Shown here: in pieces, positions 1 through 64,000 of the stretch
Numbering within the stretch: the first letter of the stretch is position 1
How the letters are laid out: each line of letters opens with the position of its first letter
Source: an uncultured virus (IMG/VR IMGVR_UViG_3300010157_000054)
Lineage: Duplodnaviria; Heunggongvirae; Uroviricota; Caudoviricetes
IMG/VR virus record: IMGVR_UViG_3300010157_000054
DNA: 64,000 nt
Strand: one strand, 5' to 3'
Translations under genes and position numbers: made by a program
Notes under the pieces: generated by a model
Databases searched by the model: none
What the model was told of the DNA's origin: nothing
The model's input: only the letters and a program-made list of their open reading frames with translations

Positions 1-119
1 CTTACATAAAGATGTTTAGCTACTACACGATTTTTACAACCCATACCAACATAATACGGTTTAGAATTATCATCTAAGTACGTGTAAACATAATACCCTT
101 TAAAATTTTTCCAACTCAT
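1..119 (-). CDS. GIY-YIG family endonuclease, 5' part only (runs off the window)
   Basis: Not in the ORF track. Manual translation from ATG at 119 (AAGGA upstream) gives MSWKNFKGYYVYTYLDDNSKPYYVGMGCKNR..., with YVY...YVG-x-G...R GIY-YIG-type motifs. Confidence 0.65.
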   Translation of the reverse strand, partial: MSWKNFKGYYVYTYLDDNSKPYYVGMGCKNRVVAKHLYV

Positions 120-131
120 TCAAATGTCCTT

Positions 132-2516
132 TTAGGCAAATCTATTGCCGTTTAACCCGTCTACACTGCTATTCAATTTTTCAGCATGGCTACCATTTTG
201 TTCTAGAGCCGCAAGCTGGGCTGCCGATATCTTATTTAAGTCGTTTAGTGCTTTTAGTATGTCACTATTGAATGATTCAGACGGCGTAGACTCTGATGGT
301 GTATTAGCTATTGGTGTTGCTGGCTCGTCATCATATTCATTACGAGCAGGTTCGGGAGTTTTAGGCGTTTGAGCCATAGAAGAAGTAGCATTTTTTAAAT
401 TACTAATCATATCCCTTGATGCTGCAGCAGCCGAATTATCAGCGGGCGGTATCATAGACTTGGCCATATTGGCTAATTGGCCTGGATCAGGTTGTTTAAT
501 ATTACCAATCATACTGGTAAGTTTCTTATCATCAAACCCACTTGGCATTTTTAGCTTGCTAAACGACGAGCTGATCTGCTTTTGCATATCACCCATCATA
601 GGAGTCATCTGCTTCTGCATATTATCCATCATAGGAGTCATCTGCTTCTGCATATTATCCATCATAGGAGTCATCTGCTTCTGCATATTATCCATCATAG
701 GGGTCATTTGCTTTTGCATATTTTCCATCATTGGAGTCATTTGCTTCTGAATGTCTCCAAACATCTTACTTGGATCAATTCCGCCTAGCATGTCTTTAGA
801 TGATACTGCTGGCATTTTTCCAGCAGACGCTGATTTAAGAAAGTCAAGACCGCCAACACTTTCAAACTTTGTAGCATCGTCCGGTTGCAATACTTTTTCG
901 CCCTTGTGTAGTTGTGCCACAACATCTTTAGGTTCTGTTTTTTCTTTTATTTCGCCTTCTGTTCCTGTATCCCGTTTTGGATACAGTGTTGGCACCCGTG
1001 GAGTATTTTCAGTTTGTATTTGTCCTAATGGTTTTTGTCCAGTATCTGGGTTGCCAGCAATTTCTCCAGAGGTATATCTGCCGCCTCCAATTTTTCCAGT
1101 TACTTCATTTAACTTAGCGGCAAAGCTATCTAAATTAGTAATAACTTTTCCAATAGTTTTAACTTCAAGATTAATTGCTTCGTCCCTAACCCGAGTATTT
1201 GCTTGATTACCAGCGGCTAATGCTTCGTCGCCCGCTCGCCTATTGCCGTTAGCGTCAACACCAGCTATGGCTCTATTTGTTTGTTCTTTACTATAGTCTG
1301 TTACCTGTCTAGGATCACCTGACATGCCTTGTCGTTGAAGATCGATTGATTGCGCTTTTTCTTTTTGTAGATTAGGCAGTCTTTCTTTCATCAGTTCTAA
1401 CATTGCTCCGTTAGTACCAGTTTGTCCACCTCGGCGTTCAACTTCTGCCATTTGCGTAAATTCTTTTGAACGCATTAAGGTGTTGACTTCAATCTTTGCT
1501 GCCTCAAGACGCATTTCTGCTGCTTTTTTCTCTTCTGCTGATCCGCCACGTTCTGTTACATTTTTTAAATTTCTAACAGCATCGCTAAACTCAACACCCT
1601 GTGATCCTAGAGCACCTTGAGTCATCGTTGCTTTGTCGCCGGTTACACCCATATCAGATGATGCTTCAAGGGCAAGATTCTGTAATGCTGGACCAAGACC
1701 AACTAGTTGCGGCATGAGATCACTCAGTGCTTCATTTTGTGCTTGATCACCTTCTAAACGCATTAGCTGCATTTGAAGGCTTTCGTTCATGACACGATTT
1801 TGCTTGTTGATTATGTCTGTGCTTATACCTGTTTCCTGACTTTGACGAATAGTGCTTTCCGTCATTTTCTCAAGAGATCGTATTGCGGCAGCTTTTGCCT
1901 TGGTATCATTTAGATCTATGTTACCGTTTTGAGTAATCCAAGTATTGGTATAGGTAGCAAGCTGTTCTGATGATAGGCCAAATGTTGATTGTAATTGTTT
2001 GGCAATATCTGTCTTTTTAAAGTCGTCTTGGAAGCTGGTTAGCTTCTTCATTGCTTCGCCGCTTTGTCCGCTTAGACCAAGCGTGTTTTTAGCCATGTCT
2101 TCTTGCTGTTTTGCAAACTGTTCTTGTGACAATCCACTTCGAGCACGAGTTTTTTCCATGTCTAGTAGTCCGCCAGCAAAAGCAGTTCCGGCGCTGAGTT
2201 GCTTTTGATAACTGTCAACTGAATTCGTCACAGCTCCAGAAACTGCGCCAAAAGCCGCCATCGCAGTATTAGCACCTATTGGCAATTTTCCTAGTGCCGT
2301 GCCAACTAGACCAACGGCAGTGGCAGTGGCTGAACTTGAACTGCCAAGTTTGCCAACACCTGTAATAGCTTCACCAAGGGATTTATCCCAACCAGCTGTA
2401 AAGCCAAATGTACCACCTGCGGCCGCAGGAGTGCTAGCAGGGGTATTAGTGCGAGACCCGCCTGCTTTCTGCAGCTCAATTAGTTCAGCTAATAACTCTT
2501 CAGTAGTCTTGGCCAT
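132..2516 (-). CDS. Tape-measure-like tail protein (794 aa)
   Basis: Long helical Ala/Gln/Lys-rich protein with a Gly/Ala-rich hydrophobic N-terminal segment and an LHKGEKVL motif; late-type promoter; adjacent to a baseplate hub gene. Confidence 0.6.
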   Translation of the reverse strand: MAKTTEELLAELIELQKAGGSRTNTPASTPAAAGGTFGFTAGWDKSLGEAITGVGKLGSSSSATATAVGLVGTALGKLPIGANTAMAAFGAVSGAVTNSVDSYQKQLSAGTAFAGGLLDMEKTRARSGLSQEQFAKQQEDMAKNTLGLSGQSGEAMKKLTSFQDDFKKTDIAKQLQSTFGLSSEQLATYTNTWITQNGNIDLNDTKAKAAAIRSLEKMTESTIRQSQETGISTDIINKQNRVMNESLQMQLMRLEGDQAQNEALSDLMPQLVGLGPALQNLALEASSDMGVTGDKATMTQGALGSQGVEFSDAVRNLKNVTERGGSAEEKKAAEMRLEAAKIEVNTLMRSKEFTQMAEVERRGGQTGTNGAMLELMKERLPNLQKEKAQSIDLQRQGMSGDPRQVTDYSKEQTNRAIAGVDANGNRRAGDEALAAGNQANTRVRDEAINLEVKTIGKVITNLDSFAAKLNEVTGKIGGGRYTSGEIAGNPDTGQKPLGQIQTENTPRVPTLYPKRDTGTEGEIKEKTEPKDVVAQLHKGEKVLQPDDATKFESVGGLDFLKSASAGKMPAVSSKDMLGGIDPSKMFGDIQKQMTPMMENMQKQMTPMMDNMQKQMTPMMDNMQKQMTPMMDNMQKQMTPMMGDMQKQISSSFSKLKMPSGFDDKKLTSMIGNIKQPDPGQLANMAKSMIPPADNSAAAASRDMISNLKNATSSMAQTPKTPEPARNEYDDEPATPIANTPSESTPSESFNSDILKALNDLNKISAAQLAALEQNGSHAEKLNSSVDGLNGNRFA
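574..755. repeat. 33-bp coding tandem repeat, about 5.5 copies (MQKQMTPMMDN)
   Basis: Unit atctgcttctgcatattatccatcataggagtc recurs at 574, 607, 640, 673, 706 and partially 739. Confidence 0.95.
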
Positions 2517-2541
2517 TTAAAAAATCCTAAAAATATGCGTA

Positions 2542-2549
2542 TATAAATA
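2542..2549 (+). promoter_or_regulatory. T4-type late promoter TATAAATA for the gp26-like gene
   Basis: Exact T4 late consensus 31 nt upstream of ATG 2581; GGAG SD follows. Confidence 0.75.
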
Positions 2550-2561
2550 CACTATATGATA

Positions 2562-2569
2562 TATTTATC
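2562..2569 (-). promoter_or_regulatory. Late promoter GATAAATA for the tape-measure-like gene
   Basis: Reverse complement of tatttatc; the same variant recurs before other structural genes. Confidence 0.6.
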
Positions 2570-2580
2570 CGGAGTCAAAT

Positions 2581-3408
2581 ATGGCCAATAATCCCTTACA
2601 GAAGTTTTTTCGTCAACCAAAAATCTTTATTAATTTACCCAGTAAAGGTCAGTACAACAACCCTGGTGAAATTACCGGCGATGTTACCAAGTTAGCAGTA
2701 TACGGTATGACTGGTATGGACGAAATTCTTATAAAAACACCTGATGCGTTAGTCACTGGCGAAAGCACTGTTAAAGTTATTGAAAGCTGTTGCCCGTCAA
2801 TTACCAACGGGTGGGCAGTTAGCAATTTAGATTTAGAATTAATACTAGCGGCTATACGTATTGCTACCTATACCAACATTATCACCGTTGGACATACTTG
2901 TGAGCATTGTCAAACAGAAAATGAATATGAACTTGAACTTTCAAAAATAATTGATTACTATAATCACATTACCTTTGACAATCATGCTGTGTTAAAAGAT
3001 GTAGTTGTAAAATTAAGACCGTTATGCTATAAAGAAGTTACAGAATTTAGTCAACGTAATTTTGAATTACGACAAAAATTACAAGCGGCAGCTACTATTG
3101 AAAATGATGTTGAAAAATCTAAAGAAATGTCAATATTATTTGAAGCATACGGCTTGTTACAAGTAGAAGTATATTCAGCTAATATCACTGCTATCGAAGT
3201 TGGAACCACGGTGGTCAATGAACGAGCATTTATTAATGAATGGTTGGCTAACACTGAAAAATCCACGTTTGACCAAATCAAAGTTCACATTGACAAAAAT
3301 ACACAACTGTGGGAAACTCCACCGCAAATGGCCCAATGTGAAAGTTGTGGCAAGGAAAACACAATTCGTGTGGCACTAGACCATTCAAATTTTTTCGCGA
3401 CAGCCTAA
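2581..3408 (+). CDS. Baseplate hub assembly protein, T4 gp26-like
   Basis: LPSKG N-terminal motif, MTGMDEILIK, two CxxC pairs (CEHC, CESC), C-terminal FF. Confidence 0.7.
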   Translation: MANNPLQKFFRQPKIFINLPSKGQYNNPGEITGDVTKLAVYGMTGMDEILIKTPDALVTGESTVKVIESCCPSITNGWAVSNLDLELILAAIRIATYTNIITVGHTCEHCQTENEYELELSKIIDYYNHITFDNHAVLKDVVVKLRPLCYKEVTEFSQRNFELRQKLQAAATIENDVEKSKEMSILFEAYGLLQVEVYSANITAIEVGTTVVNERAFINEWLANTEKSTFDQIKVHIDKNTQLWETPPQMAQCESCGKENTIRVALDHSNFFATA

Positions 3409-3629
3409 TTAGATTATCCACCCAGGAAATTGAAGAGTATCTAGTTAGGCTTGATAAAGAAGCAATAAACTTTAAAGAAGAGTTGTTTAGAATTAGTTGG
3501 TATATGCGGGGTGGCGTTAGTATTAATGATCTAATGCACACCTATAGCTATGAAGACCGCACACTAATGTACAAAATTATTTCAGATAACATGGAATTGT
3601 CTAAAATAATGCAACAACCTTTTGTTTAA
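3396..3629 (+). CDS. gp51-like small hub/tail chaperone domain, probably expressed as a -1 frameshift extension of the gp26-like gene
   Basis: Open -1 frame RDSLIRLSTQEIEEY...WYMRGGVSINDLMH...QQPFV begins at slippery AAATTTTTTC (3387-3396). An independent start at ATG 3504 is an alternative. Confidence 0.6.
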   Translation, partial: RDSLIRLSTQEIEEYLVRLDKEAINFKEELFRISWYMRGGVSINDLMHTYSYEDRTLMYKIISDNMELSKIMQQPFV

Positions 3630-4657
3630 TTAATGCCCTTAAACATTGGATTGCCTTTATACGTTGAAGTGCTAGGCACTTCTGATTGATAAGGTGAGGT
3701 GTTTGTACTGGCCGGTGTTTCTGGTTTAGCTGTTGACGAAGCATCTCTATCTGCTGCCGCTCCAGTATCGCTTTCTGGTTTGGGTTCAGAAGGATTGCCA
3801 GCAAGGTCGTTGGCTTTCTTTTTGGCCATATCAATCAGTTCAGCAACTCCGTCGTATGCTATTTTTCCAACGTTGTCCATCATACCGCCCGCAAACATAT
3901 CAGACCAAAACGACCTAGCTTCTTTGGTGCTTAATGCTGTAATAAGTGCAGCACGAGCGGCTGAACTCATTGAGCCCATACTGCCACCAATCTTATTTGC
4001 CAGCGGCGAAGAACTGCCTCTAAGCATTGCTCCCATAGCGCCCCATCCAGTACTTTGTTTCAGTACAGAAAATACCACAGTTGATGCGGCAATTTGAAAT
4101 ACCAATGTTGATTTTAAATGGGCAACACCGGCGTCGTATTGCTCTTGTGACATGCCGTTTTTTAATTGCTCATCAAAATACGCAATACCTTGATTGTAAT
4201 CCTGAACCATATTATAAATGCCAAAAACAGAAATAGCTTTAGAGACTAATCCCACTACCGGAATTTTACGTATTAATGAGGTTGCTGTGGTAGCGGCGGT
4301 TTGAGCACCTGGCGGAACAGGTGATCCTGATGGTAGCTTAGGCGGAACTTTAGTTGAAAGTCTTTCAGCATGATATTGTTTAAGAACTTTGGCCATGAAG
4401 TTGGGATCTTTAGCATATATTTCTGCAGCACGGGGACCGTATATCTTTTCAACTTGAGCGGCTGTGGGTGCAGCTCCACGTAGGGTATTACGGATAAGCT
4501 GACTATTTTTTGACATCATATCAACTAGATCGCCACGGGCACCAGTTTGTGCTAGCCATTTAGCTCCGTTAGCAACACCTTTACCTGCTAGCTTTAATAA
4601 ATCAACAGCTGCAGCTTCTTGAACTGTGTTCTCACTGATAATGTCGTAAATCTTCAT
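3626..4657 (-). CDS. Hypothetical late protein (343 aa), possible virion internal protein
   Basis: GAGG SD and GATAAATA promoter upstream; Ala/Gly-rich; N-terminus MKIYDIISE. Confidence 0.6.
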   Translation of the reverse strand: MKIYDIISENTVQEAAAVDLLKLAGKGVANGAKWLAQTGARGDLVDMMSKNSQLIRNTLRGAAPTAAQVEKIYGPRAAEIYAKDPNFMAKVLKQYHAERLSTKVPPKLPSGSPVPPGAQTAATTATSLIRKIPVVGLVSKAISVFGIYNMVQDYNQGIAYFDEQLKNGMSQEQYDAGVAHLKSTLVFQIAASTVVFSVLKQSTGWGAMGAMLRGSSSPLANKIGGSMGSMSSAARAALITALSTKEARSFWSDMFAGGMMDNVGKIAYDGVAELIDMAKKKANDLAGNPSEPKPESDTGAAADRDASSTAKPETPASTNTSPYQSEVPSTSTYKGNPMFKGIN

Positions 4658-4676
4658 TTGTATATCCTCTATGTGA

Positions 4677-4684
4677 TATTTATC
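4677..4684 (-). promoter_or_regulatory. Late promoter GATAAATA
   Basis: 19 nt upstream of ATG 4657. Confidence 0.65.
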
Positions 4685-4689
4685 AACTG

Positions 4690-5165
4690 TATTAAGAAGA
4701 ACTAACGTTCTTCTGTGTTATCGCTTGCGCTCTAACACATGTTGTTTCTCTTTGCAAAAACTATTAACTACGAAGTAGTTTAAATATTATCTAGATTGTT
4801 CAGTCACACTTTGCCCTGGCGGGCAAAAAATGAACATTATCTGAGTTGACCAGTTCACTTAACGTTACAGCATTACAGTGGCGGTTGTCCGGTACCACGA
4901 GCTGAGTCTTTATACAACGGCGGGTCTAACAGCATACGTTAACATGCCAATAGCCGTGGGTATTTCTCCCTCTTTTAGCCTTGTTTAAAATTTCTCTTAT
5001 AAATCAAACGGATTGTATGTAGGCATATTCCATCGTGGTCCTGTAAAGGATACTGATTTACGTCTCTGCTGCCACTCAGAATACCCTGCCGTCACACATC
5101 AGAACGGATTCGGGGCACAATATCGGTCGCCTGTGCGGGCTTATTTGGCAGTTAAACAGCCTGAA
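4690..5165 (-). ncRNA. Candidate large structured non-coding RNA (family not recognised)
   Basis: By far the longest intergenic gap in a gene-dense window; many nested helices, a long-range closing stem and a 6-bp pseudoknot seen by eye (see findings). Confidence 0.6.
4696..4713 (-). terminator. Possible intrinsic terminator hairpin GAAGAAC-GUUA-GUUCUUC
   Basis: Perfect 7-bp stem followed by UUAAU at the 3' end of the gp55-gp47-gp46-nuclease transcription unit; U-tract is weak. Confidence 0.4.
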
Positions 5166-5168
5166 TTA

Positions 5169-5594
5169 TTAGCCTTTGAGTATATGTGAACCATGTACAC
5201 GAACAGAAATCTGGCCGTTATAATAGTCTTTTGATTCTAGAACTTTGTGGGTAAATTGTTCTCTGGCCTCGATGTAAGAGCATTGCGCCTTGCTTGTGCA
5301 GTAATATAGGACTTCCCGAGTGAAGTTTTCTTTGCCTAATTTCAATACGTCAGCATTTAATTCCAGATTTGAACCGTAATAATCACGCCAATCTGAATCA
5401 ACTTTTGATCGTATTTTCTTTTTTTTCTTAGTCCCGTTCTTGAGCTTGACCACCTTGTAGGATGTTTTAGCGAACTTGGCTAATTTTTTGCCTATATATT
5501 TGCGTCCAGAGATGACATTTGTTATCAAGTACACGAAACCCACACACTCTTCGGGGAGTGTTTCAATGATTTCATTTTGATAAGTCCATGACAT
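5169..5594 (-). CDS. Small stand-alone GIY-YIG (Seg-like) endonuclease, 141 aa
   Basis: GFVYLITN...RKYIGKK motifs, YYGS, conserved Glu (YIEARE) and YYN; Lys-rich insert KNGTKKKKKIRSK; no C-terminal DNA-binding domain. Confidence 0.85.
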   Translation of the reverse strand: MSWTYQNEIIETLPEECVGFVYLITNVISGRKYIGKKLAKFAKTSYKVVKLKNGTKKKKKIRSKVDSDWRDYYGSNLELNADVLKLGKENFTREVLYYCTSKAQCSYIEAREQFTHKVLESKDYYNGQISVRVHGSHILKG

Positions 5595-5597
5595 GCA

Positions 5598-5864
5598 CTA
5601 ATTAGTGTTGTCAGATGTGCCTTTGTGTTGATTCTGGTTTGCCTTGCGTTTTGCTTTTGCCTGTTTCATATCTTCATTTTTCCACTCTCGCCACTCTTGT
5701 ACTTTTACACGACGAGCAGAGCAGATGCGCCTAATCTCACTTAACCACCATCGAACATCCATACCTGCTCGCTTGGTGTCCTCGTTGAGCCATTTTTGAT
5801 TTGCCTTAAAATATTCGCGAAAAGCTGACATGAGTTCATCATGTAGCTGTTCGTCTTTGTCCAT
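5598..5864 (-). CDS. Small basic helical hypothetical protein (88 aa)
   Basis: ORF coupled to the gp46 stop codon; Arg/Lys-rich C-terminal half. Confidence 0.65.
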   Translation of the reverse strand: MDKDEQLHDELMSAFREYFKANQKWLNEDTKRAGMDVRWWLSEIRRICSARRVKVQEWREWKNEDMKQAKAKRKANQNQHKGTSDNTN

Positions 5865-7642
5865 TACTCAGTAACCTCAAGATCATTGGCATAGCTGGTA
5901 AAGCCGTTTTCTTTAATCACACGTAGCACATTGTTTACACGACCAATAAGTTCATCTTTGTGACTGATTAAGAACACATTCTTTTTGCGTTCACGTGACG
6001 TTTTTTTCAGTATGCTTAATGCGCCTTCTACACCGCTAGCATCAAGTCCGTTGTCAATAAGTTCGTCTACAAACAGTAAATTAATCTGTTGATATAAACT
6101 TTCCCACACATCGCGGAACGCTAGAGATAACGATAAAATCAATCTAGTACGTTCGCCACGAGACAAGTTGTCAAAGTCAAGATCCTGGCCTAATTGTGTA
6201 ATCTCAACATTAAGATCGTTTAAGAAACTAACGGTATGCGGCAAGCCCATCTTGTCAAGATAGTAAGTCAAACGGTTGTTCAAGTACGCTAGATTCTGAT
6301 CAATAATTTTCTTACGAATAAACGAATCTTTTGATGTTAACAACTTGAGCAAGAACTCTTGATGGTCCTTTAGGGTGCTCAATGTGTTAATACTATCCCA
6401 ATTAATTTCTTGTAGAGCAGTATCAGTAAGTTCATCAATTTGTTCTTGATACGGGTCTGACTCACCTGCTTTGATCTGTAACTGTGTTTCTAAAGTTTTC
6501 AAATTATTCTGATGCTTTAGAGCCTGTTCAACAGAGTCGTAGTATGTGTCCGGCCGGACTGTTTGCTCACCTAGCGCAGTAATTTCTTTATTAATCTTAG
6601 CTAGGTCTAGTGTAACTTTATCAAAGTATTTTTGTGCGTCATCCGAGTGAGTCGTAGCCTCAGCAGACATTTCTTCATGTTTATGATCACGGAGATCTTG
6701 TTCACAAGCGTGGCACTTTTTGTCTTTCAACTTAGCAAGCTCGCTTGCGTACTTTTTTACGCTTCGCTCCGCTTGCGCTATCGCGCTGTCTAAAGTTGCC
6801 CGCTCCTTATTGAGACTCTTGAGCTTGGACGTGCGCTCTTCGTACACTTTTAGTTCAGCATGTTTAGAAAGTTCAGTGTCAATATCAACACCTTCTAATT
6901 CAATAATAGCACGACCAATTTTTTCTAATTCGTTTTCGTGCTGAGTATTCCATGCGCTTTGTCTAGTCAATAATCCGTCAATACTTACCTGAATTTTTTC
7001 ATTACTTTTCTTTGCGGCTTCTAAATCTGCGTTCTTTTGATAGATGTCATCTTTAGTAGTCTTAATCATTTCTTTAAGTGTTTCTGCCTTTTCGGATAGC
7101 AACGTAACGCCTAATAATTGTTCAATAATAACCCGCTGGTCGTTAGCCCGCATACTAAGAAACGGCTCGGTGTAGGTGTTAAGGGCTACAATATGTTTGA
7201 ACATATCATGCGACATTTCTAATAACTCATCAAGATCTTTTTGTGTTTCACGCATGTCGCCTTGTGCGTCATCAGATTCGTCAGTCTCTTGCTCTTGATC
7301 ATTTACATAGAACTTTAGTACGTTAGGTTTTCGTCCACGCTCAATACGATAGTTAGTGCCGTCCTTTTCAAACGTTAATGTAACTAACATGCCTTTATTG
7401 TTAATCTTGTTAATAAGATTATCTTTTTTAATGTTAGTTAATGCGTTACCAAACAAACTATAACTGAGCGCATTTACAATAGTAGTTTTACCTGTACCGT
7501 TTCTGCTACCGCTGTCATCTCCGCCTTGATCTAAGTTTTCACCTAGCACAAGTGTTAGATTTTCTTGCGCAAAATTTACAGCCTGGGTTTGATTACCCAC
7601 ACTCATGAAGTTTTTTACTGTTAATTCTTTAATTTTTATCAT
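5864..7642 (-). CDS. gp46: Recombination endonuclease ATPase subunit (gp46/SbcC/Rad50-like)
   Basis: Walker A NGTGKTT, coiled coil with CHAC zinc hook, LSRGE signature, Walker B LFVDE, ISH. Confidence 0.95.
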   Translation of the reverse strand: MIKIKELTVKNFMSVGNQTQAVNFAQENLTLVLGENLDQGGDDSGSRNGTGKTTIVNALSYSLFGNALTNIKKDNLINKINNKGMLVTLTFEKDGTNYRIERGRKPNVLKFYVNDQEQETDESDDAQGDMRETQKDLDELLEMSHDMFKHIVALNTYTEPFLSMRANDQRVIIEQLLGVTLLSEKAETLKEMIKTTKDDIYQKNADLEAAKKSNEKIQVSIDGLLTRQSAWNTQHENELEKIGRAIIELEGVDIDTELSKHAELKVYEERTSKLKSLNKERATLDSAIAQAERSVKKYASELAKLKDKKCHACEQDLRDHKHEEMSAEATTHSDDAQKYFDKVTLDLAKINKEITALGEQTVRPDTYYDSVEQALKHQNNLKTLETQLQIKAGESDPYQEQIDELTDTALQEINWDSINTLSTLKDHQEFLLKLLTSKDSFIRKKIIDQNLAYLNNRLTYYLDKMGLPHTVSFLNDLNVEITQLGQDLDFDNLSRGERTRLILSLSLAFRDVWESLYQQINLLFVDELIDNGLDASGVEGALSILKKTSRERKKNVFLISHKDELIGRVNNVLRVIKENGFTSYANDLEVTE

Positions 7643-8652
7643 AGGCTGTTATAAATCTCTAATAGCGTATTCTTGTTAAACTGATCAGAGTCAATATTAA
7701 TAATTTGACTTGACACAATTTGATCAACTGATTCAAATGCTTGAATGTCGATATTAGTATTAATTTCAATTTCTTTACGTTCGGCAATTAACGTAAGTTC
7801 TCGGATGTCATAATCCGCAATAAATTTTTCTTTAATAAAACTTGCTTCTTCGTAGGTAATATCGATGTCTAACGCAACTCGTAAATGTTGTTTAGGTTTA
7901 ATAATAGTATCAGCTTCGTCAATTAATCTGCTTAATGCTAATGTACGAAATGTCGGTTGATTAGGCCACGAATGAAATACCGGTTGACCGCCCCATTCTA
8001 AAATCATCATGCCTCGATCGTCATCCCAAGCATCTGAATAGTTATGAGGAAATGCGTTACCGATGTAACACATATTTTCATTCATTTGACGTTTATGAAA
8101 ATGTCCGCTAAAGCCCATTTCAAAGCCTTTAAACGCTTCTGCTTGAAGCTCTCCGTGATCAGGCATCTGTACCATTGCGTTCATAAAGAACTTGGGCAAT
8201 TCAAAGTGGCCAAAACAATATTTGCCTGTGCGATTTTTAATAGTCTTCCACTCCTCGCCAACTAGCCACGGGCATAGGGTAACATCACCAATGGTGGTAA
8301 CTTCGGGAACTACAGTAACACCGGGAATATATTTGCCAAATTCTACAGAGTGAATATCCCGCTTGTCTTTGTAATATAGATCATGATTGCCAGGGAAGAA
8401 ATAAAATTGATCGAACGCCTGACCGAGCTTTTCCAAGGCCCTAAGGCTATAGTCCATAGTAGTGATATTAAGACTATTGCGATTATGATGCCAATCGCCC
8501 ATAAAAATTCCAACATCACAACCTTCCTCCTTGGCTTTGGCAATGTACCAGTCTACGAAATCCTCACAGTCTTGATTGTGAGTATTACTGTTCGACTTCA
8601 ATCCAAAATGTATGTCTGTAAAACAGGCAATCTTTTTAAACATATTACTCAT
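7639..8652 (-). CDS. gp47: Recombination endonuclease nuclease subunit (gp47/SbcD/Mre11-like)
   Basis: Metallophosphoesterase motifs DIHFG, GD, GNHD, GHFH; start moved to ATG 8652, overlapping the gp55 stop. Confidence 0.93.
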   Translation of the reverse strand: MSNMFKKIACFTDIHFGLKSNSNTHNQDCEDFVDWYIAKAKEEGCDVGIFMGDWHHNRNSLNITTMDYSLRALEKLGQAFDQFYFFPGNHDLYYKDKRDIHSVEFGKYIPGVTVVPEVTTIGDVTLCPWLVGEEWKTIKNRTGKYCFGHFELPKFFMNAMVQMPDHGELQAEAFKGFEMGFSGHFHKRQMNENMCYIGNAFPHNYSDAWDDDRGMMILEWGGQPVFHSWPNQPTFRTLALSRLIDEADTIIKPKQHLRVALDIDITYEEASFIKEKFIADYDIRELTLIAERKEIEINTNIDIQAFESVDQIVSSQIINIDSDQFNKNTLLEIYNSL

Positions 8653-9478
8653 TAGAACTGCTTTCCTCATTGCGTTTTACTGCGGCAGCATGTTCACCGG
8701 CACCTGTGCGCGAGTATGATGGATTCATACCGTTCATCTCAAGAATGTCATCACGGATATTTTGATTACGCTTTTCAATATTAATAACACGAACAAAACT
8801 GTTGGTCACCGCCGCAGTAAAGTAAGCAAATGGGTTATCACTTTTGCTTTCATCAAATTGTAATCCAATCTGTGTTAACTGTAGAATAGCCTGACCCTTC
8901 ATCTCGTCATTGTATGTGTAGCCACGAACGTTGCCGCGAGTAGCGTACCTCTCACATAATTTTAACATCATTCGTGCTAGAGTTGGAGTAATTTGACCCG
9001 CATCTTTGTCAAATTTGCCTTTTTCAAGATCACCCTTCCAATGGCTTTTACCCACGCAAATTATTTCATCTTCATCGTTAAACTTCCAATGCTGGAACGG
9101 CGGAAAGTTTACTTTGTCTCGGTGATCTGCTAGACTTTTAGGATTCTTTTTACGTACATTATTAAGCGGAATATGATCAAAGGTCATGATCCTAAACACA
9201 ACATCTGTTTTGGCAATCTTTTTATAGTCTACTTCACAGTCTGCTTGTTTGACTTTTTGCCCGTCTTTTTTGCGGGTAGCATAGTCTAAATCACCTATTC
9301 TTTTGGCTTGATTTCTTTTAGCTTCTGCTACTGTACGTATGTTTATTTTGTCCACACTCGGCAAAATAATATCATATTGATGATACTTTGGATCGGTAAA
9401 ACTACAGTATGATGTCTTACTTCTGTGTATTTCTAACAACATATCTTTATTGTTTAGATAGTTAACTTTTGCGGTCAT
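8645..9478 (-). CDS. gp55: Late-transcription sigma factor, T4 gp55-like
   Basis: YLNNKD N-terminus; GYTYNDEM, FDESKSDNPFAYFT motifs; synteny with gp47/gp46; TAAATA promoters in the window. Confidence 0.85.
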   Translation of the reverse strand: MTAKVNYLNNKDMLLEIHRSKTSYCSFTDPKYHQYDIILPSVDKINIRTVAEAKRNQAKRIGDLDYATRKKDGQKVKQADCEVDYKKIAKTDVVFRIMTFDHIPLNNVRKKNPKSLADHRDKVNFPPFQHWKFNDEDEIICVGKSHWKGDLEKGKFDKDAGQITPTLARMMLKLCERYATRGNVRGYTYNDEMKGQAILQLTQIGLQFDESKSDNPFAYFTAAVTNSFVRVINIEKRNQNIRDDILEMNGMNPSYSRTGAGEHAAAVKRNEESSSNE

Positions 9479-9499
9479 GGATCATTCCTATTTTAAGCT

Positions 9500-9528
9500 A
9501 TTATAAACTACGCGGTTAATAAAGTCAA
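9500..9528 (-). promoter_or_regulatory. Sigma70-type promoter for the gp55 operon
   Basis: TTGACT-17 nt-TATAAT on the minus strand. Confidence 0.75.
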
Positions 9529-9535
9529 ATAAATA
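9528..9535 (+). promoter_or_regulatory. Late promoter AATAAATA for the baseplate operon
   Basis: Upstream of ATG 9555 with AAGGGA SD; back-to-back with the gp55 promoter. Confidence 0.6.
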
Positions 9536-9554
9536 CTTGCCAAAGGGACATATT

Positions 9555-10556
9555 ATGGCAGTCAATGGACAAAATTTACAATCAACTATAGCGGCTACTA
9601 CAGCAACGTTCGGTGCGGCAACTGCCGCAATTGGCACTGCGCAACGGCTTGGTTCAGCACTATCAAATATAGGTAGCGCAGCCGATGTTGGTAGCGCAAT
9701 TCGCAGTATCAATCTTCCAGCGGCAGGTGAAGCAGTTGGTGATATTATGGGTGCTATCTCCATGTTTGGCGGTGGCGGCGATAATCCTAATGATTGGCGA
9801 GTTAAATTAAGCATGCCAAACTGGGTTAGTTTTAAAAATAGTGCTGTGCTTAAACCACTGAAAGATGCGGGAGGATTTATATTTCCATACACTCCGGAAA
9901 TATCAATTAGTAGCACATCAAAATATACCCCAGTTGTTCCGACACACAGTAATTATCCCTTCCAAGCATATCAAAATAGTGATCCTGGCACAATAACTGT
10001 TACAGGAGATTTCAACGTAGAAGACAGTACACAAGCATTGTATTGGATTGCCTGTGTTCACTACTTGCGATCAGTTACAAAAATGTTTTCTGGATTTGAT
10101 CCTAAAGCAGGTAATCCTCCTCCAATTGTAAAGTTAAACGGATACGGAGCATACGTGTTTAAAAATATTCCAGTACTAGTTACATCCATGAAAGTCACGC
10201 TAGGTAAAGAATGTGATTATATCAGTTGTAATGTAGTAGGTAGTGCCGCAGGCGAGCTAGCTGGTATCGCTGATAGTATTGGCGGCCTTGCTGACGCAGT
10301 TGGTGGAGCCTTACCTGGCTTATCTGGTATTACAAGTACGGTAAGTAGTATAGCAGGCGGCGTCGGCCAAGTAGCAAGCCTATTAGGCAGTTTTGGCCTT
10401 GGTGGCTCGACTAGTGGCGGAACAGCACATGTGCCAACAAAGAGTACAATTGTAGTTACATTACAGCCTGCTTACAGTAGAGCAAGTGCTCGTAGTTTTA
10501 GTCTTGATAGATTTGTACAAGGTGGATACATGAATAACTCAGTAGGATACGTATAA
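9555..10556 (+). CDS. Tail tube initiator/baseplate protein (gp48/gp54-like)
   Basis: FPYTP, ITVTGDF, PPPIVKLNGYG motifs resemble tube-fold baseplate proteins; first gene of the baseplate operon. Start set at the ATG after the SD. Confidence 0.55.
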   Translation: MAVNGQNLQSTIAATTATFGAATAAIGTAQRLGSALSNIGSAADVGSAIRSINLPAAGEAVGDIMGAISMFGGGGDNPNDWRVKLSMPNWVSFKNSAVLKPLKDAGGFIFPYTPEISISSTSKYTPVVPTHSNYPFQAYQNSDPGTITVTGDFNVEDSTQALYWIACVHYLRSVTKMFSGFDPKAGNPPPIVKLNGYGAYVFKNIPVLVTSMKVTLGKECDYISCNVVGSAAGELAGIADSIGGLADAVGGALPGLSGITSTVSSIAGGVGQVASLLGSFGLGGSTSGGTAHVPTKSTIVVTLQPAYSRASARSFSLDRFVQGGYMNNSVGYV

Positions 10557-10557
10557 T

Positions 10558-10860
10558 ATGTCAGCAGTATACACAAACTTTAGCCCGTGGGCCACTACGG
10601 AAATAAAAGAAAATTATCTTGGGGTTCTATCAATTAGAGCAGTCAGCGCCGAGCCCGATGATTTTTTATATACAATAGAATCACAGTATACACACCGTCC
10701 AGATCTACTGGCATATGACTTGTACGGTGAAGCTTCACTATGGTGGGTTTTCATCCAGCGCAATCTTAATGTGCTCCAAGATCCGATATTTGATTTTGTA
10801 TCGGGCACAAAAATCTATATTCCAAAGTCTAGCAGTTTAAAAATAGTGTTAGGTCTGTAA
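10558..10860 (+). CDS. Baseplate wedge LysM-like protein (gp53-like)
   Basis: RPDLLAYDLYGEASLWWVF...N...G..IYIP motif. Confidence 0.8.
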   Translation: MSAVYTNFSPWATTEIKENYLGVLSIRAVSAEPDDFLYTIESQYTHRPDLLAYDLYGEASLWWVFIQRNLNVLQDPIFDFVSGTKIYIPKSSSLKIVLGL

Positions 10861-10861
10861 T

Positions 10862-13084
10862 ATGGGTATTCTTGATTCAGCAACAACCGCAGTTTCTGAC
10901 GTAGCTAACGCCATAACCTCAGGACCAGCATCTGCGCTGTCTAGCGTAACTAATGCTATTTCGGGAGCGTTGGGCGGAGTAGGGTCTTTATTATCTAGCC
11001 TAGGCGGATCAAAACTTCCGCTACCAAACATACTATCTCAATATACCACTTATAACTATGTGTTGAGCATTGGTGTATTAACAACTGCTGACCTTAATAA
11101 TCCCGACGCTACTTATATGGCAGGAAAAAATATACCGTTAATTTGTAAGTCAGCAAACGCAGATCCGTCAAACAGAATTGCTACCGCCTACGGTAAATTT
11201 GATTTTTTTATTGAGAATCTCCAACTTCACAGCCAGATGGGATTTCAAAAAAACGCAAATACCAACATTACAAAATTAAGCTTCTCAATCACAGAGCCGT
11301 TCAGCATGGGAATGTTCCCCATCACCCTTCAAACAGCGGCATTTCAATACGGCTGGAAAAATTATAGAGATGCTCCCTTCCTGTTAAAAATTGAATTTAG
11401 GGGCAACAAAGCAGACGGGTCAATGGCAGTAGTACCACAATCTACTAGATATATTCCTTTCAAATTCATATCAATGAATATGCGTACTAGTGAAAAAGGC
11501 ACGAACTATGACTGTAAAGTTATTCCTTATAATTTTACTGCGCTTAGTACACGGAATTCAAACTTCAAAAGTGATGTATCATTTAAAGGCGCAACTGTTC
11601 AAGAAATGCTACAAACCGGTGAAAAAAGTTTACAAGCAGTGATCAATCAACGACTCCAGCAGATGAAAACTGACGGATTATTGAAAGTTCCAGACGAGGT
11701 GGTTATATTATTTCCAACTAACCCGGCATCGTCTGCCAGTGCTGCCGCATCGTCTTCAAACACTGAATCAAAAGGGTCAGCAACTACTAGCGCACCCTCA
11801 GGTGGAGGAGGAGGCAAAGGTGAATTACTTAAAAAGTTAGGGATAGCTGAAAGTAAAATTAATAAAACACTAGTACAGCCCGACGGTGAATGTAATGCTT
11901 TAGGAAAAGCAAGTATGGGATTTGGCCTTGATAAAAAGGGTGATCCTGCATTTGGTAACGAAAGTAAACAATGGGACGGTAAAAATAAAGTATGGGCCCG
12001 CGGCAACTCCACTGGCAATATTAAAGAAGGCGAATTTAGATTTAGTCAAGATACTAATATTGTAAATGCTATTAATCAAGTGCTGATCAGTAGTAATTAT
12101 CCATCAGAAACATTAGATCCTGGAAAACTTAGCCCAGAAGGTATGCGAGATTGGTGGATCATTGATGTTCAAACGTATCCGATCGACACAGATGAAAATG
12201 ATGATTCTACTGGTAAAAAACCCAGCTTGTTTGTGTATAGAGTAATGCCTTATAAAGTTAGCACAGCATCTACTAATCCTCCAAATACTGCTCCTCCTGG
12301 AATTAAAAACTTAAAAAAACAGGCGGTTAAAGAATATAATTATTTGTATACTGGAAAAAATACAGAAGTTTTAAAATTTGATATCGAATTTAATTTAAGT
12401 TTTTCAACATTAATGGCCGCTGACGGATTAAAAAGATCTCAGGATGTCCAATTAGGCGCAAATCAAGGATCGGCTGAAGTTAAGAAAAATATATTAGATC
12501 CACAACCAGACGGCCAAAAAGTAGCGGCATTAGCGGGAGTTACACCGACGTCTACAATATTTTCACTAACCTCGACTACAACTGATAGATTAGGTGGCGG
12601 CGGAGCAGACACTCAAGCAACCCGAGCGGCTCGTGTATTTCATGATGCAATTACCAAAGGGGTAGACATGATGAAATTGAATATGGAAATTTTTGGTGAT
12701 CCATACTACATTGCGCAAAGCGGGATGGGCAATTATACTTCAAAACCGACGGCATTTCAAAATCTAAATCAAGACGGAACAGTTAATCATCAAAACGGCG
12801 AAGTTCATATATCGGTGAATTTTAGAACTCCGATCGACATTAATCAAGGAACCGGCTTGTATAATTTTGCTGGATCAACATCTGCCCCAGTAGTCCAATG
12901 GAGTGGATTGTATCGTGTAATAACAGTGATTAGTAAGTTTGAAGGCGGCCAGTTTAAACAAACATTAAGTGGCAACAGGGTACAGCAACAAGAAAATCCA
13001 AAACCCGGTACAGCAGCCAACACATTTACTACAAGTAACGCAAAACCAGATCCTAAGGATCCTTACGCAGTAGGCGGACCATAA
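10862..13084 (+). CDS. Baseplate hub protein (gp27/VgrG-like)
   Basis: Position between gp53-like and spike genes; C-terminal IFGDPYY and SGLYRVITVISKFEGGQFKQTL motifs. Confidence 0.6.
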   Translation: MGILDSATTAVSDVANAITSGPASALSSVTNAISGALGGVGSLLSSLGGSKLPLPNILSQYTTYNYVLSIGVLTTADLNNPDATYMAGKNIPLICKSANADPSNRIATAYGKFDFFIENLQLHSQMGFQKNANTNITKLSFSITEPFSMGMFPITLQTAAFQYGWKNYRDAPFLLKIEFRGNKADGSMAVVPQSTRYIPFKFISMNMRTSEKGTNYDCKVIPYNFTALSTRNSNFKSDVSFKGATVQEMLQTGEKSLQAVINQRLQQMKTDGLLKVPDEVVILFPTNPASSASAAASSSNTESKGSATTSAPSGGGGGKGELLKKLGIAESKINKTLVQPDGECNALGKASMGFGLDKKGDPAFGNESKQWDGKNKVWARGNSTGNIKEGEFRFSQDTNIVNAINQVLISSNYPSETLDPGKLSPEGMRDWWIIDVQTYPIDTDENDDSTGKKPSLFVYRVMPYKVSTASTNPPNTAPPGIKNLKKQAVKEYNYLYTGKNTEVLKFDIEFNLSFSTLMAADGLKRSQDVQLGANQGSAEVKKNILDPQPDGQKVAALAGVTPTSTIFSLTSTTTDRLGGGGADTQATRAARVFHDAITKGVDMMKLNMEIFGDPYYIAQSGMGNYTSKPTAFQNLNQDGTVNHQNGEVHISVNFRTPIDINQGTGLYNFAGSTSAPVVQWSGLYRVITVISKFEGGQFKQTLSGNRVQQQENPKPGTAANTFTTSNAKPDPKDPYAVGGP

Positions 13085-13085
13085 T

Positions 13086-14537
13086 ATGGCAGGACTAGAT
13101 GATCAGTCAACAGAAAAATCAGTAAACCCCGGCGACCAAGCCCCTCCCCGACCCGGCCCCTTCCTAGCAAAAGTTGTCGGAGTACTTGACCAAGAGTATA
13201 TGGGAGGACTAACAGTCCAATTAATGAAACCGGGCGGCAATGATGCGGTTGACGGGCAGACAATCCCAGTCAAAATGCTAACCCCGTTTTATGGTACCAC
13301 AGGTGTTGGTAATGTAGGAGCCGATCCTAACGACTATAACAATACACAAAAAAGTTACGGCATGTGGTTTGTACCGCCAGATGTAGGAACAATCGTTCTA
13401 GTATTTTTTATTGATGGAAATCCAAAGTACGGATACTGGATGGGGTGTGCGCTCGATGACAGTATGAACTTTATGTTGCCGGGCATAGCCGCAACAGAAG
13501 CAGTTGTTGAGGGTGGTGGACGACTTCCTGTAGCCGAATATAACAAAAAATTAAACGAGCAAACATGTGTAGATACAACCAAAGTTAAAAAACCAAAACA
13601 CCCTTTTGCTTCAGTGTTAGAAATACAGGGACTAGTAAAAGATGACGTTCGCGGGATCACAACAAGTAGTGCCCGCAGAGATATTCCTAGCGCAGTCTTT
13701 GGTATATCAACCCCTGGCCCGCTTGATAAGACTCCGGGTTCAAAAACAGGTGATGTTGGTGTAAAAGATAATGTACAAAAAGGAGTTCCAGTTAGCAGAT
13801 TAGGCGGCACTACCTTTGTGATGGACGACGGCGATGATAAATTTTTACGTAAAACAAAAGCTAGCGATGGTCCACCAGAGTATACCGCAGTAGAGCAAGG
13901 CGAAACTGGCGGTGATGTAAAAATACCGCACAACGAATTAGTTCGTATTCGAACTAGAACTGGCCACCAAATTTTACTACACAATAGCGAAGATTTAATT
14001 TATATAGGAAATGCGCGAGGCACGACCTGGATAGAGTTGACCAGCAACGGCAAAATTGACATCTACGCAGAGGATAGTATTAGCCTACATACTAAACAAG
14101 ATTTTAATGTGACAGCTGATAGAGATATCAACATGACTGCTAAAGGAAATATTAATCTTAATTCAACGGCGTTAACAAATTTGTCATCAACTGGTAATTT
14201 TAATATTAACTCAGCCGGTACAGCAAATATAACATCTACAGGAGCAGCCAACGTGAGTAGTGGTGCTGGTGTATTAGTTACTGGTACTAGAATTGACCTA
14301 AATGGCCCTGCGGCCGCCAAATCAATTAAAGCACCTAAGGCAGTTCGAATACCCCAAGCAGAACCGTGGAAGGGGCATGAGAATCTAGATCCTACAGCGT
14401 TTACTCCGGCCAAAACAAAAGCAGTAGTGCCGGCAGTCGGAGTAACCCCAAAAGACCCAGTAGAACCTACTCCGGCATCATTTGGAAAATATTCAACAGC
14501 CACTGATACATTTAGTAAAATTAAAGGAGCAGAGTAA
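13086..14537 (+). CDS. Baseplate central spike (gp5/Vgr-like)
   Basis: OB-fold motif GMWFVPPDVGTIVLVFF; RTRTGHQI; C-terminal Asn/Ser/Thr beta-helix repeats. Confidence 0.8.
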   Translation: MAGLDDQSTEKSVNPGDQAPPRPGPFLAKVVGVLDQEYMGGLTVQLMKPGGNDAVDGQTIPVKMLTPFYGTTGVGNVGADPNDYNNTQKSYGMWFVPPDVGTIVLVFFIDGNPKYGYWMGCALDDSMNFMLPGIAATEAVVEGGGRLPVAEYNKKLNEQTCVDTTKVKKPKHPFASVLEIQGLVKDDVRGITTSSARRDIPSAVFGISTPGPLDKTPGSKTGDVGVKDNVQKGVPVSRLGGTTFVMDDGDDKFLRKTKASDGPPEYTAVEQGETGGDVKIPHNELVRIRTRTGHQILLHNSEDLIYIGNARGTTWIELTSNGKIDIYAEDSISLHTKQDFNVTADRDINMTAKGNINLNSTALTNLSSTGNFNINSAGTANITSTGAANVSSGAGVLVTGTRIDLNGPAAAKSIKAPKAVRIPQAEPWKGHENLDPTAFTPAKTKAVVPAVGVTPKDPVEPTPASFGKYSTATDTFSKIKGAE

Positions 14538-14980
14538 TGAGTTCAAACGGAAATTTATACACTAAAATAGCATTGCCAGCTGCCAATCGTGCCGAAGATA
14601 TTCATCCTAAGATGTACAAGGGATTTAGTACGCTAAGTGCTGATACAGAAAATTATAGTTTATACGACTTATCTTTGATACAGCAAGATTTGTTAAATCA
14701 TTTTAATGTTCGTCAAGGCGAGCGATTAATGAATCCTGCGTTTGGCACAATTATCTGGGACTTATTATTTGAACCACTAACTGAAGACCTCAAAGGATTA
14801 ATTTTAGAAAACGTAAATCAGATTATCAATTATGATCCTCGAGTTAAAGCTGACAACGTTATTGTTACATCCTATGAAAGCGGAATACAAATTGAATGCT
14901 TTTTAACTTACCTGCCGTATAACATCAGCCAGAGTCTACAACTACGTTTTGACCAGGCAAACGGCCTGTTGGCAGCATAA
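14537..14980 (+). CDS. gp25: Baseplate wedge subunit gp25-like
   Basis: GERLMNPAFGTIIWDLLFEP and YDPRV motifs. Confidence 0.9.
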   Translation: MSSNGNLYTKIALPAANRAEDIHPKMYKGFSTLSADTENYSLYDLSLIQQDLLNHFNVRQGERLMNPAFGTIIWDLLFEPLTEDLKGLILENVNQIINYDPRVKADNVIVTSYESGIQIECFLTYLPYNISQSLQLRFDQANGLLAA

Positions 14981-15001
14981 TATACGCAGATAATTTTATT
15001 C

Positions 15002-15009
15002 AATAAATA
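15002..15009 (+). promoter_or_regulatory. Late promoter AATAAATA
   Basis: 18 nt upstream of ATG 15028 with AGGA SD. Confidence 0.65.
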
Positions 15010-15027
15010 CAAGATATAGGATAAATC

Positions 15028-18000
15028 ATGAGTTCAACCGATAGACAAAATAGGTTATTAGTAGCTGAGGACTGGAAAAAAGTCTATCAGAGTTTCAGAA
15101 ACGCAGACTTTCAGAGTTACGATTTTGAAAATCTTCGCAGGACCATGATCGATTATATCCGTCAAAATTATCCTGAAGATTACAACGACTACATTGAATC
15201 TAGCGAATACCTTGCCCTCATTGATCTTATCGCATTTATGGGGCAAAGTATTGCTTTCCGTGTTGACTTAAATGCTCGCGAAAATTTCTTAGAATTAGCA
15301 GAGCGTCGAGAATCAGTATTAAGATTAGCACGTATGTTGAGTTATAATGCTAAACGCAACGTGGCAGCTTCTGGTGTTTTAAAATTCTCATCAGTTCAAA
15401 CTACTCAAAATGTCATTGACAGTAACGGTCGAAACTTATCAGGCCAAGTAATTGCGTGGAACGATGCGTCAAACGATAACTGGTACGATCAGTTTATTAA
15501 GATTATGAACGCGGCTATGGCGCCCACTCAACAATTTGGAAGCCCGTCTGACAAAGCAGATGTTTACGGAATTCCAACAGAGCAATATAGATTTAATGCG
15601 GCCAATAATGATGTGCCGGTATACGCATTTACTAAATCTGTTGGCGGTCGCAACATGAATTTTGAAATAACTAGCACTACATTTACCGGACAAAATTATA
15701 TCTATGAGGAGCCGCCATCGGTTGGTAATAAGATGGCGTGTATATATCGTGATGACGGGCGCGGCCCGAGCAGTAGAGGATCGGGTTTCTTTTTAAATTT
15801 TACACAAGGTACCTTGAATCAAGGATCATTTACTATTACTCAACCAAGCTCAACAGAATCAGTTGACATTGATTCTACTAACATTAATAATAACGATGTA
15901 TGGTTATATAAATTAAATCAAGCAGGAATTGAAACTGAAAAATGGTCAAAAGTTTCTAGTTTTGAAGGCAACAACATTATTTACAATAGCCTTAATAAAA
16001 AGATTAGAAATATTTATGGAGTAGTAACTAGAGCAGGAGATGCTATTAGTCTAACATTTAGCGATGGCATATTTGGAAATTTACCATTAGGTATATTTAG
16101 AGTATACTATCGAATCAGTAACGGGCTTGCGTACACTATCAATACTCAAGATATCCGTAGTGTAACAATTAATATTCCTTATTATTCTAGCTCTAATCAA
16201 CAAGAAACATTGACCATTTCTTTAAGTCTAGCTACCTCTGTATCTAATGCGGATGTTTCAGAAACTAGCGACAGCATTAAAGCCAATGCTCCGCAAACAT
16301 ACTATACACAAAATAGAATGATTACAGGCGAGGACTATAATATTAGTCCGCTATCAGCAAGTACTCAAGTAGCAAAAGTAAAAGCAGTTAACCGAACAAG
16401 TAGCGGCATTAGTCGATATTTTGATCTAGTAGATCCAACAGGAAAATATAGTTCTACAAATCTATTTGCCACAGATGGTATCATTTATAATGAAAAATAC
16501 AAATCGCAAACACGATTTAGTTATGCTAATAAAACAGATATTGAAGGCGTAATTTATAATAATGTTTTTGATATATTAACTAGAAAAAATTTACGTAATT
16601 TTTATTATTCAAACTTTAATAATTTTATCACATCCAGTCTTAATATTTCTTGGTTTAATCGTACAACCGATACTGGAATGTCATCTGGGTACATTGGCGC
16701 AACTGACGGCACTCCGTATAAAGTGGGTTCATACACTAGTACTGATTTAAAATATTTTACTTCTGGATCTTTAATTAAATTTATTCCACCGGCCGGCTAT
16801 TATTTTAATACTAATAATAATAACTCATTGGTACTACAAACCGTGCCTGCTAGTCCCGGAACGAGCGCATACTTATGGGCAGAAGTTATATCGGTCGTAG
16901 ACGACGGTACTGCGGTTGGTACTGGAACATTATCTACAGGGTTCGGCCCATTGATGTTGAATAGAGTAGTTCCTACAGATGCTACAATAACACAAATTCT
17001 GCCAAAGTGGAGAACAGTGATTGATAGTACAGTTATCACTACTATGATAGAATTAATCTTTGCTAACAAACCGTTCGGCTTAAGATATAGTAGCGTTACT
17101 CAAACATGGCAAATTGTATTCGAGTCAAATCTTGATATAGTATCTCAATTCAGTCTTGGTAAACAAGGTGACGTTTCTAATAAGCAACAAGACGCTAGTT
17201 GGTTATTGTTGTTTACTACTGATAACGAATATTATACTATTACTAGCCGTGAAGAACAATACATTTTTGAAAGTAACCAACAAATTAGATTTTACTTTGA
17301 TAGTAGCAATAAAATTTATGATAGTCGTTCTAATTCAGTAGTTAAGGACAATATTAATATTCTGAGTGTTAATACACAACCGGGTGTTACTAGTCCGTTC
17401 ACTCGTGATCAAGTATGGGATGTTGTTTCTGAGTTTATTGGTCTTGATGGATATATTGATACTAAAAAATTGATAGTATCATTTGCTGATTCTGACGATA
17501 ACAATGTTGTCGATGACCCTGAATTGTTTATGAATATAGTTGATCCACTAACAAACCCAACGACAAAATATATCCTACAAGAAAAATATTTAATTAGTCA
17601 AGGCCAAGAAGATTATAGATATATTACAAATACTGATAATAAAGTGATAGTGTTGCCAACAGATCCTAACGCATATGGTTCTTATGTTGACGGACAATAT
17701 TTTTATTTCATTGATACTGATACTGTAAAAAAATTAAATGCGTCTACTGGCAAATTAACTACCAGTTTAGATTATAAAGTTTTTGTTGGCCGCGATAATC
17801 TAAAATTCCAATATACTCATAGTGCCGATTACGAATCAAGAGTTGATCCAGGATCAAGCAACATTATGGATGTATTTGTCCTAACAACGGGATATGATAC
17901 TGCATTTAGGCAATGGTTGAACGGTGCTAATATAACAAAACCGTTAGCACCAAGCTCAGACGAATTATATAATACTGTTGCTCCATCGTTAAATTTAATT

Positions 18001-18486
18001 AAGTCAATTAGTGACGAAATTGTATATCATCCTGTAAGTTATAAAATTTTATTTGGCGCAACGGCTGATGAAGATGTTCAAGCAAGTTTTAAAATTGTAA
18101 AAAATGCTGGGCAAGTACTGACCGACAATGATGTTAAAGCTCGTGTTATCACAGCAATGAATCAATTTTTTGCTTTAGAAAATTGGGAATTTGGAGACAC
18201 TTTCTATTTTACTGAGCTAGCAACATATATCGTAAATCAACTTGCCCCGGACATTAGTAATTTTGTCATTGTGCCTAGACAATCTGGTTTAAACTTTGGC
18301 AGCTTATTTGAAATTAAGTCAGCAACTGATCAAATTTTTATTAACGGAGCAACAGTTAACGATATTGAGATTATCTCCGGTATAACATCAAGCGCCATTA
18401 AATCAATAAGCGGCACAACAGTATCATCGACAGCGACTTCTCAACAAACAATTACAAGTTCAACATACGGATCAACAAATGGCTGA
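15028..18486 (+). CDS. gp6: Baseplate wedge subunit gp6-like (1152 aa)
   Basis: DFENLR...YNDYIESS, ENFLELAERRESVLRLARMLSY, FSDGIFGNLP, QNRMITGEDY motifs. Confidence 0.85.
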   Translation: MSSTDRQNRLLVAEDWKKVYQSFRNADFQSYDFENLRRTMIDYIRQNYPEDYNDYIESSEYLALIDLIAFMGQSIAFRVDLNARENFLELAERRESVLRLARMLSYNAKRNVAASGVLKFSSVQTTQNVIDSNGRNLSGQVIAWNDASNDNWYDQFIKIMNAAMAPTQQFGSPSDKADVYGIPTEQYRFNAANNDVPVYAFTKSVGGRNMNFEITSTTFTGQNYIYEEPPSVGNKMACIYRDDGRGPSSRGSGFFLNFTQGTLNQGSFTITQPSSTESVDIDSTNINNNDVWLYKLNQAGIETEKWSKVSSFEGNNIIYNSLNKKIRNIYGVVTRAGDAISLTFSDGIFGNLPLGIFRVYYRISNGLAYTINTQDIRSVTINIPYYSSSNQQETLTISLSLATSVSNADVSETSDSIKANAPQTYYTQNRMITGEDYNISPLSASTQVAKVKAVNRTSSGISRYFDLVDPTGKYSSTNLFATDGIIYNEKYKSQTRFSYANKTDIEGVIYNNVFDILTRKNLRNFYYSNFNNFITSSLNISWFNRTTDTGMSSGYIGATDGTPYKVGSYTSTDLKYFTSGSLIKFIPPAGYYFNTNNNNSLVLQTVPASPGTSAYLWAEVISVVDDGTAVGTGTLSTGFGPLMLNRVVPTDATITQILPKWRTVIDSTVITTMIELIFANKPFGLRYSSVTQTWQIVFESNLDIVSQFSLGKQGDVSNKQQDASWLLLFTTDNEYYTITSREEQYIFESNQQIRFYFDSSNKIYDSRSNSVVKDNINILSVNTQPGVTSPFTRDQVWDVVSEFIGLDGYIDTKKLIVSFADSDDNNVVDDPELFMNIVDPLTNPTTKYILQEKYLISQGQEDYRYITNTDNKVIVLPTDPNAYGSYVDGQYFYFIDTDTVKKLNASTGKLTTSLDYKVFVGRDNLKFQYTHSADYESRVDPGSSNIMDVFVLTTGYDTAFRQWLNGANITKPLAPSSDELYNTVAPSLNLIKSISDEIVYHPVSYKILFGATADEDVQASFKIVKNAGQVLTDNDVKARVITAMNQFFALENWEFGDTFYFTELATYIVNQLAPDISNFVIVPRQSGLNFGSLFEIKSATDQIFINGATVNDIEIISGITSSAIKSISGTTVSSTATSQQTITSSTYGSTNG

Positions 18487-21400
18487 TAGCATTAATCCAA
18501 ATAAAAATAAAGTTTCTAGTTTTCTTCCAAGATTTTATAGATCGGATTCAAATAAGAAATTTACACAGGCTACCCTTGATCAATTAGTACAGCCCGGGAC
18601 AGTTGATAAACTTAACGGTTTTGTTGGAAGAAAAAATGCTAAAGCAAGTACCGGTAAAGATATCTTTATTAAAGAGATTAGCGACCAACGGCAAAATTAT
18701 CAATTAGAACCAGGAATGGTTATTAAAGATGCGTTAGATAATGTAACATTTTTTAAAGACTATATTGACTATATTAATCAACTTGATGTATTCGGTGGCA
18801 ATGTTAAGAATCATGCCCGTTTAAATAAGCAAGAATTTTATTCATGGGATCCTCATATTGACTGGGATAAGTTTGTTAACTTTCAAAATTATTACTGGTT
18901 GCCATACGGCCCCGATGTAATCGCCATAGCCGGCCAGCAACAAAAAATTGAAAGTACATATACTGTTACTGTTGAAACAGAAGGTAATAGTTTTGAATAT
19001 GTGTTTACTCCTAACGGGTTAACTCGAAATCCAACAATTAAATTATATAAAGGGCAAACTTATAAATTTGAAATTAATAGTCCCGGAAATCCGTTTAGTA
19101 TTAAAACTGTTAGATCATTAGGCACATTAGACAGATATAAAACATTTGGATTAGATGGTGTTGCGGTTGAAAACGGTACAATTACCTTTACAGTCCCAAC
19201 AGATGCCCCGGACGTATTATATTATGTGAGTGAATCAGATATTGATCTCGGCGGAGTATTCCAAATATTTTCAATAAATGAAAATACAAAAATTGATGTT
19301 GAACAAGAAATCATTGGTAAAAAGAATTACTCCCTAGCTAACGGCACTGCCCTTAGCAACGGAATGAAAGTAAAATTTATCGGCGGCGTAATGCCTTTAT
19401 CATACGCTTCTGGTGAATATTATGTCGAAGGCGTAGGTACTGCTATTATTTTAATTAACGCATCAGAGCTGGCACTGATTAGCGCATACACTCAGTCTGA
19501 ATCAATTTTATTTGATTCGACGCCGTTCGATAATATGCCGTTTAGTGATGCTACAGCATTTGCTGGTACTCCTGATTACATTGCGATCAATAGGGCTAGT
19601 CTAGATAAGAATCCATGGTCTCGTTATAATAGATGGTTTCATATTGATGTGGTTAATTCAAGTGCTGCATTTAATAATAAAATTCCCAGTCTTGATCAGA
19701 ATGCTCGAGCAGTTCGACCAATTATTGAATTTGAACCGGGACTAAAATTATTTAATTTTGGACTTCAGTCGGTTGCTGATATCGATTTGATCGATACGTA
19801 TACCACTGATGTATTTTCTACAATTGAAGGGTCGTTAGGGTATAACGTTGACGGAATACCGTTGGTTCAAGGCCAACGAGTATTGTTTACTGCTGACAGT
19901 GATGGGTTTGTAAATAATAAAATTTATAAAGTTGAGTTTATTGATGTATTGCATCTCAATACAGGTAGTCGACAAATACATCTTGTTTTAGAAACTGAAC
20001 CAGCGTTACATAATGTTGTATTAGTTAAACAAGGTACATCGAATGTTGGTAAATCATATTGGTTTGACGGAAGTACCTGGATAGCCGGCCAACAAAAAAC
20101 TATTTTAAATCAACCACCGTTGTTTGATATTGTTGATGATAACATTGTTAGTTATGGTGATACTAATGCGTACGAAGGTTCTACTTTTAAAGGAACTAAA
20201 TTATTTTCATATAAGATTGGCACTGGCGCAGCCGATGGTAAATTAGGATTTCCGTTAACCTATAAGAATATTAGTAACATTGGCGATATTGTTTTTAATT
20301 TTAATATTTTAACAGACACATTTAGGTATAAAGATTTAGCGAATGTCATTGATAAAAATATTAACGTGGGATATCTTACCTTAATATCGCCTGAAACAAA
20401 AGCTATCAAATACGCCAACGGCTGGAAAACTTCCTTAGCAACACATAATCAAGCAGCCATCAGGATTTATAAAAATTCAAATTTAACAAACAATTTTGAA
20501 ATTGATATATTTGATAACAAGGACGATTTAACAGACTTAGTAGTACGTTTATATGTTAACGGTCGCCGCCTTGATAAATCATTATGGACGATAGTAACAG
20601 GACCAGTTTATAAGAAAATAGTACTAACAACTGACATATCTATAGACGATGTGCTGACTATTAAGACATTTGCTAGACAACCAATCAACACTAAGGGTTA
20701 CTACGAAACCCCGATTAATTTACAAAATAATCCATTAAATAATAATCTTGCTGATTTTACATTGGGCGAAGTTATTGATCATGTAAGCTCTATAGTTGAT
20801 AATGTAGAAGCATTTGAAGGAAATTACCCAGGCGCAGGTAACCTTAGAGATTTAGGCGATATTACACCTTACGGCACCAAGTTTGTTCAACACAGCGGTC
20901 CAATGGGACTAGCGTTATATCATATTACTAATCAAGAAAATAATATTATTCGCGCAATCGAAAATGCTAAAAATGATTATAATAAATTCAAAAGGAATTT
21001 TATATCAATCATTGATTCTTTAGAAGTATATTCTACAGATGTAGTAACACAAGTTAACTTGATTTTACAAGCAATTAATAAAGACAAGCCTGCTAGTGTG
21101 GCATATTATTTTAGTGATATGCTAGGTTACAGTGCTAATCAATACAATGAGTATCCGGTAATTGATTATAGAATACAATCATATCCGTTAGTATCTACAT
21201 TCAGCCTAACTAACTTATCAAATCAAGCAGTTTATATATACTTGAACGGAACACAGCTAGTATACAAAAAAGACTATACGTTTGACGGTCAAGGATTTGT
21301 AGTTATTAGTGCTACACTACATAATGACGACACTATTGGTATTTACGAATACGAAAATACTGACGGATGCTTTATTCCACAAACCCCTACTAAATTAGGA

Positions 21401-24400
21401 ATCTGGCCAAGGTACGAGCCTAAAATCTATCTTGATACTAGTTTAGTAACACCGCGCACGATGATACAGGGACATGATGGTAGCCAAGTACTGGCCTATG
21501 GTGATTATCGTGACGATTTAATATTAGAATTAGAAAAAAGAATTTTTAATAATGTAAAAGTTGAGTATGACGCTAGCATTTTTGATATCAACGATTTTCT
21601 ACCAAGTTATGTTAGAACCACTGAATATGACCTAACAGAATTTAACGAAGTGTTATCAACCCAATTTTATAAGTGGACTAGATTAATTGATAGAGATTTT
21701 ACCAAACCATTAAGCTACGACAGAGAGAACAGTCTTACTTATAATTACCAAGGGCATACTGCGATTGACGGAAGGTCAGTTCCGGGATACTGGAGAGGTA
21801 TATATCGTTGGATGCTAGACACTGACCGCCCTAATCTATGCCCCTGGGAAAGTTTAGGATTTACGATCCAGCCAGCATGGTGGGAGACCGTATACGGCCC
21901 GGCCCCTTACACCCGAGATAATTTAGTACTTTGGCAAGATTTAAGTCAAGGACTAGTAAAAGAACCAGGTAAGCCAGTAGTAATCTTAGAAAAATATGTT
22001 AGACCTTTCTTGGCTAATAGTATTCCTGTAGACGAAAACGGTAACATCTTAGGACCAATACTGTCAAATCTAGTTAACGGTCCGAATACTGTATCAATTA
22101 GTAATGATTTTGTTTTTGGAGATGTTAGTCCGATAGAAGCGGCATGGCGTAGAGGTAGCTACTATCCGTTTAGCTTTTTAATAACTGCCATGTTAACTGC
22201 TCCGGCAAAAACTTTTGGTTTACTATTGGATCGTTCAAGAGTTATTAGAAATTTAACCGGACAGCTAGTGTATAAAGATACTGGACTACGTATTCGACCA
22301 ACCGACGTGGTACTGCCTAGTATATATTCTAGTACAACTAGAGTACAGACCGCAGGTGTAATCAACTATATTATTGATTATGTCCTTAGCGATAATTTAA
22401 GATCTTACACCGACTACTCGTATAATTTAAAGCATCTTAATATGCAGCTAAGTTATCGATTGGGTGCGTTTACTAGTAAAGAAAAATTTAACTTGCTGTT
22501 AGACAGTAAAACCCCTTCAAGCTCGGGTAGTGTTTTTGTCCCGCAAGAAGACTATAATATTATTTTAAATGTTAGTAGTCCTGTTAAAAAAATTACGTAC
22601 AGCGGCGTCATTGTTACTAAATTACCAGACGGCTTTGAGGTCAAAGGCTACAGTCAAATACAACCATATTTTAAATATTTTCCATATATAAAAAATGGAC
22701 CAACAATTAATATTGGAGGTATCTCAGAAAGTTTTTCAACGTGGACTGCTGGGGAACAATATGCTGTTGGCAAGGTTGTAAAATATAATAATCGTTACTA
22801 CAGAGTAAAGGTTTTTCATGTATCGAGCAGTGTTTTTAATGAAGCATACGTTCAACCATTAGGCAGCTTACCAATTATTGGCGGTCAGGAGGCTGTGTTT
22901 AGAACAGAATGGGATATCTCTGTAGAAATTACAGTACCATACGGCACAAAATTTAGAACTATTCAAGAAACTGTTGATTTTATTATTGGATACGGCGAAT
23001 GGTTAAAATCCCAAGGATTTATATTTGATGATTTTAATAATAACATTGCATTAATTACCAACTGGGAAACCAGTGCCAAAGAATTTTTATTCTGGACAAC
23101 ACAAAATTGGTCTTCAGGACAAGAAAAATGGGCTGAATGGACACCATTTACTACGACTGAATATCAAGAAATTATTCGTTATAATGGGGACTATTATCAA
23201 GCTATTCGCAAATCCGTATCAGAAAATTTATTCATAGAAGATGACTATGTAAAGCTAGACGGGTTAAGTACGGTTGGCAGCTCAGTAATATCATTAAGTC
23301 CGTCTGCTAGTAAAGTAACTTTTAGTATACCGTACTCAGTAGTAGACGATATTAAAAATCCGTTCCACGAATATGAAATTTTTAAAGTTGACGGATCGCC
23401 AATGCCGCCTCGACTAATTAATTCTTATAGAGAAGATAATGCTGTAAGTTATGCTTCTGTTACAACTGATGGTATTTTTGGCGCAACGTTTTTCTTAGTA
23501 CAAAAAGAACAAGTGGTATTAATAAACAATTCTACAATGTTTAATGACACAATCTATAATCCAGAAAGTGGTTATAGACAGGAGCGTATTAAAGTAGCCG
23601 GATATGTAAGTACAAACTGGTTTGGAGGATTTGATGTTCCTGGCTTTATCTTCGACCAAGCAAATATTCAAGTATGGTCCTCATGGACAGATTATGCGCT
23701 AGGCGACATCATTAAGTATAAAGAATTTTATTATAGCGCCAATCAATTTACACCGGGTACAGAAACCTTTATACCGAGTAACTGGATCAAATTAGATACC
23801 AAGCCGACTCCTCGATTAATACCTAACTGGACATATAAGGCTTCACAATTTGAAGACTTCTATAGCCTAGACAGCGACAATTTTGACATCGGCCAACAAC
23901 GGGCTGCACAGCATTTAATTGGGTACCAAAAGCGCCAATATCTTGAAAACATTATTAAAGATGATGTTAGTGAATACAAATTTTATCAAGGTATGATTAT
24001 TGAAAAAGGTACACAAAACGTTCTTAACAAATTGTTTGACGTATTAAGTGCCGAAGGGCAAGAAAGTATAGTATTTGACGAAGAATGGGCAGTGCGTGTT
24101 GGACAATACGGTGCCAGTGCTGCCTTTGAAAACATTGAATTTATATTACCGGAGAGCTTGTTTAAAAACAATCCTCAAGGTTTTGAACTGGCAAACAGTA
24201 CTGATACTGTATCGCAGGACTTTATTATTCGCCAAACACCAAATGATGTTTATTTAAAACCATTAGGTTATAATAATAATCCATGGCCTGTTGTTAAAAA
24301 CTACACTCCGTATTTAAGGACCCCTGGGTATGTTCGTCAACATGAAGTTACTGAGGTACTAATAACTCTTGACGATATTGTTAACAGTGACATTGATAAG

Positions 24401-27400
24401 ATTAATAACGGTGACTACATTTGGTGCGGGTTTGAAGGCCGTGAATGGAATGTATACAAGTATGTACCTTCTAATTTCACAGTATTAAATGTAACATATG
24501 ATCCCGGTAGCAGTGAATTATTTTTAGAAACTGACGCCCTTGTAAAATTACGACCTGGGGAATATATTGGTATTGAAGGCGACAAAAATCTCCGGGGCAT
24601 CGAACAAATCACATTTAAAGGATTTTATAAAGTTATTCGTTTAGAATTAAATGTAGTAGTACTGTCAGCATCTCTTAAGTCAGCTCCAAATTTTGCTCCT
24701 AATTTAATTATACCAGTATTTGTACTACAATCTCAACGGGTATCGAGTATTGACACGGCTGATTCTATAATTACATCTCAACCAACCAATGGCGACTTGT
24801 TATGGACTGACAATTCCGGTGACGGAAAATGGGCTACTTGGAAATTTAATAATGTATACAAATCTACACAGATTGCCGGTTACCTACCAACTAAGGGATT
24901 AGAATTTGGTCGAACTATTGCGGTAAACAAAGGCGGTAATTTATCAGCAATATCTTCAGGTAACGGCGATGTTTTAATTTATAGTAAATCGGTACCCGGC
25001 GTGCCTTGGTCTACAACTCAAAGAATTAGCAAACCGTTCACATCGTTAGGATTAGATATTTGGTCGTCTGAAGTATCCTATGCACAAGGTACTATTGTAT
25101 TTTATGTTAATGGATGGTATCAAGCTAATGACATTGTTCCAGCAAGGGTTACCCCACCGAGTAGCGTTGCCCATTGGACTAAAATTTACTTTTCAGATGT
25201 TGTAGCATTATCTCCAGACGGTACATGGCTTGCCGTTGGAAGTCCGTCGGCTAGTAATGTGTCAGTGTCAACCACAATATCTGAACTTATTACAGTTAAC
25301 AGATCCGGGACACCATCTGAATTGACCAATCAAGGGGTTGTATCTTTATACAAAAAAAATAATGCTGACTTATTTTCTTTGGTCGATACATTCACTAGTC
25401 CATCTTCAGTTGATAATGAAAAATTTGGATCAAATCTAGTTTTTGGTGATAATGTATTATTTGTTGGAGCGATTGGTCGAAATAACAATGCTGGTCGAGT
25501 TTATCAGTTAAACTACACAGCCGTACCCTATGCTACTGTTTTGTATAACCCAATCGGTAGTATTGATGCTACGATTAAAACAACAATACCTGTTGGTACC
25601 GTAGAAGTAGGCATGACAATTGTTGGCACTGGATTTACTAGCGGACAAAAAGTTAAACAAATTTTAAGTCCAACATTATATGTACTAACAGCACCCCCTG
25701 ACACGACCCCGTCGGGCCGCCTAAGTTTTGTAGTTACTCAATGGGTATATGATAACAACACTGGGATAGGCACTGGGGCGGCGCCCAATGATCAATTTGG
25801 TTATGCTATTAATGTTAGTGGAGATTCGTCTACCCTGGCAATCTCAGCGCCCGATGCGGAGTCGGTTCATGTCTATAAGAAAGTATCCGGAGTATATACA
25901 TTAGTTCAAACAGTAACCGGAACTGATTCACGATTTGGAGAAAGTATTTCTTTATCGGACACTGCCGAATATCTTGCGGTTTCGTCAATACTAGTCGATG
26001 ATAAAGAAATCGACCAAGGCGCAGTATTTGTTTATAAAAATATAAATGGATCTTTCATCACATATCAAAACCTTACTAATGTGATGCCAGAAGCCGCAGA
26101 ACATTTCGGAAGTAAAATATCATTCATGAATGACTATGGTAGTATTGTAGTGTATAGTACTGCTGCCGATACTTTTGTTCCGACTACTTTTGATACTGGC
26201 ACAACTACTTTTGATGATAAATTAACAAAAATTATAACTCGTCAGCTCAATAGCGGGCGTGTTGACATATACGATCGATACGCTACTAAATGGGTATTCA
26301 GTGAAAGTTTGCCAACAATTAATTCTGAGTATGATTTATACGGTGCCAGTGTAGTAGTTGGCGCTAACCATGTATTTGTTGGGGCTCCAAACGCGGTTGA
26401 TCGTACACTCCGTGCTGGTATTGTCTACGAATACAGCAAGCTAGCCAACACTTACAGTTGGTCAATCTTACATAAAGAAATTAATAAATTAGATTTAACA
26501 AAAATTAAATCTGCGTTTTTATACAATAAGAAAACAAACAAACTGCTTACATACTTAGATGTAATTGATCCAGTACAAGGAAAAATTCCAGGCGTTGCTG
26601 AACAGGAAATTAAATTTAAAACATTTTATGATCCGGCAGTTTATTGCTCGCCAATAGGAACTGCGATAGCTGATAAATCAGTTAACATTGACGACGGCAT
26701 GGCCTGGACCAAAGATCAAGTCGGCATGTTATGGTGGGATTTAAGATCAGCTAAATTTTTAGATAGTCATGATAACGATCCTGTTTACAGAAATAGTACA
26801 TGGAGTACTTTATTTCCCGGAGCATCAATTGATATATATGAATGGGTCGAGTCGACATTATTACCAGCCGCATGGAACGAACAAGCTGATACTGATGCTG
26901 GTATCACATTAGGAATCAGCGGCACCACACTATATGGTAATAATGTATATAGTTACGAAAAACGGTATGATAATGTAGGTAAAGTTACAAAATACAAATA
27001 TTATTATTGGGTAAAGAATAAAAAAACTATCCCAAACATTATCAATCGTAATATGTCTGCCCAAGACGTATCTAATTTAATATCTAATCCAAGAGGCGAG
27101 GGATATAAGTTTGTAGCATTGACCGGAACTAACTCTTTTAGTTTATTCAACATATCAAATTTATTAAAAGATACTGATGTTGTATTATCTGTACAATATT
27201 GGATCGCCGACCATATCGATCAAAACATACATAGTCAGTGGAAAATAATTAGTAGGAATAAAAATACTGTATTGCCAACAGCTATTGAAACAAAATGGTT
27301 TGACAGTTTATGTGGCAAAGATCAGCAGGGACGATTAGTTCCTGACAATAGCTTGCCTCCTAAATTACAATATGGTATTGAAAATAGACCTCGCCAAGGC

Positions 27401-30400
27401 ATGTTTGTAAACAGATTTGAAGCATTAAAACAATTCTTTGAAAAGACAAATTTAATTCTATCAAGTACACAAGTTGTAGGTAACGCTGATTTATCTTTAT
27501 TAGATTCTTATGATCCTGAACCTAACATTAATTTAGGGTTATATGATACTGTATTTGATACTGATGCTGAATTAAGATTTGCCAACGTTGGCGCATTTAA
27601 ACAAGCAGTCTTAAAACCAGTCATAGTAAACGGTTCAATTGTTTCAATCACAATCATTACTAAAGGTAACGGCTATGTTAATGCCCCGTATCTTGATATC
27701 TCAGGCACAGGAGTTGACGCAAAGATCAAAGCAGTTATAAATGCTAAGGGCCAGGTAGTTAGCGCATCAATTATTTCAGCAGGTAAGGGATATGATGATA
27801 ATACAACAGTATCTATTAGAACTTACTCCGCATTAGTACATTCAGATACGCAGGCTTTAAATTCATGGAGCATTTATTCATATGATTTGTCTACACTGAC
27901 TTGGTCAAGAGTTCAATCACAAAATTTTGATACTAGAAAATATTGGAAATATATTGATTGGTATGCCACAGGATACGGACAATATTCGTTGATAGATTTT
28001 GCTGTTAACACGTTTGTTGAGTTAACGACCATTGTTACTAATATTGGTCAAATAGTTAAAGTTAGAACAACCGGTGACGGTACTTGGCTGTTATTAAGAA
28101 AGTATGCTAACTCGACAGCAGTTGATTGGACTCAAAGTTATGAAGTGATTGGTATTCAAAATGGAACTATACAATTCTTACCTGAATTGTATAGATTTGC
28201 TGGAACACCTTACGGCTATGACGGTTCGTTGTATGATGGATCAATATTTGATAATTCTGCCGCTCGGGAATTAAGAAATATTTTAATTTGTTTACAAAAA
28301 AATATATTAATTGATGAACTAAAACAATACTACTTAGACTTATTCTTTGTATGCGTTCGTTATGCGCATTCTGAACAAAACTATCTTGATTGGATTTTTA
28401 AAACAAGTTTTGTTAAGGCACAACATAATGTCGGCGAATTAATACAAAAGGTCACATACAATAATGATAATTTAGCAGATTTTGAAGCATATATTACTGA
28501 AGTAAAACCTTATAGAACAAAAGTTAGAGAATACATAAGTTCTTATTCTAAAACAGATACCAGCGAGTTATCTCTAACTGATTTTGATTTACAGCCAACG
28601 TATCGCTCACAGAGTCAATCTACAATTGAAACCAAAGTAATTAACGAAGCGATTGAAGTTGATGATAGTTTAATATCTTCATACCCTTGGAAACACTGGG
28701 CAGATAATGTTGGGTTTAAAGTTACTGAACTTAAGATAGTTGACGGAGGAGCTGGATACCACTTGCCTCCAATAATTAGAATCGCTAGTAAGTCTGGAAC
28801 AGGAGCAACTGCCCGAGCATTTATTTCAAACGGTAAAGTTAATAGAATTGTGTTGTTAACGCCCGGTGCTAGTTACTTAAACGCTCCAACAGTTTTAGTT
28901 GAAGGCGGCCTAAATGAAGGCGGCACAGCTGCACAGGTTGTTGCTTATATAGGAAACGGAGTTGTTCGTTCTAGTCTAATTAAAATGAAATTTGATAGAC
29001 TCACACAAAATTATTTTATTACAAAATTAGAAGAGTCTGAATCTTTTACCGGAACAGGTAGTCGTTTACAATTTCCATTAAAATGGTCTCCAGATATTAG
29101 AATTGGTAAATCGTCTGTGACAATTAACGGAGTTGATGTGCTACGTGACAATTACAAATTACTGACAGTTAAATCAACAGTACGGGGTTATACAAGTTAT
29201 TCTGGATCTATTATTTTTACAAAAGCAATAGCTAAAGATTCTGTAATTTTAGTTTCTTATTTAAAAGATTGGGGATTACTAAATGCAGCTGACAGGATTC
29301 AGTATTACTATAATCCACAAACTGGTGATTTAGGTAAAGATTTGTCACAATTAATGACCGGAGTTGATTACGGTGGCGTTATAATGAACGGTCTTGGCCT
29401 AAATGTTAGCCAAGGGTGGGATAGCACACCTTACTATACTGACAGATGGGATAGTGTTGATACTACTTTTGACGATTATATTGTGTCGGTAGCGGCCAAT
29501 ACTCACGTGTTTACCTTGCCGTATGTCCCTGAATCGGGGGTTGAAATCAATACGTATCATATTAAATTGTATCAACAATCATATGCTGCCAATGGTTTGG
29601 ATTATCAGTATGACGTGGCTGCTGGGTCATTAAAGGTAGTGATATCTAAAACTGTTACTACTACTGTACAGAATATTGCAGGCGGATATGTTTTATCAGT
29701 GCCAAGCACAACCGGTATCAACATAAATGATATTATTACAACCAGCACCAATAATACCTTTGGTTATAACACAAAAGTCACTGAAATAATTAATTCGACA
29801 GCAGTACGACTGGATCAAATTATATTTGGAACTATTGGAATCGGCAGTGCCATAGTTATTACCCGCACATTAGTAAAAAATATTGACTATGTAGTTAGTA
29901 TAATTGGGCTTGTATCATTAACACAATCGGCACCCGTAGGCAGTACAATAACAATTAGCTCGCCATTAGCTCCTGTTAGATTAGATCCAACAGTTGTTCC
30001 GACTTTTATTGGCGACAATGACGCGGATGTTATTACAATTCCTAGCGGATATACTGTAAATGCTGGCGATGAATTTATTTTCCGTAAGAGTACTAGTGAT
30101 GGATCAATTAAACCTCAAGAAGCGGATTACGATACTGCCCTTACCGGCGGCAATTTAGCATATAGTTCTGCTACTGGATTGAACGCAGAAGATATTATTG
30201 TTGACGGTGACGGATTTGTTACGCCTACAACTAGCCCTGCCACAGAAGAAGTCGTTCCGGGTCAAATTTTTGATACAGTTGCTATTAAAGTATACGAAAA
30301 ACCCGGCGCAGGTTCTGCCAATATTAAAGTAGATAATTATGTTGGAAATAACAGTCAAGTTGAATATGCGATTACTCAGCAAATCAATAGTCCGCAGGCT

Positions 30401-32602
30401 GTAATTGTAAAAATAACTGACGGAACATCTACGTCAGTTATCAAGACTATGGACGATGATTATATTGTTAATTTTAATACTCGCACTATTAAATTTAATA
30501 CAGCGCCTACCGCAACACAAATTATTTCGATATTCAGCTTTGGATTTAGTGGATCAAATATTTTAGATCTTGATTATTTTGTTGGTAATAATATAACTAC
30601 AGAATTTATTACTAAAGCACCATGGCTATCAGATATTACTGCGTTGGTATATCTTGACGGTATGCCTGAAGAAGTTGAATTATTTGAAACAGATGCCACA
30701 TACGAAAGTAATAAAAGAGTTGGAATACGATTCAACGCTGCCCCGACTGCTGGAACTATTATAAATTTTGTAGTCGTTAGTGGTAATGAACAAACGTTTG
30801 CTATAACCAAGACTGAAAAGATTGCCACTGACGGACGAGAAAATAGAGATATAGCTACTGGTTTATTAAATGGGACATCAACGTACGATTTACAAAATAA
30901 AATTGGAAATAGTCTTCCTGCCGAAACCAGCATGATTGTAAGAGTTGACCAAACAATTTTACCAGCAGCCAACAACATTTACTATAAAATTAAATCAAAT
31001 AAGTTAACATATACTATTGATAAAAACAAATACGCACAGTATGGTTTAGACGTTGCTGACATTTCAGTATACGTTGGCAATATTATGCTTGTGTTAGGAA
31101 CAGACTATGTGGTAGATCTTAGCGGAATCAGTATTAAAATCACAGCTCATATTCGTAGTTTGTATATTAACCAGCAATTGGTTATCAGTGTAATAAAAAA
31201 CACGTTAGTAGAAGGTGGTTTCTATAGGTACCTGCCGGGTATTAATAATACTCAACCACAAATTATGTTTAATCAAGTCTATGATTCATCACACGTTGTT
31301 GAAGTTATAAGTTCTTATAAACATGACATATTAGATATCCAACGAACTTCAGTTACAGTTTCGTCTAATATTAGTTTTACTCCTGATACAATTGAATATT
31401 TTAATTACACAGGAGTATCTGGAGGAGTCATTAATCTTGATAGACCTGTAATTAACGATAATTATGTTTGGGTGATTAGTAACGGCGCATTGTTAGTACC
31501 GGGAATTGATTTTAAATTAAATTCAGACAAACAAAGTATTACCTTATCAGCATACCCGGCTGCTGACGATGAATTTACATTAATGACTTACGGTAGTAAT
31601 GTATTAAAATCTGGAATTTCATACATGCAGTTTAAAGATATGTTAAACCGAGTTCATTACAAACGACTAAGTTTAAATAAACAAACATCATTAGTAACAA
31701 ATCTATCATGGAACGATACTATTATTACTGTAGTCGATGCTAGCAAATTTGACGAACCGAATCCTGCTGTAAATAAACCTGGGGTAATTGAAATACGTGG
31801 AGAGCGTATTGAATACTTTACTAAAATTGGTAATGTTCTAAGTCAATTACGACGAGGAACATTGGGCACTGGAACGCCAACTGTTCACCGTGCTGGATCG
31901 TTTGTCCAAGACATTGGCCCAAGTGAAACTATTCCGTATGCTGAAAATACAGTTATTGAACAAGTTATAGCAGACGGAACTGACAGGGTTAATTTAATTA
32001 AAATTACTCCGGGATTATACACTTTTACTAACCCCAATACTAAAATTACTAAGACACTACCACACGATATTGAGGTATTTGTTGGCGGATATAATATTGG
32101 AGCTGAGTGGGCGGCTAATGTACCATACTCTGTTGGTATGTTTGTAACCCTAGGAAGTTACACATATAAGTGCACGATTGAACATACTAGTGCTAGTACA
32201 TTCCATGCTGATATTTTAAATTGGACATTCTTTATTGGAAACATTCGTTTAAAGAAAGACTTGTATGCTGTTTATAATGTAAACAATCACCCAGACAGTA
32301 CAGAAGGTGATGTTTCTTTTGACGCAGAATTTACAGTAGATGGGACATCAAAACAATTAATGTTAGCAACTCCGTTAACATTTGGCACACAGGTTACAGT
32401 TGTTAAACGTACATTAACTTATTGGGATAGTACAACTAATATATTAAACGATAATAATAAAATATCAGGCTTCTTAAAAGCAGAGCCCGGTGTGTGGTAT
32501 ACAAATATCGGTAAATACGGCAATACTAACAATGTAGGAGCATCGTTTGACAACAATAATGCTACATTTGATGATATAACTACAACATTTGATAGAGGAT
32601 AA
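18479..32602 (+). CDS. Giant baseplate wedge/structural protein (4707 aa), gp7-position
   Basis: Uninterrupted 14.1-kb ORF after gp6; LPRFY N-terminus, VKPYRTK motif, FG-GAP-like repeats, CBM-like repeats, FD-repeat C-terminus. Confidence 0.75.
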   Translation: MADSINPNKNKVSSFLPRFYRSDSNKKFTQATLDQLVQPGTVDKLNGFVGRKNAKASTGKDIFIKEISDQRQNYQLEPGMVIKDALDNVTFFKDYIDYINQLDVFGGNVKNHARLNKQEFYSWDPHIDWDKFVNFQNYYWLPYGPDVIAIAGQQQKIESTYTVTVETEGNSFEYVFTPNGLTRNPTIKLYKGQTYKFEINSPGNPFSIKTVRSLGTLDRYKTFGLDGVAVENGTITFTVPTDAPDVLYYVSESDIDLGGVFQIFSINENTKIDVEQEIIGKKNYSLANGTALSNGMKVKFIGGVMPLSYASGEYYVEGVGTAIILINASELALISAYTQSESILFDSTPFDNMPFSDATAFAGTPDYIAINRASLDKNPWSRYNRWFHIDVVNSSAAFNNKIPSLDQNARAVRPIIEFEPGLKLFNFGLQSVADIDLIDTYTTDVFSTIEGSLGYNVDGIPLVQGQRVLFTADSDGFVNNKIYKVEFIDVLHLNTGSRQIHLVLETEPALHNVVLVKQGTSNVGKSYWFDGSTWIAGQQKTILNQPPLFDIVDDNIVSYGDTNAYEGSTFKGTKLFSYKIGTGAADGKLGFPLTYKNISNIGDIVFNFNILTDTFRYKDLANVIDKNINVGYLTLISPETKAIKYANGWKTSLATHNQAAIRIYKNSNLTNNFEIDIFDNKDDLTDLVVRLYVNGRRLDKSLWTIVTGPVYKKIVLTTDISIDDVLTIKTFARQPINTKGYYETPINLQNNPLNNNLADFTLGEVIDHVSSIVDNVEAFEGNYPGAGNLRDLGDITPYGTKFVQHSGPMGLALYHITNQENNIIRAIENAKNDYNKFKRNFISIIDSLEVYSTDVVTQVNLILQAINKDKPASVAYYFSDMLGYSANQYNEYPVIDYRIQSYPLVSTFSLTNLSNQAVYIYLNGTQLVYKKDYTFDGQGFVVISATLHNDDTIGIYEYENTDGCFIPQTPTKLGIWPRYEPKIYLDTSLVTPRTMIQGHDGSQVLAYGDYRDDLILELEKRIFNNVKVEYDASIFDINDFLPSYVRTTEYDLTEFNEVLSTQFYKWTRLIDRDFTKPLSYDRENSLTYNYQGHTAIDGRSVPGYWRGIYRWMLDTDRPNLCPWESLGFTIQPAWWETVYGPAPYTRDNLVLWQDLSQGLVKEPGKPVVILEKYVRPFLANSIPVDENGNILGPILSNLVNGPNTVSISNDFVFGDVSPIEAAWRRGSYYPFSFLITAMLTAPAKTFGLLLDRSRVIRNLTGQLVYKDTGLRIRPTDVVLPSIYSSTTRVQTAGVINYIIDYVLSDNLRSYTDYSYNLKHLNMQLSYRLGAFTSKEKFNLLLDSKTPSSSGSVFVPQEDYNIILNVSSPVKKITYSGVIVTKLPDGFEVKGYSQIQPYFKYFPYIKNGPTINIGGISESFSTWTAGEQYAVGKVVKYNNRYYRVKVFHVSSSVFNEAYVQPLGSLPIIGGQEAVFRTEWDISVEITVPYGTKFRTIQETVDFIIGYGEWLKSQGFIFDDFNNNIALITNWETSAKEFLFWTTQNWSSGQEKWAEWTPFTTTEYQEIIRYNGDYYQAIRKSVSENLFIEDDYVKLDGLSTVGSSVISLSPSASKVTFSIPYSVVDDIKNPFHEYEIFKVDGSPMPPRLINSYREDNAVSYASVTTDGIFGATFFLVQKEQVVLINNSTMFNDTIYNPESGYRQERIKVAGYVSTNWFGGFDVPGFIFDQANIQVWSSWTDYALGDIIKYKEFYYSANQFTPGTETFIPSNWIKLDTKPTPRLIPNWTYKASQFEDFYSLDSDNFDIGQQRAAQHLIGYQKRQYLENIIKDDVSEYKFYQGMIIEKGTQNVLNKLFDVLSAEGQESIVFDEEWAVRVGQYGASAAFENIEFILPESLFKNNPQGFELANSTDTVSQDFIIRQTPNDVYLKPLGYNNNPWPVVKNYTPYLRTPGYVRQHEVTEVLITLDDIVNSDIDKINNGDYIWCGFEGREWNVYKYVPSNFTVLNVTYDPGSSELFLETDALVKLRPGEYIGIEGDKNLRGIEQITFKGFYKVIRLELNVVVLSASLKSAPNFAPNLIIPVFVLQSQRVSSIDTADSIITSQPTNGDLLWTDNSGDGKWATWKFNNVYKSTQIAGYLPTKGLEFGRTIAVNKGGNLSAISSGNGDVLIYSKSVPGVPWSTTQRISKPFTSLGLDIWSSEVSYAQGTIVFYVNGWYQANDIVPARVTPPSSVAHWTKIYFSDVVALSPDGTWLAVGSPSASNVSVSTTISELITVNRSGTPSELTNQGVVSLYKKNNADLFSLVDTFTSPSSVDNEKFGSNLVFGDNVLFVGAIGRNNNAGRVYQLNYTAVPYATVLYNPIGSIDATIKTTIPVGTVEVGMTIVGTGFTSGQKVKQILSPTLYVLTAPPDTTPSGRLSFVVTQWVYDNNTGIGTGAAPNDQFGYAINVSGDSSTLAISAPDAESVHVYKKVSGVYTLVQTVTGTDSRFGESISLSDTAEYLAVSSILVDDKEIDQGAVFVYKNINGSFITYQNLTNVMPEAAEHFGSKISFMNDYGSIVVYSTAADTFVPTTFDTGTTTFDDKLTKIITRQLNSGRVDIYDRYATKWVFSESLPTINSEYDLYGASVVVGANHVFVGAPNAVDRTLRAGIVYEYSKLANTYSWSILHKEINKLDLTKIKSAFLYNKKTNKLLTYLDVIDPVQGKIPGVAEQEIKFKTFYDPAVYCSPIGTAIADKSVNIDDGMAWTKDQVGMLWWDLRSAKFLDSHDNDPVYRNSTWSTLFPGASIDIYEWVESTLLPAAWNEQADTDAGITLGISGTTLYGNNVYSYEKRYDNVGKVTKYKYYYWVKNKKTIPNIINRNMSAQDVSNLISNPRGEGYKFVALTGTNSFSLFNISNLLKDTDVVLSVQYWIADHIDQNIHSQWKIISRNKNTVLPTAIETKWFDSLCGKDQQGRLVPDNSLPPKLQYGIENRPRQGMFVNRFEALKQFFEKTNLILSSTQVVGNADLSLLDSYDPEPNINLGLYDTVFDTDAELRFANVGAFKQAVLKPVIVNGSIVSITIITKGNGYVNAPYLDISGTGVDAKIKAVINAKGQVVSASIISAGKGYDDNTTVSIRTYSALVHSDTQALNSWSIYSYDLSTLTWSRVQSQNFDTRKYWKYIDWYATGYGQYSLIDFAVNTFVELTTIVTNIGQIVKVRTTGDGTWLLLRKYANSTAVDWTQSYEVIGIQNGTIQFLPELYRFAGTPYGYDGSLYDGSIFDNSAARELRNILICLQKNILIDELKQYYLDLFFVCVRYAHSEQNYLDWIFKTSFVKAQHNVGELIQKVTYNNDNLADFEAYITEVKPYRTKVREYISSYSKTDTSELSLTDFDLQPTYRSQSQSTIETKVINEAIEVDDSLISSYPWKHWADNVGFKVTELKIVDGGAGYHLPPIIRIASKSGTGATARAFISNGKVNRIVLLTPGASYLNAPTVLVEGGLNEGGTAAQVVAYIGNGVVRSSLIKMKFDRLTQNYFITKLEESESFTGTGSRLQFPLKWSPDIRIGKSSVTINGVDVLRDNYKLLTVKSTVRGYTSYSGSIIFTKAIAKDSVILVSYLKDWGLLNAADRIQYYYNPQTGDLGKDLSQLMTGVDYGGVIMNGLGLNVSQGWDSTPYYTDRWDSVDTTFDDYIVSVAANTHVFTLPYVPESGVEINTYHIKLYQQSYAANGLDYQYDVAAGSLKVVISKTVTTTVQNIAGGYVLSVPSTTGININDIITTSTNNTFGYNTKVTEIINSTAVRLDQIIFGTIGIGSAIVITRTLVKNIDYVVSIIGLVSLTQSAPVGSTITISSPLAPVRLDPTVVPTFIGDNDADVITIPSGYTVNAGDEFIFRKSTSDGSIKPQEADYDTALTGGNLAYSSATGLNAEDIIVDGDGFVTPTTSPATEEVVPGQIFDTVAIKVYEKPGAGSANIKVDNYVGNNSQVEYAITQQINSPQAVIVKITDGTSTSVIKTMDDDYIVNFNTRTIKFNTAPTATQIISIFSFGFSGSNILDLDYFVGNNITTEFITKAPWLSDITALVYLDGMPEEVELFETDATYESNKRVGIRFNAAPTAGTIINFVVVSGNEQTFAITKTEKIATDGRENRDIATGLLNGTSTYDLQNKIGNSLPAETSMIVRVDQTILPAANNIYYKIKSNKLTYTIDKNKYAQYGLDVADISVYVGNIMLVLGTDYVVDLSGISIKITAHIRSLYINQQLVISVIKNTLVEGGFYRYLPGINNTQPQIMFNQVYDSSHVVEVISSYKHDILDIQRTSVTVSSNISFTPDTIEYFNYTGVSGGVINLDRPVINDNYVWVISNGALLVPGIDFKLNSDKQSITLSAYPAADDEFTLMTYGSNVLKSGISYMQFKDMLNRVHYKRLSLNKQTSLVTNLSWNDTIITVVDASKFDEPNPAVNKPGVIEIRGERIEYFTKIGNVLSQLRRGTLGTGTPTVHRAGSFVQDIGPSETIPYAENTVIEQVIADGTDRVNLIKITPGLYTFTNPNTKITKTLPHDIEVFVGGYNIGAEWAANVPYSVGMFVTLGSYTYKCTIEHTSASTFHADILNWTFFIGNIRLKKDLYAVYNVNNHPDSTEGDVSFDAEFTVDGTSKQLMLATPLTFGTQVTVVKRTLTYWDSTTNILNDNNKISGFLKAEPGVWYTNIGKYGNTNNVGASFDNNNATFDDITTTFDRG

Positions 32603-32606
32603 AAAT

Positions 32607-33722
32607 ATGGCAAAGCAAGTAATAGAGATAGGGTCGCGAGCAAATGACGGCACTGGCGATTCGATCCGCATCGGCGCACAGAAAATTAATGATAATTTTA
32701 CTGAGCTATATTCAAACGCAGTGCCGTCTCCTGCTGGTCAAAGCGGAAAGTATTTAACTACTGACGGGACTGCCGTTACATGGGGAACGGCAACAGTTTC
32801 TAACATAACAGGAAATGCTGCAACCGTTACAAATGGAGTTTATATTAACGGCAGTTATTCAAATCCGTCGTGGATTACTAATTTAGATCCTAGTAAAGTG
32901 TTACCAACTCAGTCTAGTCATATTGGGCAATTCTTAACAACTGACGGTAGTACTATTAGTTGGGGGCCAGTGATACAACCAGAGCAACTTCAAAGCGATT
33001 GGGCTCAAAGTAATACTGCTTCCTTAGATTTTATTAAAAATAAACCAACAATCCCTACAAACACTAACCAACTTGCTAACGGTGCTGGGTTTCTTACATC
33101 AAATGGTATACCTAATCAAACTGGAAATACTGGAAAATATTTAAGCACAAATGGATCAGTGTTGTCTTGGAATACAGTAAACGCACAACTACAAAGCGAT
33201 TGGACTCAAAGTAATACTGCTTCCTTAGATTTTATTAAAAACAAACCAACAATTAACACGCTTGTACCTAGTCAAACCGGTAATAGTGGAAAATATTTAA
33301 GCACTGATGGATCAACAGTATCATGGGCATCAAGTTCCGGACTAGGTGCTCGACTAATAGTATCGGCAACAACCGCTTCTCTTTCTAGTGGTGTCGCCGG
33401 AGTAGTTACTGCTTCAGGATTCAAAGGATATGCGTTATTAAGTATACAAGTTAGTGCCGGCGCATGGGTTACAGTTTATACTAGTTCTGCTGCACAATCA
33501 GCAGACAGTGGTAGAGCTATATCTACTGATCCTACACCTGGTAGTGGAGTTGTTGCTGAGTCGGTTACTACTACTGCTACTACAACATATTTTTCTCCAG
33601 CTATAATTGGTTATAGTAGTGAAGCAGTACCGAATACGAACATTCCGTTGAAAGTTTATAATAATAGTGGGTCAACCGCAACAATCACGGTTACACTAAC
33701 TCTATTAAAATTGGAAGTATAA
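32607..33722 (+). CDS. gp9/gp10-like baseplate-fibre connector with internal repeats
   Basis: N-terminal KQVIEIGSRANDGTGDSIRIGAQKINDNFTELY matches the T4 gp9/gp10 N-terminal motif; four GKYL-T-G-W repeats. Start set at the ATG after GAGG. Confidence 0.75.
   Translation: MAKQVIEIGSRANDGTGDSIRIGAQKINDNFTELYSNAVPSPAGQSGKYLTTDGTAVTWGTATVSNITGNAATVTNGVYINGSYSNPSWITNLDPSKVLPTQSSHIGQFLTTDGSTISWGPVIQPEQLQSDWAQSNTASLDFIKNKPTIPTNTNQLANGAGFLTSNGIPNQTGNTGKYLSTNGSVLSWNTVNAQLQSDWTQSNTASLDFIKNKPTINTLVPSQTGNSGKYLSTDGSTVSWASSSGLGARLIVSATTASLSSGVAGVVTASGFKGYALLSIQVSAGAWVTVYTSSAAQSADSGRAISTDPTPGSGVVAESVTTTATTTYFSPAIIGYSSEAVPNTNIPLKVYNNSGSTATITVTLTLLKLEV
32985..33253. repeat. Near-identical approx. 68-bp direct repeat, 201 bp apart (QLQSDW.QSNTASLDFIKNKPTI)
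   Basis: Copies at about 32985-33052 and 33186-33253. Confidence 0.9.
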
Positions 33723-33723
33723 T

Positions 33724-35349
33724 ATGTCGACAATCTCCACTCAAGAAATAATAATCAGTGTATATCTTAAAAAGGATAATCACGAAAATGGCATGACATT
33801 ACAAGAATATGCTGACGGAGTAATTGCCGGAACCCAGCCAATTCTAAGTAATGATCAATACGCATATCAATTCGGAGCAGTTGAAGATCAAGTTAATCTA
33901 GTAATAAATTGGGCAGAAGTTAATAACTTAACAGTGATAGAATCAAATGTTGGAGCAGCCTTAATAAAACTCCAAGGAACCGCCGACCAATTTGATTCGT
34001 TGTTTACTATCTCAATAAAAACGGTAATTGACGGAGATAGGGAATATCTTACACATGACGGCACTTTAATAGTTCCTACAGAAATTGACGATGTTGTACA
34101 AGCCGTTCTTGGTTTAGACAATTCGGTTAGTTTTTCGCACAATGCTATACTTGATCCAACCGTTGATCCTTCAGTAGACCCTAGTCTAATAACTAGCCCA
34201 ACTCCGGTCGATCTAGCACTTGCCTATAAATTTCCAAGATCTCCGGGGTCAGATCTAGTACAAGGTAACGGTGCGTGTGTTGCTATTATTGAACTAGGCG
34301 GCGGCTGGACTACACAAAATTTAACAAGTACATTTAGTCGAATTGGGCAACCTAATCCTACGGTAGTTGATGTATTAGTCGATGGCGGGACAAACAACCC
34401 GTCAGACGTGGGTAGTAGTGGTGAAGTGATGCTTGATATATATTGTGTGGCAGCGGTGGCGCCAGCTGCAAAAATTGCCATGTATTTTGCCCCAAACAGT
34501 TATCAAGGATTTATAGATACAATCACAACCCCGACAAATGATACAGTAAATAATCCTAGTGTTATTAGTGTCAGTTGGGGAACAACTGACACTAATTGGG
34601 GGTCAACTGCCCGAGCCGCATTTGAAGCGGCACTTCAAGCCGCTACAGTTAAAGGAATTACAGTATTCATAGCCGCCGGCGACTACGGTGTTAGAGCTAT
34701 TAGTGGCGGCCCAACATATTCTTTACAATATCCAGGATCAAGCCCCTACTGTGTATGTGCTGGCGGAACTGTAGTATCTATCAACAATGACTATTCAATT
34801 GCTAGCGAAGAGCCCTGGGGAACCAGTGGCGGGTCGTACGCCGGCGGTGGCGGCGTCAGTTCAATATTTCCAGTACCGGCATGGCAAACGGGATTTAGTA
34901 GTAAAACATATCCCGGCAATTCTATAGTACCGCTAGGTGGCCGCGGCATTCCTGATGTGTCTGCTCACGCAGTCGGATACTTCTTTTATTATGGTGCTCC
35001 GAACTACTCAGGTAGCTTTGTAGGAACTAGTGCCACTGCTCCGCTACTATCAGGAATGATGGCTAGATTAAATCAACTGTCCGGGCGACGAATTGGATTT
35101 GTTAATTCAGATTGGTATAGTGTAAGAACAACCGCGTTCAATGATCAAATAACAGGCGACAACCACGGAGGAAACACTGTAGGTTATAAGGCCACTGCTG
35201 GATGGGATGCGACAACGGGCTTAGGAAGTCCTATCGGTACGGAGTTGTATAAGTTATATAAAATTGGCACAACTTTTCCGAAACGTAATAACGGTTTTAG
35301 ACCTACTAGCGGACAAGTATATCCTAGAACAACAACAGGTGTTCGATAA
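33724..35349 (+). CDS. Sedolisin/kumamolisin-like serine-carboxyl peptidase (family S53) with prodomain
   Basis: IIELGGG, catalytic E-x3-D (EVMLD), SVSWG, oxyanion AAGD, catalytic GTSATAP, Ca-site GWDATTGLGSP; approx. 150-aa prodomain. Confidence 0.92.
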   Translation: MSTISTQEIIISVYLKKDNHENGMTLQEYADGVIAGTQPILSNDQYAYQFGAVEDQVNLVINWAEVNNLTVIESNVGAALIKLQGTADQFDSLFTISIKTVIDGDREYLTHDGTLIVPTEIDDVVQAVLGLDNSVSFSHNAILDPTVDPSVDPSLITSPTPVDLALAYKFPRSPGSDLVQGNGACVAIIELGGGWTTQNLTSTFSRIGQPNPTVVDVLVDGGTNNPSDVGSSGEVMLDIYCVAAVAPAAKIAMYFAPNSYQGFIDTITTPTNDTVNNPSVISVSWGTTDTNWGSTARAAFEAALQAATVKGITVFIAAGDYGVRAISGGPTYSLQYPGSSPYCVCAGGTVVSINNDYSIASEEPWGTSGGSYAGGGGVSSIFPVPAWQTGFSSKTYPGNSIVPLGGRGIPDVSAHAVGYFFYYGAPNYSGSFVGTSATAPLLSGMMARLNQLSGRRIGFVNSDWYSVRTTAFNDQITGDNHGGNTVGYKATAGWDATTGLGSPIGTELYKLYKIGTTFPKRNNGFRPTSGQVYPRTTTGVR

Positions 35350-35381
35350 GCAATCGATTAAACTACCACATTATATACATT

Positions 35382-35389
35382 GATAAATA
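35382..35389 (+). promoter_or_regulatory. Late promoter GATAAATA
   Basis: 20 nt upstream of ATG 35410. Confidence 0.65.
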
Positions 35390-35409
35390 TAAGATAAAGA
35401 GAGAGTATT

Positions 35410-36018
35410 ATGCAGAGTAAAGATACAACGGGAATTCATGTAGAAGGTCACATTAAGATTCATGACCCTGCTTCTGGTGAGGTTTTTATTAATAAGCGTA
35501 ATGCCGTTCATTACGAAAATATTAGTATTGCGCTAGCTCAGAGTATAGCGAACAGCGGCCAAGGTTTTATATATCAGATGGCCTTTGGTAACGGTGGCAC
35601 TGCTATTGATCCAACTGGTATTATTACCTATTTGACTCCGAATAGTTCAGGATCAAATGCTAGTTTATATAATGAAACCTACACAAAGATCGTTGATGAT
35701 AGAAGTAGTAATAACGTAGACCCAACTCGCAATTTTGTTGAAACTAGACACGTTACTGGCACAAATTATACTGACGTGTTTATTACTTGTTTGTTAGATT
35801 ATGGTGAACCTAGCGGACAAAATGCTTACGATACAACAACTAATAATGAAAGTGCCTATGTTTTTGACGAGCTAGGGCTTAAATCATACAGTTCAACTGG
35901 GCAGAGTTTATTATTAACACATGTGGTATTCCATCCTGTACAAAAAAGTTTAAATCGATTGATTCAGATTGATTATACTGTGCGTATTCAAAGTTTAACT
36001 GGTTTGGCAGGAGTATAA
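35410..36018 (+). CDS. Putative baseplate/fibre-attachment structural protein (202 aa)
   Basis: MAFGNGG, FDELGL and IQIDYTVRI motifs; late promoter; lies among tail genes. Confidence 0.55.
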   Translation: MQSKDTTGIHVEGHIKIHDPASGEVFINKRNAVHYENISIALAQSIANSGQGFIYQMAFGNGGTAIDPTGIITYLTPNSSGSNASLYNETYTKIVDDRSSNNVDPTRNFVETRHVTGTNYTDVFITCLLDYGEPSGQNAYDTTTNNESAYVFDELGLKSYSSTGQSLLLTHVVFHPVQKSLNRLIQIDYTVRIQSLTGLAGV

Positions 36019-36021
36019 TAA

Positions 36022-38133
36022 ATGAGTTACCAAGTCAAATATACCGAAACAACAAATCCAAGTAAGCCCCCGATCACAGTCGAAGATCAAACAGTTAACT
36101 CGCAAACTGATTTAAAATTTGTTGGAAAGAATTATGCCGGTTATGCTTCTTACATGGCAGAAAATTTCTTACATTTATTAGAAAATTTTTCTAAAAATAC
36201 TGCCCCGACTCAGCCAGTTGAAGGCCAGCTATGGTACGACAACAGCCCAGATGTTAATTTATTAAAAGTATATGACGGCACAGTATGGACAGCGGCAGGT
36301 AGTGTTAAGAAATTAGATACTGCGCCTAGTGTTGGAATTATTGGCGACCTTTGGGTAAACACTAATACCCAACAGCTTCATGTATATTCCGGGTCTAACT
36401 GGTTGTTAATTGGTCCACAGTATAGTTCAGGATCAAAAACGGGTCCAGATGTTGAAACTATTATTGACTCAAACAATATTTCTCATAGTGTAATTACATT
36501 TTGGGCAAACAATAGCAAGGTAGCAATATTAAGCAAAGAATCATTTAAGCCAAAGTTGTTCATTCCGGGATTTACTACTATCGGTCAGGGATTTAATATT
36601 AGTACAGTTGACGCTGACAGCACAACCGCTCCAACAAAGATGTGGGGAACTGCTAGCCAAGCCAATGCGTTGGTGATCAGCGGCTCTGCTGTTGCTGCAA
36701 GTAATTTTCTTAGAGGTGATGTAATAAGCACTTCTAATACTCCATTAAATATTAGAGCAAGTGGCGGACTAAGTATTGGTAGTGATTTAAGTTTTAATAT
36801 TGGTCAAGAATTATCGTCGACTATTTTATATTCTAAAACTAGTGGCGGCACTATAGATCTTAAACTAACAGCAACTAACGGCACGATAAACACAGTAGTG
36901 CGAGTTGATTCAAACAGTAGGGTTGGTATTAACACAATTAGTCCACAAGAAGCGTTAGATGTAAATGGAAACATCACTACTAGCGGAGATATTACAGCCG
37001 CTGGGTTAACTACTAGCAATACGCTAGCAGTACAATCAACATCAACGTTTGGCGACGATATTTTTACATTGGGTAAAATTGAAACTAGTTACCTAGATAT
37101 TGATGGCAATCCGTTTACTTACCCTGTAATTATTCCAGGCCCAAATGATTCAGCAGACGCAATTTACGACATTGGATCTAGTACAAGAAGATTTAGAAAT
37201 ATATACGCTCAAGAATTTGTTGGAAATTTTAACGGAGCATTTACTGGATCATTATCGGGAAGTATTTCAGGATCGGCAGCAAAGTTATCTAGCCCAACTA
37301 CATTTAGACTAATAGGCGATGTAGCTAGTGATGATGTAGATTTTGACGGCCAAACGCCACAACCTGGTCATGATCCGGGTCTTATTGAATTTACTACATC
37401 TATTAGTCAAAACCTTATTACAGGAAAGCCGCAAGTTACTTCGTCAAAAAATGACGATCAATTATTAGTATATCGATCGGGGGTCGACAGCGGATTAAAA
37501 CGAGTTACAAGACAATCGTTTTTTGCCAATATTCCAACAGTACCTATTGGCTCTTTAATGCCTTTTGCTGGTACAGTGTTACCAAACGGTTATTTGCTGT
37601 GCGATGGCGGCGAGGTGCGTATTAGTGAGTACCCAGAGTTATTTGGTGTAATCGGTTATACTTACAAGAGATTAGGGCTACGTGGTAAGAACACGTTTGC
37701 GCTGCCAGATTTACGTGGTCGATTTCCAATGGGGTCGGATAGCATGGACAATGGGACAACTGTTCCGGACAAAGATGATCCAACTATTTTAATTGACGCA
37801 GGCGGAGGAAGTGCCAACAGAGTTACTGCTACATCAGCAGATAATATTGGAGACAGTAACGGAGTTGAAGAAATAAGCATTCAGATTAACAATCTTCCGG
37901 AACATAAACATACACTTCAAAGCGATTCTGGGTTACAATATTTTGCCGGGGGAAGTCCAACAGGTGATGCTGATGGCGGAACGATCGCAGGTTACGGAGT
38001 TTCGGCCGGCGCATCAGGATATGGATTGCCTAATAGCGGAGGAGTTTCGTCACCGCGGCTTGGCGATACTATTAGCACTATGAACCCTTATATCACAATT
38101 AATTATATTATCTTTACTGGTGTCATACAATGA
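36022..38133 (+). CDS. Tail fibre with phage tail-collar domain
   Basis: PIGSLMPFAG...GYLLCDG...FALPDLRGRFPMG collar motif, HKH metal site, NPYITINYII end. Confidence 0.85.
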   Translation: MSYQVKYTETTNPSKPPITVEDQTVNSQTDLKFVGKNYAGYASYMAENFLHLLENFSKNTAPTQPVEGQLWYDNSPDVNLLKVYDGTVWTAAGSVKKLDTAPSVGIIGDLWVNTNTQQLHVYSGSNWLLIGPQYSSGSKTGPDVETIIDSNNISHSVITFWANNSKVAILSKESFKPKLFIPGFTTIGQGFNISTVDADSTTAPTKMWGTASQANALVISGSAVAASNFLRGDVISTSNTPLNIRASGGLSIGSDLSFNIGQELSSTILYSKTSGGTIDLKLTATNGTINTVVRVDSNSRVGINTISPQEALDVNGNITTSGDITAAGLTTSNTLAVQSTSTFGDDIFTLGKIETSYLDIDGNPFTYPVIIPGPNDSADAIYDIGSSTRRFRNIYAQEFVGNFNGAFTGSLSGSISGSAAKLSSPTTFRLIGDVASDDVDFDGQTPQPGHDPGLIEFTTSISQNLITGKPQVTSSKNDDQLLVYRSGVDSGLKRVTRQSFFANIPTVPIGSLMPFAGTVLPNGYLLCDGGEVRISEYPELFGVIGYTYKRLGLRGKNTFALPDLRGRFPMGSDSMDNGTTVPDKDDPTILIDAGGGSANRVTATSADNIGDSNGVEEISIQINNLPEHKHTLQSDSGLQYFAGGSPTGDADGGTIAGYGVSAGASGYGLPNSGGVSSPRLGDTISTMNPYITINYIIFTGVIQ

Positions 38134-39980
38134 GCTACATAATCAATAAAACTGATGGATCTGTATTAACAGAAATAGTTGACGGCACTATTGACCAAAC
38201 AGCCACTGACTTAACACTAGTCGGAAAAAATGCCAGTAGTTACGGTGAAGCATTTAATGAAAATTTTGTTCATCTCTTAGAAAATTTTGCCAATACTAGC
38301 GCACCGAATAATCCGATTCAAGGGCAATTATGGTTTGATACTAGTGAAAATAGATTAAAAATTTACGACGGTGGTGGCTTTAAAGTAAGCGGAGGTAGTA
38401 TTGTTTCTAATACTATTCCTTCAACTATCGGCCAAGGCGATATATGGATTGATAGTCGAAGGAAACAACTGTATTTCAACGATGGAGTATCTACTATATT
38501 AGCAGGACCATCTTGGTCAACGTTCCAAGGAATAACTGGATGCGAAGTAGTTGATATAGCCGATACCAATAATAATCCTCGAACAATAATTTTATTCAAG
38601 GTTGGTGGGATTTTATTAGGAATTTTTAGTAATACTCAATTTGTTCCACTGATTGACGGCGATGGATTAGGTCTTGAGTTTCAAGGTCCGTCTTTTAACA
38701 TAGCCACTAGTTACGTTAGGGGCGATCGAGTAACACATAGAAATAACCCGAATACTCCTCCTACGTTAATATATGAAGCAATTACAGCAAGTGTTCCAAC
38801 GGGAACATTGCCGACTGATATTACATATTGGAAACAGGTAACTATTAGTCCTGGGTTTAATGCTAGTACACTAGGCAATTTAAAATTTGATGTTACTACT
38901 ACACGAGCAAATGCGTTAATCGATGGTAACGGCGATTTGAAAACCGCAGATAATTTTATAGGTAATGTAGGCGATGCTTCTATCAATGGTACATTAACTA
39001 TCACTAACGTAGTTCCTCTAATTCTTGGCGGAAGTACACAGTCTCAAGTAACAGTCAGTAATGCGCTATTTGAATTAGCATCAAATATATCTGATCAAAA
39101 CTTCCAAGTATCGTCAAAGAACGCAGCCAACGGACTGCAAGCTAGTATCTTCGTTAATTCTCGAAATGAAAAGGTGGGCATTTATACTAATACACCAACA
39201 GCCACGTTAGATGTCAACGGTGATACTCGTATTAGAGGTAGTTTGACAGTTGAAAAGAACATTACTGCTATCAATCAGTACGAAGTAAATATTGAAGAAA
39301 AACTTCTCAATCTAGGTAAAACATCAAACGCAACTAATAGTACAGCGAATGGCGGCGGTATCTTATTAGAAGGCGGACTAGACGGTGATAAAACCTTATT
39401 ATGGTCATCTACTATACCAGCATGGTCAAGCTCGGAAAATTTTAATATTGCCAGTTCTAAAGGATACTTTATCAACGGTATCCAAATACTAAATTATACA
39501 ACACTTGGTAGTTCTGTACTTAATTCTAGCCTAACTGGAGTTGGTATATTACGTGCTTTACAAGTTTATAGCAATTCTGCTTCATGCGGTACCAGCATTG
39601 ACGGAAATACAATTAGCTATACTAGTAATAGTTTTGCGTCTGGCGATGTTGTATTATTACCAAAGGGCACTGGAAATGTCAGTGTTAGTAATAGAAAGAT
39701 TGTTAACGTTTCAAACGCCCAAGATGCTACAGATGCTGTAAATTTACAAACAGTACAGGCGTTAATTAGCAGTGCTCCCCTAGGATTGTCAGCTGATACA
39801 GCGTTTTTAGCCGGAGCAACGTTAAATGCTGACATTGCCACACAGATTATTGAAAAAGTTTATCCAGCAATTACCCACGGGATTGGTACAGAATGTAGAA
39901 TTTGGTGTATTGATCTAGGAATTGCAAAGCTATTCACTATATCTGCTCTTGGGGTATGGGGTTGGTCAACCAATCTGTAA
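38130..39980 (+). CDS. Tail fibre-like structural protein (616 aa)
   Basis: Shares LVGKN...ENF.HLLENFA...GQLW N-terminus with neighbours; VGIYTNTPTATLDVNG and DAVNLQ fibre motifs. Confidence 0.75.
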   Translation: MSYIINKTDGSVLTEIVDGTIDQTATDLTLVGKNASSYGEAFNENFVHLLENFANTSAPNNPIQGQLWFDTSENRLKIYDGGGFKVSGGSIVSNTIPSTIGQGDIWIDSRRKQLYFNDGVSTILAGPSWSTFQGITGCEVVDIADTNNNPRTIILFKVGGILLGIFSNTQFVPLIDGDGLGLEFQGPSFNIATSYVRGDRVTHRNNPNTPPTLIYEAITASVPTGTLPTDITYWKQVTISPGFNASTLGNLKFDVTTTRANALIDGNGDLKTADNFIGNVGDASINGTLTITNVVPLILGGSTQSQVTVSNALFELASNISDQNFQVSSKNAANGLQASIFVNSRNEKVGIYTNTPTATLDVNGDTRIRGSLTVEKNITAINQYEVNIEEKLLNLGKTSNATNSTANGGGILLEGGLDGDKTLLWSSTIPAWSSSENFNIASSKGYFINGIQILNYTTLGSSVLNSSLTGVGILRALQVYSNSASCGTSIDGNTISYTSNSFASGDVVLLPKGTGNVSVSNRKIVNVSNAQDATDAVNLQTVQALISSAPLGLSADTAFLAGATLNADIATQIIEKVYPAITHGIGTECRIWCIDLGIAKLFTISALGVWGWSTNL

Positions 39981-39994
39981 ACGAGCCAAAATAG

Positions 39995-40002
39995 AATAAA
40001 TA
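39995..40002 (+). promoter_or_regulatory. Late promoter AATAAATA
   Basis: Upstream of ATG 40026 with AAGGA SD. Confidence 0.6.
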
Positions 40003-40025
40003 CTAAGAATAAGGAATGATGGAAA

Positions 40026-41561
40026 ATGCCATATACGATTAATCATTACAACGGAGATTTTGCTGTTACTGTTGCCGACGGCACAGTTGATACTAGCTAT
40101 GCAGTTAAACTTGTTGGCAAAAACTACGCTGGTTACGGTGAACTTCAGAATGAGAACTTTCTAGCATTGTTAGAAAACTTTGCTAACGGCATTGAACCAG
40201 CAAGAAAAACAGCGGGTCAACTGTGGTATAACAGCACAGACAAAAAATTAAAGTTTTTTGACGGTAGTAAATTTAAGTCAACAGGCGGAGCAGAAATAAC
40301 TGATAGTGTTGAACCGTTAGGGCTTGTTGAGGGCGATTTTTGGTGGAAACGCAGTACCAAACAATTATTTGCTAGAAATAACGCAGGAACATTTACACTA
40401 GTTGGGCCGCAGGCCGCCGGAACAAATCAAACTGAAATGTTTTCTAGAGAATTAATCGATACTAGAATTCCAGCACAAACTCATCCGGTAATTGAAGCAA
40501 GAGTTAATGGTCTTACATCGTTTATTATTGCGCCAATTGACGCAGTACCTTTTAATATTGATAAAGGTATTGAAGGACAAAATATCTCAGGTTTTACTAC
40601 AGTTCACCCTGGAATTACACTAGCGTTGACTGAAGAATCAGATCCAGCTAATGATATGTATGGTGTTACTGATTCGGCAGACATTAGATTCTTTGGTACT
40701 GCTACTAACTCAGACAAGCTAGGCGGCGTGCTGGCAGCAAACTTTGTAAGGAATGATCAAGCATCTGCATTTACTCGAGTTGTTAGATTTGCCGATGCTG
40801 GTTATACAGTCGGTGATAGTTGGGCAACAAACGGTTTATTAGTTGATATTTCTGGAGCATATCCAAGAATACAAACACAAGGTTCATCTTTACGAGTACA
40901 AACAAAAGCATCAGGAGTTATAAAGACTCCTATTAAATTAGTTGGCAATGCAATTCTTAACGGCGGTGACGACAACGACGGATTTACATACGACATCGGT
41001 TCATCTACTGTAAAATTCAACACAGTCTATGCCAATGTTTTTAATGGTGCTGCCACTAAGGCTGACAGTGTAAGTGTAGGTGGTGTATATAGAACTGCTA
41101 GCGTTGATTCGTCTGGTGTTGGAACAGGTAATACGATCGTTGCTAGAGACGCTACCGGTAATATCAATGCCGTATTATTTCAAGGTATTGCTACACAAGC
41201 TCGTTATGCTGACTTAGCAGAAAAATATCTTGCTGATGTCGACTATGAGATTGGTACAGTTGTGATGATCGGTGGTGAAAAAGAGGTTACAGCCGGACAG
41301 GTTGGATTCCGTGCTATTGGCGCAGTATCTGCTAACCCGGCATACATGATGAATAGCGATTTAGAAGGCGGCACTTACATTGCGTTAAAAGGCCGTGTTC
41401 CTGTCAAAGTAATAGGGCATATTGCCAAGGGTCAACGTTTAGTGGCAGGCGCCGACGGCACTGCGCAAGCCGCATCTGGTAATACAGCTGACTATTTTGC
41501 TATAGCATTAGAAACAAGTGCTGACGCTGGTACGCGATTAGTTGAAGCTTTAATTTTATAA
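40026..41561 (+). CDS. Tail fibre-like protein with C-terminal chaperone-like domain (511 aa)
   Basis: Same N-terminal module; C-terminal YADLAEKY...GRVPVKV resembles intramolecular chaperone domains of fibres. Confidence 0.7.
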   Translation: MPYTINHYNGDFAVTVADGTVDTSYAVKLVGKNYAGYGELQNENFLALLENFANGIEPARKTAGQLWYNSTDKKLKFFDGSKFKSTGGAEITDSVEPLGLVEGDFWWKRSTKQLFARNNAGTFTLVGPQAAGTNQTEMFSRELIDTRIPAQTHPVIEARVNGLTSFIIAPIDAVPFNIDKGIEGQNISGFTTVHPGITLALTEESDPANDMYGVTDSADIRFFGTATNSDKLGGVLAANFVRNDQASAFTRVVRFADAGYTVGDSWATNGLLVDISGAYPRIQTQGSSLRVQTKASGVIKTPIKLVGNAILNGGDDNDGFTYDIGSSTVKFNTVYANVFNGAATKADSVSVGGVYRTASVDSSGVGTGNTIVARDATGNINAVLFQGIATQARYADLAEKYLADVDYEIGTVVMIGGEKEVTAGQVGFRAIGAVSANPAYMMNSDLEGGTYIALKGRVPVKVIGHIAKGQRLVAGADGTAQAASGNTADYFAIALETSADAGTRLVEALIL

Positions 41562-41573
41562 TAGGATACAAAA

Positions 41574-42518
41574 ATGGCCGCAGGTGTTGGACAAAAAATT
41601 GAAGCCACTGACTATAACAGTATTCAAAATAAAATAGCTGGAATTTTGGGAACTGGTAGTGGTACTTCTGGATACGGACAAGCAGTCTCTAGTTCGGCTG
41701 TTGTGTCCGGCGACAAAATCAATCTCAGCGGTTGGTTAAATCTCAGAGCTGATTTACGTGCTGCACGCGAGCATCAATTAGGCACTGGTACAGTTAGTAC
41801 AGGTACTGCTACTGATGGCGCAAATTTACTAGTTCCTGCCAATAGCCTAGTTGTTACTGAAGAACTTAGAAATCAATACAATTTATTTGCTGATACAGTG
41901 ATAGCAAACAAATGGTTATTAGGCACTCCGGGTCAATACTCAACAGAAATTGTTATTACCTATGCTAAATCGGGTGCTTGGAACGGTACAATATCTAATG
42001 TAGTTACTATTTCTGGTAGCGCAAGCGGTGCTGGCACTGTTGATAATATGCGATTCTTTTTTAATGCTGGCGGTAGTTTTCAACTTCAATCTAGTCGAAC
42101 TGGCCCAAGCGCAGGATCAAAAGATGACACTTGGACAACCATGTTAACTCAGGCAGCAGTGGTTACTATGAATCATAGTACTACTACTTACTCCGGGTCA
42201 AATGGCACAGTATATAGTATTGGATATGATTCGCTAACTACATCAAATCAACTAATCTTTGGAAAACCGGCAGACGCAGGAAAGTACGCAGAAAACGATT
42301 ATTTTATCTATGCTAGAAAATCAGCTAACGGTGCTGATGTTATTTTTACATTACAATTCCAGGATGATGATACTGGGGATCAAACCGGTCTTGGCCCACC
42401 AGTAGATGAGAATGTCAATGCTGCCGGCGGCACTTTAAATACTTCAGTAAGTATGATTAGACCATCTGGGTCAAATGTTTCGATACTAGCACCTACATCA
42501 AGCCAAACCGGAATGTAA
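41574..42518 (+). CDS. Putative virion structural protein (314 aa)
   Basis: Gly/Ser/Thr-rich; GYGQ and RFFFNAGG motifs; AGGA SD; in the tail operon. Confidence 0.6.
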   Translation: MAAGVGQKIEATDYNSIQNKIAGILGTGSGTSGYGQAVSSSAVVSGDKINLSGWLNLRADLRAAREHQLGTGTVSTGTATDGANLLVPANSLVVTEELRNQYNLFADTVIANKWLLGTPGQYSTEIVITYAKSGAWNGTISNVVTISGSASGAGTVDNMRFFFNAGGSFQLQSSRTGPSAGSKDDTWTTMLTQAAVVTMNHSTTTYSGSNGTVYSIGYDSLTTSNQLIFGKPADAGKYAENDYFIYARKSANGADVIFTLQFQDDDTGDQTGLGPPVDENVNAAGGTLNTSVSMIRPSGSNVSILAPTSSQTGM

Positions 42519-42569
42519 GCTCCCGCTGTAAAAAATAGATAATTACTTGATATATTCAAGAGGTTATCT

Positions 42570-42920
42570 ATGGACGAACGTTTAGAAAAAGCGTATCAAG
42601 TTGTCAACTACATGGCAACGCTATCTGCTCAAAAACGAGTAATTAAAGAAGAATTTGATCAAAAGTTGCTGCATTATGTAAACGGTAGCACATTCAAAAT
42701 CACACCAACTTTAATTAATTTTACAAAAACAGTTATAGATCTAGGGCATACTACTGATGTGGCATTTCTAGACGAAAATAATCTTCCAGTACTTATCGAA
42801 GATGTACAGGTATTTTTTGATATAATTGTTGATCAATATTTTCAATCCTTAAATATCTACGCAGTTAAGACAGCAGAAATTAAGTCTAAACGTTCAGTAA
42901 CAGCTATTACTTCATTATGA
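42570..42920 (+). CDS. Hypothetical protein (116 aa)
   Basis: GAGG SD; GATAATTA late-like motif at 42538-42545. Confidence 0.7.
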   Translation: MDERLEKAYQVVNYMATLSAQKRVIKEEFDQKLLHYVNGSTFKITPTLINFTKTVIDLGHTTDVAFLDENNLPVLIEDVQVFFDIIVDQYFQSLNIYAVKTAEIKSKRSVTAITSL

Positions 42921-43750
42921 CCCACGGCGCAGTTATATTCGCACAAAATAACGGAGCAATTGACTATGTTAAAATTGCAACATTTTCTGCTAAACAAATT
43001 AAAAAATATTTGAATATTCCTGTATCGTTAATTACTGATTCTCCCACATCAGTAACTGAAGATGTGTTTGATCAAATTATTGTAATTAGTTCTAATACCA
43101 CGCAAACAAAGAAATTTTTTGACGGCGCATTATCATCAAAAAATTTAATATGGAAAAATCAATCACGTAGTCAGGTGTTTGAACTAACACCGTATGATAC
43201 AACATTAGTCATCGACAGCGATTATATCGTTAATTCATCAGTGTTATTACCTGCTTTTGATAGCGACAGTAATTTTCAAATATATCGTACTAGTTTAGAT
43301 CTTGCCGGTTGGCGCAACACCAGTAGCTTTGATAGATTAAATCAGTACAGTATTCCATTTTATTGGGCCACAGTGTTTATATTCAAGAAAGATGAAATTA
43401 CACAAACATTTTTTAATATTGTAGATAATATTAAATTAAATTGGGAATATTATAGATTATTGTATACTATAGATTCAAAAGTATTTAGAAATGATTTTGC
43501 TTTTAGTATAGCAATTCATATTATGAATAACAATACTACTGGCGAGTTTGCTACTGCGCTTCCGGGGAGTATGACATATATCCTAGATCGAGATTTGTTA
43601 GTAGAAATGGCAGAAGATAGAATGCAATTCTTAGTTGAAAAAGAAAGCTACCACGGAGAATATACGCTAGTTAAAACTACAGGACTTGATGTCCATGTCA
43701 TGAATAAATCTAGTTTACTTAGAGTAGTTGAAGGAGGTCAAGGTGTCTAA
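42917..43750 (+). CDS. GT-A fold glycosyltransferase-like protein
   Basis: LTPYDTTLVIDSD DxD motif; RNDFAFSIA; HVMNK. Confidence 0.65.
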   Translation: MTHGAVIFAQNNGAIDYVKIATFSAKQIKKYLNIPVSLITDSPTSVTEDVFDQIIVISSNTTQTKKFFDGALSSKNLIWKNQSRSQVFELTPYDTTLVIDSDYIVNSSVLLPAFDSDSNFQIYRTSLDLAGWRNTSSFDRLNQYSIPFYWATVFIFKKDEITQTFFNIVDNIKLNWEYYRLLYTIDSKVFRNDFAFSIAIHIMNNNTTGEFATALPGSMTYILDRDLLVEMAEDRMQFLVEKESYHGEYTLVKTTGLDVHVMNKSSLLRVVEGGQGV

Positions 43751-44585
43751 AGGATTCGTTGTTCTTGCTCAAAATACAAGCACAGTAGACTATGTAAAGC
43801 AAGCATATGCTCTTGCGCTTAGTATTAAAAATACTCAAAAAACAGTAACTACAATTTCATTAATCACTAATGATCCAGTGCCTGTCCAATACAAACATGT
43901 ATTCGATAAAATAATAGAAATTCCGTGGGGCGATCTTGCGAATAACCCAGTTTGGAAAATTGAAAATCGTTGGAAGATATTTCATGTATCTCCATACGAA
44001 GAAACAATTGTATTAGATACTGACATGTTATTTTTAGATGATATTAGTGATTGGTGGAAGTATTGTAGTAATAGTGATCTTAAATTTTGCTCAACGATTA
44101 AAAATTATAAAAATGAAATTATATCTACAGACATTGTACATAGGAAAACGTTTATTGCTAACAAGTTACCTAACCCTTATGTGGCATTATTTTATTTTAA
44201 AAAATCAGACTTAGCACTTGAGTTCTTTAAGGTGTTAGAATTTGTTGTTAAAAATTGGGAATTTTGTTCAAAAACTATTACTACTACTAGCCCGCAAAAA
44301 TGGCTCAGTATTGATTTAGCAACGGCAATGTCAATCTACATTATGGGCATTGAAGAACAGGTACTAGACCCATGTTCACCACTTGAGTTTACACATATGA
44401 AGACTGCGATCCAAGGATGGAGTCCAGTTCCGTCATCGTGGCAAAATGTTGTATCGTTTAATTTTGATGACGGAGTTATGCTAGTTGGCAATTATCGTCA
44501 ACAGTTTTTGTTTCATTATGTAGAAAAAGATTTTCTAACAGACACCATGCTGGTAAAATTAGAAGGGCAAAAAATTTATGACTGA
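43743..44585 (+). CDS. GT-A fold glycosyltransferase-like protein, paralogue of the previous gene
   Basis: SPYEETIVLDTDMLF DxD motif; FHYVEK end. Start set at GTG 43743 after GGAGG. Confidence 0.7.
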   Translation: MSKGFVVLAQNTSTVDYVKQAYALALSIKNTQKTVTTISLITNDPVPVQYKHVFDKIIEIPWGDLANNPVWKIENRWKIFHVSPYEETIVLDTDMLFLDDISDWWKYCSNSDLKFCSTIKNYKNEIISTDIVHRKTFIANKLPNPYVALFYFKKSDLALEFFKVLEFVVKNWEFCSKTITTTSPQKWLSIDLATAMSIYIMGIEEQVLDPCSPLEFTHMKTAIQGWSPVPSSWQNVVSFNFDDGVMLVGNYRQQFLFHYVEKDFLTDTMLVKLEGQKIYD

Positions 44586-45195
44586 CGAAATAGAATACCT
44601 AACTGATGAACAACTAGCTTCTATTTCTGGTGTTATTGATAATCTATATTACGTTTATTTTCTTGAAGGCGGTAAAATAGATGCCATTACTAATGAAAAA
44701 CGAGAAAACAGTGCTGTCAATTTTATCAAAGTAGAGTACAACCGAATTGAAAAATTCCTAGTTGGCAAGGAAAATTTTTCTGAATATATTGTGTCGTTGA
44801 TTGATAAAGATACTCCGGTTATTGTTAAACCGTCCGAGTCAATTAACGCAAATACACACTGGTTATTAAAAATAATTGACCAACCTACAGACAACACTAC
44901 ACTGACTATAGTATGGAATAACGTTAACAAAACTTGGAAATTTTCTATTAATGAATCTTCAAGAACACAAATTAAACAGATTGGATTAACGGCGCAATTA
45001 TTATTTTTTATCACGTTTAACAATAATCCAAATTTCTTAATTAGAACAATTAGTATAGACATACTTGATATATCAAACACAGAAGCAATTGAAATTCCAT
45101 GGATTTCAGCGTCAGAACAAGATTATTATAGTATATCTATCAGTACCCGACGATTCTTTGAATCTTATGGAATTTTAAAGTATGAGCAAAATTAA
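44578..45195 (+). CDS. Hypothetical protein (205 aa)
   Basis: ORF overlapping both neighbours in the glycosyltransferase cluster. Confidence 0.65.
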   Translation: MTDEIEYLTDEQLASISGVIDNLYYVYFLEGGKIDAITNEKRENSAVNFIKVEYNRIEKFLVGKENFSEYIVSLIDKDTPVIVKPSESINANTHWLLKIIDQPTDNTTLTIVWNNVNKTWKFSINESSRTQIKQIGLTAQLLFFITFNNNPNFLIRTISIDILDISNTEAIEIPWISASEQDYYSISISTRRFFESYGILKYEQN

Positions 45196-46078
45196 AATCA
45201 TTGAACAAGATGTTATATTTCTCAGTTACGATGAACCAAATGCTGAAAAAAACTACGCAGATTTATGTAATAAACTACCGTGGGCTAAACGTGTTCACGG
45301 TGTAAAAGGCAGCGATGCTGCACACAAAGCCTGCGCCGCGCTAAGTGACACTGAGTACTTTGTTACTGTAGATGCTGACAACATAGTCGATACAGAATTT
45401 TTTAAAATTGAAATAGATCTAGACGAATTGAATTTAACCCCGGACCATGTGTTTAGTTGGTGTGGTAGTGTTCATGTTAATGGATTAAGGTATGGCAATG
45501 GCGGCCTTAAACTATGGACACGTAAATTTGTTAACAATATGAAAACACACGAAAATTCAAATCCAGATGACACTAAAGGGCTAGTTGAATTTTGTTTTGA
45601 TGACAAGTATTATCAATTTAACGAAAACTACAGCGAAAGTTATACTAATGCCAGCCCCTTTCAAGCATGGAGAGCAGGATTTCGTGAAGGTGTAAAAATG
45701 AGCTTAGATCAGGGTGCTAAGGTAAAAGACCTTAAAACTATTTGGTGGCAAAATTACGATCGATTATTAATATGGTGTAATGTAGGTGCCGATGTTGAAC
45801 ATGGATTATGGTCAATGTACGGAGCCAGAGAAGGCGCATATTTAACCAACTGTACAGATTGGGATTATGCTAATGTGCGCGACTTTGAATGGCTTACTAA
45901 TGAGTGGGAAACTACGTATAGTAAAATTACAACAGATATGTTGCCGTATGAAATTATGGGATTAGGTGAAACATTAATTCACGAATGCGGTCTAGAAATA
46001 ACAACATTAGACTCTAACAGCAGTAAATTTTTTAAAACAGTTTATAACAACACTCCTCGTAGAATAAGAAAACGATAA
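45182..46078 (+). CDS. GT-A fold glycosyltransferase-like protein (298 aa)
   Basis: IFLSYDEP, RVHGVKG..AH, FVTVDAD DxD, YGNGGLKLW, AWRAGFRE. Confidence 0.7.
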   Translation: MSKIKIIEQDVIFLSYDEPNAEKNYADLCNKLPWAKRVHGVKGSDAAHKACAALSDTEYFVTVDADNIVDTEFFKIEIDLDELNLTPDHVFSWCGSVHVNGLRYGNGGLKLWTRKFVNNMKTHENSNPDDTKGLVEFCFDDKYYQFNENYSESYTNASPFQAWRAGFREGVKMSLDQGAKVKDLKTIWWQNYDRLLIWCNVGADVEHGLWSMYGAREGAYLTNCTDWDYANVRDFEWLTNEWETTYSKITTDMLPYEIMGLGETLIHECGLEITTLDSNSSKFFKTVYNNTPRRIRKR

Positions 46079-48114
46079 TGTACGATATAATTTTTATTAC
46101 CACTAGTAGTAATGCAAGCATAGAAAGATATAAAAAATTTAAATTTTTTTATCCACTGGCTAAACAAGCAAAGACCTACGACGAAGCAAAGACAAAATCT
46201 CTTACAAAATTATTTTGGTTAGTGTGGTATGATGTAGAAGTATTACCATCATTTAATTTTACTTACGAAGTGCCGGATTGGGATCAAAAATATATCCATA
46301 TATTTAAACATGATGCTTCGTTTGCCTGTGTTGGAATATGCCTATCATCGAAAGAAATCAATATATCAAAAAGAGAATTTGATTATCGATACATTATTAA
46401 CAATAAAAAAGAAATAGACATTCCAGCAACAACCACTAGAAAATATGAGATATTTTGTATTGATACATACAAAGAATATTTAGACGCGATAGAACGCTGT
46501 ACAACTGATATGTTTTGGATGATTTCTAATAAGATATCAGTGGTTGACGATTTTAAATTTGATATCACCTTTGATCCATTTGATGGAAAGTATGACTATG
46601 ACCGTAATGAGAATCATGCGTTCATTCATAGAGGAAATGGAAAAGATACGTATAACGGAGTATTCTTACTTTCTAAAAATAAACTATTGAGTAAACGAGA
46701 AGTTGAATATAGATTTCCAGTACAACGTAAAGAATGGGATATTGTTGCTAGCATCACTAAAACTTATGAGATATTTTGTATTGATACTTATAAAGAATAT
46801 TTAGACGCAATGGAAAGCTGTACGACTGGTATGTTTTGGATGACTTCAAAAAAAATAGCGATCGACCCAGATTTTAAATTTGATATCACCTTTGATCCAT
46901 TTGATGGAAAGTATGACTATGACCGTAATGAGAATCATGTGTTTATTCACAGAGACAACGGGAAAGATACGTATAACGGAGTATTCTTACTTTCTAAAAA
47001 TAAACCATTAAGTAAACGGGAAATTGAACATAGATTTCCAGTACACCGTAAAGAATGGGATATTGTTGCCAGCGTTCCGCCAGAATACGAAAAATTTACG
47101 TTAGATACTTATAACGATTATCTAAATGCAGTTTCTAGCTCAAACACTGAATTATTTTGGAATATTCCGTCTAATGTAACTGTTAATCCTAATTTTAAAT
47201 TTAATTTGTTTTTTGGAAAAGAAGAAGAAGAGTATACTTACGATAAGAATATAAACCATTTATTTTTAAATGGTGAACACTATGACGGGGTTACGTTATA
47301 CAGCACTCATTCTATAGTAACTGAACGAGAATTTACCAACAGATTTCCATTAAACAAAAAAGAATGGAATGTGATAGCATCAACACCTAATCCTTATGAT
47401 ATTGTGTTTATATCGTATAATGAATCATTTGCTGATGATAATTTTACTAAATTAAAAATACGTTTTCCTCGGGCAATTCGAGTTCACGGAGTTAAAGGAA
47501 TTCATCAAGCACACATCGAAGCGGCAAAGTTAGCAACTACAGAAATGTTTTGGGTAGTAGATGCTGACGCAATTATTGAAGATTCTTTTAATTTTGAATT
47601 TGAATATATTCCGTATCGTAATATTCAAAGCAGAAAAATGGTTCGCAGTATTGTTCATGTATGGCAAAGTAAAAATCCAATTAATGGATTGATATACGGC
47701 TATGGCGGAGTTAAGTTGTTGCCTAAGGCATTAACAATGCATATGAGTACTACTACTACTGACATGACTACAAGTATAAGTTCTAAATTTAAAGTAATGC
47801 CACAAGTATCAAACATAACTGCTTTTAATACAGATCCATTTAATACTTGGAAATCAGCATTTCGCGAATGTGTTAAGTTATCAAGTAAAGTAATCGACGG
47901 CCAAGTTGATATTGAAACTGAAGAAAGATTAGATGCATGGTGTGTGCTTAATGATGATGTGTCTTATGGGTTTTACGCCTACGCAGGCGCACTCGCTGGT
48001 AAAACATACGGCCAAGAAAATGCCGGCAATTTACCGGCGCTTTCTTTAATTAATGATTTTGATTGGTTACGAACTCAGTTTGATGCTAGTTCAGTTGCCA
48101 TCGGAAAAATTTGA
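46078..48114 (+). CDS. Multi-repeat glycosyltransferase-like protein (678 aa)
   Basis: C-terminal domain paralogous to the 298-aa protein (FISYNE, RVHGVKGIHQAH, FWVVDAD, YGYGGVKLL, WKSAFRE), preceded by four degenerate repeats. Confidence 0.7.
   Translation: MYDIIFITTSSNASIERYKKFKFFYPLAKQAKTYDEAKTKSLTKLFWLVWYDVEVLPSFNFTYEVPDWDQKYIHIFKHDASFACVGICLSSKEINISKREFDYRYIINNKKEIDIPATTTRKYEIFCIDTYKEYLDAIERCTTDMFWMISNKISVVDDFKFDITFDPFDGKYDYDRNENHAFIHRGNGKDTYNGVFLLSKNKLLSKREVEYRFPVQRKEWDIVASITKTYEIFCIDTYKEYLDAMESCTTGMFWMTSKKIAIDPDFKFDITFDPFDGKYDYDRNENHVFIHRDNGKDTYNGVFLLSKNKPLSKREIEHRFPVHRKEWDIVASVPPEYEKFTLDTYNDYLNAVSSSNTELFWNIPSNVTVNPNFKFNLFFGKEEEEYTYDKNINHLFLNGEHYDGVTLYSTHSIVTEREFTNRFPLNKKEWNVIASTPNPYDIVFISYNESFADDNFTKLKIRFPRAIRVHGVKGIHQAHIEAAKLATTEMFWVVDADAIIEDSFNFEFEYIPYRNIQSRKMVRSIVHVWQSKNPINGLIYGYGGVKLLPKALTMHMSTTTTDMTTSISSKFKVMPQVSNITAFNTDPFNTWKSAFRECVKLSSKVIDGQVDIETEERLDAWCVLNDDVSYGFYAYAGALAGKTYGQENAGNLPALSLINDFDWLRTQFDASSVAIGKI
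46444..47085. repeat. 321-bp (107-aa) tandem duplication inside the CDS
   Basis: Copies start at 46444 and 46765 (YEIFCIDTYKEYLDA...KEWDIVAS), with long identical nucleotide runs. Confidence 0.92.
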
Positions 48115-48743
48115 GCGATAACTCGAGCACACGCAATTGCCACTTCTTGATGTTCTTTCTGTGTACCATTAGCACTACGTAGTTCAATAAAATGAATCCA
48201 GCTACGTAATGTACCATTCATATACAATCGACTTTCAATAAGGCCTTCCGGTAATACAGCCCGAGCTTGTTCTTTTGCTATGCCGTTAACGATAGCCCAC
48301 TCGTACTCTCTTTTTGCGGCATAGATGACTCGTTGTTGGGCACGATACCATTCATTTTGTAACAGTTGATCATCGACTGGGACACTGTTCTGTCTATTCT
48401 TCTCGTCTTGCAACCGTGCTTCTCTACATACAAACGACAGGTCTTTAGTAGGGTCAGCATATCGCTGACTGAACTCTTGGAAGCTGAAACTTCTGTGTCT
48501 AAGGATTTGTCGGGCAATATCTCTGGTTGTAGTAATTTCAATACAGGCACTGACCATTTCGAGAGGGCTCCAGTGTTGGTGTTTGACCAAGTACTTGATG
48601 AGTTTGTCTGACGTCTCTGTGTTGAGCTGATTGGAGGGATTGCTGACACGGGCGCAATACGCAATGAGTTCTTGCGCATCCGCAAGACCCAGCTCTCTGA
48701 ATTCCTCTGTAGGTTGGGAATATGATAAAAGTTTAACATTCAT
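48075..48743 (-). CDS. thyX: Flavin-dependent thymidylate synthase
   Basis: HWSPLE, RHRSFSFQEFSQRY signature, EQARAVLP, TQKEH. Confidence 0.96.
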   Translation of the reverse strand: MNVKLLSYSQPTEEFRELGLADAQELIAYCARVSNPSNQLNTETSDKLIKYLVKHQHWSPLEMVSACIEITTTRDIARQILRHRSFSFQEFSQRYADPTKDLSFVCREARLQDEKNRQNSVPVDDQLLQNEWYRAQQRVIYAAKREYEWAIVNGIAKEQARAVLPEGLIESRLYMNGTLRSWIHFIELRSANGTQKEHQEVAIACARVIAQIFPMATELASN

Positions 48744-49308
48744 TTTTGTTTATTATAATTTTGGTTGCTATTGTAAATCGAGGAAACTCTGCTATCTTTG
48801 ATGGGGTAGTAGCAGAATGCATTAGTACAGAATCAAACACTAGTACTCTACCCGGTTTAACTGTTGATGTAAAAATTGCGTCAACGGAATTAGAGTCATA
48901 AAAAATAGTTTCGCCGTGCCAGTTTGGATCCCAAGTATAGTTTGCATATTGAAGTATCGTATATACTCCTTCTTGGAATGTGTTACAGTCTGCGTGAATC
49001 AGATCAGCTGTGTCTGAGGTAGAATAGTTAACATATTGTCTAACGTCACTAACTTGTTCCCATGGTATAAAATCAATGGTTTTAGAATATTTGTCTAAGG
49101 TAAATTGATATAACATATCATGTTGCCCTAAATTACAAATCCATTTTTTATTAGTTTCGTTTACATTAAATGATAGATCTACATTTGTTCTAGTAAAATT
49201 TAGTTGAGATATAATTGCGTAGATATCAAAATTTTCTTGAGATGAAAATGCGTCATCATACACATAGATTTTTTTATTGTTAAAATTAAATTCTTTGCAA
49301 TCGGGCAT
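48733..49308 (-). CDS. 2OG-Fe(II) oxygenase (prolyl-hydroxylase-like)
   Basis: HxD (IHADC), W..NWHGETIF, PGRVLVFD...H, RFTIA. Confidence 0.8.
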   Translation of the reverse strand: MPDCKEFNFNNKKIYVYDDAFSSQENFDIYAIISQLNFTRTNVDLSFNVNETNKKWICNLGQHDMLYQFTLDKYSKTIDFIPWEQVSDVRQYVNYSTSDTADLIHADCNTFQEGVYTILQYANYTWDPNWHGETIFYDSNSVDAIFTSTVKPGRVLVFDSVLMHSATTPSKIAEFPRFTIATKIIINKNEC

Positions 49309-49628
49309 TATAATTTTCGATTTTTTAAAAATTTCTCGGTGGATTTTTCTATATCTTTTTTAACTTTAATAGTGTCAAGTTTAAAATCAATATTATCAAT
49401 CCGTTTTTCATATGCCTTAAATAATTCTGACAACGATTTTTCGAAAGATTCCCATCCATCTTTTTTTGTCTTAGCTGTAACTTTTATTTCCCAAGTCTTG
49501 CCATCTTTAAAATTGACCAGTACCGCATGGAGATACCTAAGTGGTAACACGTTGAGCTTTACCTCTCCGAATACTTCTGGCCAATGCTCAATGACTTCTT
49601 TGGGAAGAATTCTTCCCGCAGTCATCAC
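49308..49628 (-). CDS. Hypothetical protein (106 aa)
   Basis: ORF coupled to neighbours; WPEVF motif. Confidence 0.7.
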   Translation of the reverse strand: MMTAGRILPKEVIEHWPEVFGEVKLNVLPLRYLHAVLVNFKDGKTWEIKVTAKTKKDGWESFEKSLSELFKAYEKRIDNIDFKLDTIKVKKDIEKSTEKFLKNRKL

Positions 49629-50227
49629 TTAGCTTTTTTGGTCGGAACCAACTCCTCGGCCAAACGGCGCATAGCGGCAGCTTCTTTAGCAAGTTTATCA
49701 GCTTGTGAACGATAAAACTTGGCTTGATCTTCTGGAGTACCTGTTGGAGCAACTACTGGTTGAGCTATTTCAGGAGCACTTGTTGTAAGTTCTTTAGCAG
49801 ATGCTACTTCAGTTAGTTTAGCAGTATCACCTAACCCTGGAGCAATAGATAATCCATCTACGGCAATACCGCGTTGTTCTGCGATGATCTGATTTAATTC
49901 AGAAAGTAAAATAGACACACCAATTGACGGAGTCATTTCAATCTGATCAGTACCAACTTTAATTAGTCGACCTTTTGAATGTAGACTTGGCAACATACGG
50001 CTTCCGTCTGGAAATTGTGTGCGATCTAATGCTTCGGCAAACTCATATGCTTCTTGAGCGGTTGCGCTTTCGACCAAATTAATGAGAGCATTATGATATT
50101 GGTCATCTAGGCTTTCAGTCGGTACGACTAGTGCGCTATATGCGTCACCTGGTAGAGTTCTATAAGCAACAAGTACTTTCTTATTTGATGCTTTGATTCT
50201 ACCTACGTGTTTTAATGATTGTGCCAT
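49625..50227 (-). CDS. Hypothetical protein (about 200 aa)
   Basis: Start set at MAQSLKHVGR after GGAG SD; C-terminal coiled coil. Confidence 0.7.
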   Translation of the reverse strand: MAQSLKHVGRIKASNKKVLVAYRTLPGDAYSALVVPTESLDDQYHNALINLVESATAQEAYEFAEALDRTQFPDGSRMLPSLHSKGRLIKVGTDQIEMTPSIGVSILLSELNQIIAEQRGIAVDGLSIAPGLGDTAKLTEVASAKELTTSAPEIAQPVVAPTGTPEDQAKFYRSQADKLAKEAAAMRRLAEELVPTKKAK

Positions 50228-50228
50228 A

Positions 50229-50462
50229 TTAGGCTCCTTGTTTAGATGCTTCTGCTTGTTTAGCAACTTGATCTAAGAATGTTGTTAGTTTGTTATATGT
50301 TTGCCCTACAACAGCCATTTCGTTTGGTTTAAATGCGCCTCGAGAGCTAGCAATATCAATAATAACTTTCATTGCGTTAAGATCGTTAATATTAAGTTCG
50401 GCCGCATTTTCTTGCGATTGTTCTGTTGTTGCTTCTTGATTTGTTTCCACTTGATCAGTCAT
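50229..50462 (-). CDS. Hypothetical protein (77 aa)
   Basis: AAGGAG SD; IIDIASSRGAFK motif. Confidence 0.7.
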   Translation of the reverse strand: MTDQVETNQEATTEQSQENAAELNINDLNAMKVIIDIASSRGAFKPNEMAVVGQTYNKLTTFLDQVAKQAEASKQGA

Positions 50463-50493
50463 GGTATCTCCTTAAATTAAGTGTGTATATAAT

Positions 50494-50781
50494 TTATCTC
50501 AATTGTAAATGTGGACAGGCAATTGTGAAGAAGCTGAGTTCTTTTTCACTTTCAAAGCCGATTCTTGTAGTATATACGATAGTATTAGTATAATCTAAAG
50601 CTAGATCTTGCCCGATATAATACCTATTATTTAGGTTATTCATTATCCACTGATTAACTAATTTAATAAATGTAGGGGTGTGTTTTTCTATTACAGTATA
50701 TTTAAAATGAGGAGCGGCAAACTCAACTCTCCGTAAATCAAAATAATTTAAAGGATTAGGTTTGCCATTCTTTAAAGCCAT
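50494..50781 (-). CDS. Hypothetical protein (95 aa)
   Basis: ORF abutting the VWA gene stop. Confidence 0.7.
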   Translation of the reverse strand: MALKNGKPNPLNYFDLRRVEFAAPHFKYTVIEKHTPTFIKLVNQWIMNNLNNRYYIGQDLALDYTNTIVYTTRIGFESEKELSFFTIACPHLQLR

Positions 50782-51984
50782 TTATGCCATTTCCTTAACT
50801 TCTTCGTAGTAAGCGTACTCGCCCCAAGGTGGCACAATAGTATTATTTCCATGAATAATAAAAATAGTATCACAGTAGTTTTCGTCGCCCCACGAGCTCC
50901 AAGGATAACCGTCTGTGAACATGATAAACTTTTTAGGTTGAATATCGTGTTCTTTCATATAATCCCAGTTAGCATCAAACTCAGTACCGCCACCGCCCAT
51001 GACTTCATAGTCGTCAAACTCGTCCATGGTGTAACCGTCAAAGTCTGCTTCGTTATATACCTTAGTGTCAAAGCACCAAACCTTAATTTTAAAGTCTTTG
51101 TACTCTTCCATAATGCCTTTAATTTCTGTTAGGAAATCTTTAGCTTGTTCGTCGCCAATTGAACCAGACATGTCGATTGATACACAGATATCAATTGTTT
51201 CCTGAAATTGTGTACCTGGCAAAATAGCACTCATATGCCAGCCTTTGCGGTTAGGGCGCATGAATGAATAATCGTTTTTAATGGTGCTTTGAATTTGTTG
51301 ACGCAAAATTTCACGCCAGTTCATCTTAGGCTCAGTAAGTTCTTTGATCATACGTTGAACGCTGGCAGGTGTATTCCCAGCACCCGCCGCCTGCGCCGCT
51401 TGCATTGTTGCTTCACGAATTTCGTCACGGATTTGTTTTAATTCATCTTTTGTATACGACGGTTTACCTTGACCATCTTTACCATCTTTACCATCTTTAT
51501 CGCCCCAGTCGATATGATCATCAAGTAATTGACCAAGAGCGTCTAATTCTTGTTCGTCCATCTCGTCAAATATCTTGTCGTAGACTTCTTCAGCACCCAT
51601 ACCGTAGTACTTTTGATCATGGAAAATTGTAATGCCTTTAATTTGATGATCACCAATATGATCGCGAACTAATTGTCCATTAACACAATAGTCGGCGGCA
51701 ATGTTAAAAATACGTGCATTACGTCCTTCTTTACGACCCATATGGTCAAATACGTTATGAAGAATTTCGTGAGCAATAACAAATTCCACTTGTTTAGTAG
51801 TAAGTGGTTCGAAAAATGTGCGATTAAAATAAATGGTTCTGCCGTCTGTGGCAGCGGTGCCCATCCATTCAGAGCCTTCTTCAATTTTCAAACGTGTAGC
51901 CATGTTGCCAAAAAATGGATGACGAAGTAGCAGACCTACTCGGGCTACAATAATTTTATCAATAATTGGATCATTGTGTGACAT
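50782..51984 (-). CDS. Metallopeptidase-like plus VWA domain protein (MoxR partner)
   Basis: AATDG, HEILH (HExxH), MIDAS DMSGS, GGGTEF, FTDG. Confidence 0.88.
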   Translation of the reverse strand: MSHNDPIIDKIIVARVGLLLRHPFFGNMATRLKIEEGSEWMGTAATDGRTIYFNRTFFEPLTTKQVEFVIAHEILHNVFDHMGRKEGRNARIFNIAADYCVNGQLVRDHIGDHQIKGITIFHDQKYYGMGAEEVYDKIFDEMDEQELDALGQLLDDHIDWGDKDGKDGKDGQGKPSYTKDELKQIRDEIREATMQAAQAAGAGNTPASVQRMIKELTEPKMNWREILRQQIQSTIKNDYSFMRPNRKGWHMSAILPGTQFQETIDICVSIDMSGSIGDEQAKDFLTEIKGIMEEYKDFKIKVWCFDTKVYNEADFDGYTMDEFDDYEVMGGGGTEFDANWDYMKEHDIQPKKFIMFTDGYPWSSWGDENYCDTIFIIHGNNTIVPPWGEYAYYEEVKEMA

Positions 51985-52014
51985 ATCTACTCCTGATGTT
52001 TGCTGTATGTATAT

Positions 52015-52043
52015 ATTATAACAGGACCCGAAGGTCCTGTCAA
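52015..52043 (-). promoter_or_regulatory. Consensus sigma70 promoter with a hairpin spacer
   Basis: TTGACA-17 nt-TATAAT upstream of the VWA gene. Confidence 0.8.
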
Positions 52044-52058
52044 TTGGTTTTATAACTG

Positions 52059-53159
52059 TTAACGACTTTCTTTTTCTGTAGCCGCCGCAATGTACTTACC
52101 AAATTTAGAGTGGAATGCATCGAAGCACTCAATTTCGTCCGGATCCAACGGCAATTTGTAAGTGCTCAATGCCAATTTAGTACCCATAATGACCAACTCA
52201 GTTTCAAAGTTATTCATAATGAATTCAAAGAAGTTGTTAACTTGTTTGTTCCAATCTTTAGCACCTTTGTCGCAACTATCTTTGAGCTCGTAGCATAATG
52301 CTACAGTAAGTGAATACATAGCTGAGATCTCTTTCGAATCCATCTTCTTAACTTTGCCATTCAAAATGTCAGTAGGGTTAGGCATCTTGCTGGCGTGTTT
52401 ACGGTGCGCCATAAATTTAATAGCCAGACCCTCACCGATTGATCCTGAAGTTAGGTCAGTTAATGTATCGGCATCAGTGTCGTCATCTACAAGTAGTTCA
52501 CTAACAAATGACCAACTACGTGGCGTAGCAAAGGCACGTGAGCTAGACTTTGGATCAAAGTCATATAAGTCTTTCTTGCTGAAAGTCAAAAAGCCCACAA
52601 CATCTTTATGGATCTTATTAAGTACAGCCCATTCGTTCCAGTCTTCCCATTCAACTTGCATTTCCAAGTGAACAAAACGATTAGCCAACGGAGCAGGCAT
52701 ACGATAAGTAACACCCTTGTCAGTTTCACGGTTACCGGCCGCAACCATTACTACGTTATCGGGCAATTCATAAGTACCGACCTTACGGTTAAGAACTAGT
52801 TGATAAGCCGCGGCTTGTACGCTAGGTGCGGCACTATTCATTTCGTCCATAAACAAGATAATTTGTTTATGTTGTTTGGCAAACTCTTTACTTGGTAACT
52901 CGCCAGGAGGCGCCCATACCATAGTGCCCGAGTTGCTATCAAAATATGGAATACCTTTGATATCAGTAGGTTCCCAAAGAGAAAGACGAACGTCAATCAC
53001 GTGAGCTTCTAACTCGTCGCCGAGTTGTTTAATAATATCGGATTTGCCAATACCTGGAGGACCCCAGAGGAAAATTGGACGCTTGTTTTTAAAAGCCTTA
53101 CGTAGAGACTTTTTAGCGTTTTTTGGGCCTACTGTGCGGCTAAGAATTTCTGCTGCCAT
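52059..53159 (-). CDS. MoxR-type AAA+ ATPase
   Basis: Walker A GPPGIGKS, Walker B LFMDE, AAGNR, LANRF, TPRSW. Confidence 0.9.
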   Translation of the reverse strand: MAAEILSRTVGPKNAKKSLRKAFKNKRPIFLWGPPGIGKSDIIKQLGDELEAHVIDVRLSLWEPTDIKGIPYFDSNSGTMVWAPPGELPSKEFAKQHKQIILFMDEMNSAAPSVQAAAYQLVLNRKVGTYELPDNVVMVAAGNRETDKGVTYRMPAPLANRFVHLEMQVEWEDWNEWAVLNKIHKDVVGFLTFSKKDLYDFDPKSSSRAFATPRSWSFVSELLVDDDTDADTLTDLTSGSIGEGLAIKFMAHRKHASKMPNPTDILNGKVKKMDSKEISAMYSLTVALCYELKDSCDKGAKDWNKQVNNFFEFIMNNFETELVIMGTKLALSTYKLPLDPDEIECFDAFHSKFGKYIAAATEKESR

Positions 53160-53209
53160 TTTACATTTCCTTAAAGTTTAGCGGGGTTAAAAATTTACTT
53201 TATGTAGCT

Positions 53210-53238
53210 ATTATACAGCTACCTCGAGGAAGTGTCAA
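53210..53238 (-). promoter_or_regulatory. Consensus sigma70 promoter for the MoxR gene
   Basis: TTGACA-17 nt-TATAAT, with TG just before the -10 box. Confidence 0.8.
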
Positions 53239-53642
53239 GCGGTATTTTCAGAATCTATTTCTTTTTGTCGCTCATTCATTGCTTTTATGAGCCCAAATTT
53301 TCGTATATCGTCTGAAAACAACATTAGCTCAAAACTCTTCTTTTCCGAAAAGACAGTAATACTTTGGTTAGTTAGCAAGTAAGGACAGTCAATATATCTT
53401 TCCAAAAAGATAATTGTCTGTGGACTAAGTTCGATTGGTTCAGTAAATGGAATCTCGTATTCCTTTAATTCTAACTCACTAGTCAAAAACATGTACCCTT
53501 CTTCACTAAGCCGAAAGGCAGTTTGTTTGTTCACTCGATTTGATTGCCACCACTTATGCGAATATAGATTTACATTAGTTTCGTCTACACTCTTACCCCA
53601 CTGTTGTAAGAATATTTTGGTTAGCACATCTCTGGTTATCAT
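53235..53642 (-). CDS. Hypothetical protein (135 aa)
   Basis: ORF with ATGA coupling to the upstream gene. Confidence 0.7.
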   Translation of the reverse strand: MITRDVLTKIFLQQWGKSVDETNVNLYSHKWWQSNRVNKQTAFRLSEEGYMFLTSELELKEYEIPFTEPIELSPQTIIFLERYIDCPYLLTNQSITVFSEKKSFELMLFSDDIRKFGLIKAMNERQKEIDSENTA

Positions 53643-53923
53643 TTTACGATAGTGCCAGAAGTTAATTTAACAACCTGAAAATCTTCAGATCCAAATGTTA
53701 AATTTAATTTCTTAGCAAGATTTACTGCGTGACCCGGATTAGAGAAGCTGGTCTTTTTATACTTTGGCCCAGGATAGCTGGTAAGACTGTTGAACGATTT
53801 TAGATTGAATGGCTCGTTCTTATAGAATACGGCCCAGATAGCATCTGCTTCTAAAACTTGTTCAGCTTTATACGTTTTTTTGTTGGTGTACTCTAATAGT
53901 ACTTTAGGTTTAGGTCTGCTCAT
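53639..53923 (-). CDS. Hypothetical protein (94 aa)
   Basis: Start set at MSRPKPK; YPGPKYKKTSFSNPGHA motif; GATAAATA at 53952-53959 upstream. Confidence 0.7.
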   Translation of the reverse strand: MSRPKPKVLLEYTNKKTYKAEQVLEADAIWAVFYKNEPFNLKSFNSLTSYPGPKYKKTSFSNPGHAVNLAKKLNLTFGSEDFQVVKLTSGTIVK

Positions 53924-53960
53924 ATATGCGTATCCAAATAATATACGCATATATTTATCT

Positions 53961-54209
53961 TTATTTAGGCAGTTCGAATCCGCCACCGTCCATCTCTACA
54001 GATATAACTTCAGAGTCTACGCTACGTTTAAGAGCACTATACATGCTTTCGTAGTCTTGGTTCATTTTATCCATCATCTCGGCAAGTGCTAAACCAAGCA
54101 TCCTAGCCTGTTGTAAAGACATTTTAACTTCTTTACTTTGAGCTTGTTCAGCACTTCTAACCTGTTGTATAAATTGTGTAACAGGGCTTAAATTAATCTG
54201 ATTTTGCAT
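53961..54209 (-). CDS. Hypothetical protein (82 aa)
   Basis: ORF in the operon; ends MDGGGF. Confidence 0.65.
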   Translation of the reverse strand: MQNQINLSPVTQFIQQVRSAEQAQSKEVKMSLQQARMLGLALAEMMDKMNQDYESMYSALKRSVDSEVISVEMDGGGFELPK

Positions 54210-54672
54210 TTGACAGTACCTGTTTCATTTCAATTTCTGATTTAAATGGGCCTTTGTATGGGTAACGTTCAACAGTAATTGCTTTTGGACAAAAACTTTT
54301 AACCCAGCCCTTGTCAAATTTAATTACATAGTAACCAGCACAATATAGACTCTTACTAGCATTTGATTTAGTAAACAACGGTAGTTTACGCCTTACATCG
54401 TACATGCTGTTATACGGACTACAACTTGTTGGGTAACTGTGACACTCATACGGAGCAGAATGTGTTACCTTAACTTTGGTACTGGTTAAGAAAAACTGTT
54501 CTCCAAACTGTTTAGTTAAGTCTTGTTTTTTATTAAACATGACTTCTCCCTTAGTACTACTCAAAACAAATTTATTATTTTCTTTTTTATGTAGGGTAGC
54601 AATCTTAGATCCGCCTTGCTCTACGATCCAAAATTTGCCGTCTACGATCGGCTTTGCGTGAATATCTGTCAT
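54193..54672 (-). CDS. Hypothetical protein (159 aa)
   Basis: GAGG SD; LPLFTKS...CAGYY...FCPK motifs. Confidence 0.7.
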   Translation of the reverse strand: MTDIHAKPIVDGKFWIVEQGGSKIATLHKKENNKFVLSSTKGEVMFNKKQDLTKQFGEQFFLTSTKVKVTHSAPYECHSYPTSCSPYNSMYDVRRKLPLFTKSNASKSLYCAGYYVIKFDKGWVKSFCPKAITVERYPYKGPFKSEIEMKQVLSNAKSD

Positions 54673-55688
54673 TATTTTTCCTCAAATAAATTTTGTACAG
54701 CTAGTACAGTCGGGTACCTTGCCTGGAATGGTTCTGCGTATGATTGAATATTGTCAGCAATCTTTTTCATATCGTAACTATTACAGAATTTTAGCATACG
54801 TATACCTACTTGAGTAATCTCTTTAGGCACAGCATACGTATCGATAGTTTCTTTAATCAATGCCTTGATATTATCTGGCTGTGCTGTTAGATCACACAGT
54901 TGTACATTACGTTGATAGTCTTCTAATACTCTATGTTCTTCGCCATTATGGTCGGTCCAACGTTGCAACATGAGATTGTTCCACGAATATCCTTTGGATT
55001 TACGGTCCTCAAATGCTTCAGTCAACCCGACTTTATTTTTAGTTCCCTTAACACGAACTCCCGGATATGCCGAAAAGACATTATCGCTAGTGTCGCCACG
55101 CATACACTTTTCAAATAGTAACCATTCTGGATTCGGAACTTCTTTAGGTTCTTTTGTTTTTTTGTCAATAACAAGTTTACCTTTTTTATCAAATATACCA
55201 TTAATGGTATGTGTCTCTTCAGCAACACCGTTATATTGTTTTACGTTGCCTGACAGTAGTTGATAAAAATCTCTATCTGTTGAGATAATAACATGATCAG
55301 CCATAGGATGAGCTTGAATAAATCCCGCAATCAAATCGTCAGCTTCTAGTTGATTATGTTGTAGTACAGTACAGTTAGTTTTTTCTGTCACAAATGTTTT
55401 AAACTCGTCAAATGCTTCCCAGAATACTTTTTCTTCTTCAGCTTCTTTTACTGTATGTGCGGCACGGGCTTCAGCTCGATTAGCTTTATACGGGGCATAA
55501 TGATCTTTACGCCAGCTACGACCTTCGAGACAGAACACTACATGGGTACCACCGAAGTCTTGCCAAGCCTTCTTGATACTGTTAAATGTAATATGAAATG
55601 CCATGCCGAGTTTAATCTCAGCATTGCCTTGTACTACATGTCTAGCACGAAAAAATGTGTTAGCAGTATCAACTAAAATATATGTCAT
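54672..55688 (-). CDS. rnh: T4 RNase H-like 5'-3' exonuclease (FEN family)
   Basis: ILVD, SWRK, YKANR, EADDLI, ISTDRDFYQL, GDTSDNV. Confidence 0.9.
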   Translation of the reverse strand: MTYILVDTANTFFRARHVVQGNAEIKLGMAFHITFNSIKKAWQDFGGTHVVFCLEGRSWRKDHYAPYKANRAEARAAHTVKEAEEEKVFWEAFDEFKTFVTEKTNCTVLQHNQLEADDLIAGFIQAHPMADHVIISTDRDFYQLLSGNVKQYNGVAEETHTINGIFDKKGKLVIDKKTKEPKEVPNPEWLLFEKCMRGDTSDNVFSAYPGVRVKGTKNKVGLTEAFEDRKSKGYSWNNLMLQRWTDHNGEEHRVLEDYQRNVQLCDLTAQPDNIKALIKETIDTYAVPKEITQVGIRMLKFCNSYDMKKIADNIQSYAEPFQARYPTVLAVQNLFEEK

Positions 55689-56095
55689 TCTATTTGTGCT
55701 CTATTGTTACCAAGTCTTGTTACATTAACATAACCAGCAGTCCGATCTTTAGCTTCCATACCTTCACCTTGAATCATGGAACTATACAAATCTCGAAACC
55801 ACCGATCAACAATTTGTTCATCTGGATCACCGTCAAATCCGTAACCAGCTTGTTTCAATTGTACTATAAACAGGTCGTTCCAGTCAAGCTCAAAAAAGCC
55901 ATTTCTTGGATTGTCTTTATTAACTTTGGTGTCCAATACGCTAACCCAAGGCTCACCTCGAGCAGTAGCACGTTCTTTTGGTGCTAGTTTAGCAATACGT
56001 TCATCTTCTTTAGCCTGAGCAGTTTCTAACTGTGCTTGCTCTTTCTCGGCAAGAAGCTTGTCTATACCAAACATCTTTCTAATAAATTGTTTCAT
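55685..56095 (-). CDS. Hypothetical protein (136 aa)
   Basis: Start set at MKQFIRK coupled to the queE stop; GFFELDWN motif. Confidence 0.7.
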   Translation of the reverse strand: MKQFIRKMFGIDKLLAEKEQAQLETAQAKEDERIAKLAPKERATARGEPWVSVLDTKVNKDNPRNGFFELDWNDLFIVQLKQAGYGFDGDPDEQIVDRWFRDLYSSMIQGEGMEAKDRTAGYVNVTRLGNNRAQIE

Positions 56096-56949
56096 TAAGT
56101 TCCCCACTCATTTTTAAATAGTGGCACTTGTAAACGGTCACTATAACGTAATCCGTGCTTCATAGCCATTATTGCCACATTTTTATTATTCAATGCGTAA
56201 ACACTTTCCACACCGCCCACTGGCATTAGATAAACGTGTCCTTTAAATCCTGCTTTACGATATGCGGCAATGGCACATTCAGCATCAGCAAAGTCTTGTT
56301 CAGTAGCAATAACAAACTTCAAATACGCTGTGCCGACTTCTTCATATTCACAAACTACTTCTGGAAGAATAGCTTCTTCCCACTTTTCACCACTACATGG
56401 AAGTTTAGCACTTACGCTAAATGTAATTTCTTTATTTTCACACCCATAGGCCCAAAAATTGTCAATCAAATATTGTTTAAATTCTGATGTAAGTTTTTGA
56501 GTGCCGTTAGTTTCAAAAGTGATTTCTTTAAGACCTTGCATCTTAGGGTGACTTAACAAGTCTGGGTAAGCACGTTGCCAGCCCAATAACGGTTCTCCAC
56601 CTGTAATAACCAAGTGTTCATCCTTCCAATGATCCTGTGGAAGAATTTCCATAATACGATCTGCGATTGCTTCGCTAGTAAGCATAGGGCTAAGTTCTTT
56701 AAAACTAGGATGCCACGATGCGTAGCTATCACACCCTGTGCTAACTAATGGCAAGTCTTCATATTTTGTAAACATGTGAGATACGCTGGCAATTTCTTCG
56801 GCTTCTTCACTCAACATGCCTCGACTCATACCAAATCCAGCACATTTAAAGTTACAACCAAATGTACGTAAGAACACACTTGGTACACCCATATAACGTC
56901 CTTCTCCTTGGATTGAATAAAATAACTCGGCTATTTTAATTTTTGACAT
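56095..56949 (-). CDS. queE: 7-carboxy-7-deazaguanine synthase (radical SAM)
   Basis: ELFYSIQGEG...PSVFLRTFGCN..C, GCDS, VITGGEPLL, ETNGT, YLMP; folE nearby. Confidence 0.85.
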   Translation of the reverse strand: MSKIKIAELFYSIQGEGRYMGVPSVFLRTFGCNFKCAGFGMSRGMLSEEAEEIASVSHMFTKYEDLPLVSTGCDSYASWHPSFKELSPMLTSEAIADRIMEILPQDHWKDEHLVITGGEPLLGWQRAYPDLLSHPKMQGLKEITFETNGTQKLTSEFKQYLIDNFWAYGCENKEITFSVSAKLPCSGEKWEEAILPEVVCEYEEVGTAYLKFVIATEQDFADAECAIAAYRKAGFKGHVYLMPVGGVESVYALNNKNVAIMAMKHGLRYSDRLQVPLFKNEWGT

Positions 56950-57277
56950 TTTTCTTCCTAAAATCTTCTACATCGTCTATTGCTAGTTTTAAAGTTTCTG
57001 CATAGTTTAAAGCACCTTGAGCTTTCAAACAAACAGTTGCTTGGGTATCAATATATCCTTTGGTAAGCAGAGTCCAGATATGATGCCATCGTGTTTGAGT
57101 CCAAAAGTTAGATCTAGTAGTAGTATAAATTGTTACAGTAACTCCAGTGTCTTCGGCCTCTACCCAAACATTATGGTCGCATTCGGAACTACCGCATTCG
57201 CATGTAACACGATAAACTTTTGAGTCTCCCCAATCGTTGTGTTTTAATATACCTTCTGCTGGCATTTGATAATTCAT
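56936..57277 (-). CDS. Hypothetical protein with CxC-x4-C-x-H motif (113 aa)
   Basis: ORF coupled to neighbours; CECGSSECDH. Confidence 0.65.
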   Translation of the reverse strand: MNYQMPAEGILKHNDWGDSKVYRVTCECGSSECDHNVWVEAEDTGVTVTIYTTTRSNFWTQTRWHHIWTLLTKGYIDTQATVCLKAQGALNYAETLKLAIDDVEDFRKKNVKN

Positions 57278-57495
57278 TCCACGCCCTCCTCAAACCATTC
57301 ATCGACCATTTGTTCCGCCTCTTCTTGTGTAAGGGCTGGTACAAAAATACGAGCAGGTTCTCCTGCTGTATGTTGTATACTAAACTTAATTACACCATTT
57401 AATGGTACATTATTAAATTCTCTTTCTACAACAAATTCTTGTAAATTTTTAGCACGATTGATTAATTGATCAGTTAACTCTTTAGCAGTGGTCAT
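57274..57495 (-). CDS. Hypothetical protein (73 aa)
   Basis: ATGA-coupled to the folE stop. Confidence 0.65.
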   Translation of the reverse strand: MTTAKELTDQLINRAKNLQEFVVEREFNNVPLNGVIKFSIQHTAGEPARIFVPALTQEEAEQMVDEWFEEGVE

Positions 57496-58229
57496 TTTGA
57501 GGCATACTCCTGTTGCATTTTAATATTATCAAAGAATTCTTTCTTAGTACCCATGTCGTCTTTGAATGCGCCTTTGAGTACAGTAGTCTGTGTTAAGCTA
57601 CTCTTAGCCATAATGCCACGATTTTCACAACAACCGTGAGTTGCTTGAACATAGACTGCTACGTTTTCTGATTCGGTTGCTTTTTGGATTTCTCTTGCGA
57701 TGTCGTTACATAATTCTTCTTGAAGTGTGCCACGACGAGCACACCACTGAGCGATGCGAGTATATTTAGAAAGGCCAATAAGTTTGTTAGCCGCAATAAT
57801 TCCGATGTATGCCACACCTGATACAGGCTGGTGATGATGACTACACATAGAACGCAGTTCGCTACGTACAACCAACATACCTTCGTATCTATCTGCCGAA
57901 TCATTTGGAAAAGCTGTTGCATCTGGTGCTGGATCATATCGACCTCCCATAATTTCGTTGTAATACATTTTAGCTAATCGTTTAGCTGTACCTCGACTGT
58001 TAGGATCGCTTTCACGATCAATGAGCAATCGATCTAATACTACTTCAAACGCTTCAGTGGCTTCTTTAATTAAGATAGCCTTGTCTTCTTCACTAACATA
58101 CTCACTGATGTTATCGCCTGCCCAAAAGCGTTTGCCTTCTCGCTTCATTTTAAAGCGGATAGCATCTGCTAGATTAGCTTCTTCATAGCCCTTGTCGTCT
58201 ATGTTATTATAATTTACTGGGTCACTCAA
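57492..58229 (-). CDS. folE: GTP cyclohydrolase I
   Basis: TAKRLAKMY, SMCSHH, IGLSKYTRI, QEEL, HGCCENRG; TTG start with GGAG SD. Confidence 0.95.
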   Translation of the reverse strand: MSDPVNYNNIDDKGYEEANLADAIRFKMKREGKRFWAGDNISEYVSEEDKAILIKEATEAFEVVLDRLLIDRESDPNSRGTAKRLAKMYYNEIMGGRYDPAPDATAFPNDSADRYEGMLVVRSELRSMCSHHHQPVSGVAYIGIIAANKLIGLSKYTRIAQWCARRGTLQEELCNDIAREIQKATESENVAVYVQATHGCCENRGIMAKSSLTQTTVLKGAFKDDMGTKKEFFDNIKMQQEYASK

Positions 58230-58236
58230 TTTATTA

Positions 58237-58264
58237 CTCCGATGTTAAGGCAGTGGATTGCCAT
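58237..58264 (-). promoter_or_regulatory. Candidate mini-pseudoknot 5' UTR element of folE
   Basis: GGCA-AUCCAC-UGCC hairpin whose loop UCC is complementary to the GGA of the SD. Confidence 0.4.
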
Positions 58265-58270
58265 ATGTGT

Positions 58271-58299
58271 ATTATACAATCTTATTTAGGTTTATTCAA
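58271..58299 (-). promoter_or_regulatory. Sigma70-type promoter for folE
   Basis: TTGAAT-17 nt-TATAAT. Confidence 0.7.
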
Positions 58300-58497
58300 G
58301 ATATTTTCTGCTCGAAGTTTGCGACAGCCTTCTTTAACAGCTATTGGATAGTCTGGGCTTATTTCAGATATTGAGCAGTCATATACTATTGTATCACCTT
58401 TTTTTGGTAGTGATAAAAATATCATTGGTATTACTATTAGAACAGCAACAGCAATCACACCTATTTCTATAGTTTCTCGCTTAACAATATTTGACAT
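58282..58497 (-). CDS. Small membrane-anchored hypothetical protein (71 aa)
   Basis: One hydrophobic segment; YDC...EGCR Cys pair. Confidence 0.6.
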   Translation of the reverse strand: MSNIVKRETIEIGVIAVAVLIVIPMIFLSLPKKGDTIVYDCSISEISPDYPIAVKEGCRKLRAENILNKPK

Positions 58498-58721
58498 AGG
58501 TCAGCATCCCTCTTTGATTTGAAATAAAATTCCATCTTGTCTTCGCTCGGGTGACTAGTAAATTTATCTCCCGGCAATCCAAATACTTCTAGAACGTCTA
58601 TACATGCTTCATTCCACCAATATTTGTTTTGTCCCTTCCACGGAATTGCTACAATATATTGATAGCCATCGTCACGTGCTGGTATACGGCTATCCCAGTT
58701 AGCATGTTTTTTTGAGTTCAT
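58467..58721 (-). CDS. Hypothetical protein (84 aa)
   Basis: Start set at MNSKKH after AAGGA; WNEAC..VLEVFGLPG motif. Confidence 0.65.
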   Translation of the reverse strand: MNSKKHANWDSRIPARDDGYQYIVAIPWKGQNKYWWNEACIDVLEVFGLPGDKFTSHPSEDKMEFYFKSKRDADLCQILLSEKL

Positions 58722-59280
58722 CTTGAATCCTTTTAAAGACAAATCTGTTACCAACTTCTGTATAATGATTAATAGTACCCCGTTCACTGGCCCATAACGT
58801 ACTAAGATTAATATTATGTTTTTCTATTGCTAGTGAATTAACAATTTCAACATGCGACAAACTAATATATGGAACAGCAATCATATCATGAATCTGCTTA
58901 CGTAACAAATTATAAATGTCAATTTGATATTCTTCGTCGTAATGGTATTTGAAAAAATTCTTTGCTGTGTATAGATTTGTATTAAACGGTCGGAAATGCT
59001 CAATTAAATCCGTAAGTATTAGATCACAATTTTTATGTAACCCAGATTTATGTATAGGATGATTATTAGTGTGTATCCTACTGGGACTAGTATGACTTAC
59101 TATTACTAGATCAAATTGGTTTATATCAACGCTACAAACTTGTTTATAAATTTTATATTCACCAATACCTGCTTGTGCTAGATTAGTTACCTGATGTTGT
59201 TCGGCAAGTAATCCTACCCAACTTAAATTAGGTGTTGATAATTTAGTAGCAAAACTATCACCGGCAATTAAAATGTTCAT
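58699..59280 (-). CDS. SGNH/GDSL-like hydrolase fold protein
   Basis: Block I IAGDSF, NLAQAGIG, C-terminal NHY...GN. Confidence 0.6.
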   Translation of the reverse strand: MNILIAGDSFATKLSTPNLSWVGLLAEQHQVTNLAQAGIGEYKIYKQVCSVDINQFDLVIVSHTSPSRIHTNNHPIHKSGLHKNCDLILTDLIEHFRPFNTNLYTAKNFFKYHYDEEYQIDIYNLLRKQIHDMIAVPYISLSHVEIVNSLAIEKHNINLSTLWASERGTINHYTEVGNRFVFKRIQDELKKTC

Positions 59281-59329
59281 ATAGTAACATACACGTAAGG
59301 GTAGTAGTTGACTATAAACACAGTCCTAC

Positions 59330-59701
59330 TCATTTTTTGTAATTTCCTTTTTCAGGTATAACATGTCTAACACCGCCACGTGGGTCTTCCATATCTCCGT
59401 TGCGTCTTGGAATCATATGTATGTGCGGATACATCACTGTTTGACCAGCTGCCGCACCGCAGTTTTGTCCAATATTATACCCGTCCCATTGTTCATTAAT
59501 AATACCATCATACCCAAATTTATGTGCAGCTTTATAACAGGCAATAATGTTATCAAACTTTTCCTGTGTTGGTACAAACAATAAGTGCCCATCTGTAACA
59601 GCATACGCATCTCTAAAGACCCAAAAGTCTTTAGCTCTGTATTCGATTTCAGTCCATGGTGCTCGACGTTCGTCAAGTGCTTGTTCTAGATCTGTTTTCA
59701 T
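59330..59701 (-). CDS. HIT family nucleotide hydrolase
   Basis: GHLLFVP, GYNIGQNCGAAAGQTV, HIHMIPR. Confidence 0.88.
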   Translation of the reverse strand: MKTDLEQALDERRAPWTEIEYRAKDFWVFRDAYAVTDGHLLFVPTQEKFDNIIACYKAAHKFGYDGIINEQWDGYNIGQNCGAAAGQTVMYPHIHMIPRRNGDMEDPRGGVRHVIPEKGNYKK

Positions 59702-59855
59702 TTTCCAAAAATTTAATTTCGTCTTGAATATACTCACGGTACTCAGTTAGTACTCCCAACTTTCTTCCAGAGTCTCCTGTAGCCCTAAGTTTTTCTAAAT
59801 CTTGATCTATAACTTTTAGTTTTGCTTTAAGATCGTCTACGGTTAACTCGCTCAT
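59673..59855 (-). CDS. Small coiled-coil hypothetical protein (60 aa)
   Basis: ORF coupled to neighbours. Confidence 0.6.
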   Translation of the reverse strand: MSELTVDDLKAKLKVIDQDLEKLRATGDSGRKLGVLTEYREYIQDEIKFLENENRSRTST

Positions 59856-60049
59856 TTGCTAGTTCCAAATCTTAATCCGCTAGCACTGCCTAATAGAATT
59901 GCAAATGCCGCCCAAGTTTCCCAAGTATATGGGATATGTAGGATAGGAAAGAGTGTATTTAAACTCCATATACCTAACAATGGTCCAATAGCGATAGCAA
60001 ATACTATCAAAATAATACCTAAAATAAGTTTAATTAATGCTGATGTCAT
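59852..60049 (-). CDS. Small membrane protein (65 aa)
   Basis: Two hydrophobic segments; start set at MTSALIK after GGAGG. Confidence 0.65.
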   Translation of the reverse strand: MTSALIKLILGIILIVFAIAIGPLLGIWSLNTLFPILHIPYTWETWAAFAILLGSASGLRFGTSK

Positions 60050-60537
60050 AACCAATAATCCTCCCAAGGATAAACTAACCAACAATCTTCGTCTGCTTTA
60101 TTAACTTCCCATACTGAGTAGTCTACATCTTCTTTGCTAGACAGGTTGTTCGTGAGTGTAGCAAAGCGTACAGTCTTGTGCCATATATCATTGTCCCAGC
60201 GTATAGCACTGGGCAATGCTGATTCACGCCAGTCTTGTTTGATCCAGGCAATTGTGCTACCTTGGTCATTGATGTCATCTACTATAAGGATATTTTTACC
60301 TTCATACGCATCTTCTGCCATGCCGCAGTTGCTGACAGTATCGCCGCCATCACGCAAACTGATATCTAGGCTGTTCATCTTAATGCCAGTGTACTGACTC
60401 AGCAGATTAGCGGGAACAAGACCTCCGCGACCAATACCTACAATGTAATCTGGACGCCAATTATGTACTGACATTTGCCTGGAAATTTCCAAGCAGGCAC
60501 CCTCTACTTGCGACCAAGTATAGTAAATCTTTTTCAT
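60046..60537 (-). CDS. Type I phosphoribosyltransferase (xanthine/guanine PRTase-like)
   Basis: IVGIGRGGLVPA, PRPP loop ILIVDDINDQGST, C-terminal WLVYPWE. Confidence 0.88.
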   Translation of the reverse strand: MKKIYYTWSQVEGACLEISRQMSVHNWRPDYIVGIGRGGLVPANLLSQYTGIKMNSLDISLRDGGDTVSNCGMAEDAYEGKNILIVDDINDQGSTIAWIKQDWRESALPSAIRWDNDIWHKTVRFATLTNNLSSKEDVDYSVWEVNKADEDCWLVYPWEDYWL

Positions 60538-60767
60538 GCTGTTAGTGCTGTAGCCAGAGTTGCCATTTCTTCTTTAGTCATAAAGAAATTATATACCGCT
60601 GTGTCTCGAACTTCGCCATCGAGCCCTAATGTTTGCTGTTCAAAGTCGACACTGAATAATCCTTTAGGCATTAGTACTTCGTGTTTTTTCAACACCAGAC
60701 GAAATCCTTCGTGATCTTTAATAACTGTTTCCGTATAGGTATTTCTAATTGATTCATGTAGTTCCAT
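60534..60767 (-). CDS. Hypothetical protein (77 aa)
   Basis: Start set at MELHE after AGGAG. Confidence 0.6.
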   Translation of the reverse strand: MELHESIRNTYTETVIKDHEGFRLVLKKHEVLMPKGLFSVDFEQQTLGLDGEVRDTAVYNFFMTKEEMATLATALTA

Positions 60768-61116
60768 TTTCATCTCCTTTAATTGCTTCAAATGTTCTGT
60801 ATTTGCCCAATGCTGTAATGTATTCGTTATACAGTTTCTTCAGCTTCGGATGCTTACGTTCTAGTATAACATCTCTTTCAGGAATTGCCAAGACTTTTTC
60901 AATGGTGTCTAACCGTTCTTCTAAATCTCGTCCGTTGATAACCATATTACCTTTAACTTCTATAGTAGGGGGATTAGTTTGATTAATCTTCATTACTGTG
61001 TCATACGGATTAGAAGGATTAGCCCAATTAGTTGTACCAGTACCTGTGGTTGTATAAATCTGCCCAGGTTGTCCGGTAGTATGTACCGTATTGTTTCCGT
61101 ATAATACACTAGGCAT
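60754..61116 (-). CDS. Hypothetical protein (120 aa)
   Basis: Thr/Gly-rich N-terminus, then LEERLDTIEKVL...LKKLYNEY; start approximate. Confidence 0.6.
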   Translation of the reverse strand: MPSVLYGNNTVHTTGQPGQIYTTTGTGTTNWANPSNPYDTVMKINQTNPPTIEVKGNMVINGRDLEERLDTIEKVLAIPERDVILERKHPKLKKLYNEYITALGKYRTFEAIKGDENGTT

Positions 61117-61591
61117 TTTTACGGTCGTCAAGATATTTGCCATTTGGTATCCATTTATTATCAACTAAAAAACCCCATTCTCTTTTTTGAGGACCTGGCA
61201 TAAACAATGTCCAAGCAGTTACACTTTCTTTTAATTCAATACGATGATAACTGTTAGGACTACAGATGCGGAAATGCCCAGGACCTCTCCAATATTTTAT
61301 TTCGTTAATCTTTTCGCCAAGGGTATTGAACACCGGCACCCATTCATAGTACCCACCTGCTAAAATTAAGGTAGCATACGGCCATGGATGATCATGGACA
61401 TCGTCCGGATCACCTTTTAAAAACTTGTGTAGAAATATATTAAACGGAAACTTTTTTCGATCTTTAAGGAACAAGTAGTACCGTTCTAAGTATGGCTCGT
61501 TGTTCACACGATCCATAATGATAATTTTACGACCACGTTTTTCTAACCATCTAAGGCTTTGCTCTTTGATCTTTTGGAGTATCATAGTCAT
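61109..61591 (-). CDS. Cupin-fold protein
   Basis: HDHPW...GGYYE and YHRIEL metal-binding motifs; WTLF..GP..REWGF. Confidence 0.75.
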   Translation of the reverse strand: MTMILQKIKEQSLRWLEKRGRKIIIMDRVNNEPYLERYYLFLKDRKKFPFNIFLHKFLKGDPDDVHDHPWPYATLILAGGYYEWVPVFNTLGEKINEIKYWRGPGHFRICSPNSYHRIELKESVTAWTLFMPGPQKREWGFLVDNKWIPNGKYLDDRKNA

Positions 61592-61967
61592 CTTTTACAA
61601 GTTTATAAACTGTCTTAAATTTTTCAAACGCTATTGCTAGCCCGGGATACTGTTTACACATCTCCTCAACTCTAGACCAATCTGGGAATTTGTTAATCCA
61701 TTCGTCCCCGCCACTCCATATACTTGACATATCAATGCCACTAATAGTATTAATAGTAGAGCCATTAGTAAAACAAACAGACCCGGTACTAATTGTATTT
61801 GGATAACATGGAATACATGGATTAGTATAATATGCTAAACCTGAGGTAGATAATGTTATAGTGCTTAAATCAATAGTATTACTAGCATAACTATTATCAG
61901 TAAAAGTAATAGTGTCTCCACTACTTAATGTTGTTAAGTAATCCGTTTGCGCTAAAGAAGTTGTCAT
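61551..61967 (-). CDS. Hypothetical protein (138 aa)
   Basis: Ser/Thr-rich N-terminus; MCKQYPGL..AFEKFK.VYKLV C-terminus. Confidence 0.6.
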   Translation of the reverse strand: MTTSLAQTDYLTTLSSGDTITFTDNSYASNTIDLSTITLSTSGLAYYTNPCIPCYPNTISTGSVCFTNGSTINTISGIDMSSIWSGGDEWINKFPDWSRVEEMCKQYPGLAIAFEKFKTVYKLVKDDYDTPKDQRAKP

Positions 61968-63021
61968 GTAAAGCCTCCGCTTGTTTTTTAATGGACGGAA
62001 TCATTTGTTGATAATTGTCCATGTACTGTATTATGCGTCCGCACAAGTCTGGACGAAATACTTCATACGCTTCAAAACTTTCAGTCCACTTGCTTGGGTA
62101 TTTGAAAGTGTCAAAATACATCTCGGTGTAGCTAAGTCTATCCGGCACCATAGGAACGGCATCTACTACTGCCCCTTCATAGCAACTGATGCCCAGCGTT
62201 TCTTGTAAGTTAGCACTGAACACTAATTTAGCTTCACCTAATAATTTATGATATTCGTCTTTAGATAATGCTCGATCTTGGCAAACTACAAATTCATATT
62301 GTGGTAAGTGAGTAGCCAAGTCTCTAAAAATCTCAACTTGTTTCTCAGGAGCAATTCTGTGTGGGAATAGAATAAGATCACGCTTAGTCATATTTTTGTA
62401 TGGGCTTAGTGTAGCATCCATATATTCCATTGGCCAACCAGTACGCACAAACTTATCACTAAATGTACCGGCACGTAGTTCTGTCAAATCTTCTTCAAAC
62501 CACGGATTCTCTGTTGGAAAATCATTTAATAGATTTGTAAACAGTAGCTCAATATGAAATTGTGTAGCAAAGTAATTATAGTCAAACGCCGCAAAGAATG
62601 ATTTCTCAGCGTGTCTAACCCAGGGCTTGTTGCCAACAAGCCGCCCTAGGAAATCTTGAGGATCATAACTGCCAGCATGCCATAATCCATGTGTAGTCAC
62701 AGGTATCTGTAACAGTTCACTCATGTACTTTAAGTTTATGATGCCAGGATGCCAAGCATCAGCAAAGATGAAGTGATCGCCAGGAGCCACTGATCCGGAG
62801 CAAAATAAACGACCCATTTGCTCAACCTGACTAGCCTTGTATATATTGGTACCACCAAAATTAAGAAAAGCGCCTGGAGTAGTAGCCCGGGGAATATCCT
62901 CAGGGCCAGAGATAATTTGAACATTATGTCCTGCCTTTGTAAGTAACTCCGGTACATGAGTTTTCCATTGACCTGTGTACCGGGTATCTACTGCTTCTAG
63001 ATCAACGAGAAAAACAGTCAT
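61921..63021 (-). CDS. GT-B fold (GT4-like) glycosyltransferase
   Basis: FPHRIAPEKQ and QETLGISCYEG (E-x7-E) motifs; HAGSYDP. Confidence 0.8.
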   Translation of the reverse strand: MTVFLVDLEAVDTRYTGQWKTHVPELLTKAGHNVQIISGPEDIPRATTPGAFLNFGGTNIYKASQVEQMGRLFCSGSVAPGDHFIFADAWHPGIINLKYMSELLQIPVTTHGLWHAGSYDPQDFLGRLVGNKPWVRHAEKSFFAAFDYNYFATQFHIELLFTNLLNDFPTENPWFEEDLTELRAGTFSDKFVRTGWPMEYMDATLSPYKNMTKRDLILFPHRIAPEKQVEIFRDLATHLPQYEFVVCQDRALSKDEYHKLLGEAKLVFSANLQETLGISCYEGAVVDAVPMVPDRLSYTEMYFDTFKYPSKWTESFEAYEVFRPDLCGRIIQYMDNYQQMIPSIKKQAEALHDNFFSANGLLNNIK

Positions 63022-63278
63022 TAACTTTCTTGTCTGTTGTACGCTGGACGCGGATTTTTGCCTAGATACGGCTTACGCTCACCATTCCAAGACTTGCGTG
63101 GGCGTGTGCTACGCTCATACGATTGCCAAACTTTTGCCCCTCTATTATACAGATCTGCTTCGTTAAACGGCAACATCTCAATACGACAAAAATCTAACAG
63201 CTTTTCAAGATCATCAAAGATCCGAACAACGTCAGGACGGTTTTCAAAGTATGCGTAGTCTTTGTAATTCTTAGCCAT
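63021..63278 (-). CDS. Hypothetical protein (85 aa)
   Basis: GAGG SD; IFDDLE..LDFCR...FNEADLY motif. Confidence 0.7.
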   Translation of the reverse strand: MAKNYKDYAYFENRPDVVRIFDDLEKLLDFCRIEMLPFNEADLYNRGAKVWQSYERSTRPRKSWNGERKPYLGKNPRPAYNRQES

Positions 63279-63292
63279 AATAGCCTCTTATT

Positions 63293-63688
63293 TTAATATT
63301 TAATGAACGAACCATTTTCTCCGTCTTCGGAGACCTCAATCCAAACCTCACGGTCTGGATACTTTTGTGAAATAGTGTCGTACAATTCGTCCGACATCAT
63401 TTCGCAACTCTTATGATCTAGCGACAAAACACCTTGTGCGCTAGAATACAGTTGTTCAAGCCATCGCTTGAACTGTATGAATTCCACATCTCTATCATTG
63501 TGGGTGACACTAAGCCATACCCTAAAATGGAAAATATGACGATGAGGATTAGCAAGAAACGATACATCATATTGATCTCCTGTTGCTAGGTTAGGGTCTG
63601 TAGCGGCCGCAGGATAGCAATGAATGCCTTCCTTTTGAAATGTGACCCAAATCATTTTAAGCGGGCGAATGTCTTGTTTAATAATCAT
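63293..63688 (-). CDS. queD: QueD-like (6-carboxytetrahydropterin synthase-like) T-fold protein
   Basis: EGIH, HRH metal ligands, SCE, C-terminal VSEDGENG match the PTPS/QueD pattern; folE and queE in the same cluster. Confidence 0.6.
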   Translation of the reverse strand: MIIKQDIRPLKMIWVTFQKEGIHCYPAAATDPNLATGDQYDVSFLANPHRHIFHFRVWLSVTHNDRDVEFIQFKRWLEQLYSSAQGVLSLDHKSCEMMSDELYDTISQKYPDREVWIEVSEDGENGSFIKY

Positions 63689-64000
63689 TTTATAATTTGG
63701 TCGTTAGTGTAGTCAGTCCACGGAGTGAACTTACTACGGTCTTTAAGAGTGTGTAGACTATGTGACCACACACCAGGATTAGTAGCATTAAAATCTTTAT
63801 CGTCAATTTTAATCATCGTATTATAATTCCATAATTTAATGTAGGGAATTGGAACTCTTATCTGCGGAATAAAATTATTATGATCATTTAATCCGCCATC
63901 ATTGAATTCTTCTACTTGATTTAAGGGAATATCTAAACTACACCAGTAGCCTTGCTCGAGAAAATATGTAATCATATCTTCCCATAGTTTATGTTCATCA
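63685..64000 (-). CDS. Hypothetical protein, 3' part (starts beyond the window)
   Basis: Frame is open to the window edge; KIDDKDF.ATNPGVW motif. Confidence 0.65.
   Translation of the reverse strand, partial: DEHKLWEDMITYFLEQGYWCSLDIPLNQVEEFNDGGLNDHNNFIPQIRVPIPYIKLWNYNTMIKIDDKDFNATNPGVWSHSLHTLKDRSKFTPWTDYTNDQIIK

Follow-up and report, generated by a model that had tools for sequence, protein, structure and literature searches.

In the 64,000-nt stretch of DNA from an uncultured virus of the Caudoviricetes that we analysed (the window), the gap behind a small GIY-YIG nuclease gene would, in the reading that we prefer and hold at a probability of about one half, encode a long form of the Polynucleobacter-1 RNA (RF01718), about 460 nt long (about 5151-4695, minus strand) and with four pseudoknots, that would be an autonomous module acting in trans and to which the nuclease would be a neighbour and not an obligate partner. 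The RNA belongs to this family, most of its helices are kept by covariation, it is spread over phages and its layout is shared by copies in bacteria. We infer that, as a module of mobile elements, it acts in trans as a folded RNA, most probably forming the core of a ribonucleoprotein; the folded single-stranded DNA may also have a function.

Locus and features

The preliminary description of this DNA, made from its letters, had pointed to an ORF-free gap behind the stop codon of the nuclease gene on the minus strand, and this gap is indeed there: the nuclease ORF (5169-5594) is followed on the same strand by 511 nt (4658-5168) before the next ORF starts at 4657, and the longest stretch of the window that is free of stop-to-stop frames of at least 80 codons is found here (4718-5168), the sole other such stretch (58245-58466) containing a 71-aa ORF. 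Compared with L004, the intergenic DNA is 91-99% identical and the coding flanks roughly 43-96% per 100-nt block. The features of the locus are listed below.

5169..5594, minus: GIY-YIG-only nuclease gene, 141 aa, SegE-like domain (PF19835, phrog_447), neighbour of the RNA
5146..5151, minus: 5' leader strand CUGCCA, pairing with the P3 loop 5069-5074 (pseudoknot); outside the Rfam model
4997..5141, minus: 5' domain (RF01718), with P1 and its loop pseudoknot (5140-5138/5131-5129), P2, P3 and a multistem closed by 5059-5054/5006-5001
4857..4996, minus: middle domain, with the linker AAGGCUAA, a hairpin (4969-4958) and a long hairpin (4955-4923)
4942-4936/4865-4859 and 4918-4914/4888-4884, minus: pseudoknots of the middle domain, the second a loop pseudoknot
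4904-4901/4871-4868 and 4898-4894/4882-4878, minus: helices of the middle domain
4833..4848, minus: direct repeat copy 1, CAACUCAGAUAAUGUU, its variable letters matching those of copy 2
4810..4827, minus: G+C-rich hairpin UUUGCCC-GCCA-GGGCAAA between the repeat copies, with core C-G pairs 99% canonical
4783..4798, minus: direct repeat copy 2, CAAUCUAGAUAAUAUU, 50 nt past copy 1
4767..4779, minus: UUCG-capped hairpin, missing from some relatives (4778-4768 GC 19 / AU 18 / CG 15)
4715..4738, minus: hairpin GAGCG-CAA-GCGA, made of a variable stem, tandem G-A/A-G and a G-C/C-G stem of two pairs, the loop being GNRA-like
4695..4714, minus: terminal 8-bp hairpin, putative 3' end of the RNA, with no U-tract after it
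4677..4684, minus: GATAAATA, T4-late-promoter-like, assigned to the downstream gene, outside the RNA
3626..4657, minus: 343-aa ORF downstream of the RNA, variable among relatives, outside the RNA unit

The 343-aa ORF has no match in Pfam or PHROG and keeps 67-70% amino-acid identity in relatives, against the 91-99% of the intergenic DNA. The box at 4677-4684 resembles the T4 late promoter consensus; where the next gene is co-directional, 28 of 38 loci have ATAAATA no more than 70 nt before its start, as against 1 of 31 where it is convergent. No sigma-70-like promoter and no terminator were found on the minus strand between 4400 and 6000. With nothing like a promoter or terminator found between nuclease gene and RNA, we propose that in the phage the RNA would be made as the tail of a leftward gp47-gp46-orf88-nuclease transcript, with the terminal 8-bp hairpin forming its 3' end. 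Relatives of both the nuclease gene and the RNA are represented in contigs from four RNA libraries (four studies), some of which extend across nuclease ORF and 5' domain (e.g. X15, 4996-5351), a weak hint as such contigs show neither level, strand nor ends and may contain DNA.

Family membership

Using cmscan against Rfam, positions 4997-5141 of the minus strand were found to match RF01718 with 70.4 bits (gathering score 37, E 6.5e-13) over the entire model, positions 1-141 of 141. The same search of 4500-5700 at E <=10 returned no ribozyme family and no other notable family, ARAGORN predicted 0 tRNA or tmRNA genes, and blastn against deposited phage genomes gave no real match, only 25-35-nt matches with E ~6. 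The motif was catalogued in 2010 by Weinberg et al. (PMC2864571), besides which we found no published paper that studies this RNA. In the table of that paper it is labelled 'cis-reg? y', and the alignment given there extends about 140 nt past the Rfam model, to the equivalent of about 4857, with the middle domain present in 11 of 16 rows and the pseudoknot between 4942-4937 and 4864-4859 on the SS_cons_1 line. As far as this alignment goes, it and the window RNA agree helix by helix, and the window RNA has the whole long-form 3' extension, that is, the hairpins and the pseudoknot of SS_cons_1 between a loop and a downstream strand. The preliminary description had inferred a new large non-coding RNA; because of the RF01718 match, and because the 2010 alignment already contains the middle domain and its pseudoknot, it has to be placed in a known family.

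Covariation and predicted fold

In an alignment of 101 distinct relatives (median pairwise identity 65%), 85 pairs of 17 helices were canonical in 95% of cases against 31-43% with the partner strand slid, the list of helices having been drawn from the same alignment that was used to score it. Covariation thus supports a predicted fold of about 17 helices and four pseudoknots, and the multi-domain structured RNA that had been proposed for the minus strand is upheld by it; the thermodynamic signal is modest (z -2.32 for the minus strand, -0.94 for the plus strand). G-U pairs had been taken to favour this strand, and such pairs, e.g. 5032-5009 (UG 66), fit the minus strand only.

In the 5' domain, the helices GCACA/UGUGC, CCGUU/GACGG, UCUG/CAGA and UAAAUCA/UGAUUUA of the preliminary description are all supported by covariation, P1, P2, P3 and the closing multistem being kept by compensatory change (5134-5117 AU 66 / GC 33; 5106-5090 UA 67 / CG 18; 5055-5005 CG 67 / AU 17 / UA 13). 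By contrast, the helix UGUUUAA/UUAAACA (5158-5152/4988-4982), proposed to close this domain, is canonical in just 21-70% of relatives and has to be abandoned; in its place, pairing is seen between the leader 5151-5146 and the loop 5074-5069 (5149-5071 GC 56 / AU 30; 5148-5072 GC 81 / CG 17), and in bacterial copies this pseudoknot has switched from CUACUG/CAGUAG to CUACCG/CGGUAG. In the middle domain, GGG/CCC, CAGC/GCUG, GUGG/CCAC and the hairpin-capped ACGG/CCGU arm of the preliminary description are supported by covariation and by a separate count of pairs in 42 sequences, in which 93.3% of the cells are paired and 29 of 36 pairs have changed on both sides, with 0 of 500 shuffles scoring as high and slid partners reaching 35-49%. 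The suggested pseudoknot between UUAACG (4942-4937) and CGUUAA (4864-4859) shows two-sided change at each of its 7 pairs, with 95.9% of the cells paired.

The long arm that had been drawn further 3' stands in part: its core UUUGCCC/GGGCAAA is the well-kept hairpin 4810-4827 (variants AGCCC/GGGCU and CUCCCGG/CGGGAG, the MAFFT columns being partly out of register), whereas UGUUCA/UGAACA pairs in 45-75% of relatives, and AGAU/AUCU is kept with no two-sided change and is missing from the bacterial copies. Beyond it, the UUCG hairpin shows 2 compensatory pairs between the window and L004, the hairpin 4715-4738 covaries at 4729-4724 (CG 83 / UA 16) and 4734-4719 (UA 48 / AU 19 / CG 9), and 6 of the 8 pairs of the terminal hairpin reach z values of 13.9-25.5 (e.g. 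4711-4698 UA 57 / CG 26 / AU 16). For the 3' hairpins, whose MAFFT alignment was out of structural register and gave 4 pairs with RNAalifold, a descriptor search with shuffling was used, and the GAGCG hairpin turned up in 6 of 8 bacterial loci, as compared with 4 of 1600 shuffles. The GAGCG region is retained beside the recombinase gene in two bacterial loci that have no RF01718 (L324 and L325), so that the 3' hairpins may be a separate module and not part of one RNA.

Two identical words

The two direct repeats, of 15 nt and spaced by 50 nt, vary among relatives in such a way that their variable letters stay identical between the copies: the positions 4842/4792 are GG in 53 and AA in 46 of 100 sequences, 4838/4788 AA in 66 and GG in 33, and 4836/4786 UU in 79, AA in 15 and GG in 4. 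The letters switched together in 9 of 9 disjoint, and so independent, pairs of close sequences. All 8 bacterial loci show the same layout of one word after AACUC and one after AAUCU, with other words, against 1 of 1600 shuffles. Neither mutual information nor direct search revealed a partner of the words in cis within 300 nt on either side, and in a direct search a site complementary to them was present at any single place in at most 11 of 101 sequences. We suggest that the RNA would present two copies of one single-stranded word of 8-9 nt to a partner outside itself.

Several other explanations of the identity were tried and set aside. Gene conversion is unlikely, given the fixed differences (CUC vs UCU) only 1-3 nt from a co-switching position, and so is haplotype linkage, as position 4842 has a mutual information of at most 0.25 with every other column. 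A translational bypass of the T4 gene 60 type, between AGA/GGA codons 50 nt apart, was rejected on account of a UGA four codons upstream in frame and of the different words in bacteria. The word was also considered as a genome-wide promoter or operator, AGATAATRTT having 7 occurrences in the window where 0.81 are expected, but the 5 copies outside the RNA have no common flanks; 3 are in-frame Asp-Asn-Val/Ile codons and 2 are antisense within ORFs. At the borders of the bacterial islands extra copies of the words occur at chance level only, with no complementary DNA site.

Distribution in phages and bacteria

The RNA is present on at least 120 uncultured freshwater viral contigs of T4-like phages. 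These copies were gathered with a 26-letter pattern, by which the following tallies of flanking genes are biased: the next ORF of at least 100 aa is convergent with the RNA in 31 of 69 loci, and the ORFs that lie nearest downstream (>=60 aa) form 28 clusters among 83, several short ones on the minus strand being possibly spurious. The RNA is therefore not a leader of the next gene in phages, as that gene is so often convergent and ATAAATA goes with the co-directional genes.

Bacterial copies number at least 9, and the same layout of about 460 nt is found in integrase-bearing islands of Polynucleobacter and Comamonadaceae (Burkholderiales). In 5 bacterial loci searched with the proteins of the window there was no match, the phage genes of the locus being absent; RF01718 was found in 5 of 5 of these genomes but in 2 of 151 sampled genomes of the family. 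There the RNA stands behind no gene and is divergent from DUF6641, and a recombinase of 188-198 aa, which matches only the catalytic half of XerC/XerD/XerA, follows it on the same strand in 5 of the 6 loci with enough flank. The recombinase and DUF6641 also occur as a module in 8 further loci that lack RF01718; in such cassettes without the RNA its slot holds an ORF of 127-177 aa, and 1 of 4 such ORFs gave a match to REP_ORF2-G2P that is sub-threshold (21.5 bits, cut-off 27.8). A 5.7-kb contig with one of the bacterial copies bears a coverage label of 141. Since cultured Polynucleobacter strains, among them that of the 2010 paper, have a copy, experiments are possible without a phage-host pair.

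The nuclease and its tie to the RNA

The nuclease had been described as a bare catalytic domain with no DNA-recognition domain, and this is right, since PF19835 (E 2.1e-31) spans residues 3-129 of 141 with positions 1-123 of the 123 of the profile; it also matches phrog_447 (E 8.1e-36). The motifs GFVY and YIGKK are nearly invariant among 61 distinct homologues, the window protein has no sequence match to solved GIY-YIG structures at E <=0.1, and homologues occur in 509 phage records.

The gene lies directly upstream of the RNA in 69 of 74 phage loci and within 2.5 kb in 71, ending 231-288 nt before the conserved RNA pattern. This adjacency is not independent evidence of a partnership, because the synteny of gp46 and gp26 is conserved alongside, and the nuclease diverges in step with gp46. 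As a separate observation, so high an adjacency, together with the PDDEXK_15 nuclease that occupies the same slot in L019, could mean a functional link beyond synteny. In 3 of the 74 phage loci (L019; L015, with an RNase H gene upstream; and L076, with no nuclease) and in 5 bacterial loci the RNA is present but the GIY-YIG nuclease is not. Conversely, in 4 of 4 named phages examined (Melnitz-3, ACP17, phiN3 and P-HM1) the nuclease homologue is followed by the next gene at 0-148 nt, overlapping in P-HM1, and the whole records contain no RF01718 at E <=1. The partnership of nuclease and RNA that the preliminary description proposed as a new system thus does not hold: as each occurs without the other, an obligate system is not supported. 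Judged from these comparisons, T4-like phages carry the nuclease as a conserved gene, one that presumably works elsewhere without the RNA and is its neighbour, not an obligate partner. The RNA may have a looser link to domain-poor DNA enzymes, the PD-(D/E)xK nuclease of one phage and the catalytic-domain-only tyrosine recombinases of bacteria.

Alternative functions

Such a link would become a function if the RNA gave recognition or a scaffold to the adjacent small DNA enzyme that lacks a DNA-recognition domain (a GIY-YIG or PD-(D/E)xK nuclease in phages, the recombinase in bacterial islands), with the words as recognition elements. We regard this as unlikely. The recurrent neighbours speak for it (the nuclease in 69/74 loci, PDDEXK_15 in L019, RNase H in L015, the half-size recombinase in 5/6 bacterial loci), and identical words are what recombination between two DNA sites with a common core would demand. 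However, the adjacency in phages is confounded by synteny, nuclease and recombinase-DUF6641 module both do without RF01718 (four named phages, 8 further loci), L076 and the bacterial loci have no nuclease at all, the words are not enriched beyond chance at island borders, and elsewhere in the window the phage word occurs as in-frame Asp-Asn codons or antisense inside genes. Recombinases of the size of FimB and FimE, moreover, are not known to need an RNA. A more specific version, in which the RNA would be a programmable module whose identical 8-9-nt words pair with two DNA sites of the same sequence and so guide recombinase or nuclease or draw them together, is less likely again; if true, the constraint that keeps the words identical would have its counterpart in the identical crossover cores needed for recombination. 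Distinctly unlikely, too, is a cis-acting 3'-UTR that stabilises or processes the mRNA of the gp46-nuclease operon or adjusts the expression of the nuclease, with no independent role. The RNA does begin about 17 nt past the stop codon with no promoter-like or terminator-like site in between, and library contigs weakly suggest joint transcripts, but 460 nt with four pseudoknots and near-invariant loops exceed what a stabiliser needs, the RNA is kept where the nuclease is replaced or absent, and in bacterial islands it stands behind no gene.

We consider equally improbable a replication element, either a pre-primer or origin RNA comparable to RNA II of ColE1 or an origin of folded single-stranded DNA, which would suit an RNA carried by two kinds of mobile elements, its position in a block of DNA-metabolism genes (gp46/47, nucleases, RNase H in L015), the contig labelled with coverage 141 and the cassettes in which an ORF takes its slot; the Rep match, however, is below the cut-off and limited to 1 of 4 ORFs, and primer RNAs are not known to be multi-pseudoknotted, nor T4-type origins to be conserved structured RNAs. 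A ribozyme, cleaving or processing itself for example at the two words and so freeing the hairpin between them, we rate lower still: catalytic RNAs typically share its size, its several pseudoknots and its invariant joining regions, and the identical words could conceivably be one cleavage site used twice, yet the scan at E <=10 gave no ribozyme family, searches revealed no internal guide complementary to the words, and the contigs, which cannot show ends, have no joints or ends there. Least credible is a cis-regulatory leader or riboswitch of the downstream gene, as the label in the 2010 table (PMC2864571) and the same-strand recombinase gene behind the bacterial RNA would have it; for the phage copies it is contradicted by downstream ORFs that are convergent or belong to many families, and a late-promoter-like box stands between the RNA and co-directional genes. 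Two features, the co-changing words and the recurrent small DNA enzymes next to the RNA, make the function testable.

Comparison with known systems

Like the Seg proteins, after one of which (SegE) PF19835 is named, the window nuclease has a GIY-YIG catalytic domain, but it lacks their C-terminal DNA-binding domain and is not sporadic, being carried by 71 of 74 relatives and having homologues in 509 phage records; DenA (endonuclease II of T4) is likewise a small, domain-only GIY-YIG enzyme. In the OMEGA systems (omegaRNA/HEARO with IscB or TnpB) a compact nuclease gene adjoins a structured RNA on the same strand, that of TnpB being 3' of the ORF, and the window has the same arrangement. By contrast, its enzyme is a single GIY-YIG domain and not a RuvC/HNH protein with RNA-binding domains, the RNA shows no variable terminal guide, its 3' end being a covarying hairpin and its variable words internal and duplicated, and nuclease and RNA do not strictly co-occur. 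The bridge RNA of IS110 is encoded beside a recombinase and has two internal recognition segments, to which the two words beside a small recombinase in the bacterial copies may be analogous; here, however, the recombinase is of the tyrosine and not the DEDD type, the two words are identical and no complementary DNA site was found. GOLLD, ROOL, OLE and raiA, RNAs of several hundred nucleotides with many helices and pseudoknots on phages or mobile elements, have size, helices, pseudoknots and mobile carriers in common with the window RNA, which differs from them in fold and host range and gave no match to them in Rfam at E <=10 (4500-5700).

The closest likeness is to the Polynucleobacter-1 RNA itself, as far as its published alignment goes: the 5' domain agrees from end to end, the middle domain has the same pseudoknot, and the habitat is again fresh water and Burkholderiales. 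The phage contexts described here contradict the cis-regulation suggested in the 2010 table (PMC2864571). The Rfam model comprises 141 positions, the alignment of 2010 ends at about 4857, and our sequence comparisons indicate conserved, covarying structure for about 165 nt more, to about 4695, together with three further pseudoknots, between leader and P3 loop, between the 5' strand and the P1 loop, and at 4918-4914/4888-4884. RF01718, a small-RNA motif of 141 positions since 2010, would on these data make up the 5' third of a roughly 460-nt RNA, which places it among the large ornate RNAs of bacteria and phages.

Identity, extent and fold of the RNA

A cmscan of the whole window gave RF01718 (Polynucleobacter-1 RNA) as the sole match above the gathering threshold, at 4997-5141 on the minus strand (70.4 bits against a cut-off of 37, full model covered), and a permissive Rfam scan of 4500-5700 yielded nothing significant besides it. 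The RNA is real and belongs to a family known since 2010, so the preliminary description, which had inferred a new large ncRNA, was mistaken as to its class. It lies in a 511-nt gap on the minus strand between the stop of a 141-aa ORF (5169-5594) and the next ORF (3626-4657). This had been called the only long ORF-free gap: in the 64 kb of the window the longest run free of 80-codon open frames is indeed 4718-5168, but there is one other, 58245-58466, which contains a 71-aa ORF.

The family was described by Weinberg et al. (2010, PMC2864571), whose main-text table lists it as 'RNA? y, cis-reg? y, switch ?', from Burkholderiales and fresh water/estuary. In the 2010 Stockholm file, 11 of 16 rows extend about 270-300 nt; the structure lines cover the linker AAGGCUAA, a small hairpin, a long hairpin and nested helices around GGUACCGGACAACCGCC, and a separate pseudoknot line pairs the loop of the long hairpin with a downstream strand. 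The GGG/CCC, ACGG/CCGU, CAGC/GCUG and GUGG/CCAC helices and the UUAACG/CGUUAA pseudoknot, proposed from the sequence alone, coincide with these lines; the fold had therefore been read largely correctly, but the RNA was already catalogued to ~4857.

To collect relatives, a pattern of 26 letters was taken where conservation is highest; it found at least 120 IMG/VR contigs, reduced to 101 distinct 600-nt regions (pairwise identity median 65%, minimum 46%); a search of deposited phage genomes gave no real match to the RNA. Over 4655-5153 the window shares 91-99% identity with its closest relatives (L004 and others); by 100-nt block, identity in the coding flanks is roughly 43-96%, and that of the downstream protein is only 67-70%.

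The covariation that the preliminary description had proposed to look for was found. From the 101 sequences, 58 seed pairs emerged by mutual information with average-product correction; extension brought these to 85 pairs in 17 helices, 95% canonical, and 68 of the pairs changed on both sides in at least two sequences. As the helix list was taken from the alignment on which it was scored, the comparison with slid partners deserves more weight: with the 3' partner moved by 1-3 columns, 31-43% were canonical. The middle domain was also tested with a separate tool in 42 sequences (43 were picked, and L008 was left out because of a deletion there), scoring 36 pairs including two pseudoknots: 93.3% of cells were paired, against 35-49% in slid controls, 29/36 pairs had changes on both sides, and 0/500 shuffles were as high on all five measures. 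This test bears out the helices shared with the 2010 lines. Three other proposed helices fail: the closing helix 5158-5152/4988-4982 is canonical in just 21-70% of relatives, and in the long arm UGUUCA/UGAACA is 45-75% canonical and AGAU/AUCU is conserved with no two-sided change. The folding energy signal alone is modest (z is -2.32 for the minus strand and -0.94 for the plus strand).

Features of the RNA beyond the 2010 annotation, and its direct repeats
5151-5146 / 5074-5069, minus strand: leader-P3 loop pseudoknot (5149-5071 GC 56 / AU 30; 5148-5072 GC 81 / CG 17)
5140-5138 with the P1 loop, minus strand: P1 loop pseudoknot (5140-5129 GC 71 / AU 25)
4918-4914 / 4888-4884, minus strand: loop pseudoknot (4916-4886 UA 57 / CG 44)
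3' of 4857, minus strand: G+C-rich hairpin, then UUCG-capped hairpin (alignment of relatives)
3' of 4857, minus strand: tandem G-A hairpin with GNRA-like loop, GAGCG...AGCGA (alignment of relatives)
4848-4833, minus strand: direct repeat copy 1, ~16 nt, CAACUCAGAUAAUGUU
4798-4783, minus strand: direct repeat copy 2, ~16 nt, CAAUCUAGAUAAUAUU
4714-4695, minus strand: terminal hairpin (strong covariation)

The leader/P3-loop pairing is switched in bacterial copies, from CUACUG/CAGUAG to CUACCG/CGGUAG. In one relative, L008 (2500-2560), a deletion of ~66 nt, with its junction at a short ACUG repeat, removes repeat copy 1 and the G+C-rich hairpin together with the main pseudoknot's 3' strand, and leaves the RNA otherwise intact.

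Co-switching words in the direct repeats

The two repeats, offset from each other by 50 nt, lie on either side of the G+C-rich hairpin, and at variable positions their letters agree (4842/4792: GG 53, AA 46, other 1; 4838/4788: AA 66, GG 33; 4836/4786: UU 79, AA 15, GG 4). We call the 8-9-nt stretches that follow AACUC in copy 1 and AAUCU in copy 2 words. Among close relatives, nine disjoint pairs have unlike letters at 4842, and in 9/9 of them position 4792 switched with it; one pair is 98% identical elsewhere. Fixed differences (CUC versus UCU) only 1-3 nt away argue against gene conversion as the cause, and the lack of linkage of 4842 to every other column argues against haplotype blocks. 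No complementary partner for the words was found within +/-300 nt, and a genome-wide signal was rejected after copies across the window had been checked.

Bacterial copies

A search with a 16-letter motif of the P3 loop led to 120 genome loci, among which nine are true copies (Polynucleobacter, one MAG labelled Nitrospira, and Comamonadaceae, with RF01718 above cut-off in only 2/151 sampled genomes of that family); RF01718 matched at 70-99 bits in 5/5 genomes tested. No homologues of window proteins were found in the five bacterial loci searched. A DUF6641 gene is divergent from the RNA in 6/6 loci tested, and a tyrosine recombinase of 188-198 aa, matching the catalytic half of XerA/C/D only, lies 600-1100 nt downstream on the RNA's own strand in 5/6 loci with enough flank; the two genes co-occur in the same 8/151 genomes.

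In 8/8 bacterial loci the Rfam match is followed 3' by AACUC plus 9 nt, a hairpin, and AAUCU plus the same 9 nt (at least 7/9 letters identical; 1/1600 shuffles did as well), and 6/8 have a GAGYG...ARCGA hairpin (4/1600 shuffles), so the whole architecture is common to phage and bacterial copies. The bacterial words (AGCGAAAG, AUCGAAAG, ACCAAAAG, AACAAAAG, GCAAAAU) differ from the phage word, and the recurrence of words at island borders was not beyond chance.

In eight further cassettes (L324-L331) the gap, which gave no Rfam match at E <= 0.1, holds a 127-177-aa ORF of no known family where the RNA would be; L324 and L325 retain the GAGCG-hairpin region. The middle slot of the DUF6641-recombinase cassette is thus filled by either the RNA or this ORF, one example of which has a sub-threshold REP_ORF2-G2P match. 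One Comamonadaceae locus (L262, G005:C15) carries two full RF01718 copies on one strand, 9 kb apart (5767-5902 and 14646-14783), each adjoining a DUF6641 gene and only one having the small recombinase beside it; they may be tandem islands.

Phage setting and neighbouring genes

The window is from a T4-like phage, with gp46/gp47-like nuclease subunits, a gp55-like late sigma factor, ThyX, and gp26-, gp53-, gp25- and gp9/10-like baseplate proteins. A single 4707-aa ORF of 14 kb (18479-32602, plus strand) with a C-terminal CBM_5_12 match stands within the baseplate/tail-fibre block. The gp26-like ORF (2581-3408, plus strand, PF12322) overlaps a 94-aa ORF (3345-3629, plus strand), and a TTTTTTC run (3390-3396, plus strand) lies just ahead of its stop. 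The 794-aa protein at 132-2516 (minus strand), with tandem MQKQMTPMM(D/E/G)N(M) repeats near the C-terminal third (DNA ~570-760), has no family match above cut-off; from where it lies, it may be a tape-measure-like or hub protein. GTP cyclohydrolase I (57492-58229, minus strand) adjoins a radical-SAM-like ORF (56095-56949, minus strand, below the Pfam cut-off); the two may belong to a 7-deazaguanine pathway of DNA modification, which, if present, could shield the phage genome from a nuclease that degrades host DNA.

The ORF directly upstream of the RNA is, as had been claimed, a bare catalytic domain: a complete SegE-type GIY-YIG domain (PF19835, E 2.1e-31, residues 3-129 of 141) and no further domain, with GFVY and YIGKK motifs nearly invariant in 61 distinct homologues. 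phmmer matched it in 67 of the 74 loci with an upstream ORF call (window included, near-duplicates kept); tblastn recovered it in four more, in L043 and L078 at the usual position and in L071 and L024 farther upstream, with an extra ORF intervening. Three further phage contigs, found by another motif, have the same order gp47-gp46-nuclease-RNA. A QSregVF_b / ExoX-C-like segment occurs near the RNA in two settings that are unrelated: in a 72-aa ORF between nuclease and RNA in a phage (L071:1994-2212, plus strand) and, in Polynucleobacter, in an RNase_T-type exonuclease encoded two genes away (L169:1121-1777, minus strand).

In the window GATAAATA follows the terminal hairpin, 20 nt ahead of the start codon, and 28/38 loci with a co-directional next ORF have ATAAATA in the 70 nt before its start, versus 1/31 with a convergent one; we take this element to resemble the T4 late promoter. 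No sigma-70-like promoter or intrinsic terminator was found on the minus strand at 4400-6000. Relatives of both the RNA and the nuclease gene are represented among contigs from four freshwater RNA libraries, each of a different study, and some contigs span the two (e.g. 4996-5351); such contigs are uninformative as to level, strand or ends.

Possible roles of the RNA

The RNA could be read as the leader of its downstream gene, but for the phage copies this is contradicted by a next gene that is convergent in 31/69 loci. It could also lend recognition to neighbouring domain-poor DNA enzymes. The nuclease is such a neighbour; in L019 a PDDEXK_15 nuclease (1721-2242, plus strand) fills the GIY-YIG slot directly ahead of the RNA, and in L015, where the GIY-YIG gene is absent, an RNase H gene (749-1168, minus strand) lies ~400 nt upstream. 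The adjacency is, however, confounded by synteny: gp46 (49-96% identity) lies upstream, a gp26-like gene downstream, and the nuclease (56-100%) diverges in step with both, so adjacency offers no independent evidence. The 509 deposited phage records with nuclease homologues (all <60% identity, often labelled 'NAD synthetase') include Melnitz-3, ACP17, phiN3 and P-HM1, where the spacing to the following gene is 0-148 nt or, in P-HM1, an overlap, and the complete records hold no RF01718 match at E <= 1. Among the 74 loci, L015, L019 and L076 have no such nuclease within 2.5 kb of the RNA. With the RNA also lacking it in the five bacterial loci searched, and the nuclease lacking the RNA in 4/4 phages, the proposed nuclease-RNA system is unsupported as stated, and we consider recognition for neighbouring enzymes improbable.

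We favour, at a probability of about 0.5, the reading that this is an autonomous structured RNA of mobile elements, which would act in trans and display two identical words to a partner outside the RNA. The original observation was largely right, and to the family known since 2010 the present analysis adds the true extent of ~460 nt, a further three pseudoknots, widespread occurrence among freshwater T4-like phages, an architecture common to bacterial islands, and the co-switching words.
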